IMG/VR virus record: IMGVR_UViG_3300046522_000316
Coordinates: 64,001 to 128,000 of that record
DNA from: a virus
Lineage: Duplodnaviria > Caudoviricetes
Length of the DNA: 64,000 nucleotides
Direction: 5' to 3' (one strand)
This document shows, piece after piece, positions 1 to 64,000 of this stretch (positions are counted from its first letter, which is position 1; the number at the start of each line of letters is the position of its first letter). The position numbers and the translations under genes are program-made. Below the pieces are notes generated by a model. That model was not told where the DNA came from. It did not search any database and saw only the letters and a program-made list of their open reading frames with translations.

Positions 1-609
1 ATCAATACCGCCATCAGCAGCACCGACGTTGATGTAATAGGCGAGTTCGTCTTCTGCTTCGTCGCCTTCAGCACGATTTTCAACGTGCGTTTTTTCCATG
101 CCGTCGAAATACTTCTGAATGCGCTTGAACAGATCGCCAACTTCGTCAGGCATTACGTTGTCGGACATTTCCGACATTGCGTGCAGCGCTTCGGCGTAAA
201 CTTCAGCCAGTGCGTTGCGGTTTTTGATCATGTCTTTGACTAGCGCTTTCATGCCTTCGTTTTCGGTGGCACTGCACTTGTCGATAATGGCGTCGAGTTC
301 GTCAATCGCGCCGCGCATTTCGAGGGCGTCGATATTCTTTTGCAGCTGACGCGGGCCGGGCATCTTGATCTTTTGAACGGTCAGGCCGTAACCGCCCGCG
401 CCACCTTTGCTATCGGAACCGCCGCGAACTTCGCGAACCTTTACCGAACTTGCAGTGGCTACTTTCGAGCGGAAAGCTTTACCGAAAAAGATACGCAACA
501 GGCTGGTGAATTTCGACAACAGACGGCGGTACGAAGACTTCCGTTTGCTGTAGTATTTTGCAGCCTGTTCCGGCGTCATACGCTGGATGAAACTCAGGTC
601 TTGTTTCAT
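1..609 (-). CDS. Hypothetical protein, runs off the window edge (possibly virion-associated)
   Basis: ATG at 609 directly after the stop of the upstream ORF; frame open to position 1 (MKQDLSFIQRMTPEQAAKYYSKRK...). Not in the ORF track. Confidence 0.75.
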   Translation of the reverse strand, partial: MKQDLSFIQRMTPEQAAKYYSKRKSSYRRLLSKFTSLLRIFFGKAFRSKVATASSVKVREVRGGSDSKGGAGGYGLTVQKIKMPGPRQLQKNIDALEMRGAIDELDAIIDKCSATENEGMKALVKDMIKNRNALAEVYAEALHAMSEMSDNVMPDEVGDLFKRIQKYFDGMEKTHVENRAEGDEAEDELAYYINVGAADGGID

Positions 610-1608
610 TTAGGATTCCATGATTGTGTTGAGTTTGTCTTTTTCTGTTTTGCCGACGTTGAGTAACTTCGTCAGCTTATTCAGGGATCGCACATCGTAG
701 ATTTTCCGACGGCCCACGATGAAGGAAATCATGAAATTGTTTCCATATTGCGACACGCGATGGATGATATCGGTGTTCGGCAAATTCACAGCCCGGCGCA
801 GATACGGCAATACGCGGGTCAGGAACTTATTGATATCTTCCGGCTTCACAAACGGTTTCAACACAACGTTTAGGCGGTCGTCAGTTACATCGACGCTTTT
901 CACCAGTTTGGAAGCGAGCAATTTATCGTCTTTCGGCACCGGTTTGTCGATGTAATCGAAATCGGAAAGATTGCCCATGATGTAGGTCTGCACGTCCTTT
1001 GCCGAATCAACGCCGGTTTCTTCTGACAATACAAACGGGGAATCAGGAATTGCGATGCGGTATTGCCCGCCGTACAGCGTGAGCTTAACGGTGATTGGCC
1101 CGCTAACGAATCCGTTTTTATCCTGCACACCATTGTCTGTCCGGAAACAAATCATTTGGTATTCAGGCAAACGAATATGCAATTGCGTTGTGTGGCTGAT
1201 CTTCGAAAGGAAACGATATACAATTTCCGACAGATAATTGAGGTGCTTGTCCATTCGACTGGAACAAACGCTATCAATCAAATCCATCAAAGTCTTTTGG
1301 AATGCACGAATGTTCTGTTGCTGTGCGGCAATCATTTGGAAACAGCGATCACGTTTGGAATCGCTAAAGTCTTGAGCGACGGTGCGCGCACAACGAAGTT
1401 CCACCAATGAATCGACGCAGAATGTCAGAGCTTCCACACCATCGGATACCTTGAGGAATGGCAGCTTCTTTTGGTTGAATTTCGAAACCAAAACGCTGGT
1501 AGCCGTGTTGATCCGGGTTAATACCGTTACGACTTCGTTTGCGTTTCGGGCATTTTTAAGATCAATGATATTGGGGTTATCATCAATGTATTTTGATTGT
1601 ATTTGCAA
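610..1608 (-). CDS. Hypothetical phage protein (332 aa)
   Basis: Long ORF with phage-like codon usage and an AT-rich upstream region. Confidence 0.8.
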   Translation of the reverse strand: MQIQSKYIDDNPNIIDLKNARNANEVVTVLTRINTATSVLVSKFNQKKLPFLKVSDGVEALTFCVDSLVELRCARTVAQDFSDSKRDRCFQMIAAQQQNIRAFQKTLMDLIDSVCSSRMDKHLNYLSEIVYRFLSKISHTTQLHIRLPEYQMICFRTDNGVQDKNGFVSGPITVKLTLYGGQYRIAIPDSPFVLSEETGVDSAKDVQTYIMGNLSDFDYIDKPVPKDDKLLASKLVKSVDVTDDRLNVVLKPFVKPEDINKFLTRVLPYLRRAVNLPNTDIIHRVSQYGNNFMISFIVGRRKIYDVRSLNKLTKLLNVGKTEKDKLNTIMES

Positions 1609-1660
1609 TGCACGTACACCCGAATATGTGGATATACAATTAAATTATGGTCTAGATAGC

Positions 1661-1700
1661 AAAAAACCCGCCTCCCCTTTTACAGAGAGACGGGTTTTTT
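1661..1700. terminator. Rho-independent terminator (bidirectional form) ending the histone-like gene
   Basis: AAAAAACCCG...CGGGTTTTTT inverted repeat with A/T tracts on both sides. Confidence 0.85.
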
Positions 1701-1726
1701 GTTTGAATCAAACTACGAATCGCGTA

Positions 1727-3130
1727 TTAGGCGAAACGAGCTTTTGGAACGGCACCACCGGATTTCTTACCAGCTGCTGCTTTGGCCGGTGCGGCTTTGG
1801 CGCTAGGCGCTTTAGCTGCTGGCTTTTTCGCGGCGGCTTTTTTGGTTGGTGCTTTGGCTGCTTTGGCCGGGGCCTTAGCTGCTTTGGCTGGTGCCTTGGC
1901 GGATTTCTTTTCAGCGGCTTTGGCCGGAGCTTTTGCAGCGGCTTTCACCGGTGCTTTGGCTTCAGTTTCTTTCGCTTTGTTTTTCGAACCAGCCGGACGG
2001 CCACGCTTTTTCGCAGGAGCTTCAGCGGCTGGCGCTTTGGCTGCTGGCTTTTTAGCGGCGGCTTTTTTGGTTGGTGCTTTTGCTGCTGGCTTTGCAGCCG
2101 GTGCAGCTTCAGCTTTCGGTTTGTTTTTGGTGCCAGCCGGGCGACCGCGTTTCTTGGCTGCTGGTGCAGCTGGAGCGGCGGCAGTTTCTTTCGGCTTGTT
2201 TTTGGTGCCAGCTGGACGACCGCGTTTTTTCGCAGGTGCTGCTTCAGCGGCTGGCGCTTTTGCGGCTGGTGCTTTTTTCGCGGCTTTCGCGGCTGGTGCC
2301 GGTGCAGCAGTTTCTTTCGGCTTGTTCTTCACGCCAGCAGGACGACCGCGTTTCTTGGCCGGTGCAGCGGCGGCAGGAGCCGGGGCGTTCGAAGCGGCTG
2401 GTTTAGCAGCTGCTTTAGGCGCCTTTTTGGTCACGCCACCAGCGGCTTTTTTGGCTGCTGGTTTTTTGGTGCCGAAGTGTTTTGCAGCAATGCGTGCAAC
2501 GCCGTCTTTCGCAGCTTTCGCGCCGATATCAACCAGACGTTTGCCTGCGGACGAAATCGGTTTGGCTTTGAAATTGCTGATCAGGGACTTCAGGGAGAAT
2601 TTACCCTTCGGTTTGATTTTCGCCATTGCCTGACGGTGGCTGGCGGCAGCTTTGGTACGCTCGGCGGCGAGGTTTTTACGCTCGTTCGCGTAGCGGGATT
2701 TTTCGGCTTGACGCATCGCGGCGCGTTTGGCTGGAGCGACTTTCGCAGAACGGATCTTGCTCAGTGCTTTCTGGTGAGCGCTTTGCAGGCCCAGCGATTT
2801 TTTCCGGATTTGTTCACGGATTTGACGCTGTGCAGCAGTCACTTCACGCTTTTGACCAGCGGCGTGCGAACCAGCGGCGCGGTGCTTACGGCGTTTTTTC
2901 CACGCGGCAACCACTTTCTTCGCTTCGGCTTCGGTGGCACCGTGGCGCATGGCCTTGGTGAACACTTGGCGAGCGTGGAACTTCAGCTTTTCAGCAGGAG
3001 TCATGGTTTTGTAGCGTTGTTTGGCAAGCTTGTTCAGCTTGTTTTTGTTTTTCCGGCGGTAGACTTTGCCTTTCTTGGCCTCTTTAATGGCCTCGGCTCC
3101 CTTCCGCTTTTGTACGACTTTCATAACCAT
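1727..3130 (-). CDS. Histone H1/AlgP-like Lys/Ala/Pro-rich DNA-binding protein with four AT-hook motifs
   Basis: PAKKAA-type repeats; four KKRGRPAG motifs with the AT-hook RGRP core. Confidence 0.8.
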   Translation of the reverse strand: MVMKVVQKRKGAEAIKEAKKGKVYRRKNKNKLNKLAKQRYKTMTPAEKLKFHARQVFTKAMRHGATEAEAKKVVAAWKKRRKHRAAGSHAAGQKREVTAAQRQIREQIRKKSLGLQSAHQKALSKIRSAKVAPAKRAAMRQAEKSRYANERKNLAAERTKAAASHRQAMAKIKPKGKFSLKSLISNFKAKPISSAGKRLVDIGAKAAKDGVARIAAKHFGTKKPAAKKAAGGVTKKAPKAAAKPAASNAPAPAAAAPAKKRGRPAGVKNKPKETAAPAPAAKAAKKAPAAKAPAAEAAPAKKRGRPAGTKNKPKETAAAPAAPAAKKRGRPAGTKNKPKAEAAPAAKPAAKAPTKKAAAKKPAAKAPAAEAPAKKRGRPAGSKNKAKETEAKAPVKAAAKAPAKAAEKKSAKAPAKAAKAPAKAAKAPTKKAAAKKPAAKAPSAKAAPAKAAAGKKSGGAVPKARFA

Positions 3131-3240
3131 CGTGCGAATCCTCGATTAAGGGTGTGTAGTTGGCTTAATCGTAGCGCCACGATGCGTACCAACTAATAAT
3201 AAATTAGTATTATCCGAATTAATTAAAAGTTCCGGTACGG

Positions 3241-4290
3241 TCAGGAAAAGCCGAGGGCGTTGCGGGCTTTATTCGCCTCCTTTAACGTCAATTTTATTTC
3301 CTTTTGATCCAGCCCTTCGGCCCCAAGGAATGCTTCCAAACCGAATAGCGGATCAATGTCGGCTCGTTCGATTTTAATCGTTTCAATATCCGTATTATCT
3401 ACGGATTTATTTCCCGTCCAATGAATGCCCCCGGTAATATTCGGATATTGCAGCATTAAATCGGCAGGCATTGGCACTTCAGGATTGAAATGCAGTTTAT
3501 AACGGATATTCGAATCGTGCTTCAGTTTCTTCAGATCATTGAGGTCATCAATAACCAGATTAATCAGCGTGAAGCCCGGTTTATTCTCGACGAATTTGTG
3601 TTCGAATTCAATCTTGTTATCGACCAACGTCGCCCGGAAATGAATGAACCCTTTAGGCAACGCTTCACCGAAATTCTTTTGGAACGGATTACCGCAATAA
3701 ACCGCACGCTTCGATTTCATGTACTGGTATTGATGGATATGACCGCTGATTGTGAAATCGTTTTTGTGCGCTTGCAGTTCGTGCTTCGTTTTCAATGCCC
3801 GGCCATTGTCACCAATCGCCCCGGTATATTCCACGTGTGCGATATTCAACGCGCCTTCTTTTTTCGACAACGATTTCAGGCACGGATAAGGCAGCAGGTT
3901 GACCGGCACGCCGTCGATTTCTACGCGCTCAGGTTTCAATACGATTTTGAGATTTTTGAATGCACGCGTCTTGCTCAAACGGTACATGAAATTCATCGAC
4001 ATTTTCTCGACGTTTTCAAAGTCGTGATTGCCTGCCACGTAAATGATGGTCAGCAGCTTGTCGTATTTGTAGAACAGGTTAAACAGTTTGGTGTAAGTGT
4101 CGAACGGCAGGTTCGGTGTATCGGTAATGTCGCCGGGAAACAGCACGTATTTAATGCCGTTATTCAGCGCGTATTGAAAAATCTTTTCACCCTCGGCCAG
4201 AATGCGATCATCGCCGTCCGAGAAATGTTTATTCAAACCGGTCAGGTGCCAGTCACTGGTGGAAATGCCTTCAAACGATGGGTTCGACAC
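3241..4290 (-). CDS. sbcD: SbcD/Mre11-family metallophosphoesterase nuclease
   Basis: Motifs SDWH, GD, GNHD and GHIH; SbcC partner at 9604-11907. Confidence 0.9.
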   Translation of the reverse strand: MSNPSFEGISTSDWHLTGLNKHFSDGDDRILAEGEKIFQYALNNGIKYVLFPGDITDTPNLPFDTYTKLFNLFYKYDKLLTIIYVAGNHDFENVEKMSMNFMYRLSKTRAFKNLKIVLKPERVEIDGVPVNLLPYPCLKSLSKKEGALNIAHVEYTGAIGDNGRALKTKHELQAHKNDFTISGHIHQYQYMKSKRAVYCGNPFQKNFGEALPKGFIHFRATLVDNKIEFEHKFVENKPGFTLINLVIDDLNDLKKLKHDSNIRYKLHFNPEVPMPADLMLQYPNITGGIHWTGNKSVDNTDIETIKIERADIDPLFGLEAFLGAEGLDQKEIKLTLKEANKARNALGFS

Positions 4291-4299
4291 TGGTTGTTC

Positions 4300-4605
4300 C
4301 TATTTACGAGTCCATGAGAGTTCCAAATCGTAACCGAGTTTGGTGGCGATCACGATTAACACATCGAGGTCGGCATGCACCAATTTCTCATGGTCATTTT
4401 CTGGAACTTCGTCATAGAAATACGGAGTGAGTTCGCGATTCAGCGGCCCGCCCATGACAAGGTATTTACTGCGCACAAATTCACGAAAAAGGCGGTCATG
4501 GTCGAGACGCGGTTTGCCCTTGAGTGAGGGCCGGGATTGACGATCCAATTCGTTGATGATCAGAGCGTAAAGTTCCCGCTTCATTTTATTTACAGTATGG
4601 TTCAT
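4300..4605 (-). CDS. Hypothetical protein
   Basis: ATG at 4605 overlaps the upstream stop (ATGA), so it is preferred over the 4653 start. Confidence 0.7.
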   Translation of the reverse strand: MNHTVNKMKRELYALIINELDRQSRPSLKGKPRLDHDRLFREFVRSKYLVMGGPLNRELTPYFYDEVPENDHEKLVHADLDVLIVIATKLGYDLELSWTRK

Positions 4606-4994
4606 TCGCGATTTACCGTGACCGTGAAGTGGATGCGTTTGAGGGGCTGGCACAACTGGAATTCGGTGTAGACAGTGCCGAGTTGCTTGCGCCCTACTTT
4701 GTGCGCGTGGCGGCGACCGTACAGCGTGAGGTCAAGGATTTTCTTTCCGTCCGTATCGTTGAGGCGAACAACGCAGCGATTTTTAATATCGTGGATTGAG
4801 TAGGCCGCAACCTGTGCCGAAAACGGATCGTAAATGGCGCCACTCGTTTTGAGGTCTTCCATGAATTCGCTAATGTGTTTGCCGAATTCTTCGCGCTCAC
4901 GTTTTTCGTCACGCGGTGCCGTTACGATTTCTTCAACCTGTTGCTGGATGTGAGCCAACAGGCGGCGCGCATTGATCTTTTCGAGCGGAGTCAT
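4602..4994 (-). CDS. Hypothetical protein
   Basis: Translationally coupled ORF in the - strand operon. Confidence 0.7.
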   Translation of the reverse strand: MTPLEKINARRLLAHIQQQVEEIVTAPRDEKREREEFGKHISEFMEDLKTSGAIYDPFSAQVAAYSIHDIKNRCVVRLNDTDGKKILDLTLYGRRHAHKVGRKQLGTVYTEFQLCQPLKRIHFTVTVNRE

Positions 4995-5308
4995 GCGAGA
5001 TTCCTGTGACGAAGGCGCAGGCAGGAGCCGGGATAAAGAACTTTCGGATCAAACAGATTATTGATGAACGCCACACGGTCGGCGTCCACTTCAAAACGCT
5101 GTGCAATCTCCACCAATTTGTCGTTGGTTTTGATGTGGTAAATGTTGTAGCGGTCGCCCAGTTCACGTTCGTACTGAACATCGCTGAAACATTCGGCGGG
5201 CGGCGTGTAAACGCAACGTGTGCGAAAGATCGGAACGTCCAGCGGATTCAATTGCGCGGCCAGCATTTCGATTTGTTCTTCGCGGTCTAGCTCGACAACT
5301 GCATTCAT
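4991..5308 (-). CDS. LysM-domain protein
   Basis: YHIKTNDKLVEIAQRFEVDADRVAFINNLFDPKVLYPGSCLRL fits the LysM consensus. Confidence 0.75.
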   Translation of the reverse strand: MNAVVELDREEQIEMLAAQLNPLDVPIFRTRCVYTPPAECFSDVQYERELGDRYNIYHIKTNDKLVEIAQRFEVDADRVAFINNLFDPKVLYPGSCLRLRHRNLA

Positions 5309-5715
5309 TGGGCGTCCTCAACGGATTTATAACGATCTTCCCACTCAACAGCCGGGGGATTTTCTGGATCGAATTCGTACAGGCCTTCGTGGCCCGTGAT
5401 TTCCGAAATGGTGATGCGACGATTACCGCCACGGCTCCCGGCTTCCCACACTTCACAATCGAAGAAAGCAACGAGAACATCACGCAGCGTAGGGAACAAT
5501 TCTTTGATTCGTTCCCAACTTTCGTTTTCAAGCATTTCGGTGACGTAAACCCACGACGCATCCTCTTCCGCACGCAGCACGCAGTGGATTGGTTCCTGCC
5601 CACGAATACGGATTTCTTCAAACGTGAGTTTCAGTTTCAGAAGTTCATGCATCGCCATCGTCGTCACCGGGTTTTTCGTTGATAAGGGCCAGACCTTTTT
5701 TGGTGGCCCAACCAC
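5305..5715 (-). CDS. Hypothetical protein (true start probably an internal Met near 5655)
   Basis: Coupled ORF in the operon. Confidence 0.65.
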   Translation of the reverse strand: MVGPPKKVWPLSTKNPVTTMAMHELLKLKLTFEEIRIRGQEPIHCVLRAEEDASWVYVTEMLENESWERIKELFPTLRDVLVAFFDCEVWEAGSRGGNRRITISEITGHEGLYEFDPENPPAVEWEDRYKSVEDAQ

Positions 5716-5896
5716 TGTTCAGGCTCACACCGTAGTCGATGTATCCGCGATCCGCTGCACGCTCCATTGCGCGCCAGCAAACTTTTTCGGATTCACCGGT
5801 TGTTTCAATCAATACGGCGAGCGGAGATAACGCGAATTCTTGCCGCCAGACATAAGCATCAACCACCATGCGATCGGTTACGTCTTTCCGGGCCAT
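5645..5896 (-). CDS. Small phage protein, possibly winged-helix
   Basis: EKVCWRAMERAADRGYIDYGVS..GW.T.KG pattern resembles a small phage protein family. Confidence 0.7.
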   Translation of the reverse strand: MARKDVTDRMVVDAYVWRQEFALSPLAVLIETTGESEKVCWRAMERAADRGYIDYGVSLNSGWATKKGLALINEKPGDDDGDA

Positions 5897-5899
5897 TTT

Positions 5900-6247
5900 T
5901 TAATCCCCTGTAATTGGTTTCCAAAGTTTCGCGTATTTCAAAACATTCGGAAGGTTGTCACTCTGCACGGGCAGCACCACAAGGCACGACGGTTCCCCGT
6001 TGCAGATTGTGTTTTCGTGGCCTTGGTGACATGCCAAAGTTTCACGGATTTTATCGAACTCACGGCGAGTAACACGCACCGTTACTTTGCGGAAAGAGTG
6101 AATAAACCATTCGATGTATTCGGGATATTTTGGATCGTCGAAAATCGTATGGGCAGTCAGGATGGAATGCGCAACCAATGTCGGCACCATGTAATCAGGT
6201 GCTTCGTCGAGAACTGCGATGTACATTTTGCTGTAGCGTTCGTTCAT
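5900..6247 (-). CDS. Peptidyl-tRNA hydrolase type 2 (Pth2)-like protein
   Basis: KMYIAV...VAHS...W...FRKVTVRV...SCLVVLP follows the Pth2 motif order. Confidence 0.6.
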   Translation of the reverse strand: MNERYSKMYIAVLDEAPDYMVPTLVAHSILTAHTIFDDPKYPEYIEWFIHSFRKVTVRVTRREFDKIRETLACHQGHENTICNGEPSCLVVLPVQSDNLPNVLKYAKLWKPITGD

Positions 6248-6645
6248 GCTTCTACCGTTTCAATTTGCCAGTCGATGCTGTAGGTTTTCGCGAACACTTG
6301 CGCCAGACGCAGTGAACGGAATTTGATTTTGAAACAGGGCCAACTGTACTCAACAACCGCACCGCCCGGCACGCCGTAAACGACGTAAGGTTTTACAACC
6401 GGCTGGGGTTCGGCTGCTTTCATCCAGTCACGCACGAATTTCGTCACAGGGCTGTGCGAATTATCCACGACTTCGCAATGGTGCGTCAGCTTGGGCGGTT
6501 TCACCAGACAACCGGAAGGTTTATTCGTGAGTTCGAATCCTTGCAGGCCTTCGACAAAGGCGCCGGTAGCTTCCAGAGACAGCGGAATATTTTCGAAAGT
6601 TACCTGATATTTGCGCAGGTCTTCCGGGCAAATGTTCCCGATCAT
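6244..6645 (-). CDS. Hypothetical protein
   Basis: Coupled ORF. Confidence 0.7.
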   Translation of the reverse strand: MIGNICPEDLRKYQVTFENIPLSLEATGAFVEGLQGFELTNKPSGCLVKPPKLTHHCEVVDNSHSPVTKFVRDWMKAAEPQPVVKPYVVYGVPGGAVVEYSWPCFKIKFRSLRLAQVFAKTYSIDWQIETVEA

Positions 6646-7037
6646 TCCAGCACTTCCATCATGAGGCGATCAACGCTCAGGCCGATACGCTGGCACATGC
6701 CGGTCAACTGGTCACGGCTCAGACGATCAATGCGGCCCTGCAAAATATCGTCAAGGCGATTGTTGGAAATGTTCAACTGCTGACAAATCACTTCGGGGTT
6801 TTGGCCGAGACGTTTGATTTCACGACCGAGGGCGCGCAGCAGGTAGCTACGAATTTTCATGGCGAGCGATTCTTCAGGGTTTTCGCAGATCGCATCCCAC
6901 ACGCTTTCGTAACACTGGCGTTTGGTTTCTTCGTCCACGGAACTTTTGACGATATCGACCACCAGCACATTTTGGTCAATGGCTTCAGGCGGGTTGTTGG
7001 TGTGGTCGCAGATAACCGTATATTCGTGTCGGCTCAT
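6642..7037 (-). CDS. XRE-family HTH protein (HigA2/HTH_37-like C-terminus)
   Basis: EVICQQLNISNNRLDDILQGRIDRLSRDQL. Confidence 0.7.
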   Translation of the reverse strand: MSRHEYTVICDHTNNPPEAIDQNVLVVDIVKSSVDEETKRQCYESVWDAICENPEESLAMKIRSYLLRALGREIKRLGQNPEVICQQLNISNNRLDDILQGRIDRLSRDQLTGMCQRIGLSVDRLMMEVLE

Positions 7038-7537
7038 TTTCTTTTTGTCCAGTGGTTGTATTCAGGAATGCGGCACCCCTTCATTTCGACGCGAGCCAAA
7101 CGGGCCGAGCGGTATTTGAAGACGTAGTGCTGGTTTTCTACGCCACGCTCACGCACATAAACTTCAACGCCACGCGTCGTGTGCTTGAGAACGAAATAGT
7201 ATTTGGATTGTGGCTGAACTTCGCGGAAAGGATCGCAGTGGATTTCCATTCCGTGGATATGGCCGATTTTCCCGGTGAACACGGCTTCCAGTTCGACCGG
7301 CTGTTTCTCGATGATTGTTTCACCACCGTCAGAAACTTTCACGCATTTACGTTGCGGCAAATCAATCGGGAACGATGCCGGAAAACTCCACATTGTCCAC
7401 CGGCCCTTTTTAGGCAAACGACCGCCGAACGGACACGGCTCTGTCGGTTTGCACGGCGTGGAAATGGAAAGCAATTTCGCGCTGTCAGCCATTGACCAAC
7501 CGCGTTGCACTTCGGAACCGAATACATTTACATGCAT
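7034..7537 (-). CDS. Hypothetical protein
   Basis: Coupled ORF. Confidence 0.65.
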   Translation of the reverse strand: MHVNVFGSEVQRGWSMADSAKLLSISTPCKPTEPCPFGGRLPKKGRWTMWSFPASFPIDLPQRKCVKVSDGGETIIEKQPVELEAVFTGKIGHIHGMEIHCDPFREVQPQSKYYFVLKHTTRGVEVYVRERGVENQHYVFKYRSARLARVEMKGCRIPEYNHWTKRK

Positions 7538-7932
7538 GGATCAATCACCCGTTCCGCTTTTTTAAATTTCAGGTTTTTCATGTGGGTTTTGAATGCCACA
7601 CGGGCCAGACGCAGCGAGCGGAAAGACTTACCGAACATCACAGCACCTTTCCGAGTAGCACGACAGAACAGGCGTGGCGACATGATGCGGCGGTATGTGC
7701 GTTCGAACACTTTGCGCATGGCTTCCGAATGCAAATTCGATACACGCATGCGATTGTTCATCGACGCTTCGAAAAACGAAACGCTGGTATCACATCCGCT
7801 AGTCAGGAATTCTTCGGAAATTCCGAGTGCAGCCATTCGCAGTTTTGTCAGTTGTTCAATTTCTTCACTGATCGGCAAACGCCAATCCGAGATTTGAATG
7901 CTTTCAGATTTGTCAGGCTGGATAATGGTCAT
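7528..7932 (-). CDS. Hypothetical protein with a possible portal-like segment
   Basis: ATG at 7932 overlaps the stop of 7929-8078 and follows an AGGAGG RBS; contains KLRMAALGISEEFL. Confidence 0.65.
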   Translation of the reverse strand: MTIIQPDKSESIQISDWRLPISEEIEQLTKLRMAALGISEEFLTSGCDTSVSFFEASMNNRMRVSNLHSEAMRKVFERTYRRIMSPRLFCRATRKGAVMFGKSFRSLRLARVAFKTHMKNLKFKKAERVIDPCM

Positions 7933-8078
7933 GGTACACCTCCTAACACGTGAATGATTTTGTTGCAGCGCTTGCACCGCCAGCATGCCCACCGACAGTT
8001 ATCGGACGAATTACGCCAACGGTGTTTAAATAGGCACAGCAACTTGAATTTTTGTGGTTCGCCATCAACGTTTTTCAT
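7929..8078 (-). CDS. 49-aa Cys-rich protein (DUF1660-like)
   Basis: MKNVDGEPQKFKLLCLFKHRWRNSSDNCRWACWRCKRCNKIIHVLGGVP; ATGA overlaps at both ends; below the ORF track cutoff. Confidence 0.7.
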   Translation of the reverse strand: MKNVDGEPQKFKLLCLFKHRWRNSSDNCRWACWRCKRCNKIIHVLGGVP

Positions 8079-8800
8079 GGGTCAATTAGCGCATCCGCTG
8101 CGCCCCGGTTGATTGCACGGATATAACGCATTTCGTATGCGCTGATTTTAAGTTTCATTGCCACGTCGTCTTCGTCGCCGTCCATTTGCAGACCTTCGCG
8201 GTAAATTGCAACCACGTCAGAACTCAGCAGGGCGACCAAACGTTCCACTTGTTTGTCGGACATGTGTACGCTTTTACGAAGCTTCTCAATTCGGTTATTG
8301 AGTTGGCGATATGTTTCGGTTGAGGCCAGCCATTTGCACGCCATTTGCCGCACAGGAAGTTGGTGCGAATCTTTTGGCATGCTGTAGATAAACGTCATGA
8401 AATTTGTGAAGAACGTTTGCTGACTTGAGGCGTGTTTCTTGGCGGCTTGGATCATGTCGAATTTACGACGGCCACCAGTGGTGTTCTTTGCAGGCGGCAA
8501 GCCTTTGAATTCCAGCAGCGTGTATCCGTCCACGTGGAAGTCTTCGGCCTGTTTGTAATCAACGGGCACAATATCAAACGGTGCCAAAGAAATCGGGTCA
8601 TCGCAGACGTAACAAATGCAATCCGTTTTGTCTGCGAGGGCACGATGGGTTTCGAAGCTCACAGCGTCGATAAAAATCAAATGCTTCCGAGCTTCGAAGT
8701 CAGCGCCAAGCATGGCGATTTGTGCGCGGGGCACTCCGAGTCCACGAAGATGCACCAAAACTTTATCCGGCGCTGTGTGCGCAAAACCGTAGGCGATCAT
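8075..8800 (-). CDS. Hypothetical protein with a possible C-terminal HTH
   Basis: 241-aa ORF ending ...DDVAMKLKISAYEMRYI. Confidence 0.75.
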   Translation of the reverse strand: MIAYGFAHTAPDKVLVHLRGLGVPRAQIAMLGADFEARKHLIFIDAVSFETHRALADKTDCICYVCDDPISLAPFDIVPVDYKQAEDFHVDGYTLLEFKGLPPAKNTTGGRRKFDMIQAAKKHASSQQTFFTNFMTFIYSMPKDSHQLPVRQMACKWLASTETYRQLNNRIEKLRKSVHMSDKQVERLVALLSSDVVAIYREGLQMDGDEDDVAMKLKISAYEMRYIRAINRGAADALIDP

Positions 8801-8934
8801 TTGCTATTTTTTACCTTCAGCTTTTTGTGCATGGCGCGGCACAGGGTCAGCGCGTCCGAATGGAACTTGGCGGCTGCACCGTGAAAGGTAAGGGTGTTCT
8901 GGAATTTCAGAATACGCAGGTCAGTATTGTTCAT
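8797..8934 (-). CDS. 45-aa hypothetical protein
   Basis: MNNTDLRILKFQNTLTFHGAAAKFHSDALTLCRAMHKKLKVKNSK; ATGA overlaps at both ends. Confidence 0.65.
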   Translation of the reverse strand: MNNTDLRILKFQNTLTFHGAAAKFHSDALTLCRAMHKKLKVKNSK

Positions 8935-9032
8935 TTGATTTTCCCGGCCATTGGCCCTGTGTGTTCGATGGTTTTTCCGATTTCAATCATTGTCGCAAAT
9001 TGATCCCGGTTTTCTTCGATGTATTTCTGCAT
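8931..9032 (-). CDS. 33-aa hypothetical protein
   Basis: MQKYIEENRDQF...; its stop overlaps the next ATG. Confidence 0.45.
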   Translation of the reverse strand: MQKYIEENRDQFATMIEIGKTIEHTGPMAGKIK

Positions 9033-9036
9033 CCGT

Positions 9037-9330
9037 TCAATGCCGCGTTGGAGCTTGTGTTCCTTTTTCGACTGCAACTTCGGTTTGTTCTTCGAGCGCA
9101 TCTTTGTGGTTCCGTTCGATCCATTCAAGTACGCGCACCTTTTCAACCGCGATGGCGTCGGTCATCTGCTCAAACATATCTGGCAGCAGCTGCATTGCAA
9201 GTGGCTGGCGAGGCAATTCCACTTCACAGCGAACGCCGATACCGTGAACCATTTGCAGCGCTTTGATCATCCAGAATTCCGAATGCGGCGTACAAGTCCA
9301 CTGCGTTTTGTTATTGCGTTGGTCGATCAT
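9037..9330 (-). CDS. Hypothetical protein
   Basis: Coupled ORF. Confidence 0.65.
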   Translation of the reverse strand: MIDQRNNKTQWTCTPHSEFWMIKALQMVHGIGVRCEVELPRQPLAMQLLPDMFEQMTDAIAVEKVRVLEWIERNHKDALEEQTEVAVEKGTQAPTRH

Positions 9331-9623
9331 ATTTTGTTCCCCAGTAGCGCCCCTTTTTTAACGAGGGCGTAGGTCATGCCGGATACAACGTGGATATCGA
9401 ATACGAACATGATTTCCACGCTGGCGTTGCCTGTCCAACGCAGACCGACGATGCACGGGAATACTGTCGGCTCTACGTCTGGATTATTTACAGTAGGCAT
9501 CCAGCCCCAGTGGTCGAGGGCATTGATATCGTTTTCGATAAAGAATTCGCGAAGGAATTCACGGTACTCGCTTTCGTCACGAAGTGTTTTGGCTTCGAAG
9601 CCTTCACGCATCATAGCGAACAT
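9327..9623 (-). CDS. Hypothetical protein
   Basis: Start reassigned to MFAMMREG..., which overlaps the sbcC 3' end. Confidence 0.65.
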   Translation of the reverse strand: MFAMMREGFEAKTLRDESEYREFLREFFIENDINALDHWGWMPTVNNPDVEPTVFPCIVGLRWTGNASVEIMFVFDIHVVSGMTYALVKKGALLGNKI

Positions 9624-11907
9624 TGGAAACCCCCTTATATTTCTCAACCGTAACGTAGGAACATTCCGGGTGCAGATGCTTGCCCTTCTGCGTGATGATG
9701 AACACGTGCTGCACCAGCTTACGCAGGAACGGAACGTAGCGTTCAACAAACAGGCCGGTGGTCGCTAAGTCCATGTGGGCATCAGGTTCGTCGAGGATTG
9801 CCAGATTCACCCGGCGACTGTCTTTCGCCATGATTACGCACGCAAGGAAATGCAGCAGACGGAAACTATCCGATTCAGCACCGGACAATTCACGCACGTC
9901 AGAAACGTTACCTTGTCCCCGGTCAACTGTGATATGTACGCCGTCTTCTTTGGCTTCCACTTTGAACTGGAAATTCTCCGCGAAAATCAGCTGCGCATAT
10001 TTGTTGTAGTTCTGTTCTAGGCCGTAAACGATTTCGTGCATCGCGTGCAGCTTCAGCCCTTTGTTGCTGTAGGCCTTCGCCAATATCTTGAAGCGCTTCA
10101 GTTTCCGGATCAGAGGTTTGTATTCCTCGACCTTGAGACTGGCTTCCTCACGTTGCTTTTTCAGCAGTTTCCATTCGGCACGCAGCGAGCTATACCGCAC
10201 GGTGATTTTGTGAGCTTTGCTGTATTTCTTTTCGACCTTTTCCAGCTTGGCTTCGACTTCCGCCAGACGCTTCAGGATATTGTCGTCGGCAGGCACTTCG
10301 TCGAACTCGGCCAGTCGCGCTTTGAGGCGTTTAACTTCGTCCAGCATTTCGAGTTGCTGTTCGATTTTCTCCAGCGACACAACCGGTTGACGCTTCGGCT
10401 GCTTCGGCTTTTCCAGTTCAGACATTTGCTTCGTGATTTCGTCGAAGCGCACTGCGTTTTCGCGCAGGTCTTCGAGTTTTTCCAGTTCAGCACGCAGCGC
10501 CTTGATCTTTTTGCGAGCGCCGTAGAAAGCGCGTTCGTCAAACTTCAGGGCCTTGATGATTTCCGTGTTTTCCTGCTTCGTGATTCGCAGTTCCAACGCG
10601 TGAATCATCGAGTGCGCTTTGCCTTTGCGTTTCTTCGCCTGTGCAATCGTGCGCTCAAGGTCTTTGATGTTGATTTTCTGCATACACGTCGGACACGCGC
10701 CGTCGTCATGATCGTGCAGCAGGTCGGCCAACTTCATTGTCGTTTTGGCGGTGCTGTATTCCTCTTTCAGCGCCTCCATTGGATCGACTTTTTCTTTGTT
10801 GCACTGCGTCAGGAATTTACGCAGATCCGGATCAACATGGTCGTCCAAGTTTTCCAGTTCACGATTGGCTGCGTCGTGCTTGTCCCGAACTTTCTCAAGG
10901 CGTTTATCTTCCGCTTCGAGAACGTCCAGTTCTTCCCGAATTTCTTTGATGCGTTTGCGCAGAGTTTTACTGTCGCCACCGTCGCCCAGTTCTTCGAGTT
11001 GCTTCACCAGTTTTTTCGACCGGCGTGCGTACTTCTCGTTTTCCTCTTCGAACTTTTCCAGCGATTCGTGCAGCTTGCGTTGCTCTTTCAAATCTGCACG
11101 ATCAAAACGGATTTTACCTTGCAGCTTTTTCAGACGTTCGCTGGTGGTCGTGTAGAACTCAACCTGCTTCGACAGGCTTTTCAGTTCCTGACGTTTCGCC
11201 TGCAACTTGTTCACTTTTTTGGACTGGGTGTTGACGATTTCTTTCGCCGCTTCCAGTTCCTTTTCCAGCGTCTTGTTCCAGCCGTTTTTATTCAGCGCAT
11301 CGTTGATGTTCATCAGCTGGTGCGTGAAGGCATCCGACTTGTTCTGCGCGACTTTTACTTCGTCGATTTTCTTTTCGAAATGACGACGCAGCACGTCGAA
11401 CTGATCCAGACGCCACACTTCGCTGATATAGGTCATCCGCGCACGGGGAGTACCGTACAGGAATTCCATTTTCTTCTGCGATTGCAAATGCACATACGAG
11501 TACCATTCATCTGAGGTCAGCGGAATGATTTGTTCGATTTGCGCACGCTGATTGGCTTGGCCCCGCACTTGCAGGTCTTCACCATCGCGCCAGATTTGAT
11601 ACCCGCCCGCCTGTTGTCGAATCCTCCACTTGTGCCCGAGGTTATTCACATCGAATTCAATGAACGATCCTTTCGAGTGGATACGATTTTTCTTTCGGGT
11701 ATCTGCCAACGGCGTCTGTTCAAAACGCACGTTAGGCAGCATCGAGAACAGCAAGGATTTACCGGCGCCGTTGTTTTGGTCTTTGGAGATTTGCGAGTCG
11801 CGGTTGTGCCCGCTAACCGTGGTCAAACCACAGTTGTTAGTGAAATCGAATTCACCCTTTTTGTACGAAACGATACCGCTAAAACGGCTGCCGGTAATCT
11901 CGATCAT
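9604..11907 (-). CDS. sbcC: SbcC/Rad50-family SMC-like ATPase
   Basis: Walker A NGAGKS, coiled coil with CPTC zinc hook, LSGAE signature, Walker B ILDEPD. Confidence 0.92.
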   Translation of the reverse strand: MIEITGSRFSGIVSYKKGEFDFTNNCGLTTVSGHNRDSQISKDQNNGAGKSLLFSMLPNVRFEQTPLADTRKKNRIHSKGSFIEFDVNNLGHKWRIRQQAGGYQIWRDGEDLQVRGQANQRAQIEQIIPLTSDEWYSYVHLQSQKKMEFLYGTPRARMTYISEVWRLDQFDVLRRHFEKKIDEVKVAQNKSDAFTHQLMNINDALNKNGWNKTLEKELEAAKEIVNTQSKKVNKLQAKRQELKSLSKQVEFYTTTSERLKKLQGKIRFDRADLKEQRKLHESLEKFEEENEKYARRSKKLVKQLEELGDGGDSKTLRKRIKEIREELDVLEAEDKRLEKVRDKHDAANRELENLDDHVDPDLRKFLTQCNKEKVDPMEALKEEYSTAKTTMKLADLLHDHDDGACPTCMQKINIKDLERTIAQAKKRKGKAHSMIHALELRITKQENTEIIKALKFDERAFYGARKKIKALRAELEKLEDLRENAVRFDEITKQMSELEKPKQPKRQPVVSLEKIEQQLEMLDEVKRLKARLAEFDEVPADDNILKRLAEVEAKLEKVEKKYSKAHKITVRYSSLRAEWKLLKKQREEASLKVEEYKPLIRKLKRFKILAKAYSNKGLKLHAMHEIVYGLEQNYNKYAQLIFAENFQFKVEAKEDGVHITVDRGQGNVSDVRELSGAESDSFRLLHFLACVIMAKDSRRVNLAILDEPDAHMDLATTGLFVERYVPFLRKLVQHVFIITQKGKHLHPECSYVTVEKYKGVSNVRYDA

Positions 11908-13979
11908 TACGGTTCCAGATATTTTCGGATTTCATTGAGTTGGTCGGCGGCGCTGCCTTGGTGTTCAAAGCGCAGACGTTCTTCCAACATTTTCAAGGTC
12001 AGCGACCATTGTTCATTCGGTCTGTGTGCTTTACAGAATGCTTTGTAGCACATACCCATTGCGTAATAGCCGGGCGGGCCAGTGCGACCGGTAGGGCCGT
12101 CCTCGTTGGGGCCACACGGGCCGGTAATCCCTTCGGGGCCTGTCGTGATTTCAACCTGTTCGCAAAGCAGACCGTTTTCCAGTTCCGCCACCGGGCAATT
12201 GTCTTCGTGCAATTCGTTGCCGAAAGTACGATGTTCACAAATGCATTCGGTAACAGGCACGCCGAGTTCATCAGCCAGTTCACGGCTCATGAAAACAGTC
12301 TCCGGCGTCAGAGTCGATTCGAGAATTGCATCGCGCAATTTGTCGATCTTGACCGTTGCAACTTCTGCGATTTCGTCCAATGCAGCTTCTGCGGCCTGCA
12401 TCAGCAGCGAGATATCACCGGATGTTGAGACAGATCCGATTTTTTCTTCGCCGTGATAAACAGCTGCTTCGTCCTCGACTTCTTCCGCACTTTCTACCGT
12501 GTCGGCACAGCCTGTGAGGAACAACCAATCCACACCATCGACCGATGTAACTTCTGCAACGTTGGTCAACGTCAGAACTTCAACGATGTGTTTTTCATCG
12601 TCCGGATGCAGATTGAATTTCCGGATGAAAACACTGACCTTCACACCACCGTCGAGGAAGTCGGTGATATCTTTCGGGTTGAGACTTTCGATCATCGCGT
12701 AACTGATCAGCGGAACATCGCGATCCGATTTCGGTTTGAACGGTTTGTATTCTTTGCCCTGATAACCAGTTTTCACCGGGAAGGTTTTCGGCGGGAAAGT
12801 CCCGGCCTTCGGGCTGGCGCTGACGGCGGTCTTCTGCGCGTACTGCACGTTCGAAGTGTGTGGCCCTTTCACGATGCTGTCGGGATTGCTCACGTCGTAA
12901 TCGAAATCGACCAGATAACGCGTCACATCGCTGTGATGAATTCGCGTTGTTTCCACGATATCGAAAAGGCGGTAAGGCTCACGGATATTTTCGCAATATT
13001 CGTCCATGATTGCGATTGCATCACTTGGGTCAGTGGTACGGTGCGCAATGTACATGGAACCCGGCACATATTCCAACGTCGGGTCGATAAACTCGGTGCC
13101 ATCCCAACCCATCAACACGCCGCTGCTCGCCACGTCTTCAAAGATTTCCAAGAAACGATCTTTGTCGATGAAATGTTTTTCGCTGATTTCTGCGTACAGC
13201 GAATCACTGGTGAATGCGCCGCGATAGTTCAGCATCCGTGCGCGCAGATCGTCAGAGAAAAGTGTCGGCAAATTGCGGATCTTTTCTGCGTGTGCCAGCG
13301 CCGCTTCGTGATCCTCGGCCAGCGTTTTGTTGTGGTATTCCACCAGCGTTTCCGGAACAGCTTTTTCCAGAACCTGAATCAGGCGCGCAGCCAGATCATC
13401 GTCGGATTCTTCCACAACAGGTTCCGTGATTTCTTGCGCGATTTCTGCAACTGCTTCGACAACGGTTTCAATCGTTTCGTTGAGTAGCGAATAAACCGTG
13501 AGGTTTTTACTCAACAGGCCGTCAGTAACCAGCTTGCGCAGCGGGTTGATCAGCGACGTTCCTTTTGCGAGGCCAAAGTTTTGTGCGATAACGGCGGCGG
13601 TGCGAGGCACACCATCTGCCATGTATTCCGCGATCATTTCAGGCGTGACTTTCATGGCCGTTCCATCGAGTGTTTCATTCGAAGTTTCCGGCACCGACTC
13701 CACAACTGGCACCGGGTCAGGTTTGGTTTCTACCACAGGCGCCAACGCGGCTTCCGCCTGTTGACGTTCCTGTTGACGCTTTTTGAATTCATCGGAAATG
13801 GACAGGCGATTATTTTCCGTCGCCTGCACATAACCCGCCTGTTTCAGACGCTCAAGTGCCCGCGTCAATTGGCTGTGATGCTTTCGCAGTTCATCCCCGT
13901 AATAAGTCAGGGTGCGTCCTTGGTCATTCTTGATTGCGTACAGCAGTTCTACCTCAATCGCGGACAGGTCTGTCATCAC
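11907..13979 (-). CDS. Large acidic protein with N-terminal winged-helix domains
   Basis: MarR-like N-terminal HTH (HSQLTRALERLKQAGYV) and a second wHTH-like segment. Confidence 0.7.
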   Translation of the reverse strand: MMTDLSAIEVELLYAIKNDQGRTLTYYGDELRKHHSQLTRALERLKQAGYVQATENNRLSISDEFKKRQQERQQAEAALAPVVETKPDPVPVVESVPETSNETLDGTAMKVTPEMIAEYMADGVPRTAAVIAQNFGLAKGTSLINPLRKLVTDGLLSKNLTVYSLLNETIETVVEAVAEIAQEITEPVVEESDDDLAARLIQVLEKAVPETLVEYHNKTLAEDHEAALAHAEKIRNLPTLFSDDLRARMLNYRGAFTSDSLYAEISEKHFIDKDRFLEIFEDVASSGVLMGWDGTEFIDPTLEYVPGSMYIAHRTTDPSDAIAIMDEYCENIREPYRLFDIVETTRIHHSDVTRYLVDFDYDVSNPDSIVKGPHTSNVQYAQKTAVSASPKAGTFPPKTFPVKTGYQGKEYKPFKPKSDRDVPLISYAMIESLNPKDITDFLDGGVKVSVFIRKFNLHPDDEKHIVEVLTLTNVAEVTSVDGVDWLFLTGCADTVESAEEVEDEAAVYHGEEKIGSVSTSGDISLLMQAAEAALDEIAEVATVKIDKLRDAILESTLTPETVFMSRELADELGVPVTECICEHRTFGNELHEDNCPVAELENGLLCEQVEITTGPEGITGPCGPNEDGPTGRTGPPGYYAMGMCYKAFCKAHRPNEQWSLTLKMLEERLRFEHQGSAADQLNEIRKYLEP

Positions 13980-15166
13980 TCTTTCTCGGCTAAAAACGCA
14001 CCAACACTGGAATAGAACACGACCGTTTCATCAAGGGTCGCGGTGTTCAGTTTGAGTTCGATTTCACACAGCAAATTTTGCAGTTGGATCAGACTTTTGA
14101 TTCCAGTCTTGACCTTTTCTTTTTTCGCCAGCGCATCGAACAGCTTGCCGTTATACGGCGTGTACTTGTTCATGCCGGTATGCTCGCCAATTCGATATTC
14201 GATCAGCCAGCGGACTTTGTTCAACAGCCCGCGCACACCGCCACAGATTTTGGCAGCTTGCACAACCTTGACATAATCTTTCTGGAAAACTGCCGCAAGG
14301 AAATGCGCAGAAGTTTCGTCCAGATCCGCTTCGATATCCACGAACGACGCGAGGTCGTCAGGATTGTATTTCTTGCCCGAAGCGAGGATAGAAAGAAAAA
14401 TATCCAGCTTCGACACTGCTTCACGCAAAGAGCCGTTACTGGATTCTGCAATTGTGGTCAGGGCCTTTTTCGCTTCCTTCTTGATCGTGTGACCTTCGGC
14501 TTCCGCGATCACAGACATGCGATCAACCAGCGTTGGAATGTCGATTTGCTTCAGACGGAAATGCGTGCAGCGACTGACCAAAGTTTTGTGTACTGCTTCC
14601 GGGTTCGTCGTGCAGAGAATCCAGATTGTGTTCGGTGGTGGATTTTCAGTTGCGGTCAACAACGCTTTTTCAGACGGGCCGCGCAGGGCGTGAACTTCGT
14701 CGAGAATGAAAACGCGTTTGCGGGTGTTCGGCGCGTTGTTCGCGGCGGCGATCAGATTACGGATGCTGGCAATGGAACCATCGACCGCGCAATCGTAATA
14801 GGAAACGTCCGGGTGTTTCTTGAACTGGCAGCTGTAGCACTTGCCGCACAGGTTCAGTTTTTCGCAGTTCACTTGCCGACTGAAGATCAGGGCGAACGTG
14901 GTTTTGCCGCAACCGTAATGCCCGGAGAACATCAACGACGACGGAACTTTTTGACGCTTGAACATGCCTTCGATTGCCGACGTTGCATGATCCTGACCAA
15001 CCACATCTGCCAGTTTGCGCGGGCGATATTCGTTTGCCAGTTGCGAAGTTTCCAGCGTCAGTTTCTCGCCGGATTTTTCACTGGCTTTTTTCTTCGCCTT
15101 TTTCACATTGGCTTCGGTATCAGATTTGAACGTCTTGACTTTCTTTTTTACTTTATCGGTTGCCAT
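13976..15166 (-). CDS. dnaX: DNA polymerase III gamma/tau-like clamp-loader ATPase
   Basis: YRPRKLADVVGQ, GHYGCGKTT, zinc module CxxxxxCxxCxxC, ILDEVH, SRC motif. Confidence 0.92.
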   Translation of the reverse strand: MATDKVKKKVKTFKSDTEANVKKAKKKASEKSGEKLTLETSQLANEYRPRKLADVVGQDHATSAIEGMFKRQKVPSSLMFSGHYGCGKTTFALIFSRQVNCEKLNLCGKCYSCQFKKHPDVSYYDCAVDGSIASIRNLIAAANNAPNTRKRVFILDEVHALRGPSEKALLTATENPPPNTIWILCTTNPEAVHKTLVSRCTHFRLKQIDIPTLVDRMSVIAEAEGHTIKKEAKKALTTIAESSNGSLREAVSKLDIFLSILASGKKYNPDDLASFVDIEADLDETSAHFLAAVFQKDYVKVVQAAKICGGVRGLLNKVRWLIEYRIGEHTGMNKYTPYNGKLFDALAKKEKVKTGIKSLIQLQNLLCEIELKLNTATLDETVVFYSSVGAFLAEKE

Positions 15167-15197
15167 GTCACAGCCTACGTTAGAGGGTATAGGTTAT

Positions 15198-15206
15198 ATT
15201 TACAGT
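15198..15206 (-). promoter_or_regulatory. ACTGTAAAT motif upstream of dnaX
   Basis: Exact motif about 30 bp before the ATG. Confidence 0.7.
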
Positions 15207-15472
15207 ATGGTGGCGTTAAGCTCTTTCTTCGCTGCGTAGATACGCACGGCTTTGCGTGCCTCGGCCTCAGATGCCCCCGCATCAATTGCCCGGCGATAAA
15301 TCTCACGCTCCATACGGCGCTGGCTACGGCTTTTGTGTGGCCGCTTGGCCCGTGGCTTTTTCACAGGCTTTTTCGGTTGCACCATGTAAGCCAACAAGCC
15401 GATGGAAAGCCCGATACCAACAGCCCAATAAAAAACATTGATCCAGTCGTCAACTGTCATGAGTATTTCCAT
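15200..15472 (-). CDS. Small membrane protein with a basic C-terminus
   Basis: One hydrophobic helix (VFYWAVGIGLSIGLLAYMV). Confidence 0.65.
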   Translation of the reverse strand: MEILMTVDDWINVFYWAVGIGLSIGLLAYMVQPKKPVKKPRAKRPHKSRSQRRMEREIYRRAIDAGASEAEARKAVRIYAAKKELNATIL

Positions 15473-15696
15473 CGCCCAAGCATGATTCGCACAGGATCAA
15501 TATTCCCGTACACAAAAACAGAATGCTTGCGATCATGCGTGCTGTTGATTACGAGCCGGTTATAGGCCCACGCATTTTGTGCCAATGGATCAGCGAGTGG
15601 TAAGGTGCGCACCAATACCTGCGGCGCACCTACCAATACTTCTCGCCATTCACCGTCAGCAGGCCCACCAAAAAATAAACAATTTTCGGTTTCCAT
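15457..15696 (-). CDS. Hypothetical protein
   Basis: FFGGPADGEWR motif typical of small phage proteins. Confidence 0.65.
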   Translation of the reverse strand: METENCLFFGGPADGEWREVLVGAPQVLVRTLPLADPLAQNAWAYNRLVINSTHDRKHSVFVYGNIDPVRIMLGRWKYS

Positions 15697-15705
15697 GCTT
15701 AACCT

Positions 15706-16947
15706 TTATTCGGCAATAGCTGCCTTCAGAGTTTTATCCAGAAGTTTCTGAACAGTTTTCGGAATGGATTTGCCGGTCAGAGAAAGCGCGAAGGCCTCGG
15801 CAAACATTTCTTGCACGTTGGTGCCTGCGTATTCGCCCATCAGCGCAGTTACCGAATCGGTGTTGGAGAACGAAGCCGAAGTCGGCCAGATTTCCGCCAG
15901 CACTTTGCTGTTTTGGTTCAGCAAAACGTTCGCGTCTTCCGGCGTCATTTTGTGAACTTTCTTCAGGTACGAAAGCGCTTCTTTGAACAGGGCCAGTTCG
16001 TCTTCTTCGAGGTCGCGTTGGAATTCGCGAATGCTCATTTGAGAATTGACCAGCGACTGACACAACGATTCCATGTCCGATTTCTTGGCCTTGGAAACTT
16101 TAGTCATCGTGTTGTACTGTTCCAGCCACAGCGCACGGATTTTTTCAGGCACGAAGCGATACCACACAGCGTGGCCGATTTCGTGAATGAAAATGTACTG
16201 GTTGTAGATTTGATCTTCCACGATTTTCGGGAAGAGTTTAATCAGGTCAACCGCTTCGCCGGTCTTGAAGCTGACCGAGTAGGTGCCCGCCCACTTGCCT
16301 TTCGGATTGTGAACTTCGATACGGCTGATCGGGAAAACTTTTTCCAGATCGAGGTCAACGATTTTCTTGTGCGCTTTTTTCACACCGATGCGGATCGCTT
16401 CTTTCTCGGCGTCGGAACACTTGCGGTAGAAGTGCATCGGGCCAATCGGCGTGTCGATTTCGCCAAGGTGCGGCATGATTTCCACACCGAAAACTTTACC
16501 CGGCTTCGGATCTTTGCCGAGGTTGGCAATCAGCGTGTTCGCGTCGTATTCGATGGCGACCGGCTCATTGGTATTCAGCGATTCTTCCAGATACGCAGTG
16601 TTGCGTTTCGGGCTGTGCGCGAATGCCAGTTTATTTTTCTTGCCGATTTGGACAATGATGTAGTCGTCCTGTTCGACCGGCAGTTGGACTTTGGCGTCGG
16701 CTGCTGCCACTTCGGTTTTCTTTTTCTTTTTCACCTTGCCGTCGCCAGCTTTGGTGCCGCTCACGTCACGACCGAGGTCTTTCATTTTCGGCTTGAGGTC
16801 GAGGCCTTCCGACTTCACCAAACCTTTTTTCTTTTTCTTTTTCGGCGCGTCGTCTTCTACAACGACTTTCTTTTTCTTTTTCGGTGCAACGTCTTCGCTG
16901 CTACTCTTCTTCTTTTTCTTCTTTTTCTTCAGGTCATCATCAGCCAT
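15706..16947 (-). CDS. Zincin-like metallopeptidase with a poly-Lys N-terminus
   Basis: HEIGH (HExxH) and downstream Y..TN..EMFAEAF third-ligand motif. Confidence 0.7.
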   Translation of the reverse strand: MADDDLKKKKKKKKSSSEDVAPKKKKKVVVEDDAPKKKKKKGLVKSEGLDLKPKMKDLGRDVSGTKAGDGKVKKKKKTEVAAADAKVQLPVEQDDYIIVQIGKKNKLAFAHSPKRNTAYLEESLNTNEPVAIEYDANTLIANLGKDPKPGKVFGVEIMPHLGEIDTPIGPMHFYRKCSDAEKEAIRIGVKKAHKKIVDLDLEKVFPISRIEVHNPKGKWAGTYSVSFKTGEAVDLIKLFPKIVEDQIYNQYIFIHEIGHAVWYRFVPEKIRALWLEQYNTMTKVSKAKKSDMESLCQSLVNSQMSIREFQRDLEEDELALFKEALSYLKKVHKMTPEDANVLLNQNSKVLAEIWPTSASFSNTDSVTALMGEYAGTNVQEMFAEAFALSLTGKSIPKTVQKLLDKTLKAAIAE

Positions 16948-16948
16948 T

Positions 16949-17233
16949 TCATTCTCCAGAATTTACGATGGGGTCGTAGGGCAACCCTGTTTTAGCGTGA
17001 AAGAATTTCGCGTTTGGATCGGGCTTGTTAAGCAGCCGGTGGTTGTAGAAAACATCACCGCCTGAAATAGGTTGGGAAATAATACCGCCCTCGAATTCCA
17101 GTTCACGGACTTCGATAATCGCATGCGGGTTGTTTTTCCACACGGTGGTTTTCCAGCGCTCGCCCATGATCCAACCGCCTGCGAATTTCACAGGTTCATT
17201 TTGCGCGTTGTACGAATTGCGCCAGACCTTCAC
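16949..17233 (-). CDS. Hypothetical protein, paralog of 17498-17845
   Basis: Shared F.GGW..G..WK and FF.A.T..PYD motifs. Confidence 0.7.
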   Translation of the reverse strand: MKVWRNSYNAQNEPVKFAGGWIMGERWKTTVWKNNPHAIIEVRELEFEGGIISQPISGGDVFYNHRLLNKPDPNAKFFHAKTGLPYDPIVNSGE

Positions 17234-17532
17234 GGCATAAGCCAGTGTTTAGGTTGGTTCACGGCGAACCACTTTTCGTCGCGTTCTTCGCTGACAGAAA
17301 AAAGTTGCGAACCATCTGCCATGTCAGTCATGGTAATCAGATGGCCGAATTGTTCGCTGTTCAAGACTTCGTTGTGCGTCGGCACCAGATCAAACGGCTG
17401 CATGTTTTTATGCTTGAACATAAACGCGATATCTTCCGAATCCGTGTAAACGGCAACGGAACGAAAACCGTATTGACTCAGGATTCCAGAATCACGCTCA
17501 AGCAGTTTGATCAGGGGTTTCGTCGGAGTCAT
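17230..17532 (-). CDS. Hypothetical protein
   Basis: Coupled ORF. Confidence 0.65.
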   Translation of the reverse strand: MTPTKPLIKLLERDSGILSQYGFRSVAVYTDSEDIAFMFKHKNMQPFDLVPTHNEVLNSEQFGHLITMTDMADGSQLFSVSEERDEKWFAVNQPKHWLMP

Positions 17533-17845
17533 CGCGGGCTTCCTCAGTGTAATTGACCGGGCCGTCGTAGGGTTCGTGGGTGACAGCGTTGAAGAACGCA
17601 GAACTTTTGCGAGATTTCAACGTAGACAACCGATGTGCTTCGATCATCACATCACCATTCACAAACGCGGCGCTGTGCAGGGCGCTAAATGGAACGGTGC
17701 GACGTTCGATAATCGTATCGCGGCTGGCCCATTTCTTTTTCTTCCAGTCGTTGCCCAACATCCAGCCACCGGAAAACGTAGGCTCTTTGTCGGGCGAATG
17801 AAACGAATGACGCCACACGTGAACAGTCGAAAATGAACGGCTCAT
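17498..17845 (-). CDS. Hypothetical protein, paralog of 16949-17233
   Basis: Shared motifs as above. Confidence 0.7.
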   Translation of the reverse strand: MSRSFSTVHVWRHSFHSPDKEPTFSGGWMLGNDWKKKKWASRDTIIERRTVPFSALHSAAFVNGDVMIEAHRLSTLKSRKSSAFFNAVTHEPYDGPVNYTEEARDDSDETPDQTA

Positions 17846-18393
17846 ACTTTCGGTTCCATATCGAAATAATCCGGATGGTAATCGAAAGCCTGCTGCATCC
17901 TGCCGTCGAGCATGTAATCGTACAGGGTGCCCATGTGTTCCTGCGCCGTCACGTGGTACGAAAATCCGCTAGTGTCCGGCCAGTTGCGATTGGTGCCGTT
18001 TTCGAACACTTTGGAACTGGTGCGAATCCACGGCGACAGCGTGCCGTCTGGCAGCGGATGTTTTGCCAGATAAATCGTTTTACGGTCACGGTTGCCCAAG
18101 TGCTTGCGTTCTATTGCAGCGTTGTGCATTTGTTTTGCAATCCACTGGCGAGGATCGAATGCATCATCTTCCTGCACTTCGCACAAAATCTTCTGCGCCT
18201 GATAATGGCACGGGTGCTTGCCTTCGAGGTACGTCATGATTTCGTTGTATTTCTGTTCGCTAATGGTTTCCCATTCGCCCCAGCCCGCCGCGAGTTCTTC
18301 GGCTGTGAAATCACGGTTGCGTGTGCCGTAGTAAACGTTGGCGTCCCACGAACGATAACGATACGAATAAAAGACTTCAGTTTTTTGCGTCAT
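17842..18393 (-). CDS. Hypothetical protein
   Basis: Coupled ORF. Confidence 0.7.
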   Translation of the reverse strand: MTQKTEVFYSYRYRSWDANVYYGTRNRDFTAEELAAGWGEWETISEQKYNEIMTYLEGKHPCHYQAQKILCEVQEDDAFDPRQWIAKQMHNAAIERKHLGNRDRKTIYLAKHPLPDGTLSPWIRTSSKVFENGTNRNWPDTSGFSYHVTAQEHMGTLYDYMLDGRMQQAFDYHPDYFDMEPKV

Positions 18394-19060
18394 TGCCGAT
18401 TTCCTTAACAGGGTTGGCTTGGGAAATCATTTCGCCAAGTTCTTTGGTCATCCAACCATTTGCAATCTGGTCGTTTTCGATGATGCCCATGTATTTGAAA
18501 CCGGCGTCAGTGTTGAATTGGAAGGCGCCGCCCGCGTTCATGGTTTCGTTGAAACGCTTCACGGTTTTCGCCCAAACTTTCCCGTTCTGGCCGACGTAGA
18601 AAACGAACACCGGATATTCTTCGCGCTTGTCTTCGCGTGCGCCTTCGTTGGCGAATCCGAGAACCAGATACGGGATGCTGTTCGTGTGGTGCGTGTAGAT
18701 CGAACCGAGGCCCGGCAGAATGTCGTCGCCCACAATCGTGGTGCCGAACGCAGGCACAGGGGATTCGATGCGTACAGGCGGTTTGTTGATGATCGACAGG
18801 CTACCGATTTCGTGCGGGTAGAAAAGTTTCGTGATGCCCGTCGAAATATGCACGCCAACCATAACCGAATCATCGGCGGCGGTTACGTCGTAAGTTTCTT
18901 TGTGGTGGTCAACGATTTGGTGCTGACCGGGAATGCACGAACGATAACGCAGCACGCCGTTTTTTACCGTGACATTGTAAACGGGGCCGCTATTGCGCAG
19001 GGCCAGCAGCTGGTCAAGCAGTTCGTTTACTTGCGATTCAGAATAACTCATTATTTTCAC
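18377..19060 (-). CDS. Protein with a DUF1653-like C-terminal domain
   Basis: GSIYTHH...YLVLGFAN...VFYVGQNGKVWAKTVKRF. Confidence 0.6.
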   Translation of the reverse strand: MKIMSYSESQVNELLDQLLALRNSGPVYNVTVKNGVLRYRSCIPGQHQIVDHHKETYDVTAADDSVMVGVHISTGITKLFYPHEIGSLSIINKPPVRIESPVPAFGTTIVGDDILPGLGSIYTHHTNSIPYLVLGFANEGAREDKREEYPVFVFYVGQNGKVWAKTVKRFNETMNAGGAFQFNTDAGFKYMGIIENDQIANGWMTKELGEMISQANPVKEIGNDAKN

Positions 19061-19683
19061 ATACCTTGAATTTTGTTTTGCAGTAGGAGAACCATCGCGT
19101 ATCCGTGGGCCGCTACGTGCTGGCCGGAATCGCAGGTTCCACGATACGCATTGCTGATTACTGCTACCGGGTCAAAGTCGAGTGGCAATTCTGCCGCATC
19201 GCAAATTCCCAAAAGCTTTTCGATTAATTCAGGCATCACCGTAATCGGCAATGGCTGCATTTGTGTTTGCAGGCGAAGCGTCGAATCTTTCAAACTAATA
19301 CGACCGCGCACGTCCGAGAATTGAACGTAGACCCGATCATTGGCTACCAGCACCCGGACTTTTTTCCAGATATCGCTGGTGTCGCCGGAAAGCATCACCG
19401 ATTCAACGAAGTTATCGAAATTGTTGCGCACGAAATTAATCAATGTGCTTTCGACGTTCACCCGATCCAATTCCGCCTGAAGATCCCGACAGGCTTTGGC
19501 TTTGGTGCCGCTCGGTCGCCAGTATCCCAAACCGTTTGGAATCGTGTACGGGCGCTTTTCTTTAAAGCCGACTGCGGTGCCATTTTCGAAATAGTAGAGA
19601 CTGTTATCGTGAAGGCAAAACCCATCGGCAATAGCGCGGCACGAATTTACAAACGGTCTATCAAAGATACTGACCTCAAGCAT
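19057..19683 (-). CDS. Hypothetical protein
   Basis: Coupled ORF. Confidence 0.7.
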   Translation of the reverse strand: MLEVSIFDRPFVNSCRAIADGFCLHDNSLYYFENGTAVGFKEKRPYTIPNGLGYWRPSGTKAKACRDLQAELDRVNVESTLINFVRNNFDNFVESVMLSGDTSDIWKKVRVLVANDRVYVQFSDVRGRISLKDSTLRLQTQMQPLPITVMPELIEKLLGICDAAELPLDFDPVAVISNAYRGTCDSGQHVAAHGYAMVLLLQNKIQGM

Positions 19684-19703
19684 AAGCGGTTCCTAGAAAT
19701 GGT

Positions 19704-20687
19704 TTACTTCTTAATAGATTTTACAGTATTTGCCTTCGTTGATTTGGCGACCGGGGCTTTCCGTGGTTTCTTCGGCGGTTCGAAATGGGCAGTCGTCAAA
19801 AAGGCTGCGATTTCCGCACTGACTTTATTTCCTTCGCATTTCTCGGCCAATCCATAGGTCGTGGTTTCTGTGAGAAACGGACGCTTATCGGCTTCCATGT
19901 GGCGCAATTGTGCCACGGCGATTTCCATATTGTGCATAAGATCATTTACACCGATCCGCTGGTGCATAGTCAGGTCGCCGCGTGTGTAAGGTTTTTGGTA
20001 AATGATTTGACGGGCCAACTGCAAGGCCTCTACGGCACACAACGTCACGGCCCGCGAGCGTTCCGCCATATTGAACAGGTCAAATTTGCTGTAGATTTTC
20101 AGCAGATTCAATTTGGCTTCTACGCGATCCTGTTCGGCATAAGCTTTCAGGTTTTTTCCTACTTCCATTTTCATGCGGCTGGTGTTGCGGTGCATGATCG
20201 TGCCATATTTCAGCATTTTAAATTCGGTGCCGCCACCGGCAATCGCAATGCCGGAATCGCCTTTCGTGTTATCCAGATAAAGCAGCACACCATATTCGTG
20301 CTTAGGCTTTTTGACCACATGCTTTACCCATTCGCGGCTGTACCAGCGATCCCCGTCCGGCACGTATTCGGTTCCGTTGATAAACGATACCTGCGCGTAC
20401 AGGTGTTTCAACAGGGGCCGGATTTCCAGATAATCAGCGTAGCTTTTGATGGAGAAACGTTCGACGATTTCCTGCGCTGCTGCAAAGCACGGCTCAATGT
20501 ATTTATCAGGAATATTCTTGGTGGTTTCAGGCGGCAACTGATTCATTTTCCCGTTGCCGTTTGTAATCGTGATCAGTTCCAGACACTGCATAACGAGAAT
20601 GGAATGCAGGCCCATTAATTGAACGGCATCGCACAGCCCGCGTCTCGAATCGGACAGGCCAAATTCGGGTAGGTAAACGGTAGGCAT
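19704..20687 (-). CDS. Hypothetical protein (327 aa) with a basic C-terminal tail
   Basis: Long ORF with an AAGGA RBS upstream. Confidence 0.8.
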   Translation of the reverse strand: MPTVYLPEFGLSDSRRGLCDAVQLMGLHSILVMQCLELITITNGNGKMNQLPPETTKNIPDKYIEPCFAAAQEIVERFSIKSYADYLEIRPLLKHLYAQVSFINGTEYVPDGDRWYSREWVKHVVKKPKHEYGVLLYLDNTKGDSGIAIAGGGTEFKMLKYGTIMHRNTSRMKMEVGKNLKAYAEQDRVEAKLNLLKIYSKFDLFNMAERSRAVTLCAVEALQLARQIIYQKPYTRGDLTMHQRIGVNDLMHNMEIAVAQLRHMEADKRPFLTETTTYGLAEKCEGNKVSAEIAAFLTTAHFEPPKKPRKAPVAKSTKANTVKSIKK

Positions 20688-20820
20688 TTGGGTTTCCTTT
20701 TAACGGTTTGTTTCGAATGGCAGGCCGGGCGGCGGCTGGCGGGAAGGGGGGCTGCGGAACTGGGGGATGGGCGCCTTCGGCGCAGTTACCATAGGTAACG
20801 AGCATTAAACCGAAGGCCTA

Positions 20821-20845
20821 TTGTATTGTCGCAAGATCAATACAA
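20821..20845. promoter_or_regulatory. Operator-like inverted repeat
   Basis: TTGTATTG-N9-CAATACAA; a second palindrome GTTACC-ata-GGTAAC lies at about 20785-20799. Confidence 0.45.
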
Positions 20846-21255
20846 CGCAGGCAGAGCTATCCTTAAAAGTTCAAGCATTCATGCAACGCTTCCGCCTTGC
20901 TTTCTGCACCGACGCTGGGTGTGGGGATTTGCCGGACGCTTTTCTATTACGGGGAACCTTCGGTTCCCGCTCCTAACGCTCCGCGTTAGTCGCTATCGTT
21001 CTCGCTTCGCTCAACTGTCTGGCTTTCTCGCACGTTCAGTGCGATTCTGCCTGTTCCTGTGACTCAAGCGGTTCGATTTGCAGGCTCACTGTGTTCGCAA
21101 CGTTCCAAACGATTTCTCGTTCTGTCACTCAATTGTTCAGCATCCATACTCAATCCACTATTTACAGTTTTCGGATTCATGTTTTTTGGTCGGATTCCCT
21201 GTACCCATTGGGCCAAACGCCGGGTTGCCATTCGAATCATTTGAATAAAAAGGCA

Positions 21256-21286
21256 ATAAAAAAGGGGAACCTTTCGGCTCCCCTTT
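21256..21286 (-). terminator. Rho-independent terminator
   Basis: Minus strand reads AAAGGGGAGCC-GAAA-GGTTCCCCTTTTTT, just downstream of 21304-22221. Confidence 0.85.
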
Positions 21287-21303
21287 GGGTGGTTTGAATC
21301 GTT

Positions 21304-22221
21304 TTAAATGCTCGAAGCAGTCAGCTTGTCGTAGAGTTCAAGGATGTTTGCGCTGAAATCAAACCCTTTCAAGTTGTGCAAACAAACTTTGCAATCCGGG
21401 TAATCGTGGGCCGCACAATTGGTTGGCATTGCCATCATGCGCGCAGGCAGTGGGCACGGGTCTGCATCCATTAGCAAACGTTCGCAAACCAGTTTCACAA
21501 CCTTGACCATTTGTTCACCGGTCAACACAAAGTTTTCACCGGTTTGACCGTTGTTGATTTGCACGGTTGCCATTGGTTCTTCAACCACACCGCATTCGGC
21601 ACCAACAGGATCTACCGCAACTGCTGCGTCACACGTCGCCGGATCAATCGGGCATTCTTCGACAGGAATTGCTTCACCCTTTTCAACAGCAGGCGGAACC
21701 GGGCGATCAGCATTCGAGATTTCGTTGATGGTATTCCCATTCAAAGAAATACGAATTTTCCGAGGGCCGTAAGTCTGAATGCAAACCGCTGTTTCACCGT
21801 CGCGCTGGAAAGTCGTAACGTCCGCGTAACTCGGTTCCGGTGTGTATGGATTCGAACACACGACCTCAGTTTTGTGAAGCAAAGGAGACGCAGCACCAGC
21901 AGAACCGGGGCCGTGCATGGCTTCCCATTCAGCCGGGGAAATGTCGCCCATGCTGGCGATTGCCATATTCTTTTCGTTTGGAATCCAATCCGGTTTGTCG
22001 CGTTTCTGTTCCAGCGTAGCGGCCAGTTCTGGTTTCAAACTCTGCCACAAATTGCTGAATTCACGCGAGTTGTGGGTTTCAATGCAGTCCGCCAGTTTAT
22101 CCGCCGACGCTTTGGAAAACAGCGGCATGATCATGCGCAACATGAGGCTGCGTTTCTGCTTCAAAGTTGTCGCATTCCGAGCCATGACGATCATGTTGGA
22201 TGCAATCGCTAATTCTTTCAT
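21304..22221 (-). CDS. Hypothetical protein (305 aa)
   Basis: Long ORF followed by a terminator. Confidence 0.8.
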   Translation of the reverse strand: MKELAIASNMIVMARNATTLKQKRSLMLRMIMPLFSKASADKLADCIETHNSREFSNLWQSLKPELAATLEQKRDKPDWIPNEKNMAIASMGDISPAEWEAMHGPGSAGAASPLLHKTEVVCSNPYTPEPSYADVTTFQRDGETAVCIQTYGPRKIRISLNGNTINEISNADRPVPPAVEKGEAIPVEECPIDPATCDAAVAVDPVGAECGVVEEPMATVQINNGQTGENFVLTGEQMVKVVKLVCERLLMDADPCPLPARMMAMPTNCAAHDYPDCKVCLHNLKGFDFSANILELYDKLTASSI

Positions 22222-22769
22222 TAATCCTCCTGCGGAATTGTACGCACGACAGTGATTTCGAAATCCTCGGTGCGCAGAACCTTTTCGACCGTGGAATCAA
22301 TCCACTGATTTGTCACGATAATTCCACCTTCCGGATCTTTCTGCGCTTCCATGAACATGTCGAGAATTGCCTGCATGTCTTCGATTGTCGGTTCCCAATT
22401 TTCAGAACCGGCTTTGATGTGCAGAATGCGTTTCATGGTCTGCTGCGTGTAGCCGTCAACGAACGCGTCTTCCGGGCTGAACGATTCGTGGCCGTTTTGG
22501 TAACGCACGAAATAACCGCCAGTGTGAACAAGGTTGCGTTCCATGTAATCGTCGCCAACTACCGCAACAAATTCGCCGGTTTTATCAACCAAAACGTATT
22601 CGGTGTGGGAAGCAATCGGCAGCAAATCAACAGTGCCGTCTTCGTGTGGAATTTCTGCGTATTGCTGGGCAGGCACCGTGTCGTCGTGTGTGCCTTTCGC
22701 CTGCGCCGTGATGTGCGCGATTTGAAATGCTTCGACTTGTTTGTGGCAATTGTAGATTGGAAAATTCAT
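22221..22769 (-). CDS. Two-domain hypothetical protein (phage N-terminal domain plus a possible portal-like C-terminal segment)
   Basis: Y.CHKQVEA...GGYFVRYQNGHESFSPEDAF..GY, then ILHIKAGSENWEPTIED...DPEGGIIVT. Confidence 0.7.
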   Translation of the reverse strand: MNFPIYNCHKQVEAFQIAHITAQAKGTHDDTVPAQQYAEIPHEDGTVDLLPIASHTEYVLVDKTGEFVAVVGDDYMERNLVHTGGYFVRYQNGHESFSPEDAFVDGYTQQTMKRILHIKAGSENWEPTIEDMQAILDMFMEAQKDPEGGIIVTNQWIDSTVEKVLRTEDFEITVVRTIPQED

Positions 22770-22933
22770 TCATAAACCTCGACAGTTGGAGTCCCGCGAC
22801 AGCCCATGTGTGGACGCTGCCCATTTGAAGAATCGTGGTGATACCAATCGGAATACATCGGCTCATGCATCCAGTATTCCCACCGGCCACCGATCAGGCG
22901 GCGATACCATTTGAACATCCGAAAGATATTCAT
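22766..22933 (-). CDS. 55-aa Trp-rich hypothetical protein
   Basis: ATG at 22933 overlaps the upstream stop. Confidence 0.6.
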   Translation of the reverse strand: MNIFRMFKWYRRLIGGRWEYWMHEPMYSDWYHHDSSNGQRPHMGCRGTPTVEVYE

Positions 22934-23403
22934 TTGAGTTTGTACCCGTAGTGGATCGAACCACCGTTTGGGCCACCGTTGGAAACGTAACCGCCACGCA
23001 GTTCGAAAATGTCCTGCGCTTTGTTGATAATCTGCGTCCACTCTTCCGCGATTTGCGCATTGGTGAAAGTCAGGCGTGCGCAATTGTCCGGGCGATCAAA
23101 GATCAGGAACACCGAATCGGAGGCCAGCGCAATTTTCAGCAGGTTCGGGAAAACAGTCCACGGTTTCCACGCACTCAACGAAAGGAATTGCTTGTGGATT
23201 TCTGCGCGGACGCTGGCAGTCGCTACCATCAACGCCGATTCCAATTCCGGTTCGAAAAAGTTATTCGAATTGTTGGTGATTTGCCCGATGGAATGGCCGC
23301 GCAACGCGTAGTGCGCATCGTCGTCGTTTTTGACGATCAGCTGGCCGTCGATTGGCGTCACGTTGGTATCGTCGTCGGTGATAATCAGGTGAACGTATTT
23401 CAT
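22930..23403 (-). CDS. Hypothetical protein
   Basis: Coupled ORF. Confidence 0.7.
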   Translation of the reverse strand: MKYVHLIITDDDTNVTPIDGQLIVKNDDDAHYALRGHSIGQITNNSNNFFEPELESALMVATASVRAEIHKQFLSLSAWKPWTVFPNLLKIALASDSVFLIFDRPDNCARLTFTNAQIAEEWTQIINKAQDIFELRGGYVSNGGPNGGSIHYGYKLK

Positions 23404-24482
23404 CGCAGTTTGTATCCTTTCGAGATTGTCCGGAGTGGTTCAGTCGGTTGCAATACACGCGCAGAGCAAACCCATTCCAGCCGGGCCTGATCCTGCATAA
23501 TCTTCCGTTCCTTGTCGCGAATTTTCAGATAGAGATTTCGTTCTGGAATGCAGACGATATCGCCTTCGTTCACGTCGCTGACTTCTGGCCCCATCACGAT
23601 TGGAATATCGCTCATGGTTTGCAGGCGGTCGTAATCGAGTACGGTAGTTTCGCCGCCGATGTTCGCGTTAATCCGCTCGATGCCCATATCGAATTCAATT
23701 GCGAAATGAGTGAAGCGCTCGACCTTCACATACAGGTCAATCGTGCGGCCTTCGAAGCGGCGCAAATCTGCAATCGTGATTTGTTTTCCGTCTTTACGCA
23801 ACGGACGTTCACGCAGCACGAACAAATCTTCGCGGATGCTGTAGGTTGCAGAAACGAAATACTTCGGCACCAGCACTTGGAACATCACGTAACCGTTTTG
23901 TTCTTCGCGCACAAATGCATGCGGGCTGCTGGTCGAATCCAAATGCACGCCTTCGAGTCCGGCCACATCGTAATGCGTGTAGACCTTGCGCTGGGCACCG
24001 TAGGATTTATAACCGGGCTGGCGCAGTGAGCGATAGCAGATACCGCAATTGACAGAGCCTTGGTTTACCGAGTCTTCGAATTGTTCCGTTTCGATTCCAC
24101 GCAGGCCGTCGTTTGCCTCTTCCTGAATACCGGAAACGTCGCGGACTTCCACGTCGTTAAACATGCGATCCATTTCCGTACCGAAAATATCTTCGTCTTG
24201 GAATTCGATCCCGATATTTTCCGAGGAACGATCACGCTGGGGAATTGTTGGCGTTACGTTTGAGGTGGGCGGAATTTCGACGTTGGTACGGCAGCAGGAA
24301 CAGGGGCGCCCGACTTGCCGATCAATCTGATACAGAACGATTTTAACCGCGTTAACGGCCAACGAATTCGAAACCTGATGGTTGTAAGCTGTAACCGTTT
24401 CATCCAAACGGGCTTGGGCCTGTTTCTGAATGAAATTTCGTGCGTGGTTACGACGCACATTAGCGGGGCCGCGTTTGATCAT
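23400..24482 (-). CDS. Putative virion (neck/head-closure-like) protein with Cys motifs
   Basis: CSCC and CGICY..GY motifs, GGAGG RBS; the function is inferred. Confidence 0.45.
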   Translation of the reverse strand: MIKRGPANVRRNHARNFIQKQAQARLDETVTAYNHQVSNSLAVNAVKIVLYQIDRQVGRPCSCCRTNVEIPPTSNVTPTIPQRDRSSENIGIEFQDEDIFGTEMDRMFNDVEVRDVSGIQEEANDGLRGIETEQFEDSVNQGSVNCGICYRSLRQPGYKSYGAQRKVYTHYDVAGLEGVHLDSTSSPHAFVREEQNGYVMFQVLVPKYFVSATYSIREDLFVLRERPLRKDGKQITIADLRRFEGRTIDLYVKVERFTHFAIEFDMGIERINANIGGETTVLDYDRLQTMSDIPIVMGPEVSDVNEGDIVCIPERNLYLKIRDKERKIMQDQARLEWVCSARVLQPTEPLRTISKGYKLR

Positions 24483-24569
24483 AGATGATCCTCCATTCCC
24501 TATAAATTACTGGCTTGAAAACCGAGGATGCGAATTGTAATTCAGTAGTATGAGTTAAGGAGCAACACC

Positions 24570-25205
24570 ATGGCCCGTAAGCGTAAAGCAAAACCGAAGC
24601 CGATCAAGATTGAATTGCCTGTGCCAACGAAGAAACGTATTCGCGTAATGGGCGAAGACATGGGCACAAAGAATTACGCCGTAACGCAAATCGAAGCGTG
24701 GGTGAAAGAGGAAGACGGCAAACGCCGCATGTGCTTTAAAATCATCGGTACAAAGATGATGGAACACATGATTCACGACGTAAAGATTGCACAGCTTGAA
24801 TGCCGTGCGTTTGTCGATGAATACAACCAATTGCCAGCCGTTGATTACATTGCAGCCGAACGCTTTCAGGCCCGGCCCGGTCGCGGTGCTGGAACCACGG
24901 TTGAAGCCATTTCCATGATGCTTGGCGTAATGATGATCCTGCGCCCGGATATTCCAACCGAGTTCTATACGGCTGCAACGTGGAAGAACGAATTCAATCG
25001 GACGCCTGCCGATTTGAAAGAGATGTACGAAGACCTGAAAGTGAAATACAAAGGCAAAGGAATCGTGATTCACCAACTGGATTCGTTCCTTATCGCGCTT
25101 TATCACGCAGCGAAACTATTGCGTGTTCCGGCCTATGATTTCATTCATTCGCATACCGACGAAGAACGACTTTTCAATGTCCTTTCCAAAGCCCCAACCC
25201 TTTAA
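24570..25205 (+). CDS. ruvC: RuvC-like Holliday junction resolvase
   Basis: RNase H-fold motifs MGEDMGTKNYA, IAAERFQ and HQLDS. Confidence 0.8.
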   Translation: MARKRKAKPKPIKIELPVPTKKRIRVMGEDMGTKNYAVTQIEAWVKEEDGKRRMCFKIIGTKMMEHMIHDVKIAQLECRAFVDEYNQLPAVDYIAAERFQARPGRGAGTTVEAISMMLGVMMILRPDIPTEFYTAATWKNEFNRTPADLKEMYEDLKVKYKGKGIVIHQLDSFLIALYHAAKLLRVPAYDFIHSHTDEERLFNVLSKAPTL

Positions 25206-25253
25206 ATAATGTAAATACAGACTAATAATCTGGCATTAAAAAGGGCGGGAAAA

Positions 25254-25688
25254 ATGAAGGATATCAAAAACGTTTCGATTGATTTTAAACTGTTTCGGGC
25301 GGGCTTTAGCATCGGCCACAACGACCCGAAAAACCCGTTCCCCGAATCCTTTTTGGAGAACGTGGTGTATGCGCATTTGGATATCGACCGCCTGCGCGAA
25401 GACGATCAGACCCGGCCACACCAGCTGGCGCTGGGCATCGCAGAACGCATGACCAACGTGAAATATATTTACGAATTGTCGGTGGGGAAAATCGAACCGC
25501 CGCAAGAAATCTGGCTGTACAGCGAAATGCTTTCGAAGCATGTTGTGGCGAAACGCATCCTGACCGATATCAAAATGCGCGCAAGTTCGAGCAGCTATTC
25601 GAAATTGCCGGGCGGTGACAAAGAAATGTTGGTGCATCGCATGGTTTTCAATTGCTTCCTCGACGATATCGAGTTTCCGGGTCAGTAA
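25254..25688 (+). CDS. Hypothetical protein
   Basis: ORF in the + operon. Confidence 0.7.
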   Translation: MKDIKNVSIDFKLFRAGFSIGHNDPKNPFPESFLENVVYAHLDIDRLREDDQTRPHQLALGIAERMTNVKYIYELSVGKIEPPQEIWLYSEMLSKHVVAKRILTDIKMRASSSSYSKLPGGDKEMLVHRMVFNCFLDDIEFPGQ

Positions 25689-26227
25689 TGGCGCACGAAT
25701 GCCCACTGAGCCACTATGCGTTTAAAACGAAATGCCGTGTGACCACTTGTAAATATTACACGGAACAAACGCAACGTCGCTGTATGGCCCTCGATGCTGT
25801 GTTCGCCTCAACGAAAGGCGATCAGGAACAAGGTAAGAAAAAGAAAAAGAAAGACCAGCCAAAAGGTCTGACGGATGTGGAATTGCGATTGCTGAAATTG
25901 CCACACCTGACAAAGCGTGATGTGTTGATTGCCCGCAAAGCTTCGTGCGAACGCGTGTGGGCCGTCGTCGCCTTGTATCACGCGGCCCTCGAAGCAGCCA
26001 GCTATCAAAGTGACGACTTCGCGGAAGAAACACCGATCACCAGAAAAATTGCGGCGCATCCACTTTTTCAAGATCCGGAATTGAAATTGGAACCGTGGAT
26101 GATTCCGATGCTGTTAGACAAAGAGCATATGTCGAAATACGGCAGTCCAAAAATTCACCTACTGTTCGATGTGACCGACAAGGAACTAGAACAGACCTAC
26201 CCTAGCGACGGAGAAACACCTACATGA
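25688..26227 (+). CDS. Hypothetical protein with N-terminal Cys cluster and a Lys tract
   Basis: ATG at 25688 overlaps the upstream TAA. Confidence 0.7.
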   Translation: MAHECPLSHYAFKTKCRVTTCKYYTEQTQRRCMALDAVFASTKGDQEQGKKKKKKDQPKGLTDVELRLLKLPHLTKRDVLIARKASCERVWAVVALYHAALEAASYQSDDFAEETPITRKIAAHPLFQDPELKLEPWMIPMLLDKEHMSKYGSPKIHLLFDVTDKELEQTYPSDGETPT

Positions 26228-26865
26228 GCGCCAAGCCACAATCGAAAGCCCTGATGCGTCCCCTTACCGTTACTCAAGCGCTGGTCGATCACAAAGACGA
26301 TCTGGCCCTTTACGTGATGAACCGCACCAAACCAGCAGGCAATATCAACCTGACCGTTTTGGGCGAAGACGGCACGCAACAATCCATCGTGATTCCGAAA
26401 ACTTTCGTGCCTATCGACATGACGCTTTTCGCACCGCGTTCGAACCTGCTGAAAAACAAACATTTCCGTCAGCTGTGCCAGCTGGGCGAAATCGCAATCG
26501 CGCACCCGGACGACGCTGAAGCAGCAATTCAGAACAGCCCGAAAGCGAAGCAGGAAATCCAACGCGTTCTGACCATGAACGCCGGTTCCGATTCTTCGGC
26601 AATGCCGGAAATGTTGGAAATGCGTACCGACGTGGCGCCGCCTGTTCAACAACAAGCGCCGATCCACAACGAAGAATCGTACAGCCCGACGCCGTTTGTT
26701 GCTGGCATCGTGAACCGTGCGCTTCTGGAAGGCGAAGACATGGCCGACCTGATGGACGACATTTCGATGCGCGGCGACGAACTGAGCTTCGACGACCTGA
26801 CCTACATCGCGAACAACGTTGAAGATCAGACGCTGAAAATGTTCATCGCTGACATGATTCCGTAA
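26224..26865 (+). CDS. Hypothetical protein
   Basis: 213-aa ORF with strong codon bias, followed by a terminator. Confidence 0.8.
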   Translation: MSAKPQSKALMRPLTVTQALVDHKDDLALYVMNRTKPAGNINLTVLGEDGTQQSIVIPKTFVPIDMTLFAPRSNLLKNKHFRQLCQLGEIAIAHPDDAEAAIQNSPKAKQEIQRVLTMNAGSDSSAMPEMLEMRTDVAPPVQQQAPIHNEESYSPTPFVAGIVNRALLEGEDMADLMDDISMRGDELSFDDLTYIANNVEDQTLKMFIADMIP

Positions 26866-26885
26866 TTTTACGGAATTTAGGCAAT

Positions 26886-26925
26886 AAAAAAGGCCGCTCT
26901 CCTAAATGGATTGCGGCCTTTTTTT
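26886..26925. terminator. Bidirectional terminator between convergent genes
   Basis: AAAAAAGGCCGC...GCGGCCTTTTTT. Confidence 0.9.
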
Positions 26926-26940
26926 GGTTCTGGAACAGGG

Positions 26941-27243
26941 TTACTCGGGGATTTTAATGTCGCGGATTTGTTGGCAGATATCCAACACTGTATTTGGAAG
27001 CGAACCGTTGCGCAGCGCAATCAGCAACGTGACGTTGCGTTTGATCCCTTCGTGAATTCCGGTAATCATGTCGAACGCGAAAGCTTCGGTTACATCCTCA
27101 TGGAAACCAACGAACTGTGCGGGCGCGTGGCCGTAGTTGAATTCGTCGTAAAGTTTACGCATGACTTCCATGTGTTTTTCCATGGCAAGCACCAGCTGCC
27201 GTTTCGTGGCGTCGGTGACAAGCCGTTGTTTTGCTTCGCTCAT
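26941..27243 (-). CDS. Hypothetical protein, paralog of 27253-27570
   Basis: N..LL..LR.GS..N.VL...I motif shared. Confidence 0.7.
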   Translation of the reverse strand: MSEAKQRLVTDATKRQLVLAMEKHMEVMRKLYDEFNYGHAPAQFVGFHEDVTEAFAFDMITGIHEGIKRNVTLLIALRNGSLPNTVLDICQQIRDIKIPE

Positions 27244-27252
27244 AAATCCCCC

Positions 27253-27570
27253 TTAAACAATTCCGATACGGTATTCGATACGCTTGGCGCAGGTCAGCAC
27301 ACGGTTTTTGAAACTGCCGTGGCGCAACGTCTGGAGCAATTCGAAATTCGCGTTGATAGATTTTTCCAACGCAATCACGCTGACCAGCGCGTCGGCCTCG
27401 GTCATGTCGCCTTCGAAGCCCGACACACCACGCAGCGAACTCCAATCACCTACGCCGAATTCTTCCATTAAGGCGCGTTCGATTTCATCATCCTTGCGCG
27501 ACAGCTTGTTCAGCGCTTCCATGATTTCGTTGTCAGCCAGCGGGATTTGATTCAGTGGGCCAAAATTCAT
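27253..27570 (-). CDS. Hypothetical protein, paralog of 26941-27243
   Basis: Shared C-terminal motif. Confidence 0.7.
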   Translation of the reverse strand: MNFGPLNQIPLADNEIMEALNKLSRKDDEIERALMEEFGVGDWSSLRGVSGFEGDMTEADALVSVIALEKSINANFELLQTLRHGSFKNRVLTCAKRIEYRIGIV

Positions 27571-28691
27571 TTCTGTTTAATCCTCTTCGGTTTCTTTTCC
27601 ATGGACAGCTTCGGGAATTCCTTGCTGGTTTTCTCGATAGCCTTCACTTTCTTTTTCTTGGCCGGTGCCGAGGCTTCGACCTTTTTCACTTTCTTTTTCT
27701 TCGGCTTTTCTTCTTGACCGTAGGCGTAGACAATATCCTTCACCTTGTCGATCAGCTTCTGCGGTGCGGCGTCCGGGTCAAGCTTGATCAGATTGCCTTC
27801 GTCGTCATACTTGCACGGCAATTTCAGTTCTTCGAAATCCAGTTGGCCGTCACAGAAACTTTCGACCAGACGCGCCATCTGCTTACCGGCTTTGTCGTTA
27901 TCCGTCAGCGTGTAAACCTTCGTGATGCCAAGGCCTTGCAGCAGCATCAATTTACGCGGGCCGAACATTTTCGAACCGAGAATTGCACAGGCCGGGATTT
28001 TATTCAGCACCAGACGCAGCCAGTCACGCGGGCCTTCACACAGCACCACCGCTTTGCATCCGAACAAATCATGCTTGCGAATAAAATCGTAACCGAGCAA
28101 ACCGTAGTCCATTACCCAATCACCTTTGGTGTTGATATAGGACAATCCGGTTTCCTGTTTTTCCATCAACGCTTTAACGCCGCCCTTGTACCGGCCATTA
28201 ATGTAAATAGGAAGAGCAAGCAGAACGTCTTCGCGTTGATCCTCACTGAACATGTGACCATTCACGCGTTCAATCATTGTGCCGGGATATCCGCGCCAAT
28301 CTTTTTCCTTGGGCCACGGAATTACCGCGCCGCCCAATTCTTCGTAGAGTCGCCCGATGGAACGGTTATTCGTATTTTCTCTTTCTTTCTTTTTCCGGTT
28401 GTATCGTGCCCGGTCGCCAGCAGTTGATCCGTTGAAGAATTGCCATTTTTTCAGCTGCTGTAAATCAAGCTTAGCCGCCAGCTTGTTCCACGGCCCCGAT
28501 TCACCACACGACCAACAGTTAAACGTTCCTACAGGCACCCGCGCTTCTAGGCTGATGTTAATGCCGAGCGATGGGTTACTGTCTTCGTGGAACGGACAAA
28601 CGATTTCGAACGTGGTTGTTTTGAATCTGGTTGGGCCTTGGATTTTTTCTAGTTCGGCCATGATGACCGTGAAGGCATCATCAAGTTTCAT
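27567..28691 (-). CDS. dnaG: DnaG-like DNA primase (CHC2 zinc finger plus TOPRIM) with a poly-Lys tail
   Basis: CPFHEDSNPS...CWSC, VLCEGPRD and DNDKAG. Confidence 0.88.
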   Translation of the reverse strand: MKLDDAFTVIMAELEKIQGPTRFKTTTFEIVCPFHEDSNPSLGINISLEARVPVGTFNCWSCGESGPWNKLAAKLDLQQLKKWQFFNGSTAGDRARYNRKKKERENTNNRSIGRLYEELGGAVIPWPKEKDWRGYPGTMIERVNGHMFSEDQREDVLLALPIYINGRYKGGVKALMEKQETGLSYINTKGDWVMDYGLLGYDFIRKHDLFGCKAVVLCEGPRDWLRLVLNKIPACAILGSKMFGPRKLMLLQGLGITKVYTLTDNDKAGKQMARLVESFCDGQLDFEELKLPCKYDDEGNLIKLDPDAAPQKLIDKVKDIVYAYGQEEKPKKKKVKKVEASAPAKKKKVKAIEKTSKEFPKLSMEKKPKRIKQK

Positions 28692-28726
28692 TTAATCGAC
28701 CTCAAGAATACCAATTTAATAGTATC

Positions 28727-28735
28727 ATTTACAGT
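28727..28735 (-). promoter_or_regulatory. ACTGTAAAT motif upstream of the primase gene
   Basis: Exact motif about 35 bp before the ATG. Confidence 0.7.
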
Positions 28736-28748
28736 TACTGGGGCGCCT

Positions 28749-29915
28749 GTGTTTAAGGATATTGCGAGCCGTATAAAAAAGGAAAGACGGTCAGTGCATA
28801 TCGAATCGCACTTAGGCCAAGTCTATGCGCAGATAATGGATAGCAACATTATCACGCCGAATGGTCGCGGGCCGGAATACCGCCCGTCCTCCTTTCCAAT
28901 TTGTCCAATCCTCGTTCACATGCAGTTTTTGCAAGCGGCGGAAAACGGATTCTATCAATCGAACATGACAGCAGGCGGCGGGTATTTCACAACCGTCGGA
29001 ACTGCTGCGCACGAAAACATTCAGTATTACATGGGGCAGACACGGAAAGTTTTCGGTGATTGGAAATGCCGGAACAGCAAGTGTCAGAAGCACCACGACG
29101 CCCGCGATCTTTACGACGAAAAAGGCGTGATGTACCGCAAAGGGAAGCTGACGACAAAAAACACCACGAACAACCTGTGCCCGGATTGCGGCATCGCTTG
29201 TGAGTATGTGGAAAAATGCATTGATTACTTCGGCCTGAAAGGTCACATCGACTGCATTTATGAAATGCCCGATGGCACGTACTGGGTTCTCGACTACAAG
29301 ACGACCACCAAAGGTCTGATGGAAGGGAACAAACTTCCGAAGCGTGAACACTTGATGCAGGTTCCGACGTACTGCTACGTGTTGGAAAAGAAATACAAAA
29401 TGAAAATCTCCGGATTCTCATTGCTGTACCTCAGTCGCGACAACCCGTATCAGTTCAAAGAGAAAGCCGAACGCTGGGGCGAGCGCCGTCGCAACGAAAC
29501 GAAAAAACTGATCATCCAGCAGAAGAAAATCTACCGGTCTGCTGTGAACAGTTTTATTCAGAACAAACCGGAACTCGCGATCAAGTGCAAACCGTGCAAA
29601 GCGCCAGACGATTACGAACGTTTGATGCCTGCGTATGAGGCGTGCCCGATGGAAAAGGTCTGCTTTAATAAACGCAGCCTGACCGACAACATGCTGCACG
29701 CACTGCAACCGGAAAAACTGATCAAAGTTCTGAACATCACCAACAACATGGAAAACTATGTTGAGCCTGAAGTGCTGTCGGTGCTGAAGAAACTTTGCGA
29801 CAAGCCGAAGAAATTGAAAAAGAAATCTAGCGCGTCTGACACCGACCTCAAACTGCCGTCGGCCAAGGCGAAAAAGAAAAAGCCTTCTAAACCTTTGAGG
29901 TTGACCAAGAAATGA
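28749..29915 (+). CDS. Cas4/RecB-like PD-(D/E)xK exonuclease with probable Fe-S cysteines
   Basis: GHID...VLDYKT...Q..TY; N-terminal CP and C-terminal CxxC...C...C. Confidence 0.8.
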   Translation: MFKDIASRIKKERRSVHIESHLGQVYAQIMDSNIITPNGRGPEYRPSSFPICPILVHMQFLQAAENGFYQSNMTAGGGYFTTVGTAAHENIQYYMGQTRKVFGDWKCRNSKCQKHHDARDLYDEKGVMYRKGKLTTKNTTNNLCPDCGIACEYVEKCIDYFGLKGHIDCIYEMPDGTYWVLDYKTTTKGLMEGNKLPKREHLMQVPTYCYVLEKKYKMKISGFSLLYLSRDNPYQFKEKAERWGERRRNETKKLIIQQKKIYRSAVNSFIQNKPELAIKCKPCKAPDDYERLMPAYEACPMEKVCFNKRSLTDNMLHALQPEKLIKVLNITNNMENYVEPEVLSVLKKLCDKPKKLKKKSSASDTDLKLPSAKAKKKKPSKPLRLTKK

Positions 29916-30619
29916 AAATCACCATTAGCGTGAAACCGAAAGTGGTTGCGACCGCTGGCACGTACAGCGCACCCGATATGGGCGCCGCCGAACAGATGCA
30001 ATACTCTGACGAAGAACTGGCCGAGCGTGACCGCGAAGAAAAAGCGCGTGAGGAAGTAGCGGCGGAAGAGGAACGGAAAAAAGCTGCCGAGAAACAGAAA
30101 AAAGACGCAGCAAAAGCTCCGCAAACTCCGAAAGAATCTGGCGAGTCCGGCACCGATGGCGACAAATCGGATGATGATTCTGAAGAGGAAGAGGACGAAG
30201 AATCTGACGACGATGATTCTGAAGACGATGATTCTGAAGACGACGACTCCGAAGAAAGCGACGATGACGACTCCGAGGATGATGATTCCGAAGAGGAAGA
30301 GGACGACGATGACGACGGCGACGAAGAGGCCACCGCAGCGAGCAAGCTGCCTTATCCGGAAGCACAAACGAATCGTAAAGTTCCTGATTTGATTCCGGCA
30401 GAAACAGCGGAAAAAGTCGTTGATCCTGAAGTGCAAAAGGAACAGGACGAAATCCGCGAAAGTGAAGCAGCGAAAAGCCGTCCGCTTTCCAAAGACGATC
30501 CGAACAACAAAGCGGCACAAGGTAAAAAGCTGGATAAAGACAACGGGAATACTTTGGTTGCTACGGCATCCTCGGAATTCGGCCTGCCTTATCCAGATGT
30601 GAAGATGCGCAATCGTTAA
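29912..30619 (+). CDS. Highly acidic, low-complexity protein
   Basis: Central DDDSE(E/D) repeats. Confidence 0.75.
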   Translation: MKITISVKPKVVATAGTYSAPDMGAAEQMQYSDEELAERDREEKAREEVAAEEERKKAAEKQKKDAAKAPQTPKESGESGTDGDKSDDDSEEEEDEESDDDDSEDDDSEDDDSEESDDDDSEDDDSEEEEDDDDDGDEEATAASKLPYPEAQTNRKVPDLIPAETAEKVVDPEVQKEQDEIRESEAAKSRPLSKDDPNNKAAQGKKLDKDNGNTLVATASSEFGLPYPDVKMRNR

Positions 30620-30627
30620 ACGAATAG

Positions 30628-30661
30628 GCCGTGATTAGGGATTCCCTTTTCGCGGCTTTTT
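30628..30661 (+). terminator. Probable terminator
   Basis: GCCGTGA...TCGCGGC stem followed by TTTTT. Confidence 0.55.
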
Positions 30662-30675
30662 CGTTTCCGGGCAAT

Positions 30676-30684
30676 ACTGTAAAT
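30676..30684 (+). promoter_or_regulatory. ACTGTAAAT motif heading the operon leading to gyrB/gyrA
   Basis: Exact motif right after a terminator. Confidence 0.7.
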
Positions 30685-30710
30685 AACAGATATACCTATA
30701 AGCTCATGGT

Positions 30711-31235
30711 GTGTGCATGCCTTACTTCACCGAATACCATTTGATTAAAGATCATTACGGCGACCGCGTAGCCGAACGCAGCGGCGTGCCACTGATGCAA
30801 CACATTGACGAAGGCCTTTTGATTCTGAATTGGTTGGGCGCAGCGGATTACATTAAGGGCGCGTACTGCCTGCATCCGCTGATTCAAAACGACAACGATT
30901 ATCGCAAAAACCTTGATGCCCTTATGTCTAACGAACGTATGGGCATTTCTGCGTTTCAGCTGGCTTTGGCCTACCGTAGACAGGCGAACGCCTACCTGTG
31001 CAAACCGGCTACTGACGATTGGACGCAGGACGAAATCAGCGAAGCGGTTGGAATCCTTTTGGAAGACATGCGCTTTATGCTGATCGCAGACAAAGTGCAG
31101 AACAAAAAAGATTTCATGCTTCACCACCACGGTTCCCATGCGCGCTCTGATCAGTTGCTGCGTTACTTCGACCAGTGGATGGAATATCTCAATTTCGATT
31201 ATGAAGTGGGCAAGGAGATTATCTATGCTGGCTGA
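30711..31235 (+). CDS. HD-domain-like (SpoT/Mesh1-fold) protein with degenerate motifs
   Basis: RSGVPLMQH...AYCLHP..Q.D...MLIADKVQN; canonical LHD appears as LHP. Confidence 0.55.
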   Translation: MCMPYFTEYHLIKDHYGDRVAERSGVPLMQHIDEGLLILNWLGAADYIKGAYCLHPLIQNDNDYRKNLDALMSNERMGISAFQLALAYRRQANAYLCKPATDDWTQDEISEAVGILLEDMRFMLIADKVQNKKDFMLHHHGSHARSDQLLRYFDQWMEYLNFDYEVGKEIIYAG

Positions 31236-31602
31236 TTTGATTAGCGGTGACGATTTGCTGGGCAACAATCACACCCGCCGCAAATTCCAAAGCACGGTCG
31301 CAGAATTCAAACGCGACGAACGCAAAGCAACGGTTTCCGGTTTTCATTTCCACCACCACCACGTCGTTGAACTGCACGGCGGGCGCTGGCTGATCTGCGT
31401 TAAAAACGAAGCCGGTGAAGCCTTGCTTTTCGAAGCAGAAGCAGACGGCACGAAACAGGTTGTGTTGGCCGATGGTAATTACACAGATTATCAGGGCATG
31501 TTGAACGAAGCGCGGGCGCATCTGCGTTGCCACATTGCTGCAAAGGCCACACGCAAACGTGCAGCAGCCGAGCGGAAACCCCGAGTAAAGAAAAATGCGT
31601 AA
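31225..31602 (+). CDS. Hypothetical protein
   Basis: ATG at 31225 with an AAGGAG RBS. Confidence 0.7.
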   Translation: MLADLISGDDLLGNNHTRRKFQSTVAEFKRDERKATVSGFHFHHHHVVELHGGRWLICVKNEAGEALLFEAEADGTKQVVLADGNYTDYQGMLNEARAHLRCHIAAKATRKRAAAERKPRVKKNA

Positions 31603-32035
31603 GCCCGGAAAGTTGCGTTGGTATCAGGCGACGTATCTAGGAAGCGATGATGTTTTTGAGGTTCATCGTTTCCCTGCTGAAAAAGATCCGCAGCGCAGCC
31701 CGTACCCGGCCATCACCAGCATGAACTGGTTTCGGGAACGTGAATACACGGAAAACATTTTCGTGGATATCGAACCGCTGCTGTGCGTGCTGAAAATGGA
31801 AGCTGTGCGAAAAGTCCGTGCGCCTGACTACGTGTATTCGTACCATGCTGATCCGCATTTCTTTCACGAATCTTTGTGGGCGTTTTATGATGCCATCGGC
31901 TACGACCGCAAGAAAAAGAAATGGGGCGTTCGTCCGATCCCCGGCCCTGCACTGACGCCAGCACAGCTGGATGAAATCTGCACCAATTTGGATGCTGATT
32001 ATGCAAACTATCCTGAAATCCCCGTGCGGTCGTGA
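31595..32035 (+). CDS. Hypothetical protein
   Basis: Coupled ORF. Confidence 0.7.
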   Translation: MRKPGKLRWYQATYLGSDDVFEVHRFPAEKDPQRSPYPAITSMNWFREREYTENIFVDIEPLLCVLKMEAVRKVRAPDYVYSYHADPHFFHESLWAFYDAIGYDRKKKKWGVRPIPGPALTPAQLDEICTNLDADYANYPEIPVRS

Positions 32036-32279
32036 CTTTGAAATTGCGCCGAAATCCCGCGAGCAATTTAACAAAGAATATATCGACGCCACCGAAATAG
32101 AGCGCGAAAAGCTGTCGCCCAACGCCCCGGCGTTCCACGCGATGACTGTAGCGCCACGCTCCGCTTACGACCATTACAAAAGCTCGAACAATTATCACGA
32201 ATGGAAAGACTTCAGCGTCGAGTGGCTGAACGTTTGCCAAATCGTGATCATCGGTTCCGAAGAAGAATTTCTCAATTAG
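31971..32279 (+). CDS. Hypothetical protein (start probably the internal Met at 32001)
   Basis: Fills the gap before the topoisomerase gene. Confidence 0.55.
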   Translation: MKSAPIWMLIMQTILKSPCGRDFEIAPKSREQFNKEYIDATEIEREKLSPNAPAFHAMTVAPRSAYDHYKSSNNYHEWKDFSVEWLNVCQIVIIGSEEEFLN

Positions 32280-32292
32280 GTAGCAATCCCCA

Positions 32293-34398
32293 ATGGCTGA
32301 AAAGAAAGTGAAACCCAAGGCGAAGGCTGATCCAGCCGTCGAAGGGAAAAAGCTCAAGAAAACGAAAGTCGCTGAAGGCGTGGAAAAAACCACCAAAAAG
32401 AAATCAGCATCGCAGGAAGATTTCACGATCCACGAAGGGCTGGCCGGTATCCGTGCGAAACCTTCCATGTACCTTGGCGAGCAAGGCGCACCGATGGCGT
32501 ACCGCTGCCTGAAAGAAGGCGTGGATAACTGCTACGACGAACACATTGCCGGTCGCAACAAAGTAATCGAAGTTATTCTGGATTACGACACCGGTTGTTA
32601 CATCGTGGCCGACCAAGCGGGCGGCATTCCTACCGATTTCATGAAGCTGAAATCTGGTGAGAAAATTTCGATCATGACTGCCGCGTATACCAAAACGCAC
32701 GCAGGCGCAAAATTCAACGACAAGGCCTACAAAACTTCGGCAGGTACTCACGGTATCGGTATGTCCGCAGTTAACGCCGTGTCTGAGCGCATGCGTGTGT
32801 GGACAACGTACAACGGCAAGCTGGCGACACAAACGTACAGCAAAGGCGAAATCGTTCCGGGGCCGAAAAAAGATTTGCATCCGTACATCGTCAAGGCGGT
32901 GGACAAGGATGTAATGGGCCACCTGAAAGACAAGCTGCAAAAATACGGAACGATTGTCGCAATCGAACTGGATCAGACCGTCGTTTCTATCAACGCGAAA
33001 GCCGGTAAACTTCCGAAGACTTTCGAAGCGGCAGAACCGAACGCAACTGAAGTTGGCGTGTGGCTGAACAACGTCGCGATGCTCAACCCCGGTCTGGAAA
33101 TTCGTTTCTCCACGATCCGCAAGGGCAAGCGCAAAGACGAACTTTTCCTGAACAAAAAGGATTTGGCGTTCGTACCGAAAAACATGTGCGAATTGCGCGA
33201 CCTCACACCGCAGGGCAAGACGTTCATTTTCAAAAGCGACAACATCACTTGCGCGCTGGTTTGGTCTGACCACACCGACGCCGATAACTTCCTGACATTC
33301 GTGAACACTTCGCCAACCGTAGACGGTGGCTGGCACGTAACGGGTTTCACCGCTGCACTTTCCAAAGCCGTGAAAAAACACGTGCCGGAAAAGAAACCAG
33401 CGAAAGGAAAAGGCAAGTCGCAAGGTTACACCGGTTCCGACCTGCTGATCGGCCTGACGGGCATGTTCGACTGGCGTATGCACGGCGCTGCGTACACGTC
33501 GCAGGTAAAAGACAAACTCAGTTCGAAAGTGGACAAAGAAGTCGAAGACATTATGTTCCCGGCTTTCGATAAATACTTCACGGATAACCCGAAGGTCGCG
33601 AAAGACATTATCAAGCGCGCCTTGATCATGAACAAAGGCCGTGAAGAATTGGCCGCTGTCGTGAAATCCATGGCCGACGTGAAGAAACAAGGCAAGGGCA
33701 CACTGCCTGTCAAACTCGCACAGTCGCCACACTGCAAAGCGTGGGAACGTGAATTGTTTGTGGTGGAAGGGGATTCTGCAAAAGGCCCATCGGTTGACGC
33801 CCGCGACACGCACTATCAGGAAGTTTTGGCAGCTGGTGGTAAACCACTCAACGCCCTGAAAGCACCGATTGCGAAAATCATCACGCACAAAGATATTTCG
33901 GCATTCCTGATTGCCATCGGCGTTGATTTGAAATCGCTTGACCCGAAAGCAGAACGCCCGAAACTCAGCACCGAAAAATTGCGGATCAAATCCGTTCTGT
34001 TGCTGGTTGACCCTGACCCGGACGGCGGTCACATTGCGGTTCTTTATCTGGCCGTGATTTATCGTTTGCTTCCGGATCTGTTCAAAGAAGGCCGCGTGTT
34101 CTGCGTACAGGCGCCGCTTTATGCCGCGCTGGATTCGAAAGGTGCGCTTTACGGTGGTATGACCCACGCCGAGTGCCGTGGTGCTGCGCCGAAATCTGTA
34201 AAGGATCAGGACATTGTGCGTATCAAAGGTTGGGGGGAAGTTGGCCCGGAATATATCGGCCCGATTGCTTTCGATCCAAAATATCGCAAGCTGATTCAAA
34301 TCAACCCGTTCGCATCTGCTGCTGATGAACAGTGGTTCCGCGCCGTGGTTTCTGAAGACGCTGTGAACCGCCGTAAACTTCTCGGCCTTGAGGATTAA
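32293..34398 (+). CDS. gyrB: Type IIA topoisomerase B subunit (GyrB/ParE-like)
   Basis: GHKL ATPase motifs EGVDN and GTHGIGMSAVNA; TOPRIM VEGDSA and DPDPDGGHI. Confidence 0.93.
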   Translation: MAEKKVKPKAKADPAVEGKKLKKTKVAEGVEKTTKKKSASQEDFTIHEGLAGIRAKPSMYLGEQGAPMAYRCLKEGVDNCYDEHIAGRNKVIEVILDYDTGCYIVADQAGGIPTDFMKLKSGEKISIMTAAYTKTHAGAKFNDKAYKTSAGTHGIGMSAVNAVSERMRVWTTYNGKLATQTYSKGEIVPGPKKDLHPYIVKAVDKDVMGHLKDKLQKYGTIVAIELDQTVVSINAKAGKLPKTFEAAEPNATEVGVWLNNVAMLNPGLEIRFSTIRKGKRKDELFLNKKDLAFVPKNMCELRDLTPQGKTFIFKSDNITCALVWSDHTDADNFLTFVNTSPTVDGGWHVTGFTAALSKAVKKHVPEKKPAKGKGKSQGYTGSDLLIGLTGMFDWRMHGAAYTSQVKDKLSSKVDKEVEDIMFPAFDKYFTDNPKVAKDIIKRALIMNKGREELAAVVKSMADVKKQGKGTLPVKLAQSPHCKAWERELFVVEGDSAKGPSVDARDTHYQEVLAAGGKPLNALKAPIAKIITHKDISAFLIAIGVDLKSLDPKAERPKLSTEKLRIKSVLLLVDPDPDGGHIAVLYLAVIYRLLPDLFKEGRVFCVQAPLYAALDSKGALYGGMTHAECRGAAPKSVKDQDIVRIKGWGEVGPEYIGPIAFDPKYRKLIQINPFASAADEQWFRAVVSEDAVNRRKLLGLED

Positions 34399-34401
34399 AA
34401 A

Positions 34402-34704
34402 ATGCAAACCGAAATTACTTTGCAGCGCCTGCAACAAATGGTTGTGGACGCGCAACGCAACATCGAACAAAACCTGATGCCAGAAGTACGCATGCGCAGC
34501 ACTGACCCACGCGGCCCGCTGCCATCGTTCCCGAACCACACCGCAAGCGCCTGTCTGGAATCGCTGGAAAAACTCGCAGAGATTCACAAAGGCTACGTGA
34601 AATTCCTCGAAGAAAATCACGTGATGTTTGGCGAAGAACAGTGGAAACGCCTCGAAGCCGCGATGGATGAACTCGGCCTCGAATACCCGGAGGCGCAAGC
34701 TTAA
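34402..34704 (+). CDS. Hypothetical protein between the topoisomerase subunits
   Basis: 100-aa ORF, tightly spaced. Confidence 0.7.
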   Translation: MQTEITLQRLQQMVVDAQRNIEQNLMPEVRMRSTDPRGPLPSFPNHTASACLESLEKLAEIHKGYVKFLEENHVMFGEEQWKRLEAAMDELGLEYPEAQA

Positions 34705-36297
34705 ATGGCAAAGGTGAAAACGAAAGAAGTAGCGAAGGTTAAAAAATCTTCGCTCACGAAAATGAGCAAGACGGAAGTAGCGAAATCGCCGGTGATTAAA
34801 TTCGTCACCGTCGCACGCGAAACCAAAATGCAAACCATCAACGAATTTTCTGATGGCGCCCTGCATATCTACGGTTCCTACGTGGTGGAAGATCGGGCCG
34901 TTCCCGACTTCCGCGATGGTCTGAAACCAGTTCACCGCGCCGTGTTGTGGGCACTCGATGGCCTCGGCCTGCATCACCACAAAGGTTTCAAGAAATCGGC
35001 GCGTACAGTCGGTGACGCAATCGGTAAATATCACCCGCACGGTGACAGCGCTTGTTATGGCGCAATGGTGACGATTGCAAATAGCAACCCGCCGCTGGTG
35101 TGGGGCCAAGGTGGCTGGGGCAAACCGGATGGCACGACCGCATCCGCATATCGTTACACCGAAGCGAAGAAATCGAAATTTGCTGATACCTTTTTGCTCG
35201 ATCAGCAATATCTGAAAGTTGTTCCGATGGAAAACAACTTTTCGAACGATGAAAAACTTCCGCTGTATCTGCCTGCGCTGCTGCCTACGCTTTTGTTCCT
35301 CACATCGACGCCGCCCCCGGCCTACGGTGTGAAAGTCGGCAACCCTGCGTTCTCGGTCGCCACGGTTTCGAAAGTCGTGGTCGATATGCTCAACGGCAAA
35401 ACGTACACCGCGAAGAAATTGGCGGAAACGTTGAAAATTGTTCACCCGTTCGGCTGCATCGACGTTTCGTCTGACGCGGCAATCGAAGACCTCATGGCGA
35501 CCGGTAAAGGTTCCGTGCAGTACATGCCGCTGATTGATTACGATATCGAAAAGCGCATCATTCGAATTCGTTCGTTCTGTCCGGGCACGCTGACCGGCGA
35601 AGAGGGTTTGGACAAAGCTCTGCAAAAGCTGGCGAATATCGACGGCGTGAAAAACGCGTCGAATACTTCCGGCAAAAAGAACAAACACGCTGGCCCATAC
35701 GGCGCGCATCTGGAAGTAGCTTGTCCGAAAAACATGGACGAAGAATCTTTCGATGAAGTATGCGCGAAAGTAGACAAAGCGGTGAAAAGTTCCGTCGCTT
35801 ATCGACTGGGTATCACGATCCGGAAATCCGGTGAAGAAACCAACCGCTTCAAATACGTGAACTACGTCGAATATTTCACGGCGTGGATCAAGTACCGGGT
35901 CAAGCTCGAAGAACGCCTGATCGACTTCCTGCTGGCGAAGGCTGCGCGTGAATTGCACTTGAACGAAGTGTATTTGTACGCGGTGCAGAATCGTGAAAAA
36001 TTGCTGAAAGCGTTGCCGAAAGTTCTGGCGTCGAAAACCCCGGCTGAAGTGCTGGCGAAGACTCTGAAAATGCCGGTGCCTGATGCGGAAATCATCCTTG
36101 AACGGAAAGTGCGCCAATTGGCAGCGCTGGAAGAATCCGATCTGAAGGCCAAGATCAAAAACATCAAGGGCGAAATCAAGGATTTGAAATCCGACCAGAA
36201 AGAACCGGGCAAGCGTGCTGCGCGTGACACAACCGAGCGCGTGAAAAACTACCTGAAGAAACCTGACCCGACTGTTTCGGGCATCAAGGTTGAGTGA
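34705..36297 (+). CDS. gyrA: Type IIA topoisomerase A subunit (GyrA/ParC-like) lacking the C-terminal pinwheel
   Basis: RAVPDFRDGLKPVHR, YHPHGD and catalytic RYTE. Confidence 0.93.
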   Translation: MAKVKTKEVAKVKKSSLTKMSKTEVAKSPVIKFVTVARETKMQTINEFSDGALHIYGSYVVEDRAVPDFRDGLKPVHRAVLWALDGLGLHHHKGFKKSARTVGDAIGKYHPHGDSACYGAMVTIANSNPPLVWGQGGWGKPDGTTASAYRYTEAKKSKFADTFLLDQQYLKVVPMENNFSNDEKLPLYLPALLPTLLFLTSTPPPAYGVKVGNPAFSVATVSKVVVDMLNGKTYTAKKLAETLKIVHPFGCIDVSSDAAIEDLMATGKGSVQYMPLIDYDIEKRIIRIRSFCPGTLTGEEGLDKALQKLANIDGVKNASNTSGKKNKHAGPYGAHLEVACPKNMDEESFDEVCAKVDKAVKSSVAYRLGITIRKSGEETNRFKYVNYVEYFTAWIKYRVKLEERLIDFLLAKAARELHLNEVYLYAVQNREKLLKALPKVLASKTPAEVLAKTLKMPVPDAEIILERKVRQLAALEESDLKAKIKNIKGEIKDLKSDQKEPGKRAARDTTERVKNYLKKPDPTVSGIKVE

Positions 36298-36304
36298 GGT
36301 CAAC

Positions 36305-36820
36305 ATGAGCAAAGAAAAAATCTACGTGCATGATTCGTCGATTGATTTCAACCTGATCGTGTACTGTTTCATGCGTGCGTATCACCTGCCGCAAATCGAA
36401 GGGCAGGAATTCCCGTTGAAAGATACGTGGTTCGCAATTCCTGCTGTGAAGCACGGCCCGATTGTCAGTCTGGTGAATCCGAATATCGAACTGACGGCGC
36501 TGATGATGATCGACGAAGAGGGCCGCGTGGTGAAAGCTGCGCGGGTAAACCCCAACATCGCGCCAACCCTGAGCGAATTCGAACTGAACGAAATTCGCAA
36601 AGAAATGTTCGACATTCCGATGTGGGAAAAGACGCAGCAGAAATCTTTCCCTTACGACACGATGTTCGACAAAGCTTTGGTGGCGACTCGCTTCAAAGAA
36701 TCCGGCGCTACACAAGCGACCGCGATGAACATTGATTCGAGCAACATCACCTATCAAGAAATTCGCAAGAAAGTGCAGCCGCGTCCGTGTACGACGTGTG
36801 GCGGGAGCAAGAAACGATGA
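36305..36820 (+). CDS. Hypothetical protein with a C-terminal CxxC
   Basis: ATG at 36305 with a GAGG RBS. Confidence 0.7.
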   Translation: MSKEKIYVHDSSIDFNLIVYCFMRAYHLPQIEGQEFPLKDTWFAIPAVKHGPIVSLVNPNIELTALMMIDEEGRVVKAARVNPNIAPTLSEFELNEIRKEMFDIPMWEKTQQKSFPYDTMFDKALVATRFKESGATQATAMNIDSSNITYQEIRKKVQPRPCTTCGGSKKR

Positions 36821-37299
36821 ACACCGATTTCAACCCGGCTTCGAATTTGTACGATGAACTACGCCGGGTTTTGGGGATTGCAGCCGATCAAGAAATTCCG
36901 TTCGCTGCAATCCGTGAACGTTTCGCGAAAAAGAACGTGCCTGAATTGCCGGTGGCCTATATCGCACTGGCACTTCAAACGTATCCGAGCATGTATCAAG
37001 ACGGGATGATTTCGCCGGGCCAAGCGGACGCGATGTTTGCGCAAGGCTCTGCGATTTCGAATTACATCGACAACGTTCTGTCACAGGAACATCCGATGGA
37101 TAAACGTTTCCTGTTGCGCTACATGGAACAGGTCTGCATGCAGCTGGGCAACACCCGGCAAACAAGCGTCGGGTTCGGCCACGTAATCGTTTATAATCGC
37201 GAACCGTTTGTTGGTGAAGGATTCGAAACGTTCGACAATTCCCTGTACGTTCCGCCGCTGACCGGGTACTGGGCAATCGTCAAGCGAAAGGAAAACTAA
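36817..37299 (+). CDS. Hypothetical protein
   Basis: ATGA overlap with the upstream gene. Confidence 0.7.
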   Translation: MNTDFNPASNLYDELRRVLGIAADQEIPFAAIRERFAKKNVPELPVAYIALALQTYPSMYQDGMISPGQADAMFAQGSAISNYIDNVLSQEHPMDKRFLLRYMEQVCMQLGNTRQTSVGFGHVIVYNREPFVGEGFETFDNSLYVPPLTGYWAIVKRKEN

Positions 37300-37345
37300 A
37301 CTGTAAATATATGGCAGGACAACGAATAATTGACTGCCATATTCC

Positions 37346-37615
37346 GTGAGGTGTGCGGTGAATACATACAGCTTGCGTCGATTGCTGGTTCAAGTAGAAC
37401 TCGCCATGGAAATGGGAAAAGCTTACGGCGAATCCGAAGAGGTAATCGCGGATAAAATGCGACACGCCGCGAAGTGTTCCATTGTGAACGGCCATATCCC
37501 ACGCGAAACGTTTGCTTATGCAGAAATGTTTATGCAGGCCAGTGACCCGGCTGCGTGTTTGCGTGGTGCCCGCCGATTGTTTAATCCGAATCCGTTTTAC
37601 GCGGGCCTCGTATGA
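37346..37615 (+). CDS. Hypothetical protein
   Basis: ORF downstream of an ACTGTAAAT motif. Confidence 0.6.
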   Translation: MRCAVNTYSLRRLLVQVELAMEMGKAYGESEEVIADKMRHAAKCSIVNGHIPRETFAYAEMFMQASDPAACLRGARRLFNPNPFYAGLV

Positions 37616-38022
37616 AAATCATTCTGGCGACGGTTAATCGAGTTCGTAAAGGGGAAACCTTTTTGGAATCGGTGAACATGGAAGGCCCCGGCGCACAGCC
37701 TTTGTTGATCCAGCTGTTTCAGGATCGCGGCCACATGCTGATCACACACCACAAAGGGAAAACTGTTTTTCATAATTCAGAACTACTCGACGTTATGCCC
37801 GAGGTTGCCGACCGCGTACCGAAAGGGAAAGCCGCTGTCGGTTCTGTCGGAACGCACACGTTTGTTGTGGTGCCTTACGCAAAAGAACGGTTGGTTACTG
37901 CGTTAATTCGCAGCGCCCGCGCCTTCCGTATGGTGCGCAAGCCTGTACGGATAATCGACAACGTTGGCGACTTGCTGAATACACACGCGGAATTGCCAAG
38001 CGATCCCCGCTTCAAGGATTAA
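37612..38022 (+). CDS. Hypothetical protein
   Basis: Coupled ORF. Confidence 0.65.
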   Translation: MKIILATVNRVRKGETFLESVNMEGPGAQPLLIQLFQDRGHMLITHHKGKTVFHNSELLDVMPEVADRVPKGKAAVGSVGTHTFVVVPYAKERLVTALIRSARAFRMVRKPVRIIDNVGDLLNTHAELPSDPRFKD

Positions 38023-38024
38023 CC

Positions 38025-38861
38025 ATGACTCTTTTATCAGTGGATGGCACGAACACAATGCACCGGGCGTATCACGCTATTCGCCCGTTGAGTTACCGGG
38101 GATTTCCCACGCACGTGATTAGCGGGTATTTTTCGATCCTGCGTTCCAATCTGAAAATCACGGGTGCGAAATTCTGCCTGAACTCGTTTGACCGCCCCGG
38201 TAGAAATTTCCGGCATGAATTGCTGGATAACTACAAAGGCGACCGTCCAAAAGACGAAGAGAAAAGTAAATCCATTGCAAAACAGTTGCCGGTGATTGTG
38301 GAACTGCTGGACGCGATGGGGTTTGCGATATTCGGGCGCGTCGGCGTAGAAGCTGACGACGTGATTGGTTCGACTGCTGCGAATTACACGGGCGGTCTGG
38401 CCTATATCCTTTCCAGCGACAAAGATTTCGCGCAGGAATTGATTCACAAACACGTTCGCCTGATCAATCCGAACAAACAGATGACCATTAGCCGTAAAAA
38501 CTGTAAAGAAATATACGGGGTTGAAGCAAAACGAATGATCGACTTCCTAATGCTGGATGGGGATAAGGTCGATTGCATTCCGGGTATTCCCGGCGTTGGC
38601 GGCAAAACCGCAATCAAGCTGATTGAGGAATTCGGAAAGGCGGAAAACATTCCCCATGACCGGTTTCCAAAGAAGGCGCGAGAAACTGTAAATACAAAGA
38701 AGATTCTGAAACTCAATCGACAGCTTGTAACCATACGGCACGACCTGTACGATGCGAATAAGGAATTGGATTTATCAATTTCTAAAGTGAACGTGAAAGC
38801 ATTCACGCGCATTTGCGATAAATATGGATTGGACTCGTTGAAAAAGTCCGTCCTGAAGTAA
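38025..38861 (+). CDS. 5'-3' exonuclease / flap endonuclease (PolA N-terminal/Xni-like)
   Basis: DGTN...RAYHA, EADDVIG, SSDKD and GDKVDCIPGIPGVGGKTA. Confidence 0.92.
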   Translation: MTLLSVDGTNTMHRAYHAIRPLSYRGFPTHVISGYFSILRSNLKITGAKFCLNSFDRPGRNFRHELLDNYKGDRPKDEEKSKSIAKQLPVIVELLDAMGFAIFGRVGVEADDVIGSTAANYTGGLAYILSSDKDFAQELIHKHVRLINPNKQMTISRKNCKEIYGVEAKRMIDFLMLDGDKVDCIPGIPGVGGKTAIKLIEEFGKAENIPHDRFPKKARETVNTKKILKLNRQLVTIRHDLYDANKELDLSISKVNVKAFTRICDKYGLDSLKKSVLK

Positions 38862-38931
38862 ACGCGGGAACCATACCTGCAAACCACCCGGCAATAACGC
38901 CGACCATGCTGGAAAGTAAAGAGAGAAAATC

Positions 38932-39513
38932 ATGACCGAAGTAGCCGTAGTAAAACTGTCGAAGAACGAAACCGCCGCTGTCAAAGCCGTTGCCGCTGCT
39001 GCCAAAACTCTGGAAGGCCTGAAAGCCGACCTGAAAACCGCGCAGACCGTTGTTCGCTCGAACGCCAAGCTGGCTCTGACCACCGCGCCGAAAGTCGTGA
39101 GCAATCTGCAAAAGAACGTCGGTTCCGTCGTTGAAACTCTGCAACAGGCCGTACTGGCCGCGACCACCGAACTGAACGACGCGAAAACCGCGCTGACCAA
39201 CGTTCGTTCGACCGAAAAAGCAGAAGCCGCGCAGAAAGCAAAAGACGCCAAAGCCAAACAACGCGAAGCCGACAAAGCAGCCGCTGCCAAAAACAAAGCC
39301 GCCAATGCCAAGCCTGCTGCCGCCGCTGTCGTTGCCGCACCGGTCGTGAAAGCTCCGAAAGCAAAAGCTGTTGCTGCCCCGGCTGCTGCCAAAGCTCCGA
39401 AAGCAAAAGCTGCTGCCCCGGTTGCCAAAGCTCCGAAAGTTGCCAAGGCGCCGAAAGCTGCCGCTGTTGTTGCTGCGCCGAAAGCCAAAGCTGCGAAAGC
39501 TGCAAAGGCATAA
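38932..39513 (+). CDS. Histone-like Lys/Ala-rich protein
   Basis: Coiled-coil N-terminus; C-terminal AKAPKA repeats. Confidence 0.75.
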   Translation: MTEVAVVKLSKNETAAVKAVAAAAKTLEGLKADLKTAQTVVRSNAKLALTTAPKVVSNLQKNVGSVVETLQQAVLAATTELNDAKTALTNVRSTEKAEAAQKAKDAKAKQREADKAAAAKNKAANAKPAAAAVVAAPVVKAPKAKAVAAPAAAKAPKAKAAAPVAKAPKVAKAPKAAAVVAAPKAKAAKAAKA

Positions 39514-39547
39514 GCCTTAGATCCGTAGCGGGTCTGTAGCAAAACCG

Positions 39548-39577
39548 AAAGCGGCCTAGAAATAGGTCGCTTTTTTT
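39548..39577 (+). terminator. Rho-independent terminator
   Basis: AAAGCGGCCTA-GAAA-TAGGTCGCTTTTTTT. Confidence 0.85.
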
Positions 39578-39596
39578 ATTTCTGCGGGAGAAAAAC

Positions 39597-40397
39597 ATGT
39601 TCAACGCTAGCGGAATTGTTCAAAACATTCTGAGTGGCAGCGTCACCTATTCTGAATTGCTGCGCGATATCGCCACTGTGCAGCAAATGAGTTCCAACGC
39701 CATCGGTGCAGATTACATTGTCAACATGCTGGCCGCTCTCGGTTGCCGTCTTTCTCTCGACGGTGAAAAACTTATCACCGTTCCTTTTGATGCCAGCGTT
39801 ACCGTTACAACTCCGAATCACATGCGTGCGGCTGGGAATGATCTTCCATTCATCAAATCCGAACCGTTCGTGTTGCTGCCAAACTGGCAGGATCTTTATG
39901 CACGCGTCGAAGTTATGCTGCCCGGCAAAACCGAATCGCTGTTGGTAATCGCCTATCGCGAAACCCTGAACATGCAAAACACGTTCGCCGCGCAAGGTCG
40001 CCGCGTTCCATCGCAAATGGTTTGCTTCCCTGTCATGTCGTTGAATGACGGCAAGGTCAAACTAGCGCGCATGTCGCTTTTCAGTTTCATGAAAGGTTCT
40101 GCGGCCTTCTTGAATGGTGGCGCCTGCACCATCGTCGGCCATCACGCACGCAAACGCATTCAAGCGTGCGCCGCGCAACTGAATCACAGCCATGACCCGG
40201 TTAAAGCAATGGCCGAGGCCGAACAGGCGTTGAATGCATTGCGCGCCGACTACCAACAGCCGAACACCCTTACATATGAACAGGGCTGCATGCTGCGTAC
40301 CTTGCTGGACACGCGCAAACGCAATGCAAAGGCCATTCAGGCGGGTATGGGCACCATTCATAACGAACCAAAGGGGCAAGGCGCTAATGGCGCTTGA
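39597..40397 (+). CDS. Hypothetical protein
   Basis: 266-aa ORF with a GGAG RBS. Confidence 0.75.
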   Translation: MFNASGIVQNILSGSVTYSELLRDIATVQQMSSNAIGADYIVNMLAALGCRLSLDGEKLITVPFDASVTVTTPNHMRAAGNDLPFIKSEPFVLLPNWQDLYARVEVMLPGKTESLLVIAYRETLNMQNTFAAQGRRVPSQMVCFPVMSLNDGKVKLARMSLFSFMKGSAAFLNGGACTIVGHHARKRIQACAAQLNHSHDPVKAMAEAEQALNALRADYQQPNTLTYEQGCMLRTLLDTRKRNAKAIQAGMGTIHNEPKGQGANGA

Positions 40398-40422
40398 CCC
40401 TATGAAGGCCCTTTGATACCTT
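40394..40422 (+). promoter_or_regulatory. Sigma70-like promoter overlapped by a hairpin
   Basis: TTGACC-17 bp-TACCTT; overlapping GAAGGCC...GGCCTTC inverted repeat. Confidence 0.45.
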
Positions 40423-40614
40423 AAAGGCCTTCCGTAACGTTTTGTGCCTGATGCATTAGCGCTCACGGAATAAGGGAAGTTTGTAGTTGCTGCCTTATAT
40501 AGGCATGCGCCACCGCCTGTTCTGCGATGTGCGTTTGCCGTTGGTAGTTCGCCGCCCTCGGCAAAAAATGCACAGTCGATAAACGACACTAACGAAATTT
40601 GGAAAGTTGGAGAT

Positions 40615-42531
40615 TTGGAAATGACTATTCTTAAAGGCCAGACCGTAAACGTTAACCACGGCAAGAAAGGCGTATTCAAAGAGACGGTGAAAATCGTCCT
40701 GAAGAACGGCACCGTTCGCACCGAGGAAGGTTCCGAGTTCAACACCGCCGACATGTACAACAAAGGCAAAGGCAAATTCGTTGACCTGAAAGGCGGCGTC
40801 GTGAAGAAAACCGCCGCTGCTGCCGCTGCCCCAGCTGCAAAAGCTGAACGCCCTGCACCGCCGACCATCACTTTCAAAGAACTGGAAGAGAAAGCGCGCA
40901 AAATCAACGGCATCGAAATCGAAAGCCTGAAGCGCAAAGACGGCATTGTCATTCTGGCCGATGGTTCGTCGGTTGCAATCGGTGACATTTCCCGCAAGGG
41001 CAAAGGTTACGGCGCTGACGTTGTGACCCCTGCGCCGAAAGCTGGCAAGAAACCTGCCGCTGTTAAAGCTGCGACCGAAAAAGCCCCGGTGAAAACTTCC
41101 GGCGTTAAGCCAGCTGCAAAAACTGCTGCCCCGGCAAAAACTGGCGGCGCAGTGAAGAAAGTAAAAGCGGCCCCGGCTGACGAAAACGCATTTGACGAAG
41201 GCGCGCTGTATGGCCCGGCTGGTCAATACGAAACTTCCGACGTTCGCGGCAAGACCATCGACTTCAACGGCGACGACGTGAAAGTGGTTAAAACCTTTTC
41301 GTCCGGTCGTTGCGTTCTGGAAAACGGCGAAGAATTCCAAGCCGACGAAATCCGCAAACGTCACGATGGCCGTTTCTGCGTGTATTCCGATGAATACATC
41401 GACGAACTGAAAGAACTGCACGAACAAGCCAACACCCGTGCGAAGGCAATTCAAAAGGCCAAAGACACGCCGAAGCCTGTAACGTCGCGCAGCTTCAAAA
41501 AGAACGTGACTCAAGTTCTGGTCGGCAAGAAAATGCAAATTGTTGAACGTATCCTGACCACTGGCGTAATCGTCATGGATTCCGGGTTGCGTATTGCAAT
41601 TGCTGACGTTGAACAGCAAGGCGCAAAACTGGTTTACGTCGGTGCTGCATCGACCAACCAGAAAGCCGGTGGCGCATTGCCGAAAACCCGCGAAGTTCCG
41701 CCGTTCGAGAAAAAGATCGTTCGCGTTTCTGAATTCGACGACGACACCGCGCAAGACATTTGCGATTTGCTCGAAGAAAACGTGCGCAAAATCATGGCGG
41801 GCGAATATGACGTTCAACTGGTTTCGTCGTTCGCCGGTCGCGGCACCGAATTCTGCACCGTTGCATTCAGCTTCGCGATTGCCGACGCTGACCCGGCGCG
41901 CATTCAGGAAATGGTTGCACGTCAACGCGCTGAAAACTTCGCGGACGACGAAGGCAGCGACCTCGACCCGCACCAGCTGACTCCGAACGCCGACGACATT
42001 CCTGAAGAGGAAGAGGAAGAGCAGGAAGAGGAAGAAGAACAGGAAGAAGAGGAAGAGCAGGAAGAGGAAGAAGAACAGGAAGAAGAGGAAGAGCAGGAGG
42101 AAGAAGAGGAACAGGAAGAAGAGGAAGAGCAGGAGGAAGAGGAAGAGGAACAAGAAGAATTGGAAGAGGAAGAGCAAGCCGACTTCCCTGAAAACCAAAC
42201 CTTCGCCGCTGCCGAAACTTCTTTCCCTATCGACACCTCGGAACTGGTCGGTGACGCTTCGGCCCGTATGGCGAAAATCGTTCCTACTGCCAAGTATCAA
42301 GGCGCAATGCGCAAAGCCGCTGCTGCGTGGTACGAATCGCAAGATGCGTACACCAATTTCGGTTATGCCATTGAACCGGGTTCGACTATCGAAGACGCAG
42401 GTCAAACCTACCTGTTCATCGGCCTGCGCGGCGATGCGGTCGGCCTGATCAACGTTGCGAGTGAAACCGTTCGTTCGGTGGACTTCGAAAAATTCGTTGA
42501 GATTTGCGAAGCCAACGGCATCGAAATCTAA
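40615..42531 (+). CDS. Multidomain protein with internal ~35-aa repeats, a K/A-rich linker and an (EEEEEQ)n tract
   Basis: 638-aa ORF; repeats visible in the translation. Confidence 0.85.
   Translation: MEMTILKGQTVNVNHGKKGVFKETVKIVLKNGTVRTEEGSEFNTADMYNKGKGKFVDLKGGVVKKTAAAAAAPAAKAERPAPPTITFKELEEKARKINGIEIESLKRKDGIVILADGSSVAIGDISRKGKGYGADVVTPAPKAGKKPAAVKAATEKAPVKTSGVKPAAKTAAPAKTGGAVKKVKAAPADENAFDEGALYGPAGQYETSDVRGKTIDFNGDDVKVVKTFSSGRCVLENGEEFQADEIRKRHDGRFCVYSDEYIDELKELHEQANTRAKAIQKAKDTPKPVTSRSFKKNVTQVLVGKKMQIVERILTTGVIVMDSGLRIAIADVEQQGAKLVYVGAASTNQKAGGALPKTREVPPFEKKIVRVSEFDDDTAQDICDLLEENVRKIMAGEYDVQLVSSFAGRGTEFCTVAFSFAIADADPARIQEMVARQRAENFADDEGSDLDPHQLTPNADDIPEEEEEEQEEEEEQEEEEEQEEEEEQEEEEEQEEEEEQEEEEEQEEEEEEQEELEEEEQADFPENQTFAAAETSFPIDTSELVGDASARMAKIVPTAKYQGAMRKAAAAWYESQDAYTNFGYAIEPGSTIEDAGQTYLFIGLRGDAVGLINVASETVRSVDFEKFVEICEANGIEI
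42004..42175 (+). repeat. Coding tandem repeat of about 18 bp (EEEEEQ, about 8 units)
   Basis: GARGARGARGARGARCAG units. Confidence 0.9.
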
Positions 42532-42598
42532 TCGCGCCTGTTCCCACGCGGGGGAGCAATAAGAATCCCCCGCAAATTTAATTCCGAGGTAAAAGATC

Positions 42599-43735
42599 AT
42601 GAACGAATTTTTCAGCCGCTTGGTAGGATCTGCACACGTTGCAATCGCTGCCTTTTATCAGAGCCTGTTTTCGCAAGCTCTCAGTACCTCCGCCGATGAA
42701 TTGGCAGACTGGTACAAACTCGATCCGACCGAAGTCGATCTGGAAGACGGCGCAGAAATTTACGCCAAACGTATTTCGCTGCCGATTTGGGATTTGGTGA
42801 ATCCTGATCATGCGGCGGAAATTGCCAGTGACATGATGCTGGAACTCGAAGCCAAGCACGATATGCATTTGTGCAGTTACACCGGCGACGGCGAATTCAT
42901 CGTTTACATCACCAACGAAGAAATCGAACTCGACGCTTTGCGTTTGGCTTTCGACGACCTCGAAGAACTGGAAGAGGAAGAGGAAGAACTCGAAGAACTC
43001 GACGGTTCCGAACTTCAGCAACAACCGGAAAGCGGTCGCGTTCTTTCCATGGTTCCGCGCATCGACCAATCGGCCCCGGCCCATGCTGCGCCAGCCGTTG
43101 AAATCGAAGCGGATTTCCCCGAGGAAGATTTCCCCGAGGAACCGTTGATCGAAGAACCGGCCCCGGTCGCCGCTGTAGCCGCGCCAGCCGAGATTGCAGA
43201 CGCCGATCTGGTAGAGGAAGAACCTTTGCCCGAGGAAACGCCTGTAAACGAAGCACAGGCCGTTGCAGCGCCAACCGAAACCAACGCGCAAGCCGAAGCA
43301 CTGGCGAACGCATTGAATGGCGAACCAGCACAGGCCGTTGAACAGCCCGCGCCAGCACCAGCAGAAACCGAAGCCTCGGCACCGGTTGCAGAAGCCGCAC
43401 CAATCGACGACGTTGTTGATACCGGCCCGGTAAAAGAATCGCCGGAAATCATCGCGGCAATTCACGCGGAAAAAATGCAGCAACTGATGGGCATGTTGCC
43501 GTCTGACACCATGTCTGAAGTTGATGACAATACCGGCGTGCTGTCCCTGATGTACAGTCGTGACGTGAACGGCGAAAATGTGGATTACATCCGCAACATT
43601 CGCCTTGTAAATGAAAACTTCCAAAACATTCGTTATGTGGACGTTTTCTATGTCGAAGACGAAGCGGGTAAAGTGCTGCACCGCACGTCGAGCGTACAGA
43701 GCATTATCCAGCACTTGGATCATCTGAACGCGTAA
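42599..43735 (+). CDS. Acidic, Ala/Pro/Glu-rich protein
   Basis: 378-aa ORF with a central low-complexity region. Confidence 0.8.
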   Translation: MNEFFSRLVGSAHVAIAAFYQSLFSQALSTSADELADWYKLDPTEVDLEDGAEIYAKRISLPIWDLVNPDHAAEIASDMMLELEAKHDMHLCSYTGDGEFIVYITNEEIELDALRLAFDDLEELEEEEEELEELDGSELQQQPESGRVLSMVPRIDQSAPAHAAPAVEIEADFPEEDFPEEPLIEEPAPVAAVAAPAEIADADLVEEEPLPEETPVNEAQAVAAPTETNAQAEALANALNGEPAQAVEQPAPAPAETEASAPVAEAAPIDDVVDTGPVKESPEIIAAIHAEKMQQLMGMLPSDTMSEVDDNTGVLSLMYSRDVNGENVDYIRNIRLVNENFQNIRYVDVFYVEDEAGKVLHRTSSVQSIIQHLDHLNA

Positions 43736-43757
43736 CGCGAAACTGTAAATCAGAATG

Positions 43758-43787
43758 GAAGGGCTACCCTGTGGCCCTTCCTTTTTT
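43758..43787 (+). terminator. Probable terminator
   Basis: GAAGGGC...GCCCTTC followed by CTTTTTT. Confidence 0.65.
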
Positions 43788-43801
43788 CATTTCTGGAGCC
43801 T

Positions 43802-44263
43802 GTGCATATGATTCACCGCAAACGCAGCGAAAAAATCGAAAACATTTACATGGCGTTGGGCATGCTGGAAAAAGATCCGCGCCGTGAAAAATTCGAAATG
43901 GACATGACCCTCACTTCCCTAATCGGCCCGAACATCGCGTTGAAAACTTCGCACTACGAAGCGGTTATCACCGTTCCGTTCGAAGGGCAGATTGTCATTC
44001 TCGAAATCGACGGGGCCAAACAGCGCTTCGCTGATTACGCCGCGTTCCTCGAATTCTTCCTGCGCTCTTTGGAGCCTGCCCGCCCGGCTACCCTTGCCCT
44101 TGCTGCTGTAATGCCCGATGGCGTCCGCTTGGGCAACTCGGTGGCGTTTGAGCGCAACGGCGTGCGCTACCTGTGCGTTGAAAAAGACGGCCAGTTCGAA
44201 GTGCGTTACAACAGTCAAATGATGGTAATGCCGCACGACGACATTGCCGCCGTTTTCGGTTGA
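43802..44263 (+). CDS. Hypothetical protein
   Basis: ORF with a GGAG RBS. Confidence 0.7.
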   Translation: MHMIHRKRSEKIENIYMALGMLEKDPRREKFEMDMTLTSLIGPNIALKTSHYEAVITVPFEGQIVILEIDGAKQRFADYAAFLEFFLRSLEPARPATLALAAVMPDGVRLGNSVAFERNGVRYLCVEKDGQFEVRYNSQMMVMPHDDIAAVFG

Positions 44264-44583
44264 TCATCCGAGGGATAAAGATGGAACTGGCAGAATTTGT
44301 TTCGCACGTTTTGCAATTTGCAGAACATGACGAAATTGCAATTACGAACCATCCCCTTGATATGCATCCTTTCGAGGCTGCTATCGCCCTCAACAGCGCG
44401 TTGGCCCTTGTGCCCGATGGTGAAGCCGTAAAAGTTTTCGGCACCACTGGCGACACACTTATTATCGTGCGCGTGTCGGCCATTCCTGAATATCGTGAAG
44501 CCATTGAATTCGGTTGCGATAAACGACACGCTGAAGAAATCAAACAAATTTGCGAGCGCCCGAACAATGCAGCTACTGACTAG
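44260..44583 (+). CDS. Hypothetical protein
   Basis: Coupled ORF. Confidence 0.65.
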   Translation: MIIRGIKMELAEFVSHVLQFAEHDEIAITNHPLDMHPFEAAIALNSALALVPDGEAVKVFGTTGDTLIIVRVSAIPEYREAIEFGCDKRHAEEIKQICERPNNAATD

Positions 44584-45853
44584 CACTCTCCATCACCTGT
44601 ACGAAAAAGGAATTCTCAAAACGTGCGAACCAACGCATGATTTCGAGTCGTATTCGTATGAGTACATGGGCCGACTGGTTAAGCAGCCCGTTACGGTTGG
44701 TACGCGTATGAAAAAATCAGACCTGTTGAATATCGTGCGCAGTGCGTGCGATGGAAACCTCGAAGACATGGCAACCGTCGCCATGCTTTACAACGTAGGC
44801 TTTGGCCTGCCGTTTGATCGTGAACGCGCCGTAGCGTGGATGCAATATTCGTTGGTGAATCCATCGAGCCAGTTCGACGCCGAATGTGAGTACGCGATTA
44901 AATGCGCAGAGGAAGCGCCGGACGTTTCCTATCCGGACTCGCTGATTTATCCGTGTCTGGATATCGTGCGCAAAATTCACGATCATAAAAACACTGGCAC
45001 CATTCGCAAAGGCTGTTCGGTTCTGCCGCGCTTTAAAGGCGTGCGCGTGTATTTGATTTATCGCACGCAGCCCGGCGTAACGCCGCATCTGTACGCAGGC
45101 TTTTATCATGACAAGGAGAATTATTTCCTTGCGCTGGATAAACTGGTTGCGTTGGGTGCGCCGCGCTATTTCGGTGAACTCCGGGGCCGCGTAACGATTC
45201 CGGAATACACGCCGTTCGGCCACAATGCGATGTATGTAATTGCTGGCACCGTTTACATTCCCGAATCGAAACGGAATGGCGACAAGATCAGCAAAGTGTT
45301 CAAAGAATTCCTGACGGATGAAACGCCGCAGCTGACACCGCAACACTTCAGCGTTGACGACACTGTTGCCATGCTGGAAGAGGCGCAGAAAACTGTAAAT
45401 ACTATTACACGGTCACAGAGCCGATTGGCGGAACAAGGTAAGGCCATTCCTTTGGAGTCGCTGCAACAATTGCAGAAGGCAAACAAACGAGTAGAACAGC
45501 TTACGGCACAGGTAAAGAACGCCAACCCGGAAGCCGAGTATCAGGCCTATCTCAAATCGCGCCCTGAAGCCCGTCTGCGCTTCGTTGCGACTGAAATGTA
45601 CCGCTGGAACCGGGACGGACTTAAAACCGTTCCAATGGGACGCCAGCAGCACCAGCAAATGCAATCGTTAGGGTTTCACAGCCTCACGCATCCAGCCCTC
45701 GAATTCGTTGGTCATGTCGCAGACACAACCGACGTGCGTGAAACTGTAAATAAATTCGAGAAGGCTATGGACGCAAAGGTATCTGCCTTAATCATTCAAC
45801 CCGGCCCCGAATCGACGGTTCGGTTTGTAGACGTTACGAGGATTGATCTGTGA
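44567..45853 (+). CDS. Degenerate NAD-dependent DNA ligase adenylation-domain-like protein with a Sel1-like repeat
   Basis: PRFKGVRVYLIY (cf. KxDG motif I), IAGTVYIP, LRFVATE, MQSLGF and SALIIQP in LigA motif order. Confidence 0.55.
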   Translation: MQLLTSTLHHLYEKGILKTCEPTHDFESYSYEYMGRLVKQPVTVGTRMKKSDLLNIVRSACDGNLEDMATVAMLYNVGFGLPFDRERAVAWMQYSLVNPSSQFDAECEYAIKCAEEAPDVSYPDSLIYPCLDIVRKIHDHKNTGTIRKGCSVLPRFKGVRVYLIYRTQPGVTPHLYAGFYHDKENYFLALDKLVALGAPRYFGELRGRVTIPEYTPFGHNAMYVIAGTVYIPESKRNGDKISKVFKEFLTDETPQLTPQHFSVDDTVAMLEEAQKTVNTITRSQSRLAEQGKAIPLESLQQLQKANKRVEQLTAQVKNANPEAEYQAYLKSRPEARLRFVATEMYRWNRDGLKTVPMGRQQHQQMQSLGFHSLTHPALEFVGHVADTTDVRETVNKFEKAMDAKVSALIIQPGPESTVRFVDVTRIDL

Positions 45854-46788
45854 GCAATGACATTTCGTACAACGAAGCACATGAGCAACAATTGAAATCG
45901 AGCGAGCGCCAATTGGGCACCGCTACCGAACCGGAAAACGTTACACGTTACAAAGAAAATATTCCGGTTAAAGTTGCCGGTGAATTCCCGGTGCGAATTG
46001 TGCCGCGTGTTGAAGTGGTATTCGGCGCCGTGCTGAATACTGTAAATGAAGTAATAGAACAGCACAAAACGCTGACGCCTTTGATCGGCCACGACAACGG
46101 CGTAGTGGAAGAGGAAGACAATTCGGTTTCCCTCTACAGTCCGCTTTCGCGCAAATACAACGGCGCAGCATTGCAGCCGCTGGAATCGCTTTACGAATTC
46201 CTTGCAGCCCTTGAGCTTGAGCAATATTTGATTGTCTGCGAAGACTCGGTATTGCAGCAGCGCATTCAAGGTCTGATCGACACCCTGCATTCGCAATTGC
46301 AGGATACGTTCGGTGGCCCGGCCTTCGAACAACACGGCCTCGATTTTTCCGTGGCCCGCAGTGATTATTTCTCTACCAGCGTCACGCAGTACACGGTGGA
46401 AGAGAAAACTGTAAATAATATTCATCTGGTGATTCGTGTGTACATTCACGCGGCCAGCTTGACGAATACCCCTGACGATCCTGTCGAAGCTATTAACAGC
46501 GCATTCGGTGCGCCTTACCGGCAAGTGATCAAAAACTTCGCGACTGCAACCAAGATCAAAACGCAGATTGCAGTTGCATTTGATGTTTCTAATTTCACTG
46601 TACGGCCTAACCTTCTGACTCTGTTCACCGCGCTTTGCGCAGAACCGGGCGCACAAGCGGACGCTGTAAACAAAGACGATCATATCGACGCAAACGTAAT
46701 TGTTTCCGTCGCGCTGACAAACCCAAACGCCAAGGTGAAGACTGCCCCGAAAAAGGGTGTGGCACCGGCAAAACGCAAAGGTAGTTAA
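45850..46788 (+). CDS. Hypothetical protein with a basic C-terminus
   Basis: 312-aa ORF. Confidence 0.75.
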   Translation: MSNDISYNEAHEQQLKSSERQLGTATEPENVTRYKENIPVKVAGEFPVRIVPRVEVVFGAVLNTVNEVIEQHKTLTPLIGHDNGVVEEEDNSVSLYSPLSRKYNGAALQPLESLYEFLAALELEQYLIVCEDSVLQQRIQGLIDTLHSQLQDTFGGPAFEQHGLDFSVARSDYFSTSVTQYTVEEKTVNNIHLVIRVYIHAASLTNTPDDPVEAINSAFGAPYRQVIKNFATATKIKTQIAVAFDVSNFTVRPNLLTLFTALCAEPGAQADAVNKDDHIDANVIVSVALTNPNAKVKTAPKKGVAPAKRKGS

Positions 46789-46793
46789 ATCTC

Positions 46794-47351
46794 ATGGCAA
46801 AGCCAGAAAAAACCGTTAAAGCAAAAGCACGCACCAAAGTTTCCCGTCTCGACAAAGCCCTGCGCAAGCTGACCGGCACCAGCGCCAAAACCCCGTTCAG
46901 CATGAAATCCGGCGTGTTCACCGTGACCGGCTTCAGCGTTGTTCCTGCCGAAGTTCCGGGCTACCTGATCGACCGCACCGCGACCCACACCATCTATCGC
47001 CACAAGGCCACCAGCGCCTCGAAGAAAATGGTTGTGTCCGTGTTCGCAAACTCCGACGTTCTGCAACTGCTGGGCGGCAAGGAAGGCGGTAGCGTTACCG
47101 TTCGCCGTCGTTCCGCTTTCACCAGCGCAACCGGCACCCTGAAATTCGACGGCACTTCGGTTATCGTTACCGACACTGACGGCGGTGTTGCCGTGTTCGA
47201 TCTGGCCGCTGGCGATTACGAAATCAAAGCAGCCGATACCGAAGGTTCGCAAACTTCCGGTCGTGGCGTGAAATCGTCTTCCGACGAAGGCAAGAAGAAA
47301 AAGAAAGTCGTCGATATCAAAGAAGGCGGCAAGAAAAAAGCAAAAAAGTAA
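46794..47351 (+). CDS. Basic protein with a poly-Lys tail
   Basis: Strong codon bias; ends GKKKKKVVDIKEGGKKKAKK. Confidence 0.8.
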   Translation: MAKPEKTVKAKARTKVSRLDKALRKLTGTSAKTPFSMKSGVFTVTGFSVVPAEVPGYLIDRTATHTIYRHKATSASKKMVVSVFANSDVLQLLGGKEGGSVTVRRRSAFTSATGTLKFDGTSVIVTDTDGGVAVFDLAAGDYEIKAADTEGSQTSGRGVKSSSDEGKKKKKVVDIKEGGKKKAKK

Positions 47352-47409
47352 CTAACACCCGGTACATGGGCGACCTCGACTGAGCGCGCCCGTGACCACC
47401 TCGCAGTAA

Positions 47410-47455
47410 ACTGTAAATACACTGTACAAGATGTGCAGTGCAGAAAACTGTAAAT
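47410..47455 (+). promoter_or_regulatory. Tandem ACTGTAAAT motifs upstream of the poly-Glu gene
   Basis: Exact copies at 47410 and 47447, plus an ACTGTACAA variant at 47421. Confidence 0.7.
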
Positions 47456-47494
47456 CTCTTTCAGCAACATCAATCAATATATCTGGAGTTATTC

Positions 47495-48001
47495 ATGGCT
47501 AAGCCAGCACCAAAGAAATCCGCCGCCAAATCCAAGCCAGCCCCGAAGAAAGCCGGCAAGAAAAAATCGGCTCCGGAAATCACCGCTGACGATCTGAACC
47601 TGATCAACATGGATGTGCTGTCGCAAATCCTGATCGCGTTCCAAGACAAAGGCTTCGAAACCATCGAAGACGTGATCGGCGCCGTGCAGCAACTGATCGA
47701 AAGCGAAGAGGAAGAGGAAGAAGAGGAAGAAGAGGAAGAAGAGGAAGAGGAAGAAGAGGAAGAGGAAGAGGAAGAGGAAGAGGAAGAAGAGGAAGAGGAA
47801 GAGGAAGAAGAGGAAGAGGAAGAGGAAGAGGAAGAAGAGGAAGAGGAAGAAGAGGAAGAGGAAGAGGAAGAGGAAGAGGAAGAAGAGGAAGAGGAAGAAG
47901 AGGAAGAAGAGGAAGAGGAAGAGGAAGAGGAAGAGGAAGAGGAAGAGGAAGAGGAAGAGGAAGAGGAAGAGGAAGAAGAGGAAGAGGAAGACGACGAATA
48001 A
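47495..48001 (+). CDS. Bipolar protein with a basic N-terminus and a 95-residue poly-Glu tract
   Basis: ATG at 47495 after a GGAG RBS; MAKPAPKK...IES-E95-DDE. Confidence 0.85.
   Translation: MAKPAPKKSAAKSKPAPKKAGKKKSAPEITADDLNLINMDVLSQILIAFQDKGFETIEDVIGAVQQLIESEEEEEEEEEEEEEEEEEEEEEEEEEEEEEEEEEEEEEEEEEEEEEEEEEEEEEEEEEEEEEEEEEEEEEEEEEEEEEEEEEEEEEEEEEEEEEEEDDE
47705..47989 (+). repeat. 285-bp pure-purine (GAA/GAG)n tract
   Basis: 95 consecutive GAR codons. Confidence 0.95.
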
Positions 48002-48065
48002 TCGTCTCTGATCTTCTGATCTGAACCGCTTCGAAATTCTCCGACTTCTTTCGATCTGAGAATTC

Positions 48066-48098
48066 AAGAAACCCGGTAAAATCGCCGGGTTTCTTTTC
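48066..48098 (+). terminator. Rho-independent terminator
   Basis: AAGAAACCCGG...CCGGGTTTCTTTT. Confidence 0.85.
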
Positions 48099-48141
48099 GC
48101 CTAAAATCGGCATTCTGAAAATTTAAGGGAACACGAACATC

Positions 48142-48747
48142 ATGGCTAAGAACGATCTGACCATTAACGGCAAATCCGAAATCGGTCGTCTGCGCAAGCA
48201 GCAGCGCGCTCTGGAACAATCCAGCAAAGCGCAAGAAAAAGCACTGGAAGTAACCAACGGCCAAGCAACCGAAGTTGCTGAGCAAATCGCTACCCTCGAA
48301 GCTCAACTGAGCGGCGAGCCGGTCAAAGCTGCCAAAGGCGGCAAGAAAGCCAAGGGCGACGACAAGCCAGCCAAAGGCGGCAAGAAAGCCAAGGCCGAAG
48401 AAAAGCCTGCCAAGAAATCCAAAAAAGACGCCGAAGAAAAACCGGCCAAAGGCGGCAAGAAAGCCAAAGCTGAAGACGTGAAGCCTGCCAAGAAGTCGAA
48501 GAAAGCTGACAAGGAAGACGCGGCCCCGGCCAAGAAATCCAAGAAAGCCGACAAAGACGAAGCTCCGGCCAAGAAGTCCAAAAAGGCTTCGAAAGAAGTA
48601 GAAGCGCCGAAGAAAAAGAAAAAATCCAAGGACGTTGAAACCGACGCTCCGAAGAAAAAGAAAAAGTCGAAAGACGCTGACGCCAAGAAAGTGAAAAAAG
48701 GCGACAAGAAAAAGAAATCCAAAGACTTCGACGAATTCGAAGACTAA
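48142..48747 (+). CDS. Lys-rich histone-like protein
   Basis: N-terminal coiled coil, then AKGGKKAK (3 copies) and PAKKSKK/PKKKKK repeats. Confidence 0.8.
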   Translation: MAKNDLTINGKSEIGRLRKQQRALEQSSKAQEKALEVTNGQATEVAEQIATLEAQLSGEPVKAAKGGKKAKGDDKPAKGGKKAKAEEKPAKKSKKDAEEKPAKGGKKAKAEDVKPAKKSKKADKEDAAPAKKSKKADKDEAPAKKSKKASKEVEAPKKKKKSKDVETDAPKKKKKSKDADAKKVKKGDKKKKSKDFDEFED

Positions 48748-48775
48748 TCTGGATCGCCGTCTAGGCTAACAGAAC

Positions 48776-48795
48776 GGGGGCCATTGGCCCCTTTT
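48776..48795 (+). terminator. Rho-independent terminator
   Basis: GGGGCC-ATT-GGCCCC-TTTT. Confidence 0.75.
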
Positions 48796-48800
48796 CTCGT

Positions 48801-49559
48801 ATGCACTGGCTGCACTCGTTAGACCACATCGTTTATCGCTTAGGGGCCGCATGCTTCACACAAACGGAATTCGCACGCGTACTATACGAACTTCGCGAAG
48901 ACCGTAAGCATGCCATGGCAATCGCCTTTGCAGAATCCCATCGCAGCGCCTTCCGTCAAACAGTCGCTAACTTGTCGCTGGATGACAAAGAAGAAACGAA
49001 GGCAAACAGGCTGCGCGCTCAAGCTACGATTATGGAAGACGGCGCACGTTCGTTGATCGCTCGCCCGGCTTTCGTTGCCGCACAAATCGAACTCAAGGCA
49101 ATCGAATATATCCTGAGTCTCGTTGAACCAAATGTGGCAAACATCCCCTACGATTTCATCGCCGTTCAGCGCACAGAAAACACCCTCGCGCTCTACTGGA
49201 AAGCATTTGTCGAAATGCGATCCTACAACGGCCAAATCAATTTCGATACCCGCTCGGAAATTCTCGGACGTGGCCTCACTCTGCCCAAATTCGATGGAAT
49301 CGAAACCCGCGACAACTTCCTGCACGAATTCAACCGGGGCGACCACAAAGCGCTGACGCTGCGTGACCTCGAATTTTTCTACATCACGGCATTGCAACAA
49401 ATCGAAAAATCGCCGCTCGTAAATTCCTACATGGAAGCGCTGACCGATGCCAACAACGATCCCGCTTTTCTCGGAAGTCTTCCGGAAAGCATCCGAACTC
49501 TTGAGCCAGTTGCAGACTGTAAAAGACTCAATAGTGACGTACCAAACTCTCGGGTATGA
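48801..49559 (+). CDS. Hypothetical protein
   Basis: 252-aa ORF. Confidence 0.7.
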   Translation: MHWLHSLDHIVYRLGAACFTQTEFARVLYELREDRKHAMAIAFAESHRSAFRQTVANLSLDDKEETKANRLRAQATIMEDGARSLIARPAFVAAQIELKAIEYILSLVEPNVANIPYDFIAVQRTENTLALYWKAFVEMRSYNGQINFDTRSEILGRGLTLPKFDGIETRDNFLHEFNRGDHKALTLRDLEFFYITALQQIEKSPLVNSYMEALTDANNDPAFLGSLPESIRTLEPVADCKRLNSDVPNSRV

Positions 49560-49767
49560 CGAACAGATTTTTACGTTCGTTGCCAGCCTCGATACCTCGA
49601 ACAATTCTGTGCGTCTCATTTATGACGTGACCCTGAATAACGAACCTGTCCGCTTGCTGGCCGAATTGCCGCCCACGGTGTTAGCGGACTACGGAATTTT
49701 TATCAGCCGCGTTCAACATTGGGAAAACGGCGGTGAAATGCATGAGTCACTTAGACACGATGATTAA
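49447..49767 (+). CDS. Hypothetical protein (start uncertain)
   Basis: Fills the gap; its 5' part overlaps the upstream ORF. Confidence 0.4.
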   Translation: MPTTIPLFSEVFRKASELLSQLQTVKDSIVTYQTLGYDEQIFTFVASLDTSNNSVRLIYDVTLNNEPVRLLAELPPTVLADYGIFISRVQHWENGGEMHESLRHDD

Positions 49768-50422
49768 CCATTTTAATTGTGGCTGCGTAGTGGTCGGGGA
49801 TATCCCTTCAATCACACGGTGCGAAGAGCATGGCGGTTGCATTGTCGCCTTCCACAATCAGAATGTGCCTGCACGCCGCTGGAGTAATGAGGCACAAGAC
49901 CTCAACGTGTGGCAGGGAACACTGCTGCACAATCTCCGCAAAATCAAAGACGAATGTTTTTCCTACATTTTCGCATACCCGGAACTCAACGCGCTCGGCC
50001 CCATGAATTTTCTACGGCCCGAAGCTTGGCGGAATGCGGATATGGAAATGATGCGCCACCTGAAACGCATTTTAAAACCGGGCGGCTACATTTCCTTTGT
50101 CGTTGATCCAAGCGTGCTGCATACAGTGACCTATCAAGTCAGCAAATTGAAAATGAAAATCGACGTGCGCGGTTGCATTCTTGATCGCTTCGACGCTTCC
50201 CCATCTTCGACGCTGGCCTACTCGGTCGCAGATGCCAAAGTGCATCTAATCGTGTACAACGAATATCGGGATAAAATCCCAAAATCGGGTAGCCGCATTC
50301 TGGATCTTAGCGGGCTGAAACTATCCTACGTTTTGAAACGGAAAAGGAAAAACAAATTACTGGTTCTAGCAGGACACCCGTACCACTTTGATAAAGTGAC
50401 GGCGCGTCTAGAGGACGCCTAA
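49733..50422 (+). CDS. DNA N6A/N4C methyltransferase-like protein, degenerate, with an N-terminal Cys/His cluster
   Basis: LRKIKDECFSYIFAYPE (cf. DPPY), RILKPGG and RILDLSG (cf. FxGxG). Confidence 0.6.
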   Translation: MKCMSHLDTMINHFNCGCVVVGDIPSITRCEEHGGCIVAFHNQNVPARRWSNEAQDLNVWQGTLLHNLRKIKDECFSYIFAYPELNALGPMNFLRPEAWRNADMEMMRHLKRILKPGGYISFVVDPSVLHTVTYQVSKLKMKIDVRGCILDRFDASPSSTLAYSVADAKVHLIVYNEYRDKIPKSGSRILDLSGLKLSYVLKRKRKNKLLVLAGHPYHFDKVTARLEDA

Positions 50423-51084
50423 TGGCAGTCAAGACGAAAAAGGTGAAGGTACAGTCGGTTAAGAAATCGAAAATCATCACCAAACCGAAAAAGACACAGG
50501 CCACACGCGAAGCAGAAAAGACCAAAGAGCGAAAGCGTAAATCGACAGCGGCCCCGGTGCGCTCTGCCGGTCGAATTAAAGTGGCGGGCATTCCGTACAA
50601 GCTGCGTAAGTTCGAAAACTTGGGCGCTCGCCCGATGCCCGAAACGTTCTTCACACGACAGGGCAAAAGTCTCAAGGATCTAATCCGAAATACGTTCCGC
50701 ATTTGCATCAACAATGCCGTGGACGTTGAGGCGCACCGTTACCAAAGCACCACGACGAAAGCCGGGCGCAAAGCCGTCAAAGGGATCATGTGGACGAATG
50801 ACCCGTTCCGCCCTGACCGCGTGCGTCGATACCACGAAACGTACATCGTGGGTCTGGATAAAAACGGCGAAAATAAACCACTGATGAAACACAAGCGGGT
50901 GCTTGTGCAATGCACGTGTGAAAACTACGTGTACTGGTGGGAATATGCGAACGCCCGTTGCGGTGCTGCGTACCTGATTTATTCCAACGGTGAACCGCCC
51001 GTGTGGACAAACCCCGGCATGTCGGTAGGCCTGTGCAAACATCTTGTGGCCCTGTCGAAAATTGTCATTGAAGAAAACCTCTGA
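50422..51084 (+). CDS. SWIM zinc-finger protein with a basic N-terminus
   Basis: VQCTCENY...GLCKHLVAL (CxCx(n)CxH). Confidence 0.8.
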   Translation: MAVKTKKVKVQSVKKSKIITKPKKTQATREAEKTKERKRKSTAAPVRSAGRIKVAGIPYKLRKFENLGARPMPETFFTRQGKSLKDLIRNTFRICINNAVDVEAHRYQSTTTKAGRKAVKGIMWTNDPFRPDRVRRYHETYIVGLDKNGENKPLMKHKRVLVQCTCENYVYWWEYANARCGAAYLIYSNGEPPVWTNPGMSVGLCKHLVALSKIVIEENL

Positions 51085-51091
51085 GGTATTC

Positions 51092-51514
51092 ATGAGCGAA
51101 ATTCAAAAAGAACTCGACGCAAAAGTCGCGGCACTTCCTGCAATGATCCGCAGTGTGTTCGGTCGCGACGGCGGCGTACAGTGGCCCATCATCGACACGC
51201 AGGCGCTTTCGTTTGATCTGGTCAACGAATTGCGCAACAAAACCCACGGCGATTTGTTTCTGATCGGCGTCGAAGTTGCTGACCACATTCGCTACACCAA
51301 CAGCGAAGCATATTTCACCGAGAACGATGGCAAGGAAGGCGCGCTGTATCCTTTCTTCGACGTTTCGTTTTCTGCATCGGGCCGTGAATCCGGCTTTGTC
51401 GGCACCCTGTTCGGCATGGACGTTTTCACGCATCCCGATATCGTGCCGAATGTTTTCGCGTGCGTGAAACAGGGCAACAAACCAATGGCCGTTATCGGTT
51501 ATGTGAAACTCTGA
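51092..51514 (+). CDS. Hypothetical protein
   Basis: ATG at 51092 with a GAGG RBS. Confidence 0.7.
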   Translation: MSEIQKELDAKVAALPAMIRSVFGRDGGVQWPIIDTQALSFDLVNELRNKTHGDLFLIGVEVADHIRYTNSEAYFTENDGKEGALYPFFDVSFSASGRESGFVGTLFGMDVFTHPDIVPNVFACVKQGNKPMAVIGYVKL

Positions 51515-51528
51515 AAAAGGAAACAGAA

Positions 51529-52020
51529 ATGACGCAAACAATTCTGGCGCAACTCACGACTGATCGTGACACCGCCCGCCTGCAAAGCCCGAAAGAAACT
51601 TACCCGATTCTGACTCGCGTACTGGGCGATTACGAACTCGGCGCCAAGGCCAAGAAACCACGCACGGGCGACGACGCTCTGCTGCTGATCATCAAAGGCC
51701 TGATCGCTGGCAACACCGAAACCATCGGCCTGCTGAAAAAGTCGCAGGGCGGCGAAAGCGAACACTCGGCTGAAATCCTGCGTCTGGAAAATCAAAGCCG
51801 TCTGCTGGCGAAATACATTCCGGCCAAGGCTGAAAAAGAAGTGTCCGACAACCCGGACATTCTGACCGAAGAGCAGTATCGTGAAATTCTCGCGAACAAC
51901 ACTTTCGCCGCGCTCGGCCAGTTCCACAAATTCCTGAAAGACAACTTCGCCGGTCGCACTGAAGGCGCTGTCGCTACCCGCGTTTTCAACGCTGTGCAAA
52001 AAGAAAAGGCTGGTGCGTAA
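51529..52020 (+). CDS. YqeY/GatB-like protein
   Basis: DDALLLIIK...E..LLAKYIP...LTEE...LGQ..K.LK..F.GR.EG. Confidence 0.7.
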   Translation: MTQTILAQLTTDRDTARLQSPKETYPILTRVLGDYELGAKAKKPRTGDDALLLIIKGLIAGNTETIGLLKKSQGGESEHSAEILRLENQSRLLAKYIPAKAEKEVSDNPDILTEEQYREILANNTFAALGQFHKFLKDNFAGRTEGAVATRVFNAVQKEKAGA

Positions 52021-52508
52021 TGGGCATGCCAACGCTTGCCGAAATTTACGCAATGCCGGAACCGATGCTGAGCGACAATTTCGACCTGCACGCAATCGGC
52101 GGTTGTCCGGAAGCGCTGGTCGCGTTGCCTAAATTCTTTCTGGATAACCACAAAGCATTTTCGCATCTGCATCGTACCTGCATCCGTGCCGAATGGCGCA
52201 AAGCCGCTGAAGGCGACCGCAGTGCGTTGACGCTGGTGTTCTTCGATATTCAAGGTGATCAAGAATATCTGGATACTCACGAAGCGTTCTGCGCTGACAT
52301 GGGCCAGCTGACTCTTCAGCAGTACGACCAAAAAGGCGAAGCAATTCGTCAGGTTATTTTCTCTGACCTGAAGTTTTCCGACGCTGTACAAAAACGCGAT
52401 GCTTCCGAAGGCCGTACCGGTGAACGCGCTGTAACGTTCAAGTACACGTCTGAACGAGTCGTCACGTTTGAATTCGCCACCGTCAAAGAAATTGCTTTGG
52501 ACAAGTGA
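52020..52508 (+). CDS. Possible tail-tube-like protein
   Basis: LAEIYAMPEPMLSDNFDL N-terminus and VTFKY C-terminus recall myovirus tube proteins. Confidence 0.45.
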   Translation: MGMPTLAEIYAMPEPMLSDNFDLHAIGGCPEALVALPKFFLDNHKAFSHLHRTCIRAEWRKAAEGDRSALTLVFFDIQGDQEYLDTHEAFCADMGQLTLQQYDQKGEAIRQVIFSDLKFSDAVQKRDASEGRTGERAVTFKYTSERVVTFEFATVKEIALDK

Positions 52509-52711
52509 GCGTAACCCGTCCGCGTAGCACTCCTTGCATTGGCAAATGTTCTCACAACGTTGGGGACGCCATTTGCAAGGGGTGCAAACGCACCATCGCA
52601 GAAGTCAGGGATTGGAATCGGTTTTCTCCCGACGAAAAAGTGCAAAGGATGGAAGAATTAAAGGTGCGCGACATTACGACATTCGTGATACCTGTGGAAC
52701 AACTCGACTAG
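52505..52711 (+). CDS. DUF1289-family Cys protein
   Basis: TPCIGKCS...CKGCKRTIAEVRDW. Confidence 0.8.
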   Translation: MSVTRPRSTPCIGKCSHNVGDAICKGCKRTIAEVRDWNRFSPDEKVQRMEELKVRDITTFVIPVEQLD

Positions 52712-52723
52712 CGAGAAAAATTC

Positions 52724-52984
52724 ATGAATCACCTGCAAATCGTGCTGGATGAATTCAACAATTTGGGGCGTGTTGCTGAAGCAGCTGGTAGCTCCACTGG
52801 CAACGGCGGTGATTTCCTCGGCCCTATTTCGGTTAGCGAATACGACGCCTGTGTAAGTGCAGCGCAAGTATTTTCCGGGCAGGTAGATGCAGACGTTATT
52901 CATCTGCTTGACGTTCGTGTGACCGAGGCTTCACCGGGTGTATACATTGCTCGCCTGACGGTTGTGTTAACCAAGGAGGCATAA
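52724..52984 (+). CDS. Hypothetical protein
   Basis: ORF in the operon. Confidence 0.65.
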   Translation: MNHLQIVLDEFNNLGRVAEAAGSSTGNGGDFLGPISVSEYDACVSAAQVFSGQVDADVIHLLDVRVTEASPGVYIARLTVVLTKEA

Positions 52985-52988
52985 AAAT

Positions 52989-53153
52989 ATGTTCCGAAAT
53001 AAACAACGTGGCTACATCGACTTCAGTGGTATCGGTACATTTCTGATTTGCGTGGGCGTCGTCGGTGGCATTTTGATCGGCGGCATTATTTTCAAAGTCA
53101 TTCCGTGGCTGTGGGATCTTTCGAAACCGTGGCTGCACCAAATCACAGGGTGA
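52989..53153 (+). CDS. 54-aa single-pass membrane protein with a prepilin-like leader
   Basis: MFRNKQRGYIDFSGIGTFLICVGVVGGILIGGIIFKVIPWLWDLSKPWLHQITG; AGGAGG RBS; absent from the ORF track. Confidence 0.7.
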   Translation: MFRNKQRGYIDFSGIGTFLICVGVVGGILIGGIIFKVIPWLWDLSKPWLHQITG

Positions 53154-53158
53154 AGACT

Positions 53159-53668
53159 ATGCAACATCGCAGTATTACCGATGAAGACTTGCGCGACTTT
53201 CTGGAAGACGAAAACATCACCGACATTTCTTTCGTGGCGCAGGGCCAAGTCCCGTACCACAACGGTGTGCAGCTTTTCGAAAAAGAATACGTCGGTCAAG
53301 GCCCTGACGTAGATTCCGCAATTGAAGGCGCCATGGCTACGTTCAGTGCTGAATATCGCGGCGAACGCGTCTACACTCGCGGCGTTCAGTTGTCCTCTAC
53401 TGACTCCGGCATTCTCGCTGTGTTCGTCGCGGCGATTCGTCCGGCTCCGAAAAACTTCAGCCAAATCCTCAACGATTTGAAGAAAGGCGCACAAGCCCGC
53501 CGCGCTGGCTGGAACGGTGCAGGCCAGTGTGTTTATCTGGAACGCTTCGCAGATTTCGACGTGAGTTTCGAACCGTGTTTCGTTCTGCATAACGCGCAAG
53601 GCAAATTGCAACCGGGTTGGATTCCGTCCATGGGTGATCTGCTGGCCGAAGACTGGGAAATCGCGTAA
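53159..53668 (+). CDS. tad2: DUF2829 / Tad2-like anti-defence sponge domain fused to an N-terminal domain
   Basis: NFSQILNDLKKGAQARRAGWNG...VYL...PGWIPSMGDLLAEDW. Confidence 0.8.
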   Translation: MQHRSITDEDLRDFLEDENITDISFVAQGQVPYHNGVQLFEKEYVGQGPDVDSAIEGAMATFSAEYRGERVYTRGVQLSSTDSGILAVFVAAIRPAPKNFSQILNDLKKGAQARRAGWNGAGQCVYLERFADFDVSFEPCFVLHNAQGKLQPGWIPSMGDLLAEDWEIA

Positions 53669-53910
53669 TGATCAAAATCACCAGCGTTGCCGCCTCGGAA
53701 TTGAATGCACACATTGAAAAAATGAATGCCGCAACCCGTGACTGGACAGACCGGGCGGCACGCGGTGAATGCAGTTGGATTTGTGCCGACTGCTGCTGTA
53801 CTTTTCCAAATGGTATGCCTGACGATTGCGCACACGGGCACGACTTCTGCACACAGATAATCCAACGCGACAAACAGCGCGCCATGCGTGACGGTAATGA
53901 ACCATCTTAA
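53668..53910 (+). CDS. Cys/His-rich small protein
   Basis: CSWICADCCC...CAHGHDFC. Confidence 0.65.
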   Translation: MIKITSVAASELNAHIEKMNAATRDWTDRAARGECSWICADCCCTFPNGMPDDCAHGHDFCTQIIQRDKQRAMRDGNEPS

Positions 53911-53921
53911 CGGAGGAAAAA

Positions 53922-54935
53922 ATGTCTGCTGATAAAAATATGACCGGCGAACAAATTCAGCAGATTATGGATATGTTTCTGTACAAGGCACTCGAACCAC
54001 TTGTCCTGTACACGAATATTTTCGATCCGCAAGTTGAGTATCTGTTGCTGCTGGTAGCGACCAACCGTAAACGCAAGCTGAGTTCGTTGGATCGTGGTGA
54101 AGCCGTGGAAAAGCTCGCGGCCTATCTCAGTGTTCAGGATCGCAAGCAGAAATTCGAGTTCATTCGTGCGGCTCGCGTGGAAAGATTTTTCATCCACAAG
54201 TTTCTGATTTCGTTCACTGAACAAAACATGGGCTACGTGAAACGCTACAAGGAATTCTTGCTGAATCCTACCAAGGAAAAGAAGATTGCCCTTGACCGTG
54301 ACGCGGTGCTGATCGGGATGTGTGAGCGCTCGGCACTCTACAACACCCTGCAAATTTGCAACGCGTACCTGAAACGTTTTTACGTGTACCGAAATTCTGT
54401 CGTTGACCTGTACGTGAAGAACGCCAACAAGTGGGCGAAGGCTCACGTGATCGGTGCGCAAGGCCGGTCGAGTTTCAAAGACCTTGTGCAGTCGATTATC
54501 AAGGCTGTAATCACGGCGATGGATAAATACGACAGTCGAAAAGGTGCCTTAACTTCCTACGTCACGTTCTGGACAAAAAACGCGATGAAGGCGAGTAAAG
54601 AACACGAATATGGCGTGGCTTACACTGTGCCGCAAGCGCAGAAGAAAAAGCTTTTCGAGGGGACTAGCCACCACGTCAATTTCAGTGTGAGCCTCGACAC
54701 GATTTACGGCGACGATGACGACGAAGGTTCAAGCATGGCCCTGCATTCTGTTCTGGCGCCGGGCCACACGCTGGAAAAAGGAATCGAAGTCGAACAAAGT
54801 CGCTCGCTTGTGCAGATGCTTGCGAAAAAAGTAGATCCGATGGGCATCGCTCGGTTGAGTCTGGATATTGGCGAGCATTTTACGCCAGAAGAACAGGCAA
54901 TTATGCGCCAGCACATGCTCGAAGAAAAACTGTAA
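53922..54935 (+). CDS. Phage RNA polymerase sigma70-family factor (regions 2-3; region 4 apparently truncated)
   Basis: DLVQ...AMDKYDSRKG.LTSYVTFW.KN (region 2); VSLDTIYGDDD (region 3.2). Confidence 0.82.
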   Translation: MSADKNMTGEQIQQIMDMFLYKALEPLVLYTNIFDPQVEYLLLLVATNRKRKLSSLDRGEAVEKLAAYLSVQDRKQKFEFIRAARVERFFIHKFLISFTEQNMGYVKRYKEFLLNPTKEKKIALDRDAVLIGMCERSALYNTLQICNAYLKRFYVYRNSVVDLYVKNANKWAKAHVIGAQGRSSFKDLVQSIIKAVITAMDKYDSRKGALTSYVTFWTKNAMKASKEHEYGVAYTVPQAQKKKLFEGTSHHVNFSVSLDTIYGDDDDEGSSMALHSVLAPGHTLEKGIEVEQSRSLVQMLAKKVDPMGIARLSLDIGEHFTPEEQAIMRQHMLEEKL

Positions 54936-54944
54936 ATAAACTGA

Positions 54945-55139
54945 GTGATGTTCATGAAAGAAAAAAGCAAAGTCGCAGTTGTCGATTTCCAAAATCCGCG
55001 TGACGCACAGGGCAACATCGTGCTTTTCCTGACGACTGAAGAACGCGCCCAACAGATTGCAGCAGAGGCCTACGAAAAGGCACTTAAAAACGTACTGGAA
55101 CGCGCAGCCTCTGTCTACTGGCCGGGCGATCCGACATAA
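54945..55139 (+). CDS. Hypothetical protein
   Basis: 64-aa ORF. Confidence 0.55.
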   Translation: MMFMKEKSKVAVVDFQNPRDAQGNIVLFLTTEERAQQIAAEAYEKALKNVLERAASVYWPGDPT

Positions 55140-55151
55140 AGGGATTACACC

Positions 55152-55778
55152 ATGAGCAATTTGCTTGCACACGCTGACCGTGAATTCGCAATCACCATGC
55201 GGAACATGCGGGCCAATCCGGAAAACGACGAAAGCGATTTGACGATGCAGGAACACATGCATCAAAACGTGCGTGAAATTCTGGAAGTAGTTTCCCGTCA
55301 GGGGCACACCGGTTTCAGCATCAATTTTCTGTTCCAGATGGTTCAGAAAGTTGGAATGTTTGAACCGCTTTCTCCGATCCTCGGCACCGACGACGAATGG
55401 GTTGACGTTGCCAATATCAGCGGCGGGCAACCGATGTTGCAGAACGCTCGCTGTGGTCACATTTTCCGTGATGGTGATTCAGGGGCTTACGATTCCACCG
55501 GTCGCATTGTCGTTTGTGAAGACGGCCAGACCGTGACGAATTATCAGAGCCGGGTTTACATCGAATTTCCGTATGTGCCGACTCGGGTTTACGCCCCGCA
55601 TGGTGAAGACCTAGAACGTTTCACCCGCGCCGGTATTGTGGTTGGTGACGACTACAAAACTGCCGACGAAGTTCGCGAACTTTACAAGGTTCTGAAACGC
55701 ACGGAAGAATTGCGCGAAGCTGGGCAAGCATTTGTTGCAGAAGTAGCGGCAACCGGCCTACCCAACGTAGACGAATAA
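55152..55778 (+). CDS. Hypothetical phage protein
   Basis: HADRE...QGHTGFS...FEPLSPILGTDDEW...QNARC...FPY pattern. Confidence 0.75.
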   Translation: MSNLLAHADREFAITMRNMRANPENDESDLTMQEHMHQNVREILEVVSRQGHTGFSINFLFQMVQKVGMFEPLSPILGTDDEWVDVANISGGQPMLQNARCGHIFRDGDSGAYDSTGRIVVCEDGQTVTNYQSRVYIEFPYVPTRVYAPHGEDLERFTRAGIVVGDDYKTADEVRELYKVLKRTEELREAGQAFVAEVAATGLPNVDE

Positions 55779-55779
55779 A

Positions 55780-55788
55780 ACTGTAAAT
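55780..55788 (+). promoter_or_regulatory. ACTGTAAAT motif upstream of the ssb-like/recA operon
   Basis: Exact intergenic motif. Confidence 0.7.
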
Positions 55789-55846
55789 AATACTCAGGAG
55801 AGAAAAGCTTTCCGGGTATTCGACTTGAATCTAGAGGAACAACCGC

Positions 55847-57097
55847 ATGGCGACCGCCGTTTTTAAAGGCATGGGCAGCATCCGCACCAACAGTGGCAAG
55901 GGTGATTCGCTCCGCTTGGACGAAGTTGTTGATATCATCCAGTGGCCGAAAAACAAATATTTCCTGTTCCGCATTTTGCCGATCATGCCGCTGCAAGTGC
56001 GTCAGGTCTGGATCAAACTGTGGGCCGGTGGCAAGGGCAAAGAAAAACGCGAAGTGAACATTCCGCGTTACGCTATCGACTTCGATCCGAACGATCCGGA
56101 AACCCCGAAAAAAGGCGTGAAGTGCCCGTACATGGCGCTGGCCGACAAGTTCAAAGGCCAGAAAGAAAAGCCGGTGCGTGCGTCCGACTTCTGGTTGTTC
56201 AACGTGATCGACCGCGACATGCAGGAAGAAGGCCCGCCGCGTAAAGCGTCGAAGCCAACCAAGGAAGAAAAGAATTCCGGTTTCAAGGATATCAATTCTG
56301 AAACTTGGACTCCGGTTCGCGTTGCGCGTCTGACCATGACTTCGATCAACCGACTGCAAGAACTGTCGGAAGAAAACAAAATCAAGTCGAAGAAATCCGG
56401 CAAAACCGCGCAGTACGACGTATCCGATGCGAAGTATGGTTTCGACACCAAACTGAAATTCAAACCGGACGCAGCGGGCACCGACAAATACACCATCGAC
56501 AAAGCGGACGGCCCTACCCCGCTGAGCGACGAAGAGCAAGGCTATCTGACGTGGAACCTCACTGAAGAACTTCTGGACGCCACCGGTCGCATGACCGAAA
56601 AGGCTGCGAAGGAAGACGTTAAGCGTATGGAAATCATCGGCGGCGAAGAACTCGACGATGATGACGAAGACGAAGACGAAAAGCCGAAGAAAAAGAAAGG
56701 CAAATCCACTTCGCTCGACGACGATGACGACGAAGACGAAAAGCCGAAGAAAAAGAAAAAGAAATCTTCCATCGACGATGACGATGATGAAGACGAAAAA
56801 CCGAAAAAGAAAAAGAAGTCCAAGTCCATCGACGACGATGACGACGAAGACGAAAAGCCGAAGAAAAAGAAAAAGTCTTCGGACAAAGACGCCAAGTCTT
56901 CCAAGGTGAAAAAGAAGTCGAAGTCGGACGACGATGACGACGAAAAGCCGAAGAAGAAAAAGAAGGCCAAGGAAGAAGAAGCTCCGAAGAAAAAGAAAAA
57001 ATCTTCGGACAAGGACGAGAAAGGCGGCGCCAAAAAGAAAGTGAAGAAAGACGCCAAGAAAGGCAGCGGCAAGAAAAAGAACGCGTGGGATGACTAA
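55847..57097 (+). CDS. Putative T4 gp32-like ssDNA-binding protein with an alternating acidic/basic tail
   Basis: FRILP...CPY...WLFNVIDR core; position directly upstream of recA. Confidence 0.55.
   Translation: MATAVFKGMGSIRTNSGKGDSLRLDEVVDIIQWPKNKYFLFRILPIMPLQVRQVWIKLWAGGKGKEKREVNIPRYAIDFDPNDPETPKKGVKCPYMALADKFKGQKEKPVRASDFWLFNVIDRDMQEEGPPRKASKPTKEEKNSGFKDINSETWTPVRVARLTMTSINRLQELSEENKIKSKKSGKTAQYDVSDAKYGFDTKLKFKPDAAGTDKYTIDKADGPTPLSDEEQGYLTWNLTEELLDATGRMTEKAAKEDVKRMEIIGGEELDDDDEDEDEKPKKKKGKSTSLDDDDDEDEKPKKKKKKSSIDDDDDEDEKPKKKKKSKSIDDDDDEDEKPKKKKKSSDKDAKSSKVKKKSKSDDDDDEKPKKKKKAKEEEAPKKKKKSSDKDEKGGAKKKVKKDAKKGSGKKKNAWDD
56655..56960 (+). repeat. Coding tandem repeat DDDDDEDEKPKKKK(K) (about 5 units)
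   Basis: GACGATGACGACGAAGACGAAAAGCCGAAGAAAAAG-like units; bounds approximate. Confidence 0.85.
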
Positions 57098-57113
57098 TCG
57101 GTAACTGCCGACC

Positions 57114-57133
57114 GGGCCTAGATTCTTAGGCCC
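57114..57133 (+). terminator. Hairpin between the ssb-like gene and recA (attenuator or weak terminator)
   Basis: GGGCCTA-GATTCT-TAGGCCC with no clear U tract. Confidence 0.45.
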
Positions 57134-57164
57134 ACTTCCCTGATCTACCTGCTGTGGAGAATGC

Positions 57165-58724
57165 ATGGCAAAAACCGCCGTAAAGACCAAAAAGCTCGAC
57201 CTTTCCGAAAAGGTTCTGAAGACTTCCAAGTCGAAAGTTCCAGCCGTCGTTGAGAAAAAGACTTCCAAGTCGAAAGCTCCGGCAGTGAAAGGCTCTAAGA
57301 GCAAGGATGTAGCCGTCGCGGCCAAGCCCGACAAATTTGTCTTCAACCCTTACGCATCATTCGAAGACGAAATTGATAACATGGAAAAAAAGGTCGGTCT
57401 GACCTCCATGTCTGTCAACGAAAAAGAAGACCGGTTGGGAACAGGCAGTCTCTGTCTCGATCTGCAAATGGCCGGTGGCCTTCTGGCCGGTGGTTGGTAC
57501 ACCTTCTACGGTGCGGAACAGTCGTGTAAAACCACGCTCGCCACAACCGTGATGGGTTCCATTGTTCGCAAAGCATCTTTCCTCGGTAAAGCGTTTTTCT
57601 TCGACTACGAAGGTTCGTTCTCCGCTGAATATGCGAACGCGATGTGGAAATACAACGGCGGCGGAAGTGCCGGTACTGTTGAGCAAGTTTTCGGTCTGGC
57701 TGGGAAAGACGGCGACTGGATTATTCGCCCACGTATCCGCAACTATGCGCCAGCAGTTGGCGAAGACTTTTTCGATGCGTTGGCTAGCACACTGAAAAAG
57801 CTTCCGTCTGTTCTGAAACTCGATGGTGATTTCTTCTACATTTACGAAAACACCAAAGCGAATCAGAAGCTGTGCAAAGGTCATTACGACGTTAAATATT
57901 TCAAGAAGACCAACAAGTTCAAAGTCCCGGCGCCACACGGCTTGCCGCAGGCTGTGTTCCTTGTGGACTCTTACCCGGCAATGCTTTCGCGTCGTGCAGA
58001 CGATAGCGAAGAGGGTAAAGACGGTCTGGCCTCGCAAGCGCGTATGTTCTCTGACGGGATCAAACGTGTTAAAGGCCGCATGAAAGAAAAACGCGTTCTG
58101 GTTCTCGGCATCAACCAATTGCGTTCTGTTCCGATGGCGATGTACGGCCCGACCGAACAGGAACCTTGCGGCCAAGCGCTGAAGTATTTCTCTGACGCTC
58201 GTTTCCGTATGTCTCCGATTGCGATTCCGCACGCGAAAGGCATGATGGAAGAAGAGCCGTCGATTAGCGGCGTCGGTGTTGATACCTACCGTTACATCAA
58301 GTGCCACGCTTTCAAAAATAAACTCGGTGGCCCGCAAAAATCCAACATGATCATGCGTCTGTATGTGTCGAACGAAAACGGCGAAGGCCTCGGTTTCGAC
58401 CGCGTGTGGGATACGTGGATGTATCTGAAAGAAACTGGCCAAATTTCCGGCCAGCGCAACAAAATGAAATTCGCAGAAGGTACACCGTTCGCAGGTCACA
58501 CCCTGTCGTACATGGATCTGAAGAAATTGGTCGATGGCAAAAAAGAATTGATCAAATCTTGCTGCGAAAAAATGAAGGTCAAGCCGCTGCGTATTTACGA
58601 GTGGTGCCGCAAGCAAATCGAATCCGGCAAGGGTTACGATTTGTACCTTGATCAAATCAAAGCAACCCACACCAAAAAGGCAGCGAAAGCCGCAGCCAAA
58701 GGTGACGGAGAGGACGAAGAATGA
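57165..58724 (+). CDS. recA: RecA/UvsX-family recombinase with a Lys-rich N-terminal extension
   Basis: GAEQSCKTT (Walker A), FFDYEGS, VFLVDS (Walker B) and GINQLR. Confidence 0.92.
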   Translation: MAKTAVKTKKLDLSEKVLKTSKSKVPAVVEKKTSKSKAPAVKGSKSKDVAVAAKPDKFVFNPYASFEDEIDNMEKKVGLTSMSVNEKEDRLGTGSLCLDLQMAGGLLAGGWYTFYGAEQSCKTTLATTVMGSIVRKASFLGKAFFFDYEGSFSAEYANAMWKYNGGGSAGTVEQVFGLAGKDGDWIIRPRIRNYAPAVGEDFFDALASTLKKLPSVLKLDGDFFYIYENTKANQKLCKGHYDVKYFKKTNKFKVPAPHGLPQAVFLVDSYPAMLSRRADDSEEGKDGLASQARMFSDGIKRVKGRMKEKRVLVLGINQLRSVPMAMYGPTEQEPCGQALKYFSDARFRMSPIAIPHAKGMMEEEPSISGVGVDTYRYIKCHAFKNKLGGPQKSNMIMRLYVSNENGEGLGFDRVWDTWMYLKETGQISGQRNKMKFAEGTPFAGHTLSYMDLKKLVDGKKELIKSCCEKMKVKPLRIYEWCRKQIESGKGYDLYLDQIKATHTKKAAKAAAKGDGEDEE

Positions 58725-58939
58725 AACCCGACGACGTAGTAACAGAAAACACGGCAGCGCACGCGGCAGGTATGACGGCTGCGTCGTTGGAATTCCTCAA
58801 GACCAATCTGGAAGCGCTCATGAAATTGCAGGCATATTTGCAGGCAAATAAATTGGGCGGCGGTCGGGAAGTCGCATTGTCGATTACCAACCTGCAACAA
58901 AGCATCTTCTGGCTGACTGAAGCCAAAATCAAAATCTGA
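58721..58939 (+). CDS. Acb2/Tad1-like helical-hairpin protein (candidate nucleotide sponge)
   Basis: GREVALSITNLQQSIFWL resembles the RE.(A/S)LAITKLEEA..W motif. Confidence 0.55.
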   Translation: MKPDDVVTENTAAHAAGMTAASLEFLKTNLEALMKLQAYLQANKLGGGREVALSITNLQQSIFWLTEAKIKI

Positions 58940-58953
58940 TGCGGTAAAAGAGA

Positions 58954-58975
58954 CGGGGGCCTTTTGGCCCCTTTC
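58954..58975 (+). terminator. Probable terminator
   Basis: GGGGCC-TTTT-GGCCCC-TTTCT. Confidence 0.65.
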
Positions 58976-59024
58976 TCCATTCTTGGGCCTGCAAATCAAT
59001 CCGATTTTAATCGTGGAGTAGACC

Positions 59025-59510
59025 GTGGAACAAAAAGCTAAATCCAAAGAAGTCCTGATCGTGCTGCGCAACATGGCGGGCTTTGTGCTGAAAGCTTATC
59101 GCGTGATGGTGCCGCAATTTGGCGAACCAGATTTCAACAAAGAGATTCGCACGCGCACAGGTTTTACGAATCGCGAACACAAACGCCGGGAACAGAAAAA
59201 GGCGAGCGCAATTTTTATCGTGCATCACGACCTGCGCGACTACGAATCTTTTCAAGGTGGATGGGAACGCACCTGCGCAATTCTCGACGGCAGTGTTCCA
59301 CAACGTAGTACCAACCCAAATTTTATTCGGATTCACAACGCGCTGATTCCGTACCCAACTTTCCAAGGCATGTTTGAGTTCTACAAAGAAATCGGCTTCG
59401 ACCACAAGCGCAATAAATTCGATCCCGATAGCTACGCGATGAAACTGGAAAACGACGTAGAATTTCAGCGCACGGAATTTCATCGTGCGTCATTTAATGC
59501 GCGTGCATAA
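59025..59510 (+). CDS. Hypothetical protein
   Basis: GTG start with a GGAG RBS. Confidence 0.65.
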   Translation: MEQKAKSKEVLIVLRNMAGFVLKAYRVMVPQFGEPDFNKEIRTRTGFTNREHKRREQKKASAIFIVHHDLRDYESFQGGWERTCAILDGSVPQRSTNPNFIRIHNALIPYPTFQGMFEFYKEIGFDHKRNKFDPDSYAMKLENDVEFQRTEFHRASFNARA

Positions 59511-59651
59511 CCCCGTGACGCTCGTCGGATGCCGGGGCAACCTAGCGGTCGGGTAGTTGACAGTCGCGGCCCCAGTGTGCTAGGCCCCAGCCCTGCCCAA
59601 GCCCCGCAGCCCGTGGGCGTCTCCGGGCATAACTTCCGATATCGCGTGAGC

Positions 59652-59680
59652 TTGCCTAAGTGCTTGATTTTCGGTAGAAT
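59652..59680 (+). promoter_or_regulatory. Host sigma70-type (early) promoter
   Basis: TTGCCT-17 bp-TAGAAT. Confidence 0.65.
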
Positions 59681-59784
59681 TGACGGGTTCAGCGCGGTCG
59701 TGCTGAGCAACACACTAACGGAATATGGGAAGTTTCATTTCCCTGAATGCCATGCATACAACCAGCAGTTTGAAGGATCGGTAT

Positions 59785-60258
59785 ATGGATATCGACTATC
59801 AGTCATTCGAGTCCGGGGATTTTTCTTGCCTACTCGTAATGTCTAACGGATGCGCAGATTCAATCGGTTATATTGCAGACCACATCCCGCGCAAAGACAG
59901 CGTGCTTGTGGTGGCGTCTCATAAGAATGTTGAGTCGTCGGAAACGGAAGTGGCCGGGTACATTATGGCTACTGCAAATGATCAGGGCATTTATATTCAC
60001 AATGTTCTGGTGCTGGACAATTTCCAACGCAAAGGCATCGCTACAAAGATGCTGATGGAAATCGAAAAACTGATTTGGGAAGGCACTGCGTCATACCCGA
60101 TTATGCTTTTTACAGGCGAAGAAAATAAAGCGGCAATGAATTGTTATGCGGGCGCTGGTTATACCGTTGCGTTACGCATTCCGAATTGTCGCGACTCAGG
60201 CGAAGCACGAATAGCACTGCGTAAAGACAGTGGCGTCGGCTATCATCTGGCCTCATAA
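59785..60258 (+). CDS. GNAT (RimI-like) acetyltransferase
   Basis: IHNVLV...QRKGIATKML (acetyl-CoA motif A) and N.AAMNCY...GY; GAAGGA RBS before 59785. Confidence 0.85.
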   Translation: MDIDYQSFESGDFSCLLVMSNGCADSIGYIADHIPRKDSVLVVASHKNVESSETEVAGYIMATANDQGIYIHNVLVLDNFQRKGIATKMLMEIEKLIWEGTASYPIMLFTGEENKAAMNCYAGAGYTVALRIPNCRDSGEARIALRKDSGVGYHLAS

Positions 60259-60341
60259 AAAGCAGTAGGAGCGAATGGTAATTTTATATTACCGGGGCAG
60301 CATTTAGGCCCTTGCTACGTCTATAATCGGGGATTTACATA

Positions 60342-61592
60342 GTGGCTCATTCTAAATTTGACGACCTGATCAAAGCGCTCAATGCCTTTGAATCCGGTAT
60401 GGCAGAAAATACGCTCACGCGTAAAAGCGACATTATCAAACGGCTTGATGAAATTTCTAACCAAGCCACTATCCTGTTGAATCAGGGTAGCCTCCCAACG
60501 GGTAGCAAATCGACGCTTCTGAAGATCCGGAAACTGGTCAAAGAAACCGCCGAAGGTTTGCGCACCGACGTGTTCAGTTCCTTGGGGCCGATCCGTCGTA
60601 TTTCTCGCGATCATTTGGGCACGCTTCACTCTGCATTGACTTTGCAGCTTGGCGGCGGTCTGACTGCTGAAGAGAAAACGCAAATCCGCGAAAGCTACGC
60701 CTCCGACGAAGACACCGCCAGCGAAGTCGAACGCCTCATTGAAGCATTCGATCCCGGCTCGTTGACCATCGGCGGCACGAAAGTCGATCTGCAATTGGCG
60801 CTGAATCATGTTCGCCAATTTCTGGATCAGAATTTCACGCTCTCGCAATTGCGCTCGATCCAGCCTTACAAATCCGGCGAATTGACTCCGGGCGGAAAGC
60901 CAGTCAAAAATCCTGACTCTGTTTGGAATGACCTCACGTACAGCGAAGTGCTGGCCGCGTCCGAGGAAACCCCAAAAGGCAAAACCCGTCTGGCCGCTCT
61001 CAAGCGCGAACTGGTCAAAAAACACGATGATGATTTGGCGACTCTTTCCGAGTCCTACAAAGAATTGTCGCGTCGTATGCCGCGAACCCTGAAACATCCC
61101 TTTGCCCCAATCTATTATCCTGTTGTTCCGATTTTCCAAGACATTGGCGTTTACAAAAATCCAACCCGTTTGGAAAACGCTGGCCTCAAGGTGACTCGCA
61201 TTGGCGACCACTTTATCGTTCTGGAAAACCAACTGCTGCTGTGCATTGATCTTGATCGCATCGGCATTAAAGACGGCATTCGTTTGACCAAAGACGGCCA
61301 GCGGATGAAAACTGTAAATAATAACAGTGCGTTGGAAACCGAAGTACACAAGATCGTTGGTCACATCAACGAAACGGCTCGCCACTCCGGCACTTCGTTT
61401 GCTGTTGCATCCGATACCATTGTGCGCAATCCGAACAACCCGCGAATCGCTCTCGTCTGGTTGATTGAAGAAAAAGTTCGTAAGAAACTTGCCAACACGT
61501 TGACCAACACAAAAGTTCAGTGGGATATTCCGCGCCATCAAATGGAACCCACGCGCCTTAGCAAACGCCCTGCGCCAGCACGGACGAAGTGA
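60342..61592 (+). CDS. Hypothetical protein (416 aa)
   Basis: Long ORF. Confidence 0.8.
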   Translation: MAHSKFDDLIKALNAFESGMAENTLTRKSDIIKRLDEISNQATILLNQGSLPTGSKSTLLKIRKLVKETAEGLRTDVFSSLGPIRRISRDHLGTLHSALTLQLGGGLTAEEKTQIRESYASDEDTASEVERLIEAFDPGSLTIGGTKVDLQLALNHVRQFLDQNFTLSQLRSIQPYKSGELTPGGKPVKNPDSVWNDLTYSEVLAASEETPKGKTRLAALKRELVKKHDDDLATLSESYKELSRRMPRTLKHPFAPIYYPVVPIFQDIGVYKNPTRLENAGLKVTRIGDHFIVLENQLLLCIDLDRIGIKDGIRLTKDGQRMKTVNNNSALETEVHKIVGHINETARHSGTSFAVASDTIVRNPNNPRIALVWLIEEKVRKKLANTLTNTKVQWDIPRHQMEPTRLSKRPAPARTK

Positions 61593-62098
61593 CAGAAAAG
61601 TACAATGAGGGAGACTGCACGATTTGCGAAAAGTATCAGTCGCTTTTGCACTGGCACCACACAATTCCGCAATCGCTTGGCGGTAAAAACAGCCTGCAAA
61701 TCCCTCTTTGCGCTCAGTGTCATAACCTTCTGCATGCACATGCGTTGGCTATTTACGCTAGAACTAAAACAGGCCGAGCAATCCAGAAAAAATACTGGGC
61801 GACTCCGGCCATGGAACACAATGCAGGCCAGTGGTTAAAAATACTGGTAGAGGCAATTTTGTCTGACGAAGCTGTTGTGGGTAAACAGTACGTCATGCAA
61901 TTCAAAGCGTCCCCTGCGTTGCACACAGCACTGCAACTGTTCAAATCGGACAGCAACGTATCGTCGCTAGAGAAAGCGATGATATTAGCAATTAGTGATC
62001 ATTTAAGAAATAGGGGCTACTTGGATAATGAGCGTTCAATCAGGGATCAAAGCACGGGTAACAAAGGCACTCCGCGAAGTAAGCCCAACCTGTGGTGA
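61589..62098 (+). CDS. HNH endonuclease with a possible C-terminal ribbon-helix-helix
   Basis: CTIC...HWHHTIPQSLGG...LCAQCHNLLH. Confidence 0.82.
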   Translation: MTEKYNEGDCTICEKYQSLLHWHHTIPQSLGGKNSLQIPLCAQCHNLLHAHALAIYARTKTGRAIQKKYWATPAMEHNAGQWLKILVEAILSDEAVVGKQYVMQFKASPALHTALQLFKSDSNVSSLEKAMILAISDHLRNRGYLDNERSIRDQSTGNKGTPRSKPNLW

Positions 62099-62993
62099 TT
62101 GCAGCGGCCTACAAGACGACGTACTGGTCGAAGGAAATACGGTTCCATGTGGGGTGGTTCCGAAGGGTAATCTGACCAAGAAAAGTGCGACGGAAAAAGG
62201 TAATGTTTCGGCTAAAGAGTCCGCAAAAAACCGCGAACCAAAAACCGAAGCGTCTAGTATTTGTCCAAAGTTTTCGCCAAACACTCGCCCTGTCGGGGCG
62301 CTAGGCGATAACAAAATTGCTGAACTGGCTGACCTGATCGGCAGCATTGACGCTAAGGCCCTGCGTGCCCTTGGCGTCCTGATGTTTAACGAGCCTGCGA
62401 CACGTGATCAAGGCATGACCTTTATGCAGAAGGTTTATGTTCGTTATCGCGGCGCAGCAAATCGCAATTACATTTCCAATTTCATGCAAGCGTATGTCAT
62501 GTACGCGACTTCACAACAATACAAACTCATGAGCGCCGATGGCCGCTGCGTCCTGACCTACGGGCCGCATTGCCGTCCGGTAATTCACACCGAAGCCGAA
62601 TTTAAACCCATGCATGACAGCATGATGGCGAAAGGTGCATTGCTCGACCCTGATGCAACTACTTTGATTTCCCGGCGCTGGCGCCACGAAGAGGAATTCA
62701 ATCTCGGCATTTCCGACCTTGGCGATAAAATGGCTAAAGACGGAATCGGTGTTTCGACGATTGACGATGTGTTTACCTCAAGTGGTGTTCGGAAAGGTCG
62801 CAAAAAAGGTTTGCCGGATCTTATCAGTCTGGTGGCCGACGCGGCAGCTGGTTACGACGTGGACGGTCAAGCCGCCAACTTTGTGGAACGCGATGTTAAG
62901 CGTGACAAAGGCGACGACGGTGATGATGACGCGCCGAAAAAGAAACGTGGTTCCGGGGTTAAAGTTCGTAACGTTCGTGGGGGTGCAGAATAA
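62028..62993 (+). CDS. Hypothetical protein with Cys clusters and a basic tail
   Basis: 321-aa ORF. Confidence 0.75.
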   Translation: MSVQSGIKARVTKALREVSPTCGDCSGLQDDVLVEGNTVPCGVVPKGNLTKKSATEKGNVSAKESAKNREPKTEASSICPKFSPNTRPVGALGDNKIAELADLIGSIDAKALRALGVLMFNEPATRDQGMTFMQKVYVRYRGAANRNYISNFMQAYVMYATSQQYKLMSADGRCVLTYGPHCRPVIHTEAEFKPMHDSMMAKGALLDPDATTLISRRWRHEEEFNLGISDLGDKMAKDGIGVSTIDDVFTSSGVRKGRKKGLPDLISLVADAAAGYDVDGQAANFVERDVKRDKGDDGDDDAPKKKRGSGVKVRNVRGGAE

Positions 62994-64000
62994 TGCTGGG
63001 TAAATACATCACTCAAATCGGAATTGATCCTCAGTCCCATGATGGGCAACGTTTGGTCGAGGAATGTATTCTCTGTTTGTCCGGCGTAAATTCTGCTTTC
63101 GATTTCCAGCGCAACGTCAAAACCATCGACCTGACCCCTACAGGTATGAGCGGAAAAGATGTGCGACTCGGCCTCATGGAAAAAAGCTATCTCACGGTCA
63201 ACGTGAAGTATGCAGCTTTGTTCCTCGCGCTTGTCCCAAACAATGCAGACGCCTACAACAAGCTCCAAGCGTATTTGAACGCGGAAGACATTGCGATTTT
63301 CCGTCATTACTTTACGCGCCGTTCGTTCAAGGCCAACGTTAAGGCCTACGCCACTGCGCGTGGCCTGTGTGCCCGTGACGTTTCGATTGTGGCAATGCGC
63401 CGGGACAAAAAGGCGTTCGATGAACTGTTGGAAAAAGCGACCCGTCACATTAAATCCCGTGTGCGGAAAAAACTTAGTTTTGTGGTGAAATCTGACAACG
63501 GCACCAACAACGATTTCAACGGCGACCTGACTTGCAAAGTCCTGCGCGCTTACCACTCGCTGATCCCGACAAAGCAGCCTGAAGCCTACATCGTCAATTA
63601 CCTGCGCCGTTCCGCGTCCAACGAGACGACGAACCTGTGCAAGAAGCACACGACCGGCAAGCGGGGCCGTATGGTGGCAACCGGTGACGACGGCTACGGC
63701 GGTCAGAACTATGAGGTTGTTTGCCGTTCGGAAAACCAGACTCACAAAGGCGCAGATGGCGAATCTGAATTCGACATGCTGATGGGTACTCAGATTGAGG
63801 ACTCGACGCCAACAATTGAATCGTCGATTTTAATGAGCCGTTTGTTCGGCAAGTTCAAAGGTCGCAAACTCAAAGTGTTGGAAATTTTGAGTGGGCACAT
63901 CGACGAAGGTTTCACGCGGTTCCTGAAACGCAACAATAAACTTGGCCGGGGCATCGACCATACCGACTACCAACGTCGTGTTCCGCACCAGACCTTTCTG
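62993..64000 (+). CDS. Partial ORF, possibly a second sigma-like factor
   Basis: ATG overlaps the upstream TAA; open to the window end (MLGKYITQIGIDPQ...); DLTCKVLRAY...YIVNYLRRSASNETTNLCKK resembles sigma region 2. Confidence 0.6.
   Translation, partial: MLGKYITQIGIDPQSHDGQRLVEECILCLSGVNSAFDFQRNVKTIDLTPTGMSGKDVRLGLMEKSYLTVNVKYAALFLALVPNNADAYNKLQAYLNAEDIAIFRHYFTRRSFKANVKAYATARGLCARDVSIVAMRRDKKAFDELLEKATRHIKSRVRKKLSFVVKSDNGTNNDFNGDLTCKVLRAYHSLIPTKQPEAYIVNYLRRSASNETTNLCKKHTTGKRGRMVATGDDGYGGQNYEVVCRSENQTHKGADGESEFDMLMGTQIEDSTPTIESSILMSRLFGKFKGRKLKVLEILSGHIDEGFTRFLKRNNKLGRGIDHTDYQRRVPHQTFL

Follow-up and report, generated by a model that had tools for sequence, protein, structure and literature searches.

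A conserved phage gene for a protein with a tail of about one hundred acidic residues, placed between two genes for lysine-rich proteins: a candidate polyanionic partner in Lu11/HRDY3-like jumbo phages

The DNA analysed here (the window) is a 64-kb stretch of a viral record. The region studied is collinear with Pseudomonas phage HRDY3 (314 kb), with which it shares 71% nucleotide identity, and it is 68% identical to Pseudomonas phage Lu11 (281 kb). Both phages belong to a jumbo myovirus group that includes PaBG, NCTB and the Erwinia/Dickeya phages Yoloswag, Y3, Alexandra, AD1 and JA11-33 (PMC7412058). The hosts of the group are Pseudomonas, Erwinia and Dickeya; NCTB is metagenome-derived and has no host recorded. 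An open reading frame of 168 amino acids, located at 47495-48001 on the plus strand with the stop codon included, encodes the poly-Glu protein and translates as the original prediction had described it. The gene, its parts and its surroundings are the following.

46794-47351, plus strand: upstream neighbour, a 185-aa beta-rich protein with a Lys-rich C-terminal tail (phrog_22271, E = 1.8e-51)
47408-47417, plus strand: first copy of the promoter-like motif AAACTGTAAA, the core of which is annotated in Lu11 as 'putative middle/late promoter'
47445-47454, plus strand: second copy of AAACTGTAAA, about 40 nt 5' of the start codon, the motif being doubled before the HRDY3 and Lu11 orthologues too
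47485-47488, plus strand: Shine-Dalgarno sequence GGAG, 6 nt 5' of the ATG, kept in HRDY3 and Lu11
47495-48001, plus strand: coding sequence of the poly-Glu protein, 168 aa, with orthologues in HRDY3 (XDJ15127), Lu11 (gp161), PaBG (gp125) and eight IMG/VR contigs
47495-47572, plus strand: N-terminal arm rich in Lys, Ala and Pro (residues 1-26); it has ten Lys, lacks acidic residues and carries a charge of +10
47573-47701, plus strand: helical module kept among the orthologues (residues 27-69), with a net charge of about -7, supported by alignment, AlphaFold2, dN/dS and hhalign
47705-47989, plus strand: tract of 95 Glu, residues 71-165, a GAA/GAG microsatellite inside a 287-nt purine run
47990-47998, plus strand: C-terminal Asp-Asp-Glu tip; DDE, DDDE or ED ends recur among the orthologues
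48066-48101, plus strand: predicted intrinsic terminator with a 12-bp stem, a 6-nt loop and a U-run (fold of -19.6 kcal/mol, z = -4.05)
48142-48747, plus strand: downstream neighbour, 201 aa, with a coiled coil and KPAKK-type repeats (phrog_36478, E = 3.9e-33)

The motif AAACTGTAAA was counted 13 times in the 64-kb window, against 0.12 copies expected. In the Lu11 record the 'putative middle/late promoter' with the same core is annotated twice upstream of gp161, and the duplicated promoter motif that had been proposed for the poly-Glu gene is thus found at 47408 and 47445 as well as in Lu11 and HRDY3. The CTGGAGTT block around the GGAG is invariant in a three-phage alignment of the window, HRDY3 and Lu11. 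Because the GGAG precedes it within this block, which is unchanged in the two closest isolate genomes, the ATG at 47495 is the predicted start codon and is preferred to a longer frame with a GTG start, for which no support was found. The terminator of its own that had been attributed to the gene was also recovered as a hairpin followed by a U-run, and a comparable hairpin with a T-run, judged by eye, lies at the matching position in Lu11. The two promoter motifs, the conserved Shine-Dalgarno sequence and the separate terminator would fit strong and separate expression. The poly-Glu gene is a real gene of a jumbo Pseudomonas phage like Lu11 and HRDY3, putatively of the middle/late class and probably with an abundant product. 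RNA runs contained only 4-7% of the sequence words sampled, a level that counts neither for nor against expression.

Seventy residues precede the Glu run. The first 26 form the basic N-terminus noted earlier, in which ten Lys and no acidic residues are found. Metagenome strains contain in-frame length variants of 3 nt and 6 nt within this Lys-rich arm, at 47508 and 47550; two of the strains carry deletions of these sizes, both in-frame, as expected of coding sequence. In an AlphaFold2 model built from a ten-sequence alignment (mean pLDDT 73), the arm is disordered and is followed by helices at residues 31-36, 39-50 and 57-72. The helical module is 34-76% identical among the aligned orthologues with dN/dS values of 0.30-0.66, which points to purifying selection, and the window module aligns with that of PaBG gp125 by hhalign (E = 2e-5).

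The best VIA-align match of the N-terminal model is the ribbon-helix-helix domain of NikR, a weak one (Z = 3.5, rmsd 2.0, 39 aligned residues), and several ribbon-helix-helix antitoxins match still more weakly (Z = 2.4-2.8). The structure matches in the Atlas, namely NikR, NikA and Lsr2-type proteins, all had TM < 0.5, and Foldseek searches with the N-terminal model against PDB and BFVD gave no significant match. This modelled resemblance is too weak to call. Moreover, the basic DNA-contacting surface expected of a ribbon-helix-helix domain is absent from the module, which is hydrophobic yet acidic, with 8 Asp/Glu against 1 Lys in residues 27-68. Since the module is acidic, direct DNA binding by it is unlikely, and it may more likely serve as a protein-docking or oligomerisation unit. 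A homodimer prediction for residues 1-73 scored 0.20, a value that counts neither for nor against oligomerisation.

The three isolate orthologues, XDJ15127 of HRDY3, gp161 of Lu11 (AFH14695) and gp125 of PaBG (AGS82009), are all labelled hypothetical. A tblastn search of 50,697 phage records returned HRDY3 and Lu11 as the only matches (E = 7e-12 and 4e-6). With residues 1-73, phmmer found a single match among 1.84 billion representatives, an 80-aa fragment (P0008, E = 1.7e-5), and a word-indexed homologue search with residues 1-72 found none. In Pfam, no family was matched at E <= 0.01 by the full-length protein and none at E <= 10 by the N-terminal set. PHROGs holds no family for the poly-Glu protein, a profile search of the PDB gave nothing below E = 1.5, and a feature search of the ESM Atlas gave no usable match. 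The PaBG record carries the note 'similar to Utp1 assembly factor', which is seemingly a low-complexity artefact, as the window orthologue has no Pfam match and gp125 no PHROGs match.

As assembled, residues 71-165 are 95 consecutive Glu (54 GAA and 41 GAG codons), followed by DDE and the stop codon, and the uninterrupted tract that had been reported is therefore present in the translated assembly. It lies within an all-purine run of 287 nt, and Tandem Repeats Finder describes it as a period-6 array of 49.8 copies. The tract is made only of the units GAA-GAG and GAA-GAA-GAG, so that GAG is never doubled, and GAG accounts for 43% of its codons against 18% of the Glu codons in ten other genes. 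In the closest relative, contig L006, the upstream protein of which is 91% identical to that of the window, the pattern of units is completely unlike that of the window. The mixture of GAA and GAG codons had been taken as a sign of selection on the protein rather than of simple slippage. This argument does not hold, because the mixture is a repeating GAAGAG/GAAGAAGAG pattern of a microsatellite with rapid turnover, wholly different in close relatives. The pure-Glu tract appears from these sequences to be a fast-evolving microsatellite that is held near one length. A poly(Lys/Arg) reading of an alternative frame, such as that at positions 4908-5108 of contig L007, was rejected as a by-product of the repeat, because the Asp/Glu-coded orthologues do not conserve that reading.

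To check the length of the tract, Logan contigs from four metagenome runs, each of a different study, were aligned on positions 47000-48700. In all four, the sequence breaks off at 47693 and starts again in a second contig at 48003, with flanks that differ from the window by 0-21 letters. The gene and both edges of the tract were thus seen independently in four studies, whereas the figure of 95 rests on one assembly, since short-read contigs break at the edges of the 287-nt purine run and leave that number without independent support. The period-6/9 microsatellite, its different codon pattern in close relatives and the failure of short-read contigs to bridge it could all be expected of a tract that has no selected function and was expanded by slippage, or mis-assembled, on a small protein, and so could the length in L007, which has just 56 Glu. 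The orthologues make this explanation very improbable.

With the upstream gene as anchor, eight orthologous loci were added to those of the isolate genomes; they lie on IMG/VR contigs, the longest of 314 kb. The tail, defined as the C-terminal stretch with at least 93% Asp/Glu, was measured in the twelve orthologues and is 100, 114, 102, 101, 107, 60, 103, 97, 111, 86, 120 and 89 residues long. It is 100 residues long in the window (97 Glu and 2 Asp), present in all twelve and between 86 and 120 residues in 11 of them, so that the comparison with related phages proposed as a check of the original prediction bears out the long acidic tail. The orthologues of Lu11, HRDY3 and PaBG also have in common the Lys-rich arm, a homologous helical module, the flanking genes, the promoter motif and the terminator. 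Nine of the twelve tails, including those of the window and HRDY3, are pure Glu (56-110 Glu residues) and are encoded by purine runs of 164-326 nt. In contrast, the tails of Lu11, PaBG and L014, the last being the sole metagenomic contig with a mixed tail, are about half Asp and half Glu and are encoded by non-repetitive GAA/GAC codons, with a longest purine run of 14-17 nt.

This difference in coding places selection at the level of the protein. As the tails of Lu11, PaBG and L014 are equally long but written with non-repetitive codons, selection therefore acts on a polyanion of about 100 residues, and not on homopurine DNA; a function at the DNA level (H-DNA or homopurine) is ruled out as the conserved feature by the same three orthologues, which have no such purine run. 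Because these three tails are not simple repeats, they are also unlikely to be assembly artefacts. A tract without selected function is further contradicted by the retention of an acidic middle gene in all clades, NCTB included, and by the presence of a tail in every orthologue.

Some 100 acidic residues in a row without a break are exceptional in any protein, and all the more surprising in a bacterial setting, because Asp/Glu runs are known to destabilise ribosomes during translation there. Such runs cause translation to abort mainly when no upstream chain fills the exit tunnel (bioRxiv 10.1101/2021.02.02.429294). In every orthologue the tail is preceded by at least 49 non-acidic residues, and this leader fits the tunnel-filling effect, although, given the destabilisation by Asp/Glu runs, the full-length protein may not be made efficiently. 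Judging by its composition, the tail would be disordered.

The poly-Glu gene is the middle one of three genes on one strand. The order phrog_22271, acidic protein, phrog_36478 is found in HRDY3, Lu11 (gp160-162), PaBG (gp126-124), Yoloswag (gp321-323), NCTB and eight contigs of about 300 kb. Homologues of the upstream neighbour occupy the matching position in Lu11, HRDY3, PaBG, Yoloswag and NCTB, and the flanking genes of PaBG and Yoloswag fall in phrog_22271 and phrog_36478. The upstream neighbour was modelled, with low confidence (pLDDT 63), as a small beta-barrel with weak Hfq/Sm/SH3-like matches (Z = 5.4). The downstream neighbour, with a net charge of +28, carries at its N-terminus a conserved segment that resembles a coiled coil and contains KPAKK-type repeats among which acidic residues are interspersed; its tip reads DFDEFED in the window and is conserved as (D/E)(F/Y)D(D/E)FE. 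The middle protein of Yoloswag and of NCTB is a longer one, the sequence of which can be read as several putative helical modules with shorter Asp/Glu tracts between them. No similarity between the window module and Yoloswag gp322 or the NCTB acidic protein was found by hhalign or BLASTP; across the group, including the Erwinia/Dickeya phages and NCTB (phrog_30618), the middle proteins agree in position and composition only. Position and acidic charge are thus kept where sequence similarity in the middle gene is gone, as in Yoloswag and NCTB, and it is the charge rather than the sequence that is maintained.

The set of three sits in the replication block, near the genes for topoisomerase II, DNA polymerase, the clamp loader and RecA. 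In the window, the Pfam domains of several of these proteins begin only behind Lys-rich extensions, at residue 69 for topoisomerase IIB, 64 for topoisomerase IIA and 58 for the clamp loader, and Lys-rich heads or tails are also present on RecA, a SWIM-type protein, a PD-(D/E)XK nuclease and others. The Lu11 orthologues carry the same extensions. Further strongly charged proteins cluster within 10 kb of the poly-Glu gene. A gene near the Lu11 set is annotated as 'putative polyphosphate kinase', but a link to polyphosphate was not retained, the window orthologue of that gene (42599-43735) having no Pfam or PHROG match.

This genomic setting bears on a possible role of the poly-Glu protein inside the head or as a scaffold, in which its acidic tail would be packaged into the prohead or cleaved there. 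The acidic internal peptides of phage T4 are a precedent, and a hydrophobic-x-Glu site, which resembles the T4-type prohead protease sites, occurs just before the tail in the window (LIE/S), HRDY3 (LQE/A) and Lu11 (MQE/K). Such a role is nevertheless scarcely probable, as the gene lies among replication genes and not among structural ones, and as the packing of a polyanion beside DNA is energetically unfavourable. In addition, PaBG gp124-126 are missing from the 14 virion bands identified by gel and MALDI (PMC7412058, Table 1). This counts for little, since proteins with acidic tails take up stain badly and are hard to digest.

The best explanation, which we put forward tentatively, is that the product is a prothymosin-alpha-like polyanionic partner of the lysine-rich proteins of the phage. 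The polyanionic chaperone or scaffold for such proteins suggested in the original prediction agrees with the constant place of the gene between two Lys-rich proteins throughout the Lu11/PaBG/Yoloswag/NCTB group and with the conserved tail. The protein would be a disordered polyanion with a charge of about -100, borne on a small acidic module of helices to which a short Lys-rich arm is attached, and would act as the electrostatic counterpart of the H1-like downstream protein, of the Lys-tailed beta-barrel protein upstream and of the Lys-rich extensions of topoisomerase II, the clamp loader and RecA. Prothymosin-alpha and linker histone H1 form an extremely tight polyelectrolyte complex in which neither becomes ordered, and prothymosin-alpha enters the protein-DNA complex and displaces H1 from nucleosomes by competitive substitution (PMC7661507; bioRxiv 10.1101/2020.04.17.046243). 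In the phage, the polycationic tails could be bound in a disordered, high-affinity complex of this type. The bound Lys-rich proteins would thereby be held away from host RNA, ribosomes and DNA, and their loading onto, or removal from, replicating phage DNA would be controlled by competitive substitution, so that the polyanion would act as a putative chaperone or competitor.

The likeness to the prothymosin-alpha/H1 pair consists of a highly acidic protein, unstructured by composition, encoded beside a Lys-rich H1-like protein, and the charge-driven mode of action is a proposal. The long Asp/Glu region without hydrophobic residues that characterises prothymosin- and nucleoplasmin-type proteins is present in the phage protein (95 Glu and DDE), whereas no Pfam match to Prothymosin or to the Nucleoplasmin core, and hence no sequence relationship to prothymosin-alpha, was found. 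The phage tail also differs in being homopolymeric and about twice as charged, in sharing its chain with a folded module and a basic arm that prothymosin-alpha lacks, and in its bacterial and viral setting. Several points count against the partner reading, among them the ribosome destabilisation described above and the tract length, which short-read contigs do not confirm. The charges of the neighbours do not match that of the tail one to one, with net values of +28 and +18 against about -100, and the charge density of their Lys repeats is lowered because these are interleaved with acidic residues. Gene adjacency alone is a weak sign of binding.

Other acidic proteins offer partial comparisons. 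The acidic tails of HMGB1 and nucleoplasmin/SET contact basic histone tails and auto-regulate DNA binding, and these proteins, like the poly-Glu protein, combine a basic segment and a long Asp/Glu tail within one chain. However, the phage protein has no HMG box or nucleoplasmin core in Pfam, its tail is three to five times longer and its module is acidic.

Ocr (T7 gp0.3) and ArdA, strongly acidic proteins of phages or plasmids, compete with DNA for the proteins that bind it. The poly-Glu protein might, in the same manner, be a decoy, the tail of which would imitate the phosphate backbone and titrate host nucleoid silencers, restriction enzymes, RecBCD or other defence nucleases. A charge of about -100 over about 100 residues and the maintenance of the tail across different hosts of the phage group would agree with this, and the window has a GC content of 50.8%, lower than that of typical Pseudomonas hosts, which makes xenogeneic silencers a plausible target. 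On the other hand, Ocr and ArdA have rigid folds with charges spaced like those of B-DNA, whereas the phage tail is predicted to be a floppy homopolymer that lacks such a pattern. No Pfam family was matched, the models of Ocr and ArdA included, and fold searches with residues 1-73 list neither. Ocr is made immediately after infection, whereas the poly-Glu gene is a gene of the replication block behind a motif labelled middle/late in Lu11 and is not among early genes, although this is weak evidence. The constant pairing with phage-encoded polycations would also be left unexplained. A DNA-mimic decoy is less probable than the partner reading. From the lack of any sequence match, the poly-Glu protein appears to be outside the prothymosin, nucleoplasmin, HMG, Ocr and ArdA families.

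The polyanion, the Lys-rich proteins and DNA could also coacervate into a membrane-less replication compartment, for which the poly-Glu protein would be the scaffold and the Lys extensions would be address tags. The presence of such extensions on the topoisomerase II subunits, the clamp loader, RecA and others in both the window and Lu11, the Lys arm of similar kind on the poly-Glu protein itself and the other charged proteins encoded within 10 kb would be in line with this possibility. In the distant jumbo phage PhiXhv-15, a single ORF contains both Lys-rich and polyacidic blocks, but its homology to the proteins described here is not demonstrable. The condensate reading is entirely inferential, Lys-rich tails could bind DNA directly, and we consider it rather doubtful. 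Lys-rich GyrA extensions are also found in phages that have no Asp/Glu runs of at least 30 residues, such as NCTB and BcepSauron, and co-occurrence of the two features is for this reason not a clean test. More generally, a phage system of electrostatic addressing, in which an abundant polyanion, H1-like polycations and DNA would form a coacervate compartment and Lys tags on enzymes would be the targeting signal, is a similarly speculative and improbable proposal. If true, it would represent a second, shell-free route by which jumbo phages compartmentalise replication.

With regard to the preferred reading of a polyanionic partner, the maintenance of length and charge, and not of sequence, beside H1-like polycations suggests by analogy that phages may use polyelectrolyte pairs of the prothymosin/H1 type to handle DNA or the replication machinery. 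A search of the literature found no papers on the acidic proteins of the Lu11/PaBG group, and no description of a disordered polyanion/polycation pair in viruses of bacteria. The pairing is testable with two or three small recombinant proteins, and would serve as an uncomplicated model from nature of high-affinity complexes that stay disordered, of how 'risky' acidic sequences are translated and, possibly, of compartments without a shell in jumbo phages.

A last comparison concerns single-stranded DNA-binding proteins. T4 gp32, T7 gp2.5 and E. coli SSB have acidic tails, often with an acidic/aromatic tip, that recruit replication partners. The poly-Glu protein differs from them in having no OB fold and a tail several times longer. 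The DFDEFED tip of the downstream neighbour and the NAWDD end of the SSB-like protein of the window resemble SSB tails.

The triad, formed by the phrog_22271 protein, the acidic poly-Glu protein and the Lys-rich phrog_36478 protein, is also found in NCTB, a metagenome-derived marine phage (LT598654, L029:1447-3457). In this phage, the phrog_22271 member comes first. Next to it is an acidic protein of 294 aa, from whose sequence four putative helical modules separated by Asp/Glu tracts can be read, and the third product is a coiled-coil protein containing APAKPARSRGKK repeats. A charged fusion was detected in another phage, as the following single ORF:

L028:2070-3833, (-) strand, 587-aa ORF of Xanthomonas phage PhiXhv-15 (PV764602)

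This ORF, with topo II genes approximately 3 kb away, has an H1-like Lys/Ala-rich part together with KPAKGGKK repeats and a short coiled coil, and its Asp/Glu residues number more than 100. Its homology to the Lys-rich neighbour in the window is weak (hhalign 46%). Its annotated end is poly(Arg-Gly), i.e. the GAA/GAG repeat in a different frame, probably as the result of an indel in record PV764602.

The GAA/GAG tract of the poly-Glu gene, when shifted by one base, reads as poly(Lys/Arg). In one relative, the related locus L007, this reading is part of an ATG-initiated ORF of 66 aa (L007:4908-5108). This ORF is probably a by-product of the GAA/GAG repeat, because the Asp/Glu-coded orthologues of the poly-Glu protein do not conserve the poly(Lys/Arg) frame. 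At the other end of the protein, in-frame deletions of 3 nt and 6 nt were found in metagenome strains (two runs) at window positions 47508 and 47550, within the Lys-rich arm, the length of which is therefore variable.

Three copies of the promoter motif AAACTGTAAA were located at 45390, 45741 and 46406, within coding sequences just 5' of the triad, as was also noted in the original prediction. No AAACTGTAAA motif of its own was found for the Lys-rich downstream gene (48142-48747; the stretch before it is 48102-48141), which is bounded by a strong GC hairpin terminator (48776-48792) on one side and by the terminator of the poly-Glu gene on the other. Placed in this way, the Lys-rich gene may be expressed by read-through, and more weakly than the poly-Glu gene. 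A candidate for recognising AAACTGTAAA is a sigma-factor-like phage protein encoded 6 kb downstream (53922-54935; Sigma70_r2, E = 3.6e-6).

Lys-rich N- or C-terminal extensions of ~25-65 residues were observed in the window on topo IIB, topo IIA, the clamp loader, RecA, a SWIM-type protein, a PD-(D/E)XK nuclease and others, and are common to the window proteins and their Lu11 orthologues. The Pfam domain starts at residue 69 in topo IIB, 64 in topo IIA and 58 in the clamp loader. The genes with such extensions are located at:

32293-34398
34705-36297
13976-15166, (-) strand
15706-16947, (-) strand
57165-58724
50422-51084
28749-29915
24570-25205

Other genes and charged tracts of the window are the following:

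42599-43735, orthologue of Lu11 gp155, annotated in Lu11 as 'putative polyphosphate kinase'
42004-42178, Glu/Gln repeat of period 9/18/36, charged tract in a neighbouring gene
30173-30324, Asp/Glu/Ser tract, charged tract in a neighbouring gene
56652-56875, 57-nt Asp-Lys repeat, tail of a 416-aa protein (55847-57097)

The polyphosphate kinase label is unsupported for the window product, since neither Pfam nor PHROGs yielded a match to it. The 416-aa protein ends with NAWDD at its C-terminus.

Follow-up and report, generated by a model that had tools for sequence, protein, structure and literature searches.

The window analysed here is a viral stretch of 64,000 nt (IMGVR_UViG_3300046522_000316:64001-128000), and on its plus strand an open reading frame at 53159-53668 opens with ATG and runs for 169 codons before its stop. 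According to the ORF list and its translation, the whole gene (53159..53668, +) encodes a 169-aa protein in which an unnamed N-terminal domain (N-domain) precedes a Tad2-like domain. The N-domain spans aa 1-97 (53159..53449, +) and was delimited from AlphaFold models (pLDDT 87), having no match in Pfam or PHROG; the Tad2-like (DUF2829) domain spans aa 99-168 (53453..53662, +) and was placed by Pfam PF11195, by Foldseek and by residue mapping from HMMER alignments. The observation of a Tad2 fusion gene at this locus is confirmed. A purine-rich stretch that resembles a Shine-Dalgarno sequence, AGGGTGAAG, can be read at 53147..53155 (+); it is weak and putative, and it overlaps the stop codon of an upstream ORF for a 54-aa membrane protein, which ends 5 nt before the ATG of the fusion gene. 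Because all 17 of the 17 full-length homologues in the alignment begin at the same Met, the ATG at 53159 is favoured as the start over an upstream TTG at 53048, from which the longer reading would overlap the preceding gene. The fusion gene sits in a co-directional run of small, tightly coupled genes. Among those upstream of it is a gene for a 68-aa Cys-rich DUF1289 protein (PF06945, E 7e-16; 52505-52711, +), which is also found in the related contig L013. Directly downstream lies the gene for an 80-aa Cys-rich protein (phrog_31156, E 6e-36; 53668-53910, +), whose start overlaps the stop of the fusion (TAATG); this protein is conserved in the relatives L010, L012 and L014 and is missing in L013.

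A Tad3-like gene (55152-55778, +) lies 1.5 kb downstream of the fusion, between a small sigma-adjacent ORF and ssb. Its 208-aa product matches PF25185 over aa 2-130 (E 2e-27) and carries ~78 extra C-terminal residues, and the gene is present in the relatives L010, L012 and L013. Proteins of the Tad3 family are direct inhibitors of ThsB in type I Thoeris (PMC13728456). In the phages HRDY3, Lu11 and PaBG, Tad3 is absent mainly by the annotation tables; a PF25185 scan came back empty, and the controls were likewise without a match. Overlapping the stop codon of recA is a 72-aa ORF (58721-58939, +) that resembles the Acb2/Tad1 hairpin (PF24729) at 20.2 bits, which is sub-threshold against a cut-off of 27; its orthologues in L010 and L013 give the same weak match. 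Between the window and L010 this ORF is only 42% identical, diverging as fast as the N-domain of the Tad2 fusion. The Tad3-like and weak hairpin-like genes are located around ssb-recA, within 5 kb, and the arrangement recurs in three related metagenomic contigs. It resembles the anti-signalling hot spot of N4-like phages, in which Tad2, Tad3, Acb4 and Sequestin are interspersed with SSB and RecA homologues (10.64898/2026.06.04.730250, preprint). The region has a second variable slot, occupied by a gene for a 237-aa Alginate_lyase2 protein (PF08787) in L010 (1331-2044), L012 (208-921) and L014 (481-1194), where it stands between genes for 220-aa and 134/140-aa proteins. In the window this slot (51084-51092) holds no gene, and L013 has a 563-aa intein-containing gene there instead.

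The original prediction had read the C-terminal ~70 aa as a DUF2829 domain from two motifs, and both NFSQILNDLKKGAQARRAGWNG and PGWIPSMGDLLAEDW are found there. PF11195 (Tad2-like, formerly DUF2829) matches aa 99-168 with 70.7 bits and an E-value of 1.5e-19 over profile positions 2-72 of 73, the Pfam cut-off for this family being 25 bits. Among solved Tad2 proteins, SptTad2 (2e-10) and SPO1 Tad2 (gp34.65; 5e-7) were matched in sequence, as were ModTad2 and HgmTad2/AcrIIA7, and the sequence match to Tad2 lies far above chance level. A full-length AlphaFold model built from 18 homologues (pLDDT 87, pTM 0.70) has the N-terminal helix, antiparallel sheet and short C-terminal helix of the Tad2 fold, and Foldseek aligns it to 8SME, 8SMF, 8WJE and 8V3E, SPO1 and Myroides Tad2 among them, with TM of 0.78-0.83 by target and E of 3e-6 to 1e-5. 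In SPO1 Tad2, W25 and W73 make van der Waals contacts and N26 and D79 polar contacts to the ligand, with secondary contributions from D67, H71, T78 and S76, the last of which coordinates water (10.1101/2023.05.01.538930). The ligand of HgmTad2 is contacted by W21, N22, G23, S90, T92 and D93 (10.1101/2023.11.15.567273). HMMER alignments map these published contacts to W118/N119/G120 and W154/S157/G159/D160 of the protein described here, and no aligned member of the family, the HRDY3 and Lu11 proteins included, departs from W118, N119, W154, S157 or D160.

Co-folding of four copies with the homologue alignment gave a tetramer score of 0.74, as against 0.15 for the best of three controls; in the calibration of this score, 20 of 30 proteins whose solved structure is a pair of one chain passed the mark, compared with 1 of 23 whose structure is a single chain. 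Three co-folding runs shared at least 96% of contacts, with a partner pLDDT of at least 88. All confident interface residues of the predicted tetramer fall within 100-162, that is, within the Tad2 domain. The first predicted interface consists of helix α1 (100-108) together with the loop and helix at 153-162 and is the one that would form the pocket; the second involves 130-142 and 149-155. The two mirror the interfaces described for SPO1 Tad2, and the pass may reflect likeness to the Tad2 tetramers solved in the PDB rather than stand as independent proof. Domain, fold, pocket residues and predicted tetramer are all there, and the assignment of this half to the Tad2 sponges stands.

On these models, it is very probable that the Tad2 half acts like the characterised members of its family, as a two-pocket tetramer that sequesters a TIR-derived signal. 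The canonical tetramer would be assembled from four copies by way of the C-terminal Tad2 domains, with helix α1 interlocking the protomers of one pair and the short 130-142/149-155 stretch joining those of another. The assembly would create two inter-protomer pockets, lined by W118/N119 from the GWNG loop and by W154/S157/D160 from the W-x-P-S-x-x-D loop. These pockets would take up an ADP-ribose-derived alarm molecule made by a TIR protein, with the result that the Thoeris effector would never be switched on. The N-domain would sit at the periphery of the tetramer as a separate, lineage-specific α/β module.

The ligand would likely be 3'cADPR/2'cADPR, possibly His-ADPR or N7-cADPR. Several second-shell positions of the pocket differ from those of the tested sponges, and the ligand could therefore be other than gcADPR. 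The Thr that hydrogen-bonds adenine, T78 in SPO1 Tad2 and T92 in HgmTad2 (10.1101/2023.05.01.538930; 10.1101/2023.11.15.567273), is replaced by G159 (Ser in HRDY3), H71 by Q151 and D67 by Q147. Because the tested Tad2 homologues differ in their ligands, binding variously 3'cADPR, His-ADPR, N7-cADPR, cUMP/cCMP and cyclic dinucleotides (10.1101/2025.08.24.671296), we name no single ligand for this protein; ligand specificity is not readable from sequence. For one class of ligand the length of the domain is informative. The original prediction had pointed to the cyclic dinucleotides bound by some homologues, and this hint fares poorly. The cyclic-dinucleotide pocket of HgmTad2 and SptTad2 is built by an insertion of 35-41 residues between β2 and β5 (10.1101/2023.11.15.567273), and the protein described here has ~11 residues where that insertion sits in HgmTad2 (41 residues) and where SPO1 Tad2 has 24. 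Measured from the Trp of GWNG to that of W-x-P-S, the spacing is 36 residues here, compared with 48 in SPO1 and 66 in HgmTad2, making this Tad2 core, with its minimal β2-β3 loop, the shortest among those compared. Since the pocket-forming loop is almost absent, cyclic-dinucleotide binding of the HgmTad2 type is not expected here. A smaller second site, of the kind that binds cUMP in MoTad2, may be present at the dimer interface.

The fusion recurs in a narrow group of phages. A word-index search returned 17 full-length homologues of 164-179 aa, all of them metagenomic. When an HMMER profile of the N-domain was run against 1.84 billion representative proteins, eight hits were obtained, six of which were the same fusion (169-180 aa); the other two, long repetitive proteins with many weak stretches, were taken as spurious. 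Neither a stand-alone N-domain nor another fusion partner appeared among these 1.84 billion cluster representatives, and because so exhaustive a search gave the same architecture only, the N-domain is known only as this fusion. Two isolated Pseudomonas jumbo phages carry it, HRDY3 (XDJ15117, 43% identity) and Lu11 (gp169, AFH14704, 38%). Both orthologues have the two-domain architecture and the genomic slot of the window gene, sharing an order of small membrane protein, fusion, small ORFs, sigma factor, small ORF, SSB and RecA.

A more distant relative is found in the Pseudomonas jumbo phage PaBG, where a 216-aa protein (UniProt S5VZM3; L009:1117-1767, record 119448-120095) matches the N-domain model in BFVD with a TM of 0.78 and an E-value of 1.5e-4. 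Aligned as whole proteins by hhalign, the two match over 163 columns at a probability of 90% (E 1.7e-6). The PaBG protein thus appears to be a distant homologue of the whole fusion, which argues on sequence grounds that the architecture is old within the Lu11/PaBG jumbo-phage group. It retains E43, Y/F44, G46 and R74 and is unlike the window protein in its longer linker and in having TWEN in place of GWNG, and its pocket may be altered. This homologue surfaced only through a Pfam scan of the PaBG genome, the first tblastn match having been a 77-aa DUF2829 protein, and a tblastn search with the 216-aa protein itself returned no further relatives of the N-domain. The homologues of Lu11, HRDY3 and PaBG are annotated only as hypothetical or as 'Tad2-like domain-containing'. 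PaBG also carries a separate, stand-alone DUF2829 gene (gp302, 77 aa), which adjoins the clamp loader.

Three further candidates from phages were set aside. A tblastn match in SP-10 that reaches into the N-domain spans two separate annotated ORFs and is no fusion; a like match in SBSphiC was not counted, two ORFs being presumed there as in SP-10; and a 145-aa protein of Phaeobacter phage MD18, which aligns from residue 47 with low similarity in the N-part, was not counted as an N-domain. In BFVD, a 213-aa protein of Dickeya phage vB_DsoM_JA11 (A0A386K6M5; TM 0.60, E 8e-3) ranks second among the viral structures that match the N-domain. This protein is not annotated as Tad2-like and, judged from the model, might be an N-domain with a different partner.

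The constancy of the genomic slot raises the question of whether the gene serves anti-defence at all. In HRDY3, Lu11 and four metagenomic relatives the fusion always keeps its syntenic place within the sigma-SSB-RecA module, and such a conserved place in the replication/transcription module of all Lu11-like phages is less typical of anti-defence genes. The Tad2-like domain might accordingly bind a nucleotide or metabolite for phage replication or transcription, or merely tetramerise the N-domain. The altered second-shell residues would suit such a role, as would the change from GWNG to TWEN in PaBG, which shows that the pocket can drift in this lineage. We nevertheless consider it very improbable: the ligand-contact residues do not vary across the Lu11-like family, a sign that ligand binding has been kept; all functions tested in the Tad2 family consist in the sequestration of an immune signal (10.1101/2025.08.24.671296); and the Tad3-like and hairpin-like genes nearby speak for an anti-signalling neighbourhood.

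The original prediction had described the region before the Tad2 domain as about 100 aa of unknown fold. This holds in that the 97 residues have no Pfam, PHROG or significant structural match, whereas the fold itself is confidently predicted: modelled alone, aa 1-97 reach a pLDDT of 87, with all five AlphaFold models between 85 and 87. The model is an α/β domain with a four-stranded sheet, in the order helix 8-17, short strand 23-25, strand 37-48, helix 51-65 and hairpin 71-81/84-95, and a short conserved linker of the form R-P/V-A-P (R94, P97) connects it to the Tad2 domain. P32, E41, E43, A54, R74 and A92 are invariant. Among the aromatic residues only Y44 is well conserved (at least 90% of sequences), F40 being mostly so, and the net charge of the domain ranges from -10 to +2 across homologues, with no conserved positive patch.

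Against Pfam, all 18 members gave only noise in the N-domain (DUF2173 at E 0.086; CHAP at 0.003 in two members), and the PHROG search returned matches to the Tad2 half only, starting at residues 88-99 (PHROG 872 and 1048). Sequestin (PF21825) and Acb4 (PF13876) had no match at E up to 1 in the 18 N-domains. Sequestin was rejected as the identity of the N-domain on structural grounds too, being all-helical and 60-80 aa long where the N-domain is predicted to be α/β; the Acb2/Tad1 hairpin and Acb4 were rejected for want of a profile match among the 18 members. Nor are the N-terminal parts of two other Tad2 fusions from the homologue search (P0023 and P0028) relatives of this domain, the hhalign probability being 0.1%. 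Foldseek against the PDB gave dodecins as the best match to the N-domain, below significance (E 0.15, probability 0.85, TM 0.5). With VIA-align against 48,161 chains, the best Z was 5.5 (HK97-like capsid and CAP/SCP pieces), where the stated noise level is Z 7-8, and the dodecins scored Z 4.5-4.6 over 58-60 residues, within the noise range. A shape search of the ESM Atlas reached a TM of ~0.5-0.6, its top row probably being a family member, and a feature search of the Atlas with the N-domain gave no usable match. Residues 36-97 superpose on dodecin (PF07311; 2YIZ, 2CZ8) over 58-60 residues with an rmsd of 2.6-3.0 Å; the N-domain differs in having no sequence match to dodecin and no flavin-binding Trp, and in its additional N-terminal helix and strand. 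The likeness is probably that of a common small fold and not of membership. From this sub-threshold resemblance, we describe the N-domain as a predicted α/β domain with a dodecin-like β-α-β-β core and place it in no family.

The two halves of the protein have evolved differently. Mean pairwise identity is 49% in the N-domain and 69% in the Tad2 domain, and the identities of the two halves correlate weakly across pairs (Spearman 0.19). Some pairs are discordant, in either direction: P0006 has 38% identity in the N-domain and 93% in the C-domain, P0004 has 86% and 67%, respectively. Within one pair, synonymous divergence also differs between the halves. Discordance both ways, together with this synonymous difference, points to recombination between domain alleles, by which the N-domain would have been shuffled independently of Tad2. 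Compared with L010, the window is 89-94% identical in sigma, SSB and RecA, 84% in the Tad2 domain and 83% in Tad3, and 37% in the N-domain, which has diverged more than any other segment there. The N-domain dN/dS of 0.06-0.61 is below 1 in every pair and usually above that of the C-domain (0.13-0.25; 0.42 in the closest pair). Because of this purifying selection and the invariant charged residues, we take the N-domain to be functional and kept by selection. That it is less constrained than the Tad2 domain, or under diversifying pressure, would fit the dN/dS values equally.

The function of the N-domain might be structural: lacking any target, it would be an accessory that keeps stable, soluble or properly spaced a minimal Tad2 core from which the usual β2-β3 insertion has been lost. 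The core is indeed the shortest of those compared by its Trp spacing, the linker to it is short and conserved at R94 and P97 in a full-length model with a pTM of 0.70, and the N-domain, always fused and never alone, is under weaker constraint than the C-domain. Tad2 proteins of 77-90 aa that stand on their own, however, work without an N-domain, and PaBG has such a stand-alone copy of 77 aa. In addition, the N-domain lies outside the predicted oligomer interfaces, and a role beyond that of a passive spacer is suggested by the invariant charged residues E41, E43 and R74 and by the fact that both the Lu11-like phages and PaBG have kept the domain. A purely structural role is therefore possible in our view but doubtful.

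Another proposal is that the protein is a double sponge, the N-domain binding a second small molecule, from CBASS, Pycsar or another type of Thoeris. Fusions of Tad2 to a second sponge are common, a logic that led to the discovery of Sequestin (PMC12265669), and other matches in our homologue search are such fusions, of Tad2 with PF21825 in P0030 and with the Acb2/Tad1 hairpin in P0032. In structure the N-domain comes closest, though below threshold, to dodecin, which is a small β-α-β-β oligomer that binds a ligand, and E43 and R74 are kept even in PaBG. None of the 18 members, however, matches Acb4, Sequestin, Acb2/Tad1 or another family. Known sponges place their pockets at homo-oligomer interfaces; in the predicted tetramer (co-folding of four copies, residues not named being uncertain) no N-domain residue falls in any confident interface, and no oligomeric N-domain pocket is therefore evident. 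Nor does the domain show the signature of a basic or aromatic pocket, given its charge range of -10 to +2, the lack of a conserved positive patch and its few conserved aromatics (Y44 and mostly F40). The N-domain also diverges much faster than the ligand-binding Tad2 half, although a site for an invariant metabolite would not be expected to do so, and unlike Sequestin and Acb4 the N-domain never occurs on its own. For want of an oligomeric interface, a basic or aromatic pocket signature and a stand-alone form, the second-sponge reading is disfavoured, and we consider it improbable.

We conclude that the gene probably belongs to a Lu11/HRDY3-like Pseudomonas jumbo phage and specifies a Tad2-family sponge for immune signals, to which a separate and perhaps partner-binding N-domain module has been joined. 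Our best guess, which we infer only, is that this module contacts a variable macromolecular partner, which might be an immune protein of the host or a protein of the phage, and not an invariant small molecule. A macromolecular partner is slightly favoured because the N-domain evolves fast, is modular and would lie at the periphery of the tetramer. The idea draws solely on evolutionary rate, and a higher dN/dS could equally reflect relaxed constraint. The original prediction had gone further in proposing a bifunctional protein whose extra domain targets another defence system, a hypothesis that has published precedent and is plausible but unsupported. In its most developed form, the N-domain would be an unrecognised anti-defence module of Lu11/PaBG-type phages, carried on the Tad2 tetramer and directly engaging a variable immune protein of the host, such as a signal producer of the TIR/ThsB type or an effector. 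We hold this to be unlikely, though worth stating for its consequences: one protein would both block the production or reception of the signal and mop up whatever signal escapes, and the rapid, recombination-driven diversification of the N-domain would be the mark of an arms race. Tad2 sponges are a major means by which phages silence signalling-based immunity, and their fusion partners have already revealed Sequestin. The window gene adds a different partner, compact and confidently folded, which evolves several-fold faster than its sponge. Should the N-domain have an immune target of its own, a sponge and a direct protein inhibitor would be combined in one polypeptide, and there would be a handle on how the little-studied Lu11-type jumbo phages cope with Thoeris-like systems in Pseudomonas. 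Should it serve only as a scaffold, the gene would be an ordinary Tad2 homologue with a decoration.

Among characterised systems, the closest to the Tad2 half are SPO1 Tad2 (gp34.65; 8SME/8SMF/8SMG) and ModTad2 (8V3E, 9EIB), which belong to the same PF11195 family, share its fold (TM ~0.8) and its W/N/W/S/D contacts, and have the α1 interlock and second dimer interface that are likewise predicted here. They are single-domain proteins of ~89 aa, whereas the window protein adds an N-domain of 97 aa; its β2-β3 loop is also ~12 residues shorter than that of SPO1 Tad2, the adenine-contacting Thr/Ser is Gly, and the water-coordinating D67 and H71 are Gln. HgmTad2 (AcrIIA7; 8KBI-8KBM) and SptTad2 (8WJD) are dual sponges for gcADPR and cyclic dinucleotides that share the GWNG and W-x-x-S-x-T/G-D motifs and differ by their insertion of 35-41 residues, which is essentially absent from the window protein. 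Published Tad2 fusions comprise Acb4-Tad2 of Pasteurella phage Pm86 and Tad2-Sequestin (PF21825) (PMC12265669), in which a single polypeptide likewise unites Tad2 with a second module and the Tad2 part is predicted to tetramerise. Tad2 fusions as such are thus already known. The partner in the window gene is neither Acb4 nor Sequestin: it is a family-less α/β domain, never free-standing and confined to one jumbo-phage group, and what is new is this N-domain and its restriction to phages of the Lu11/PaBG type.
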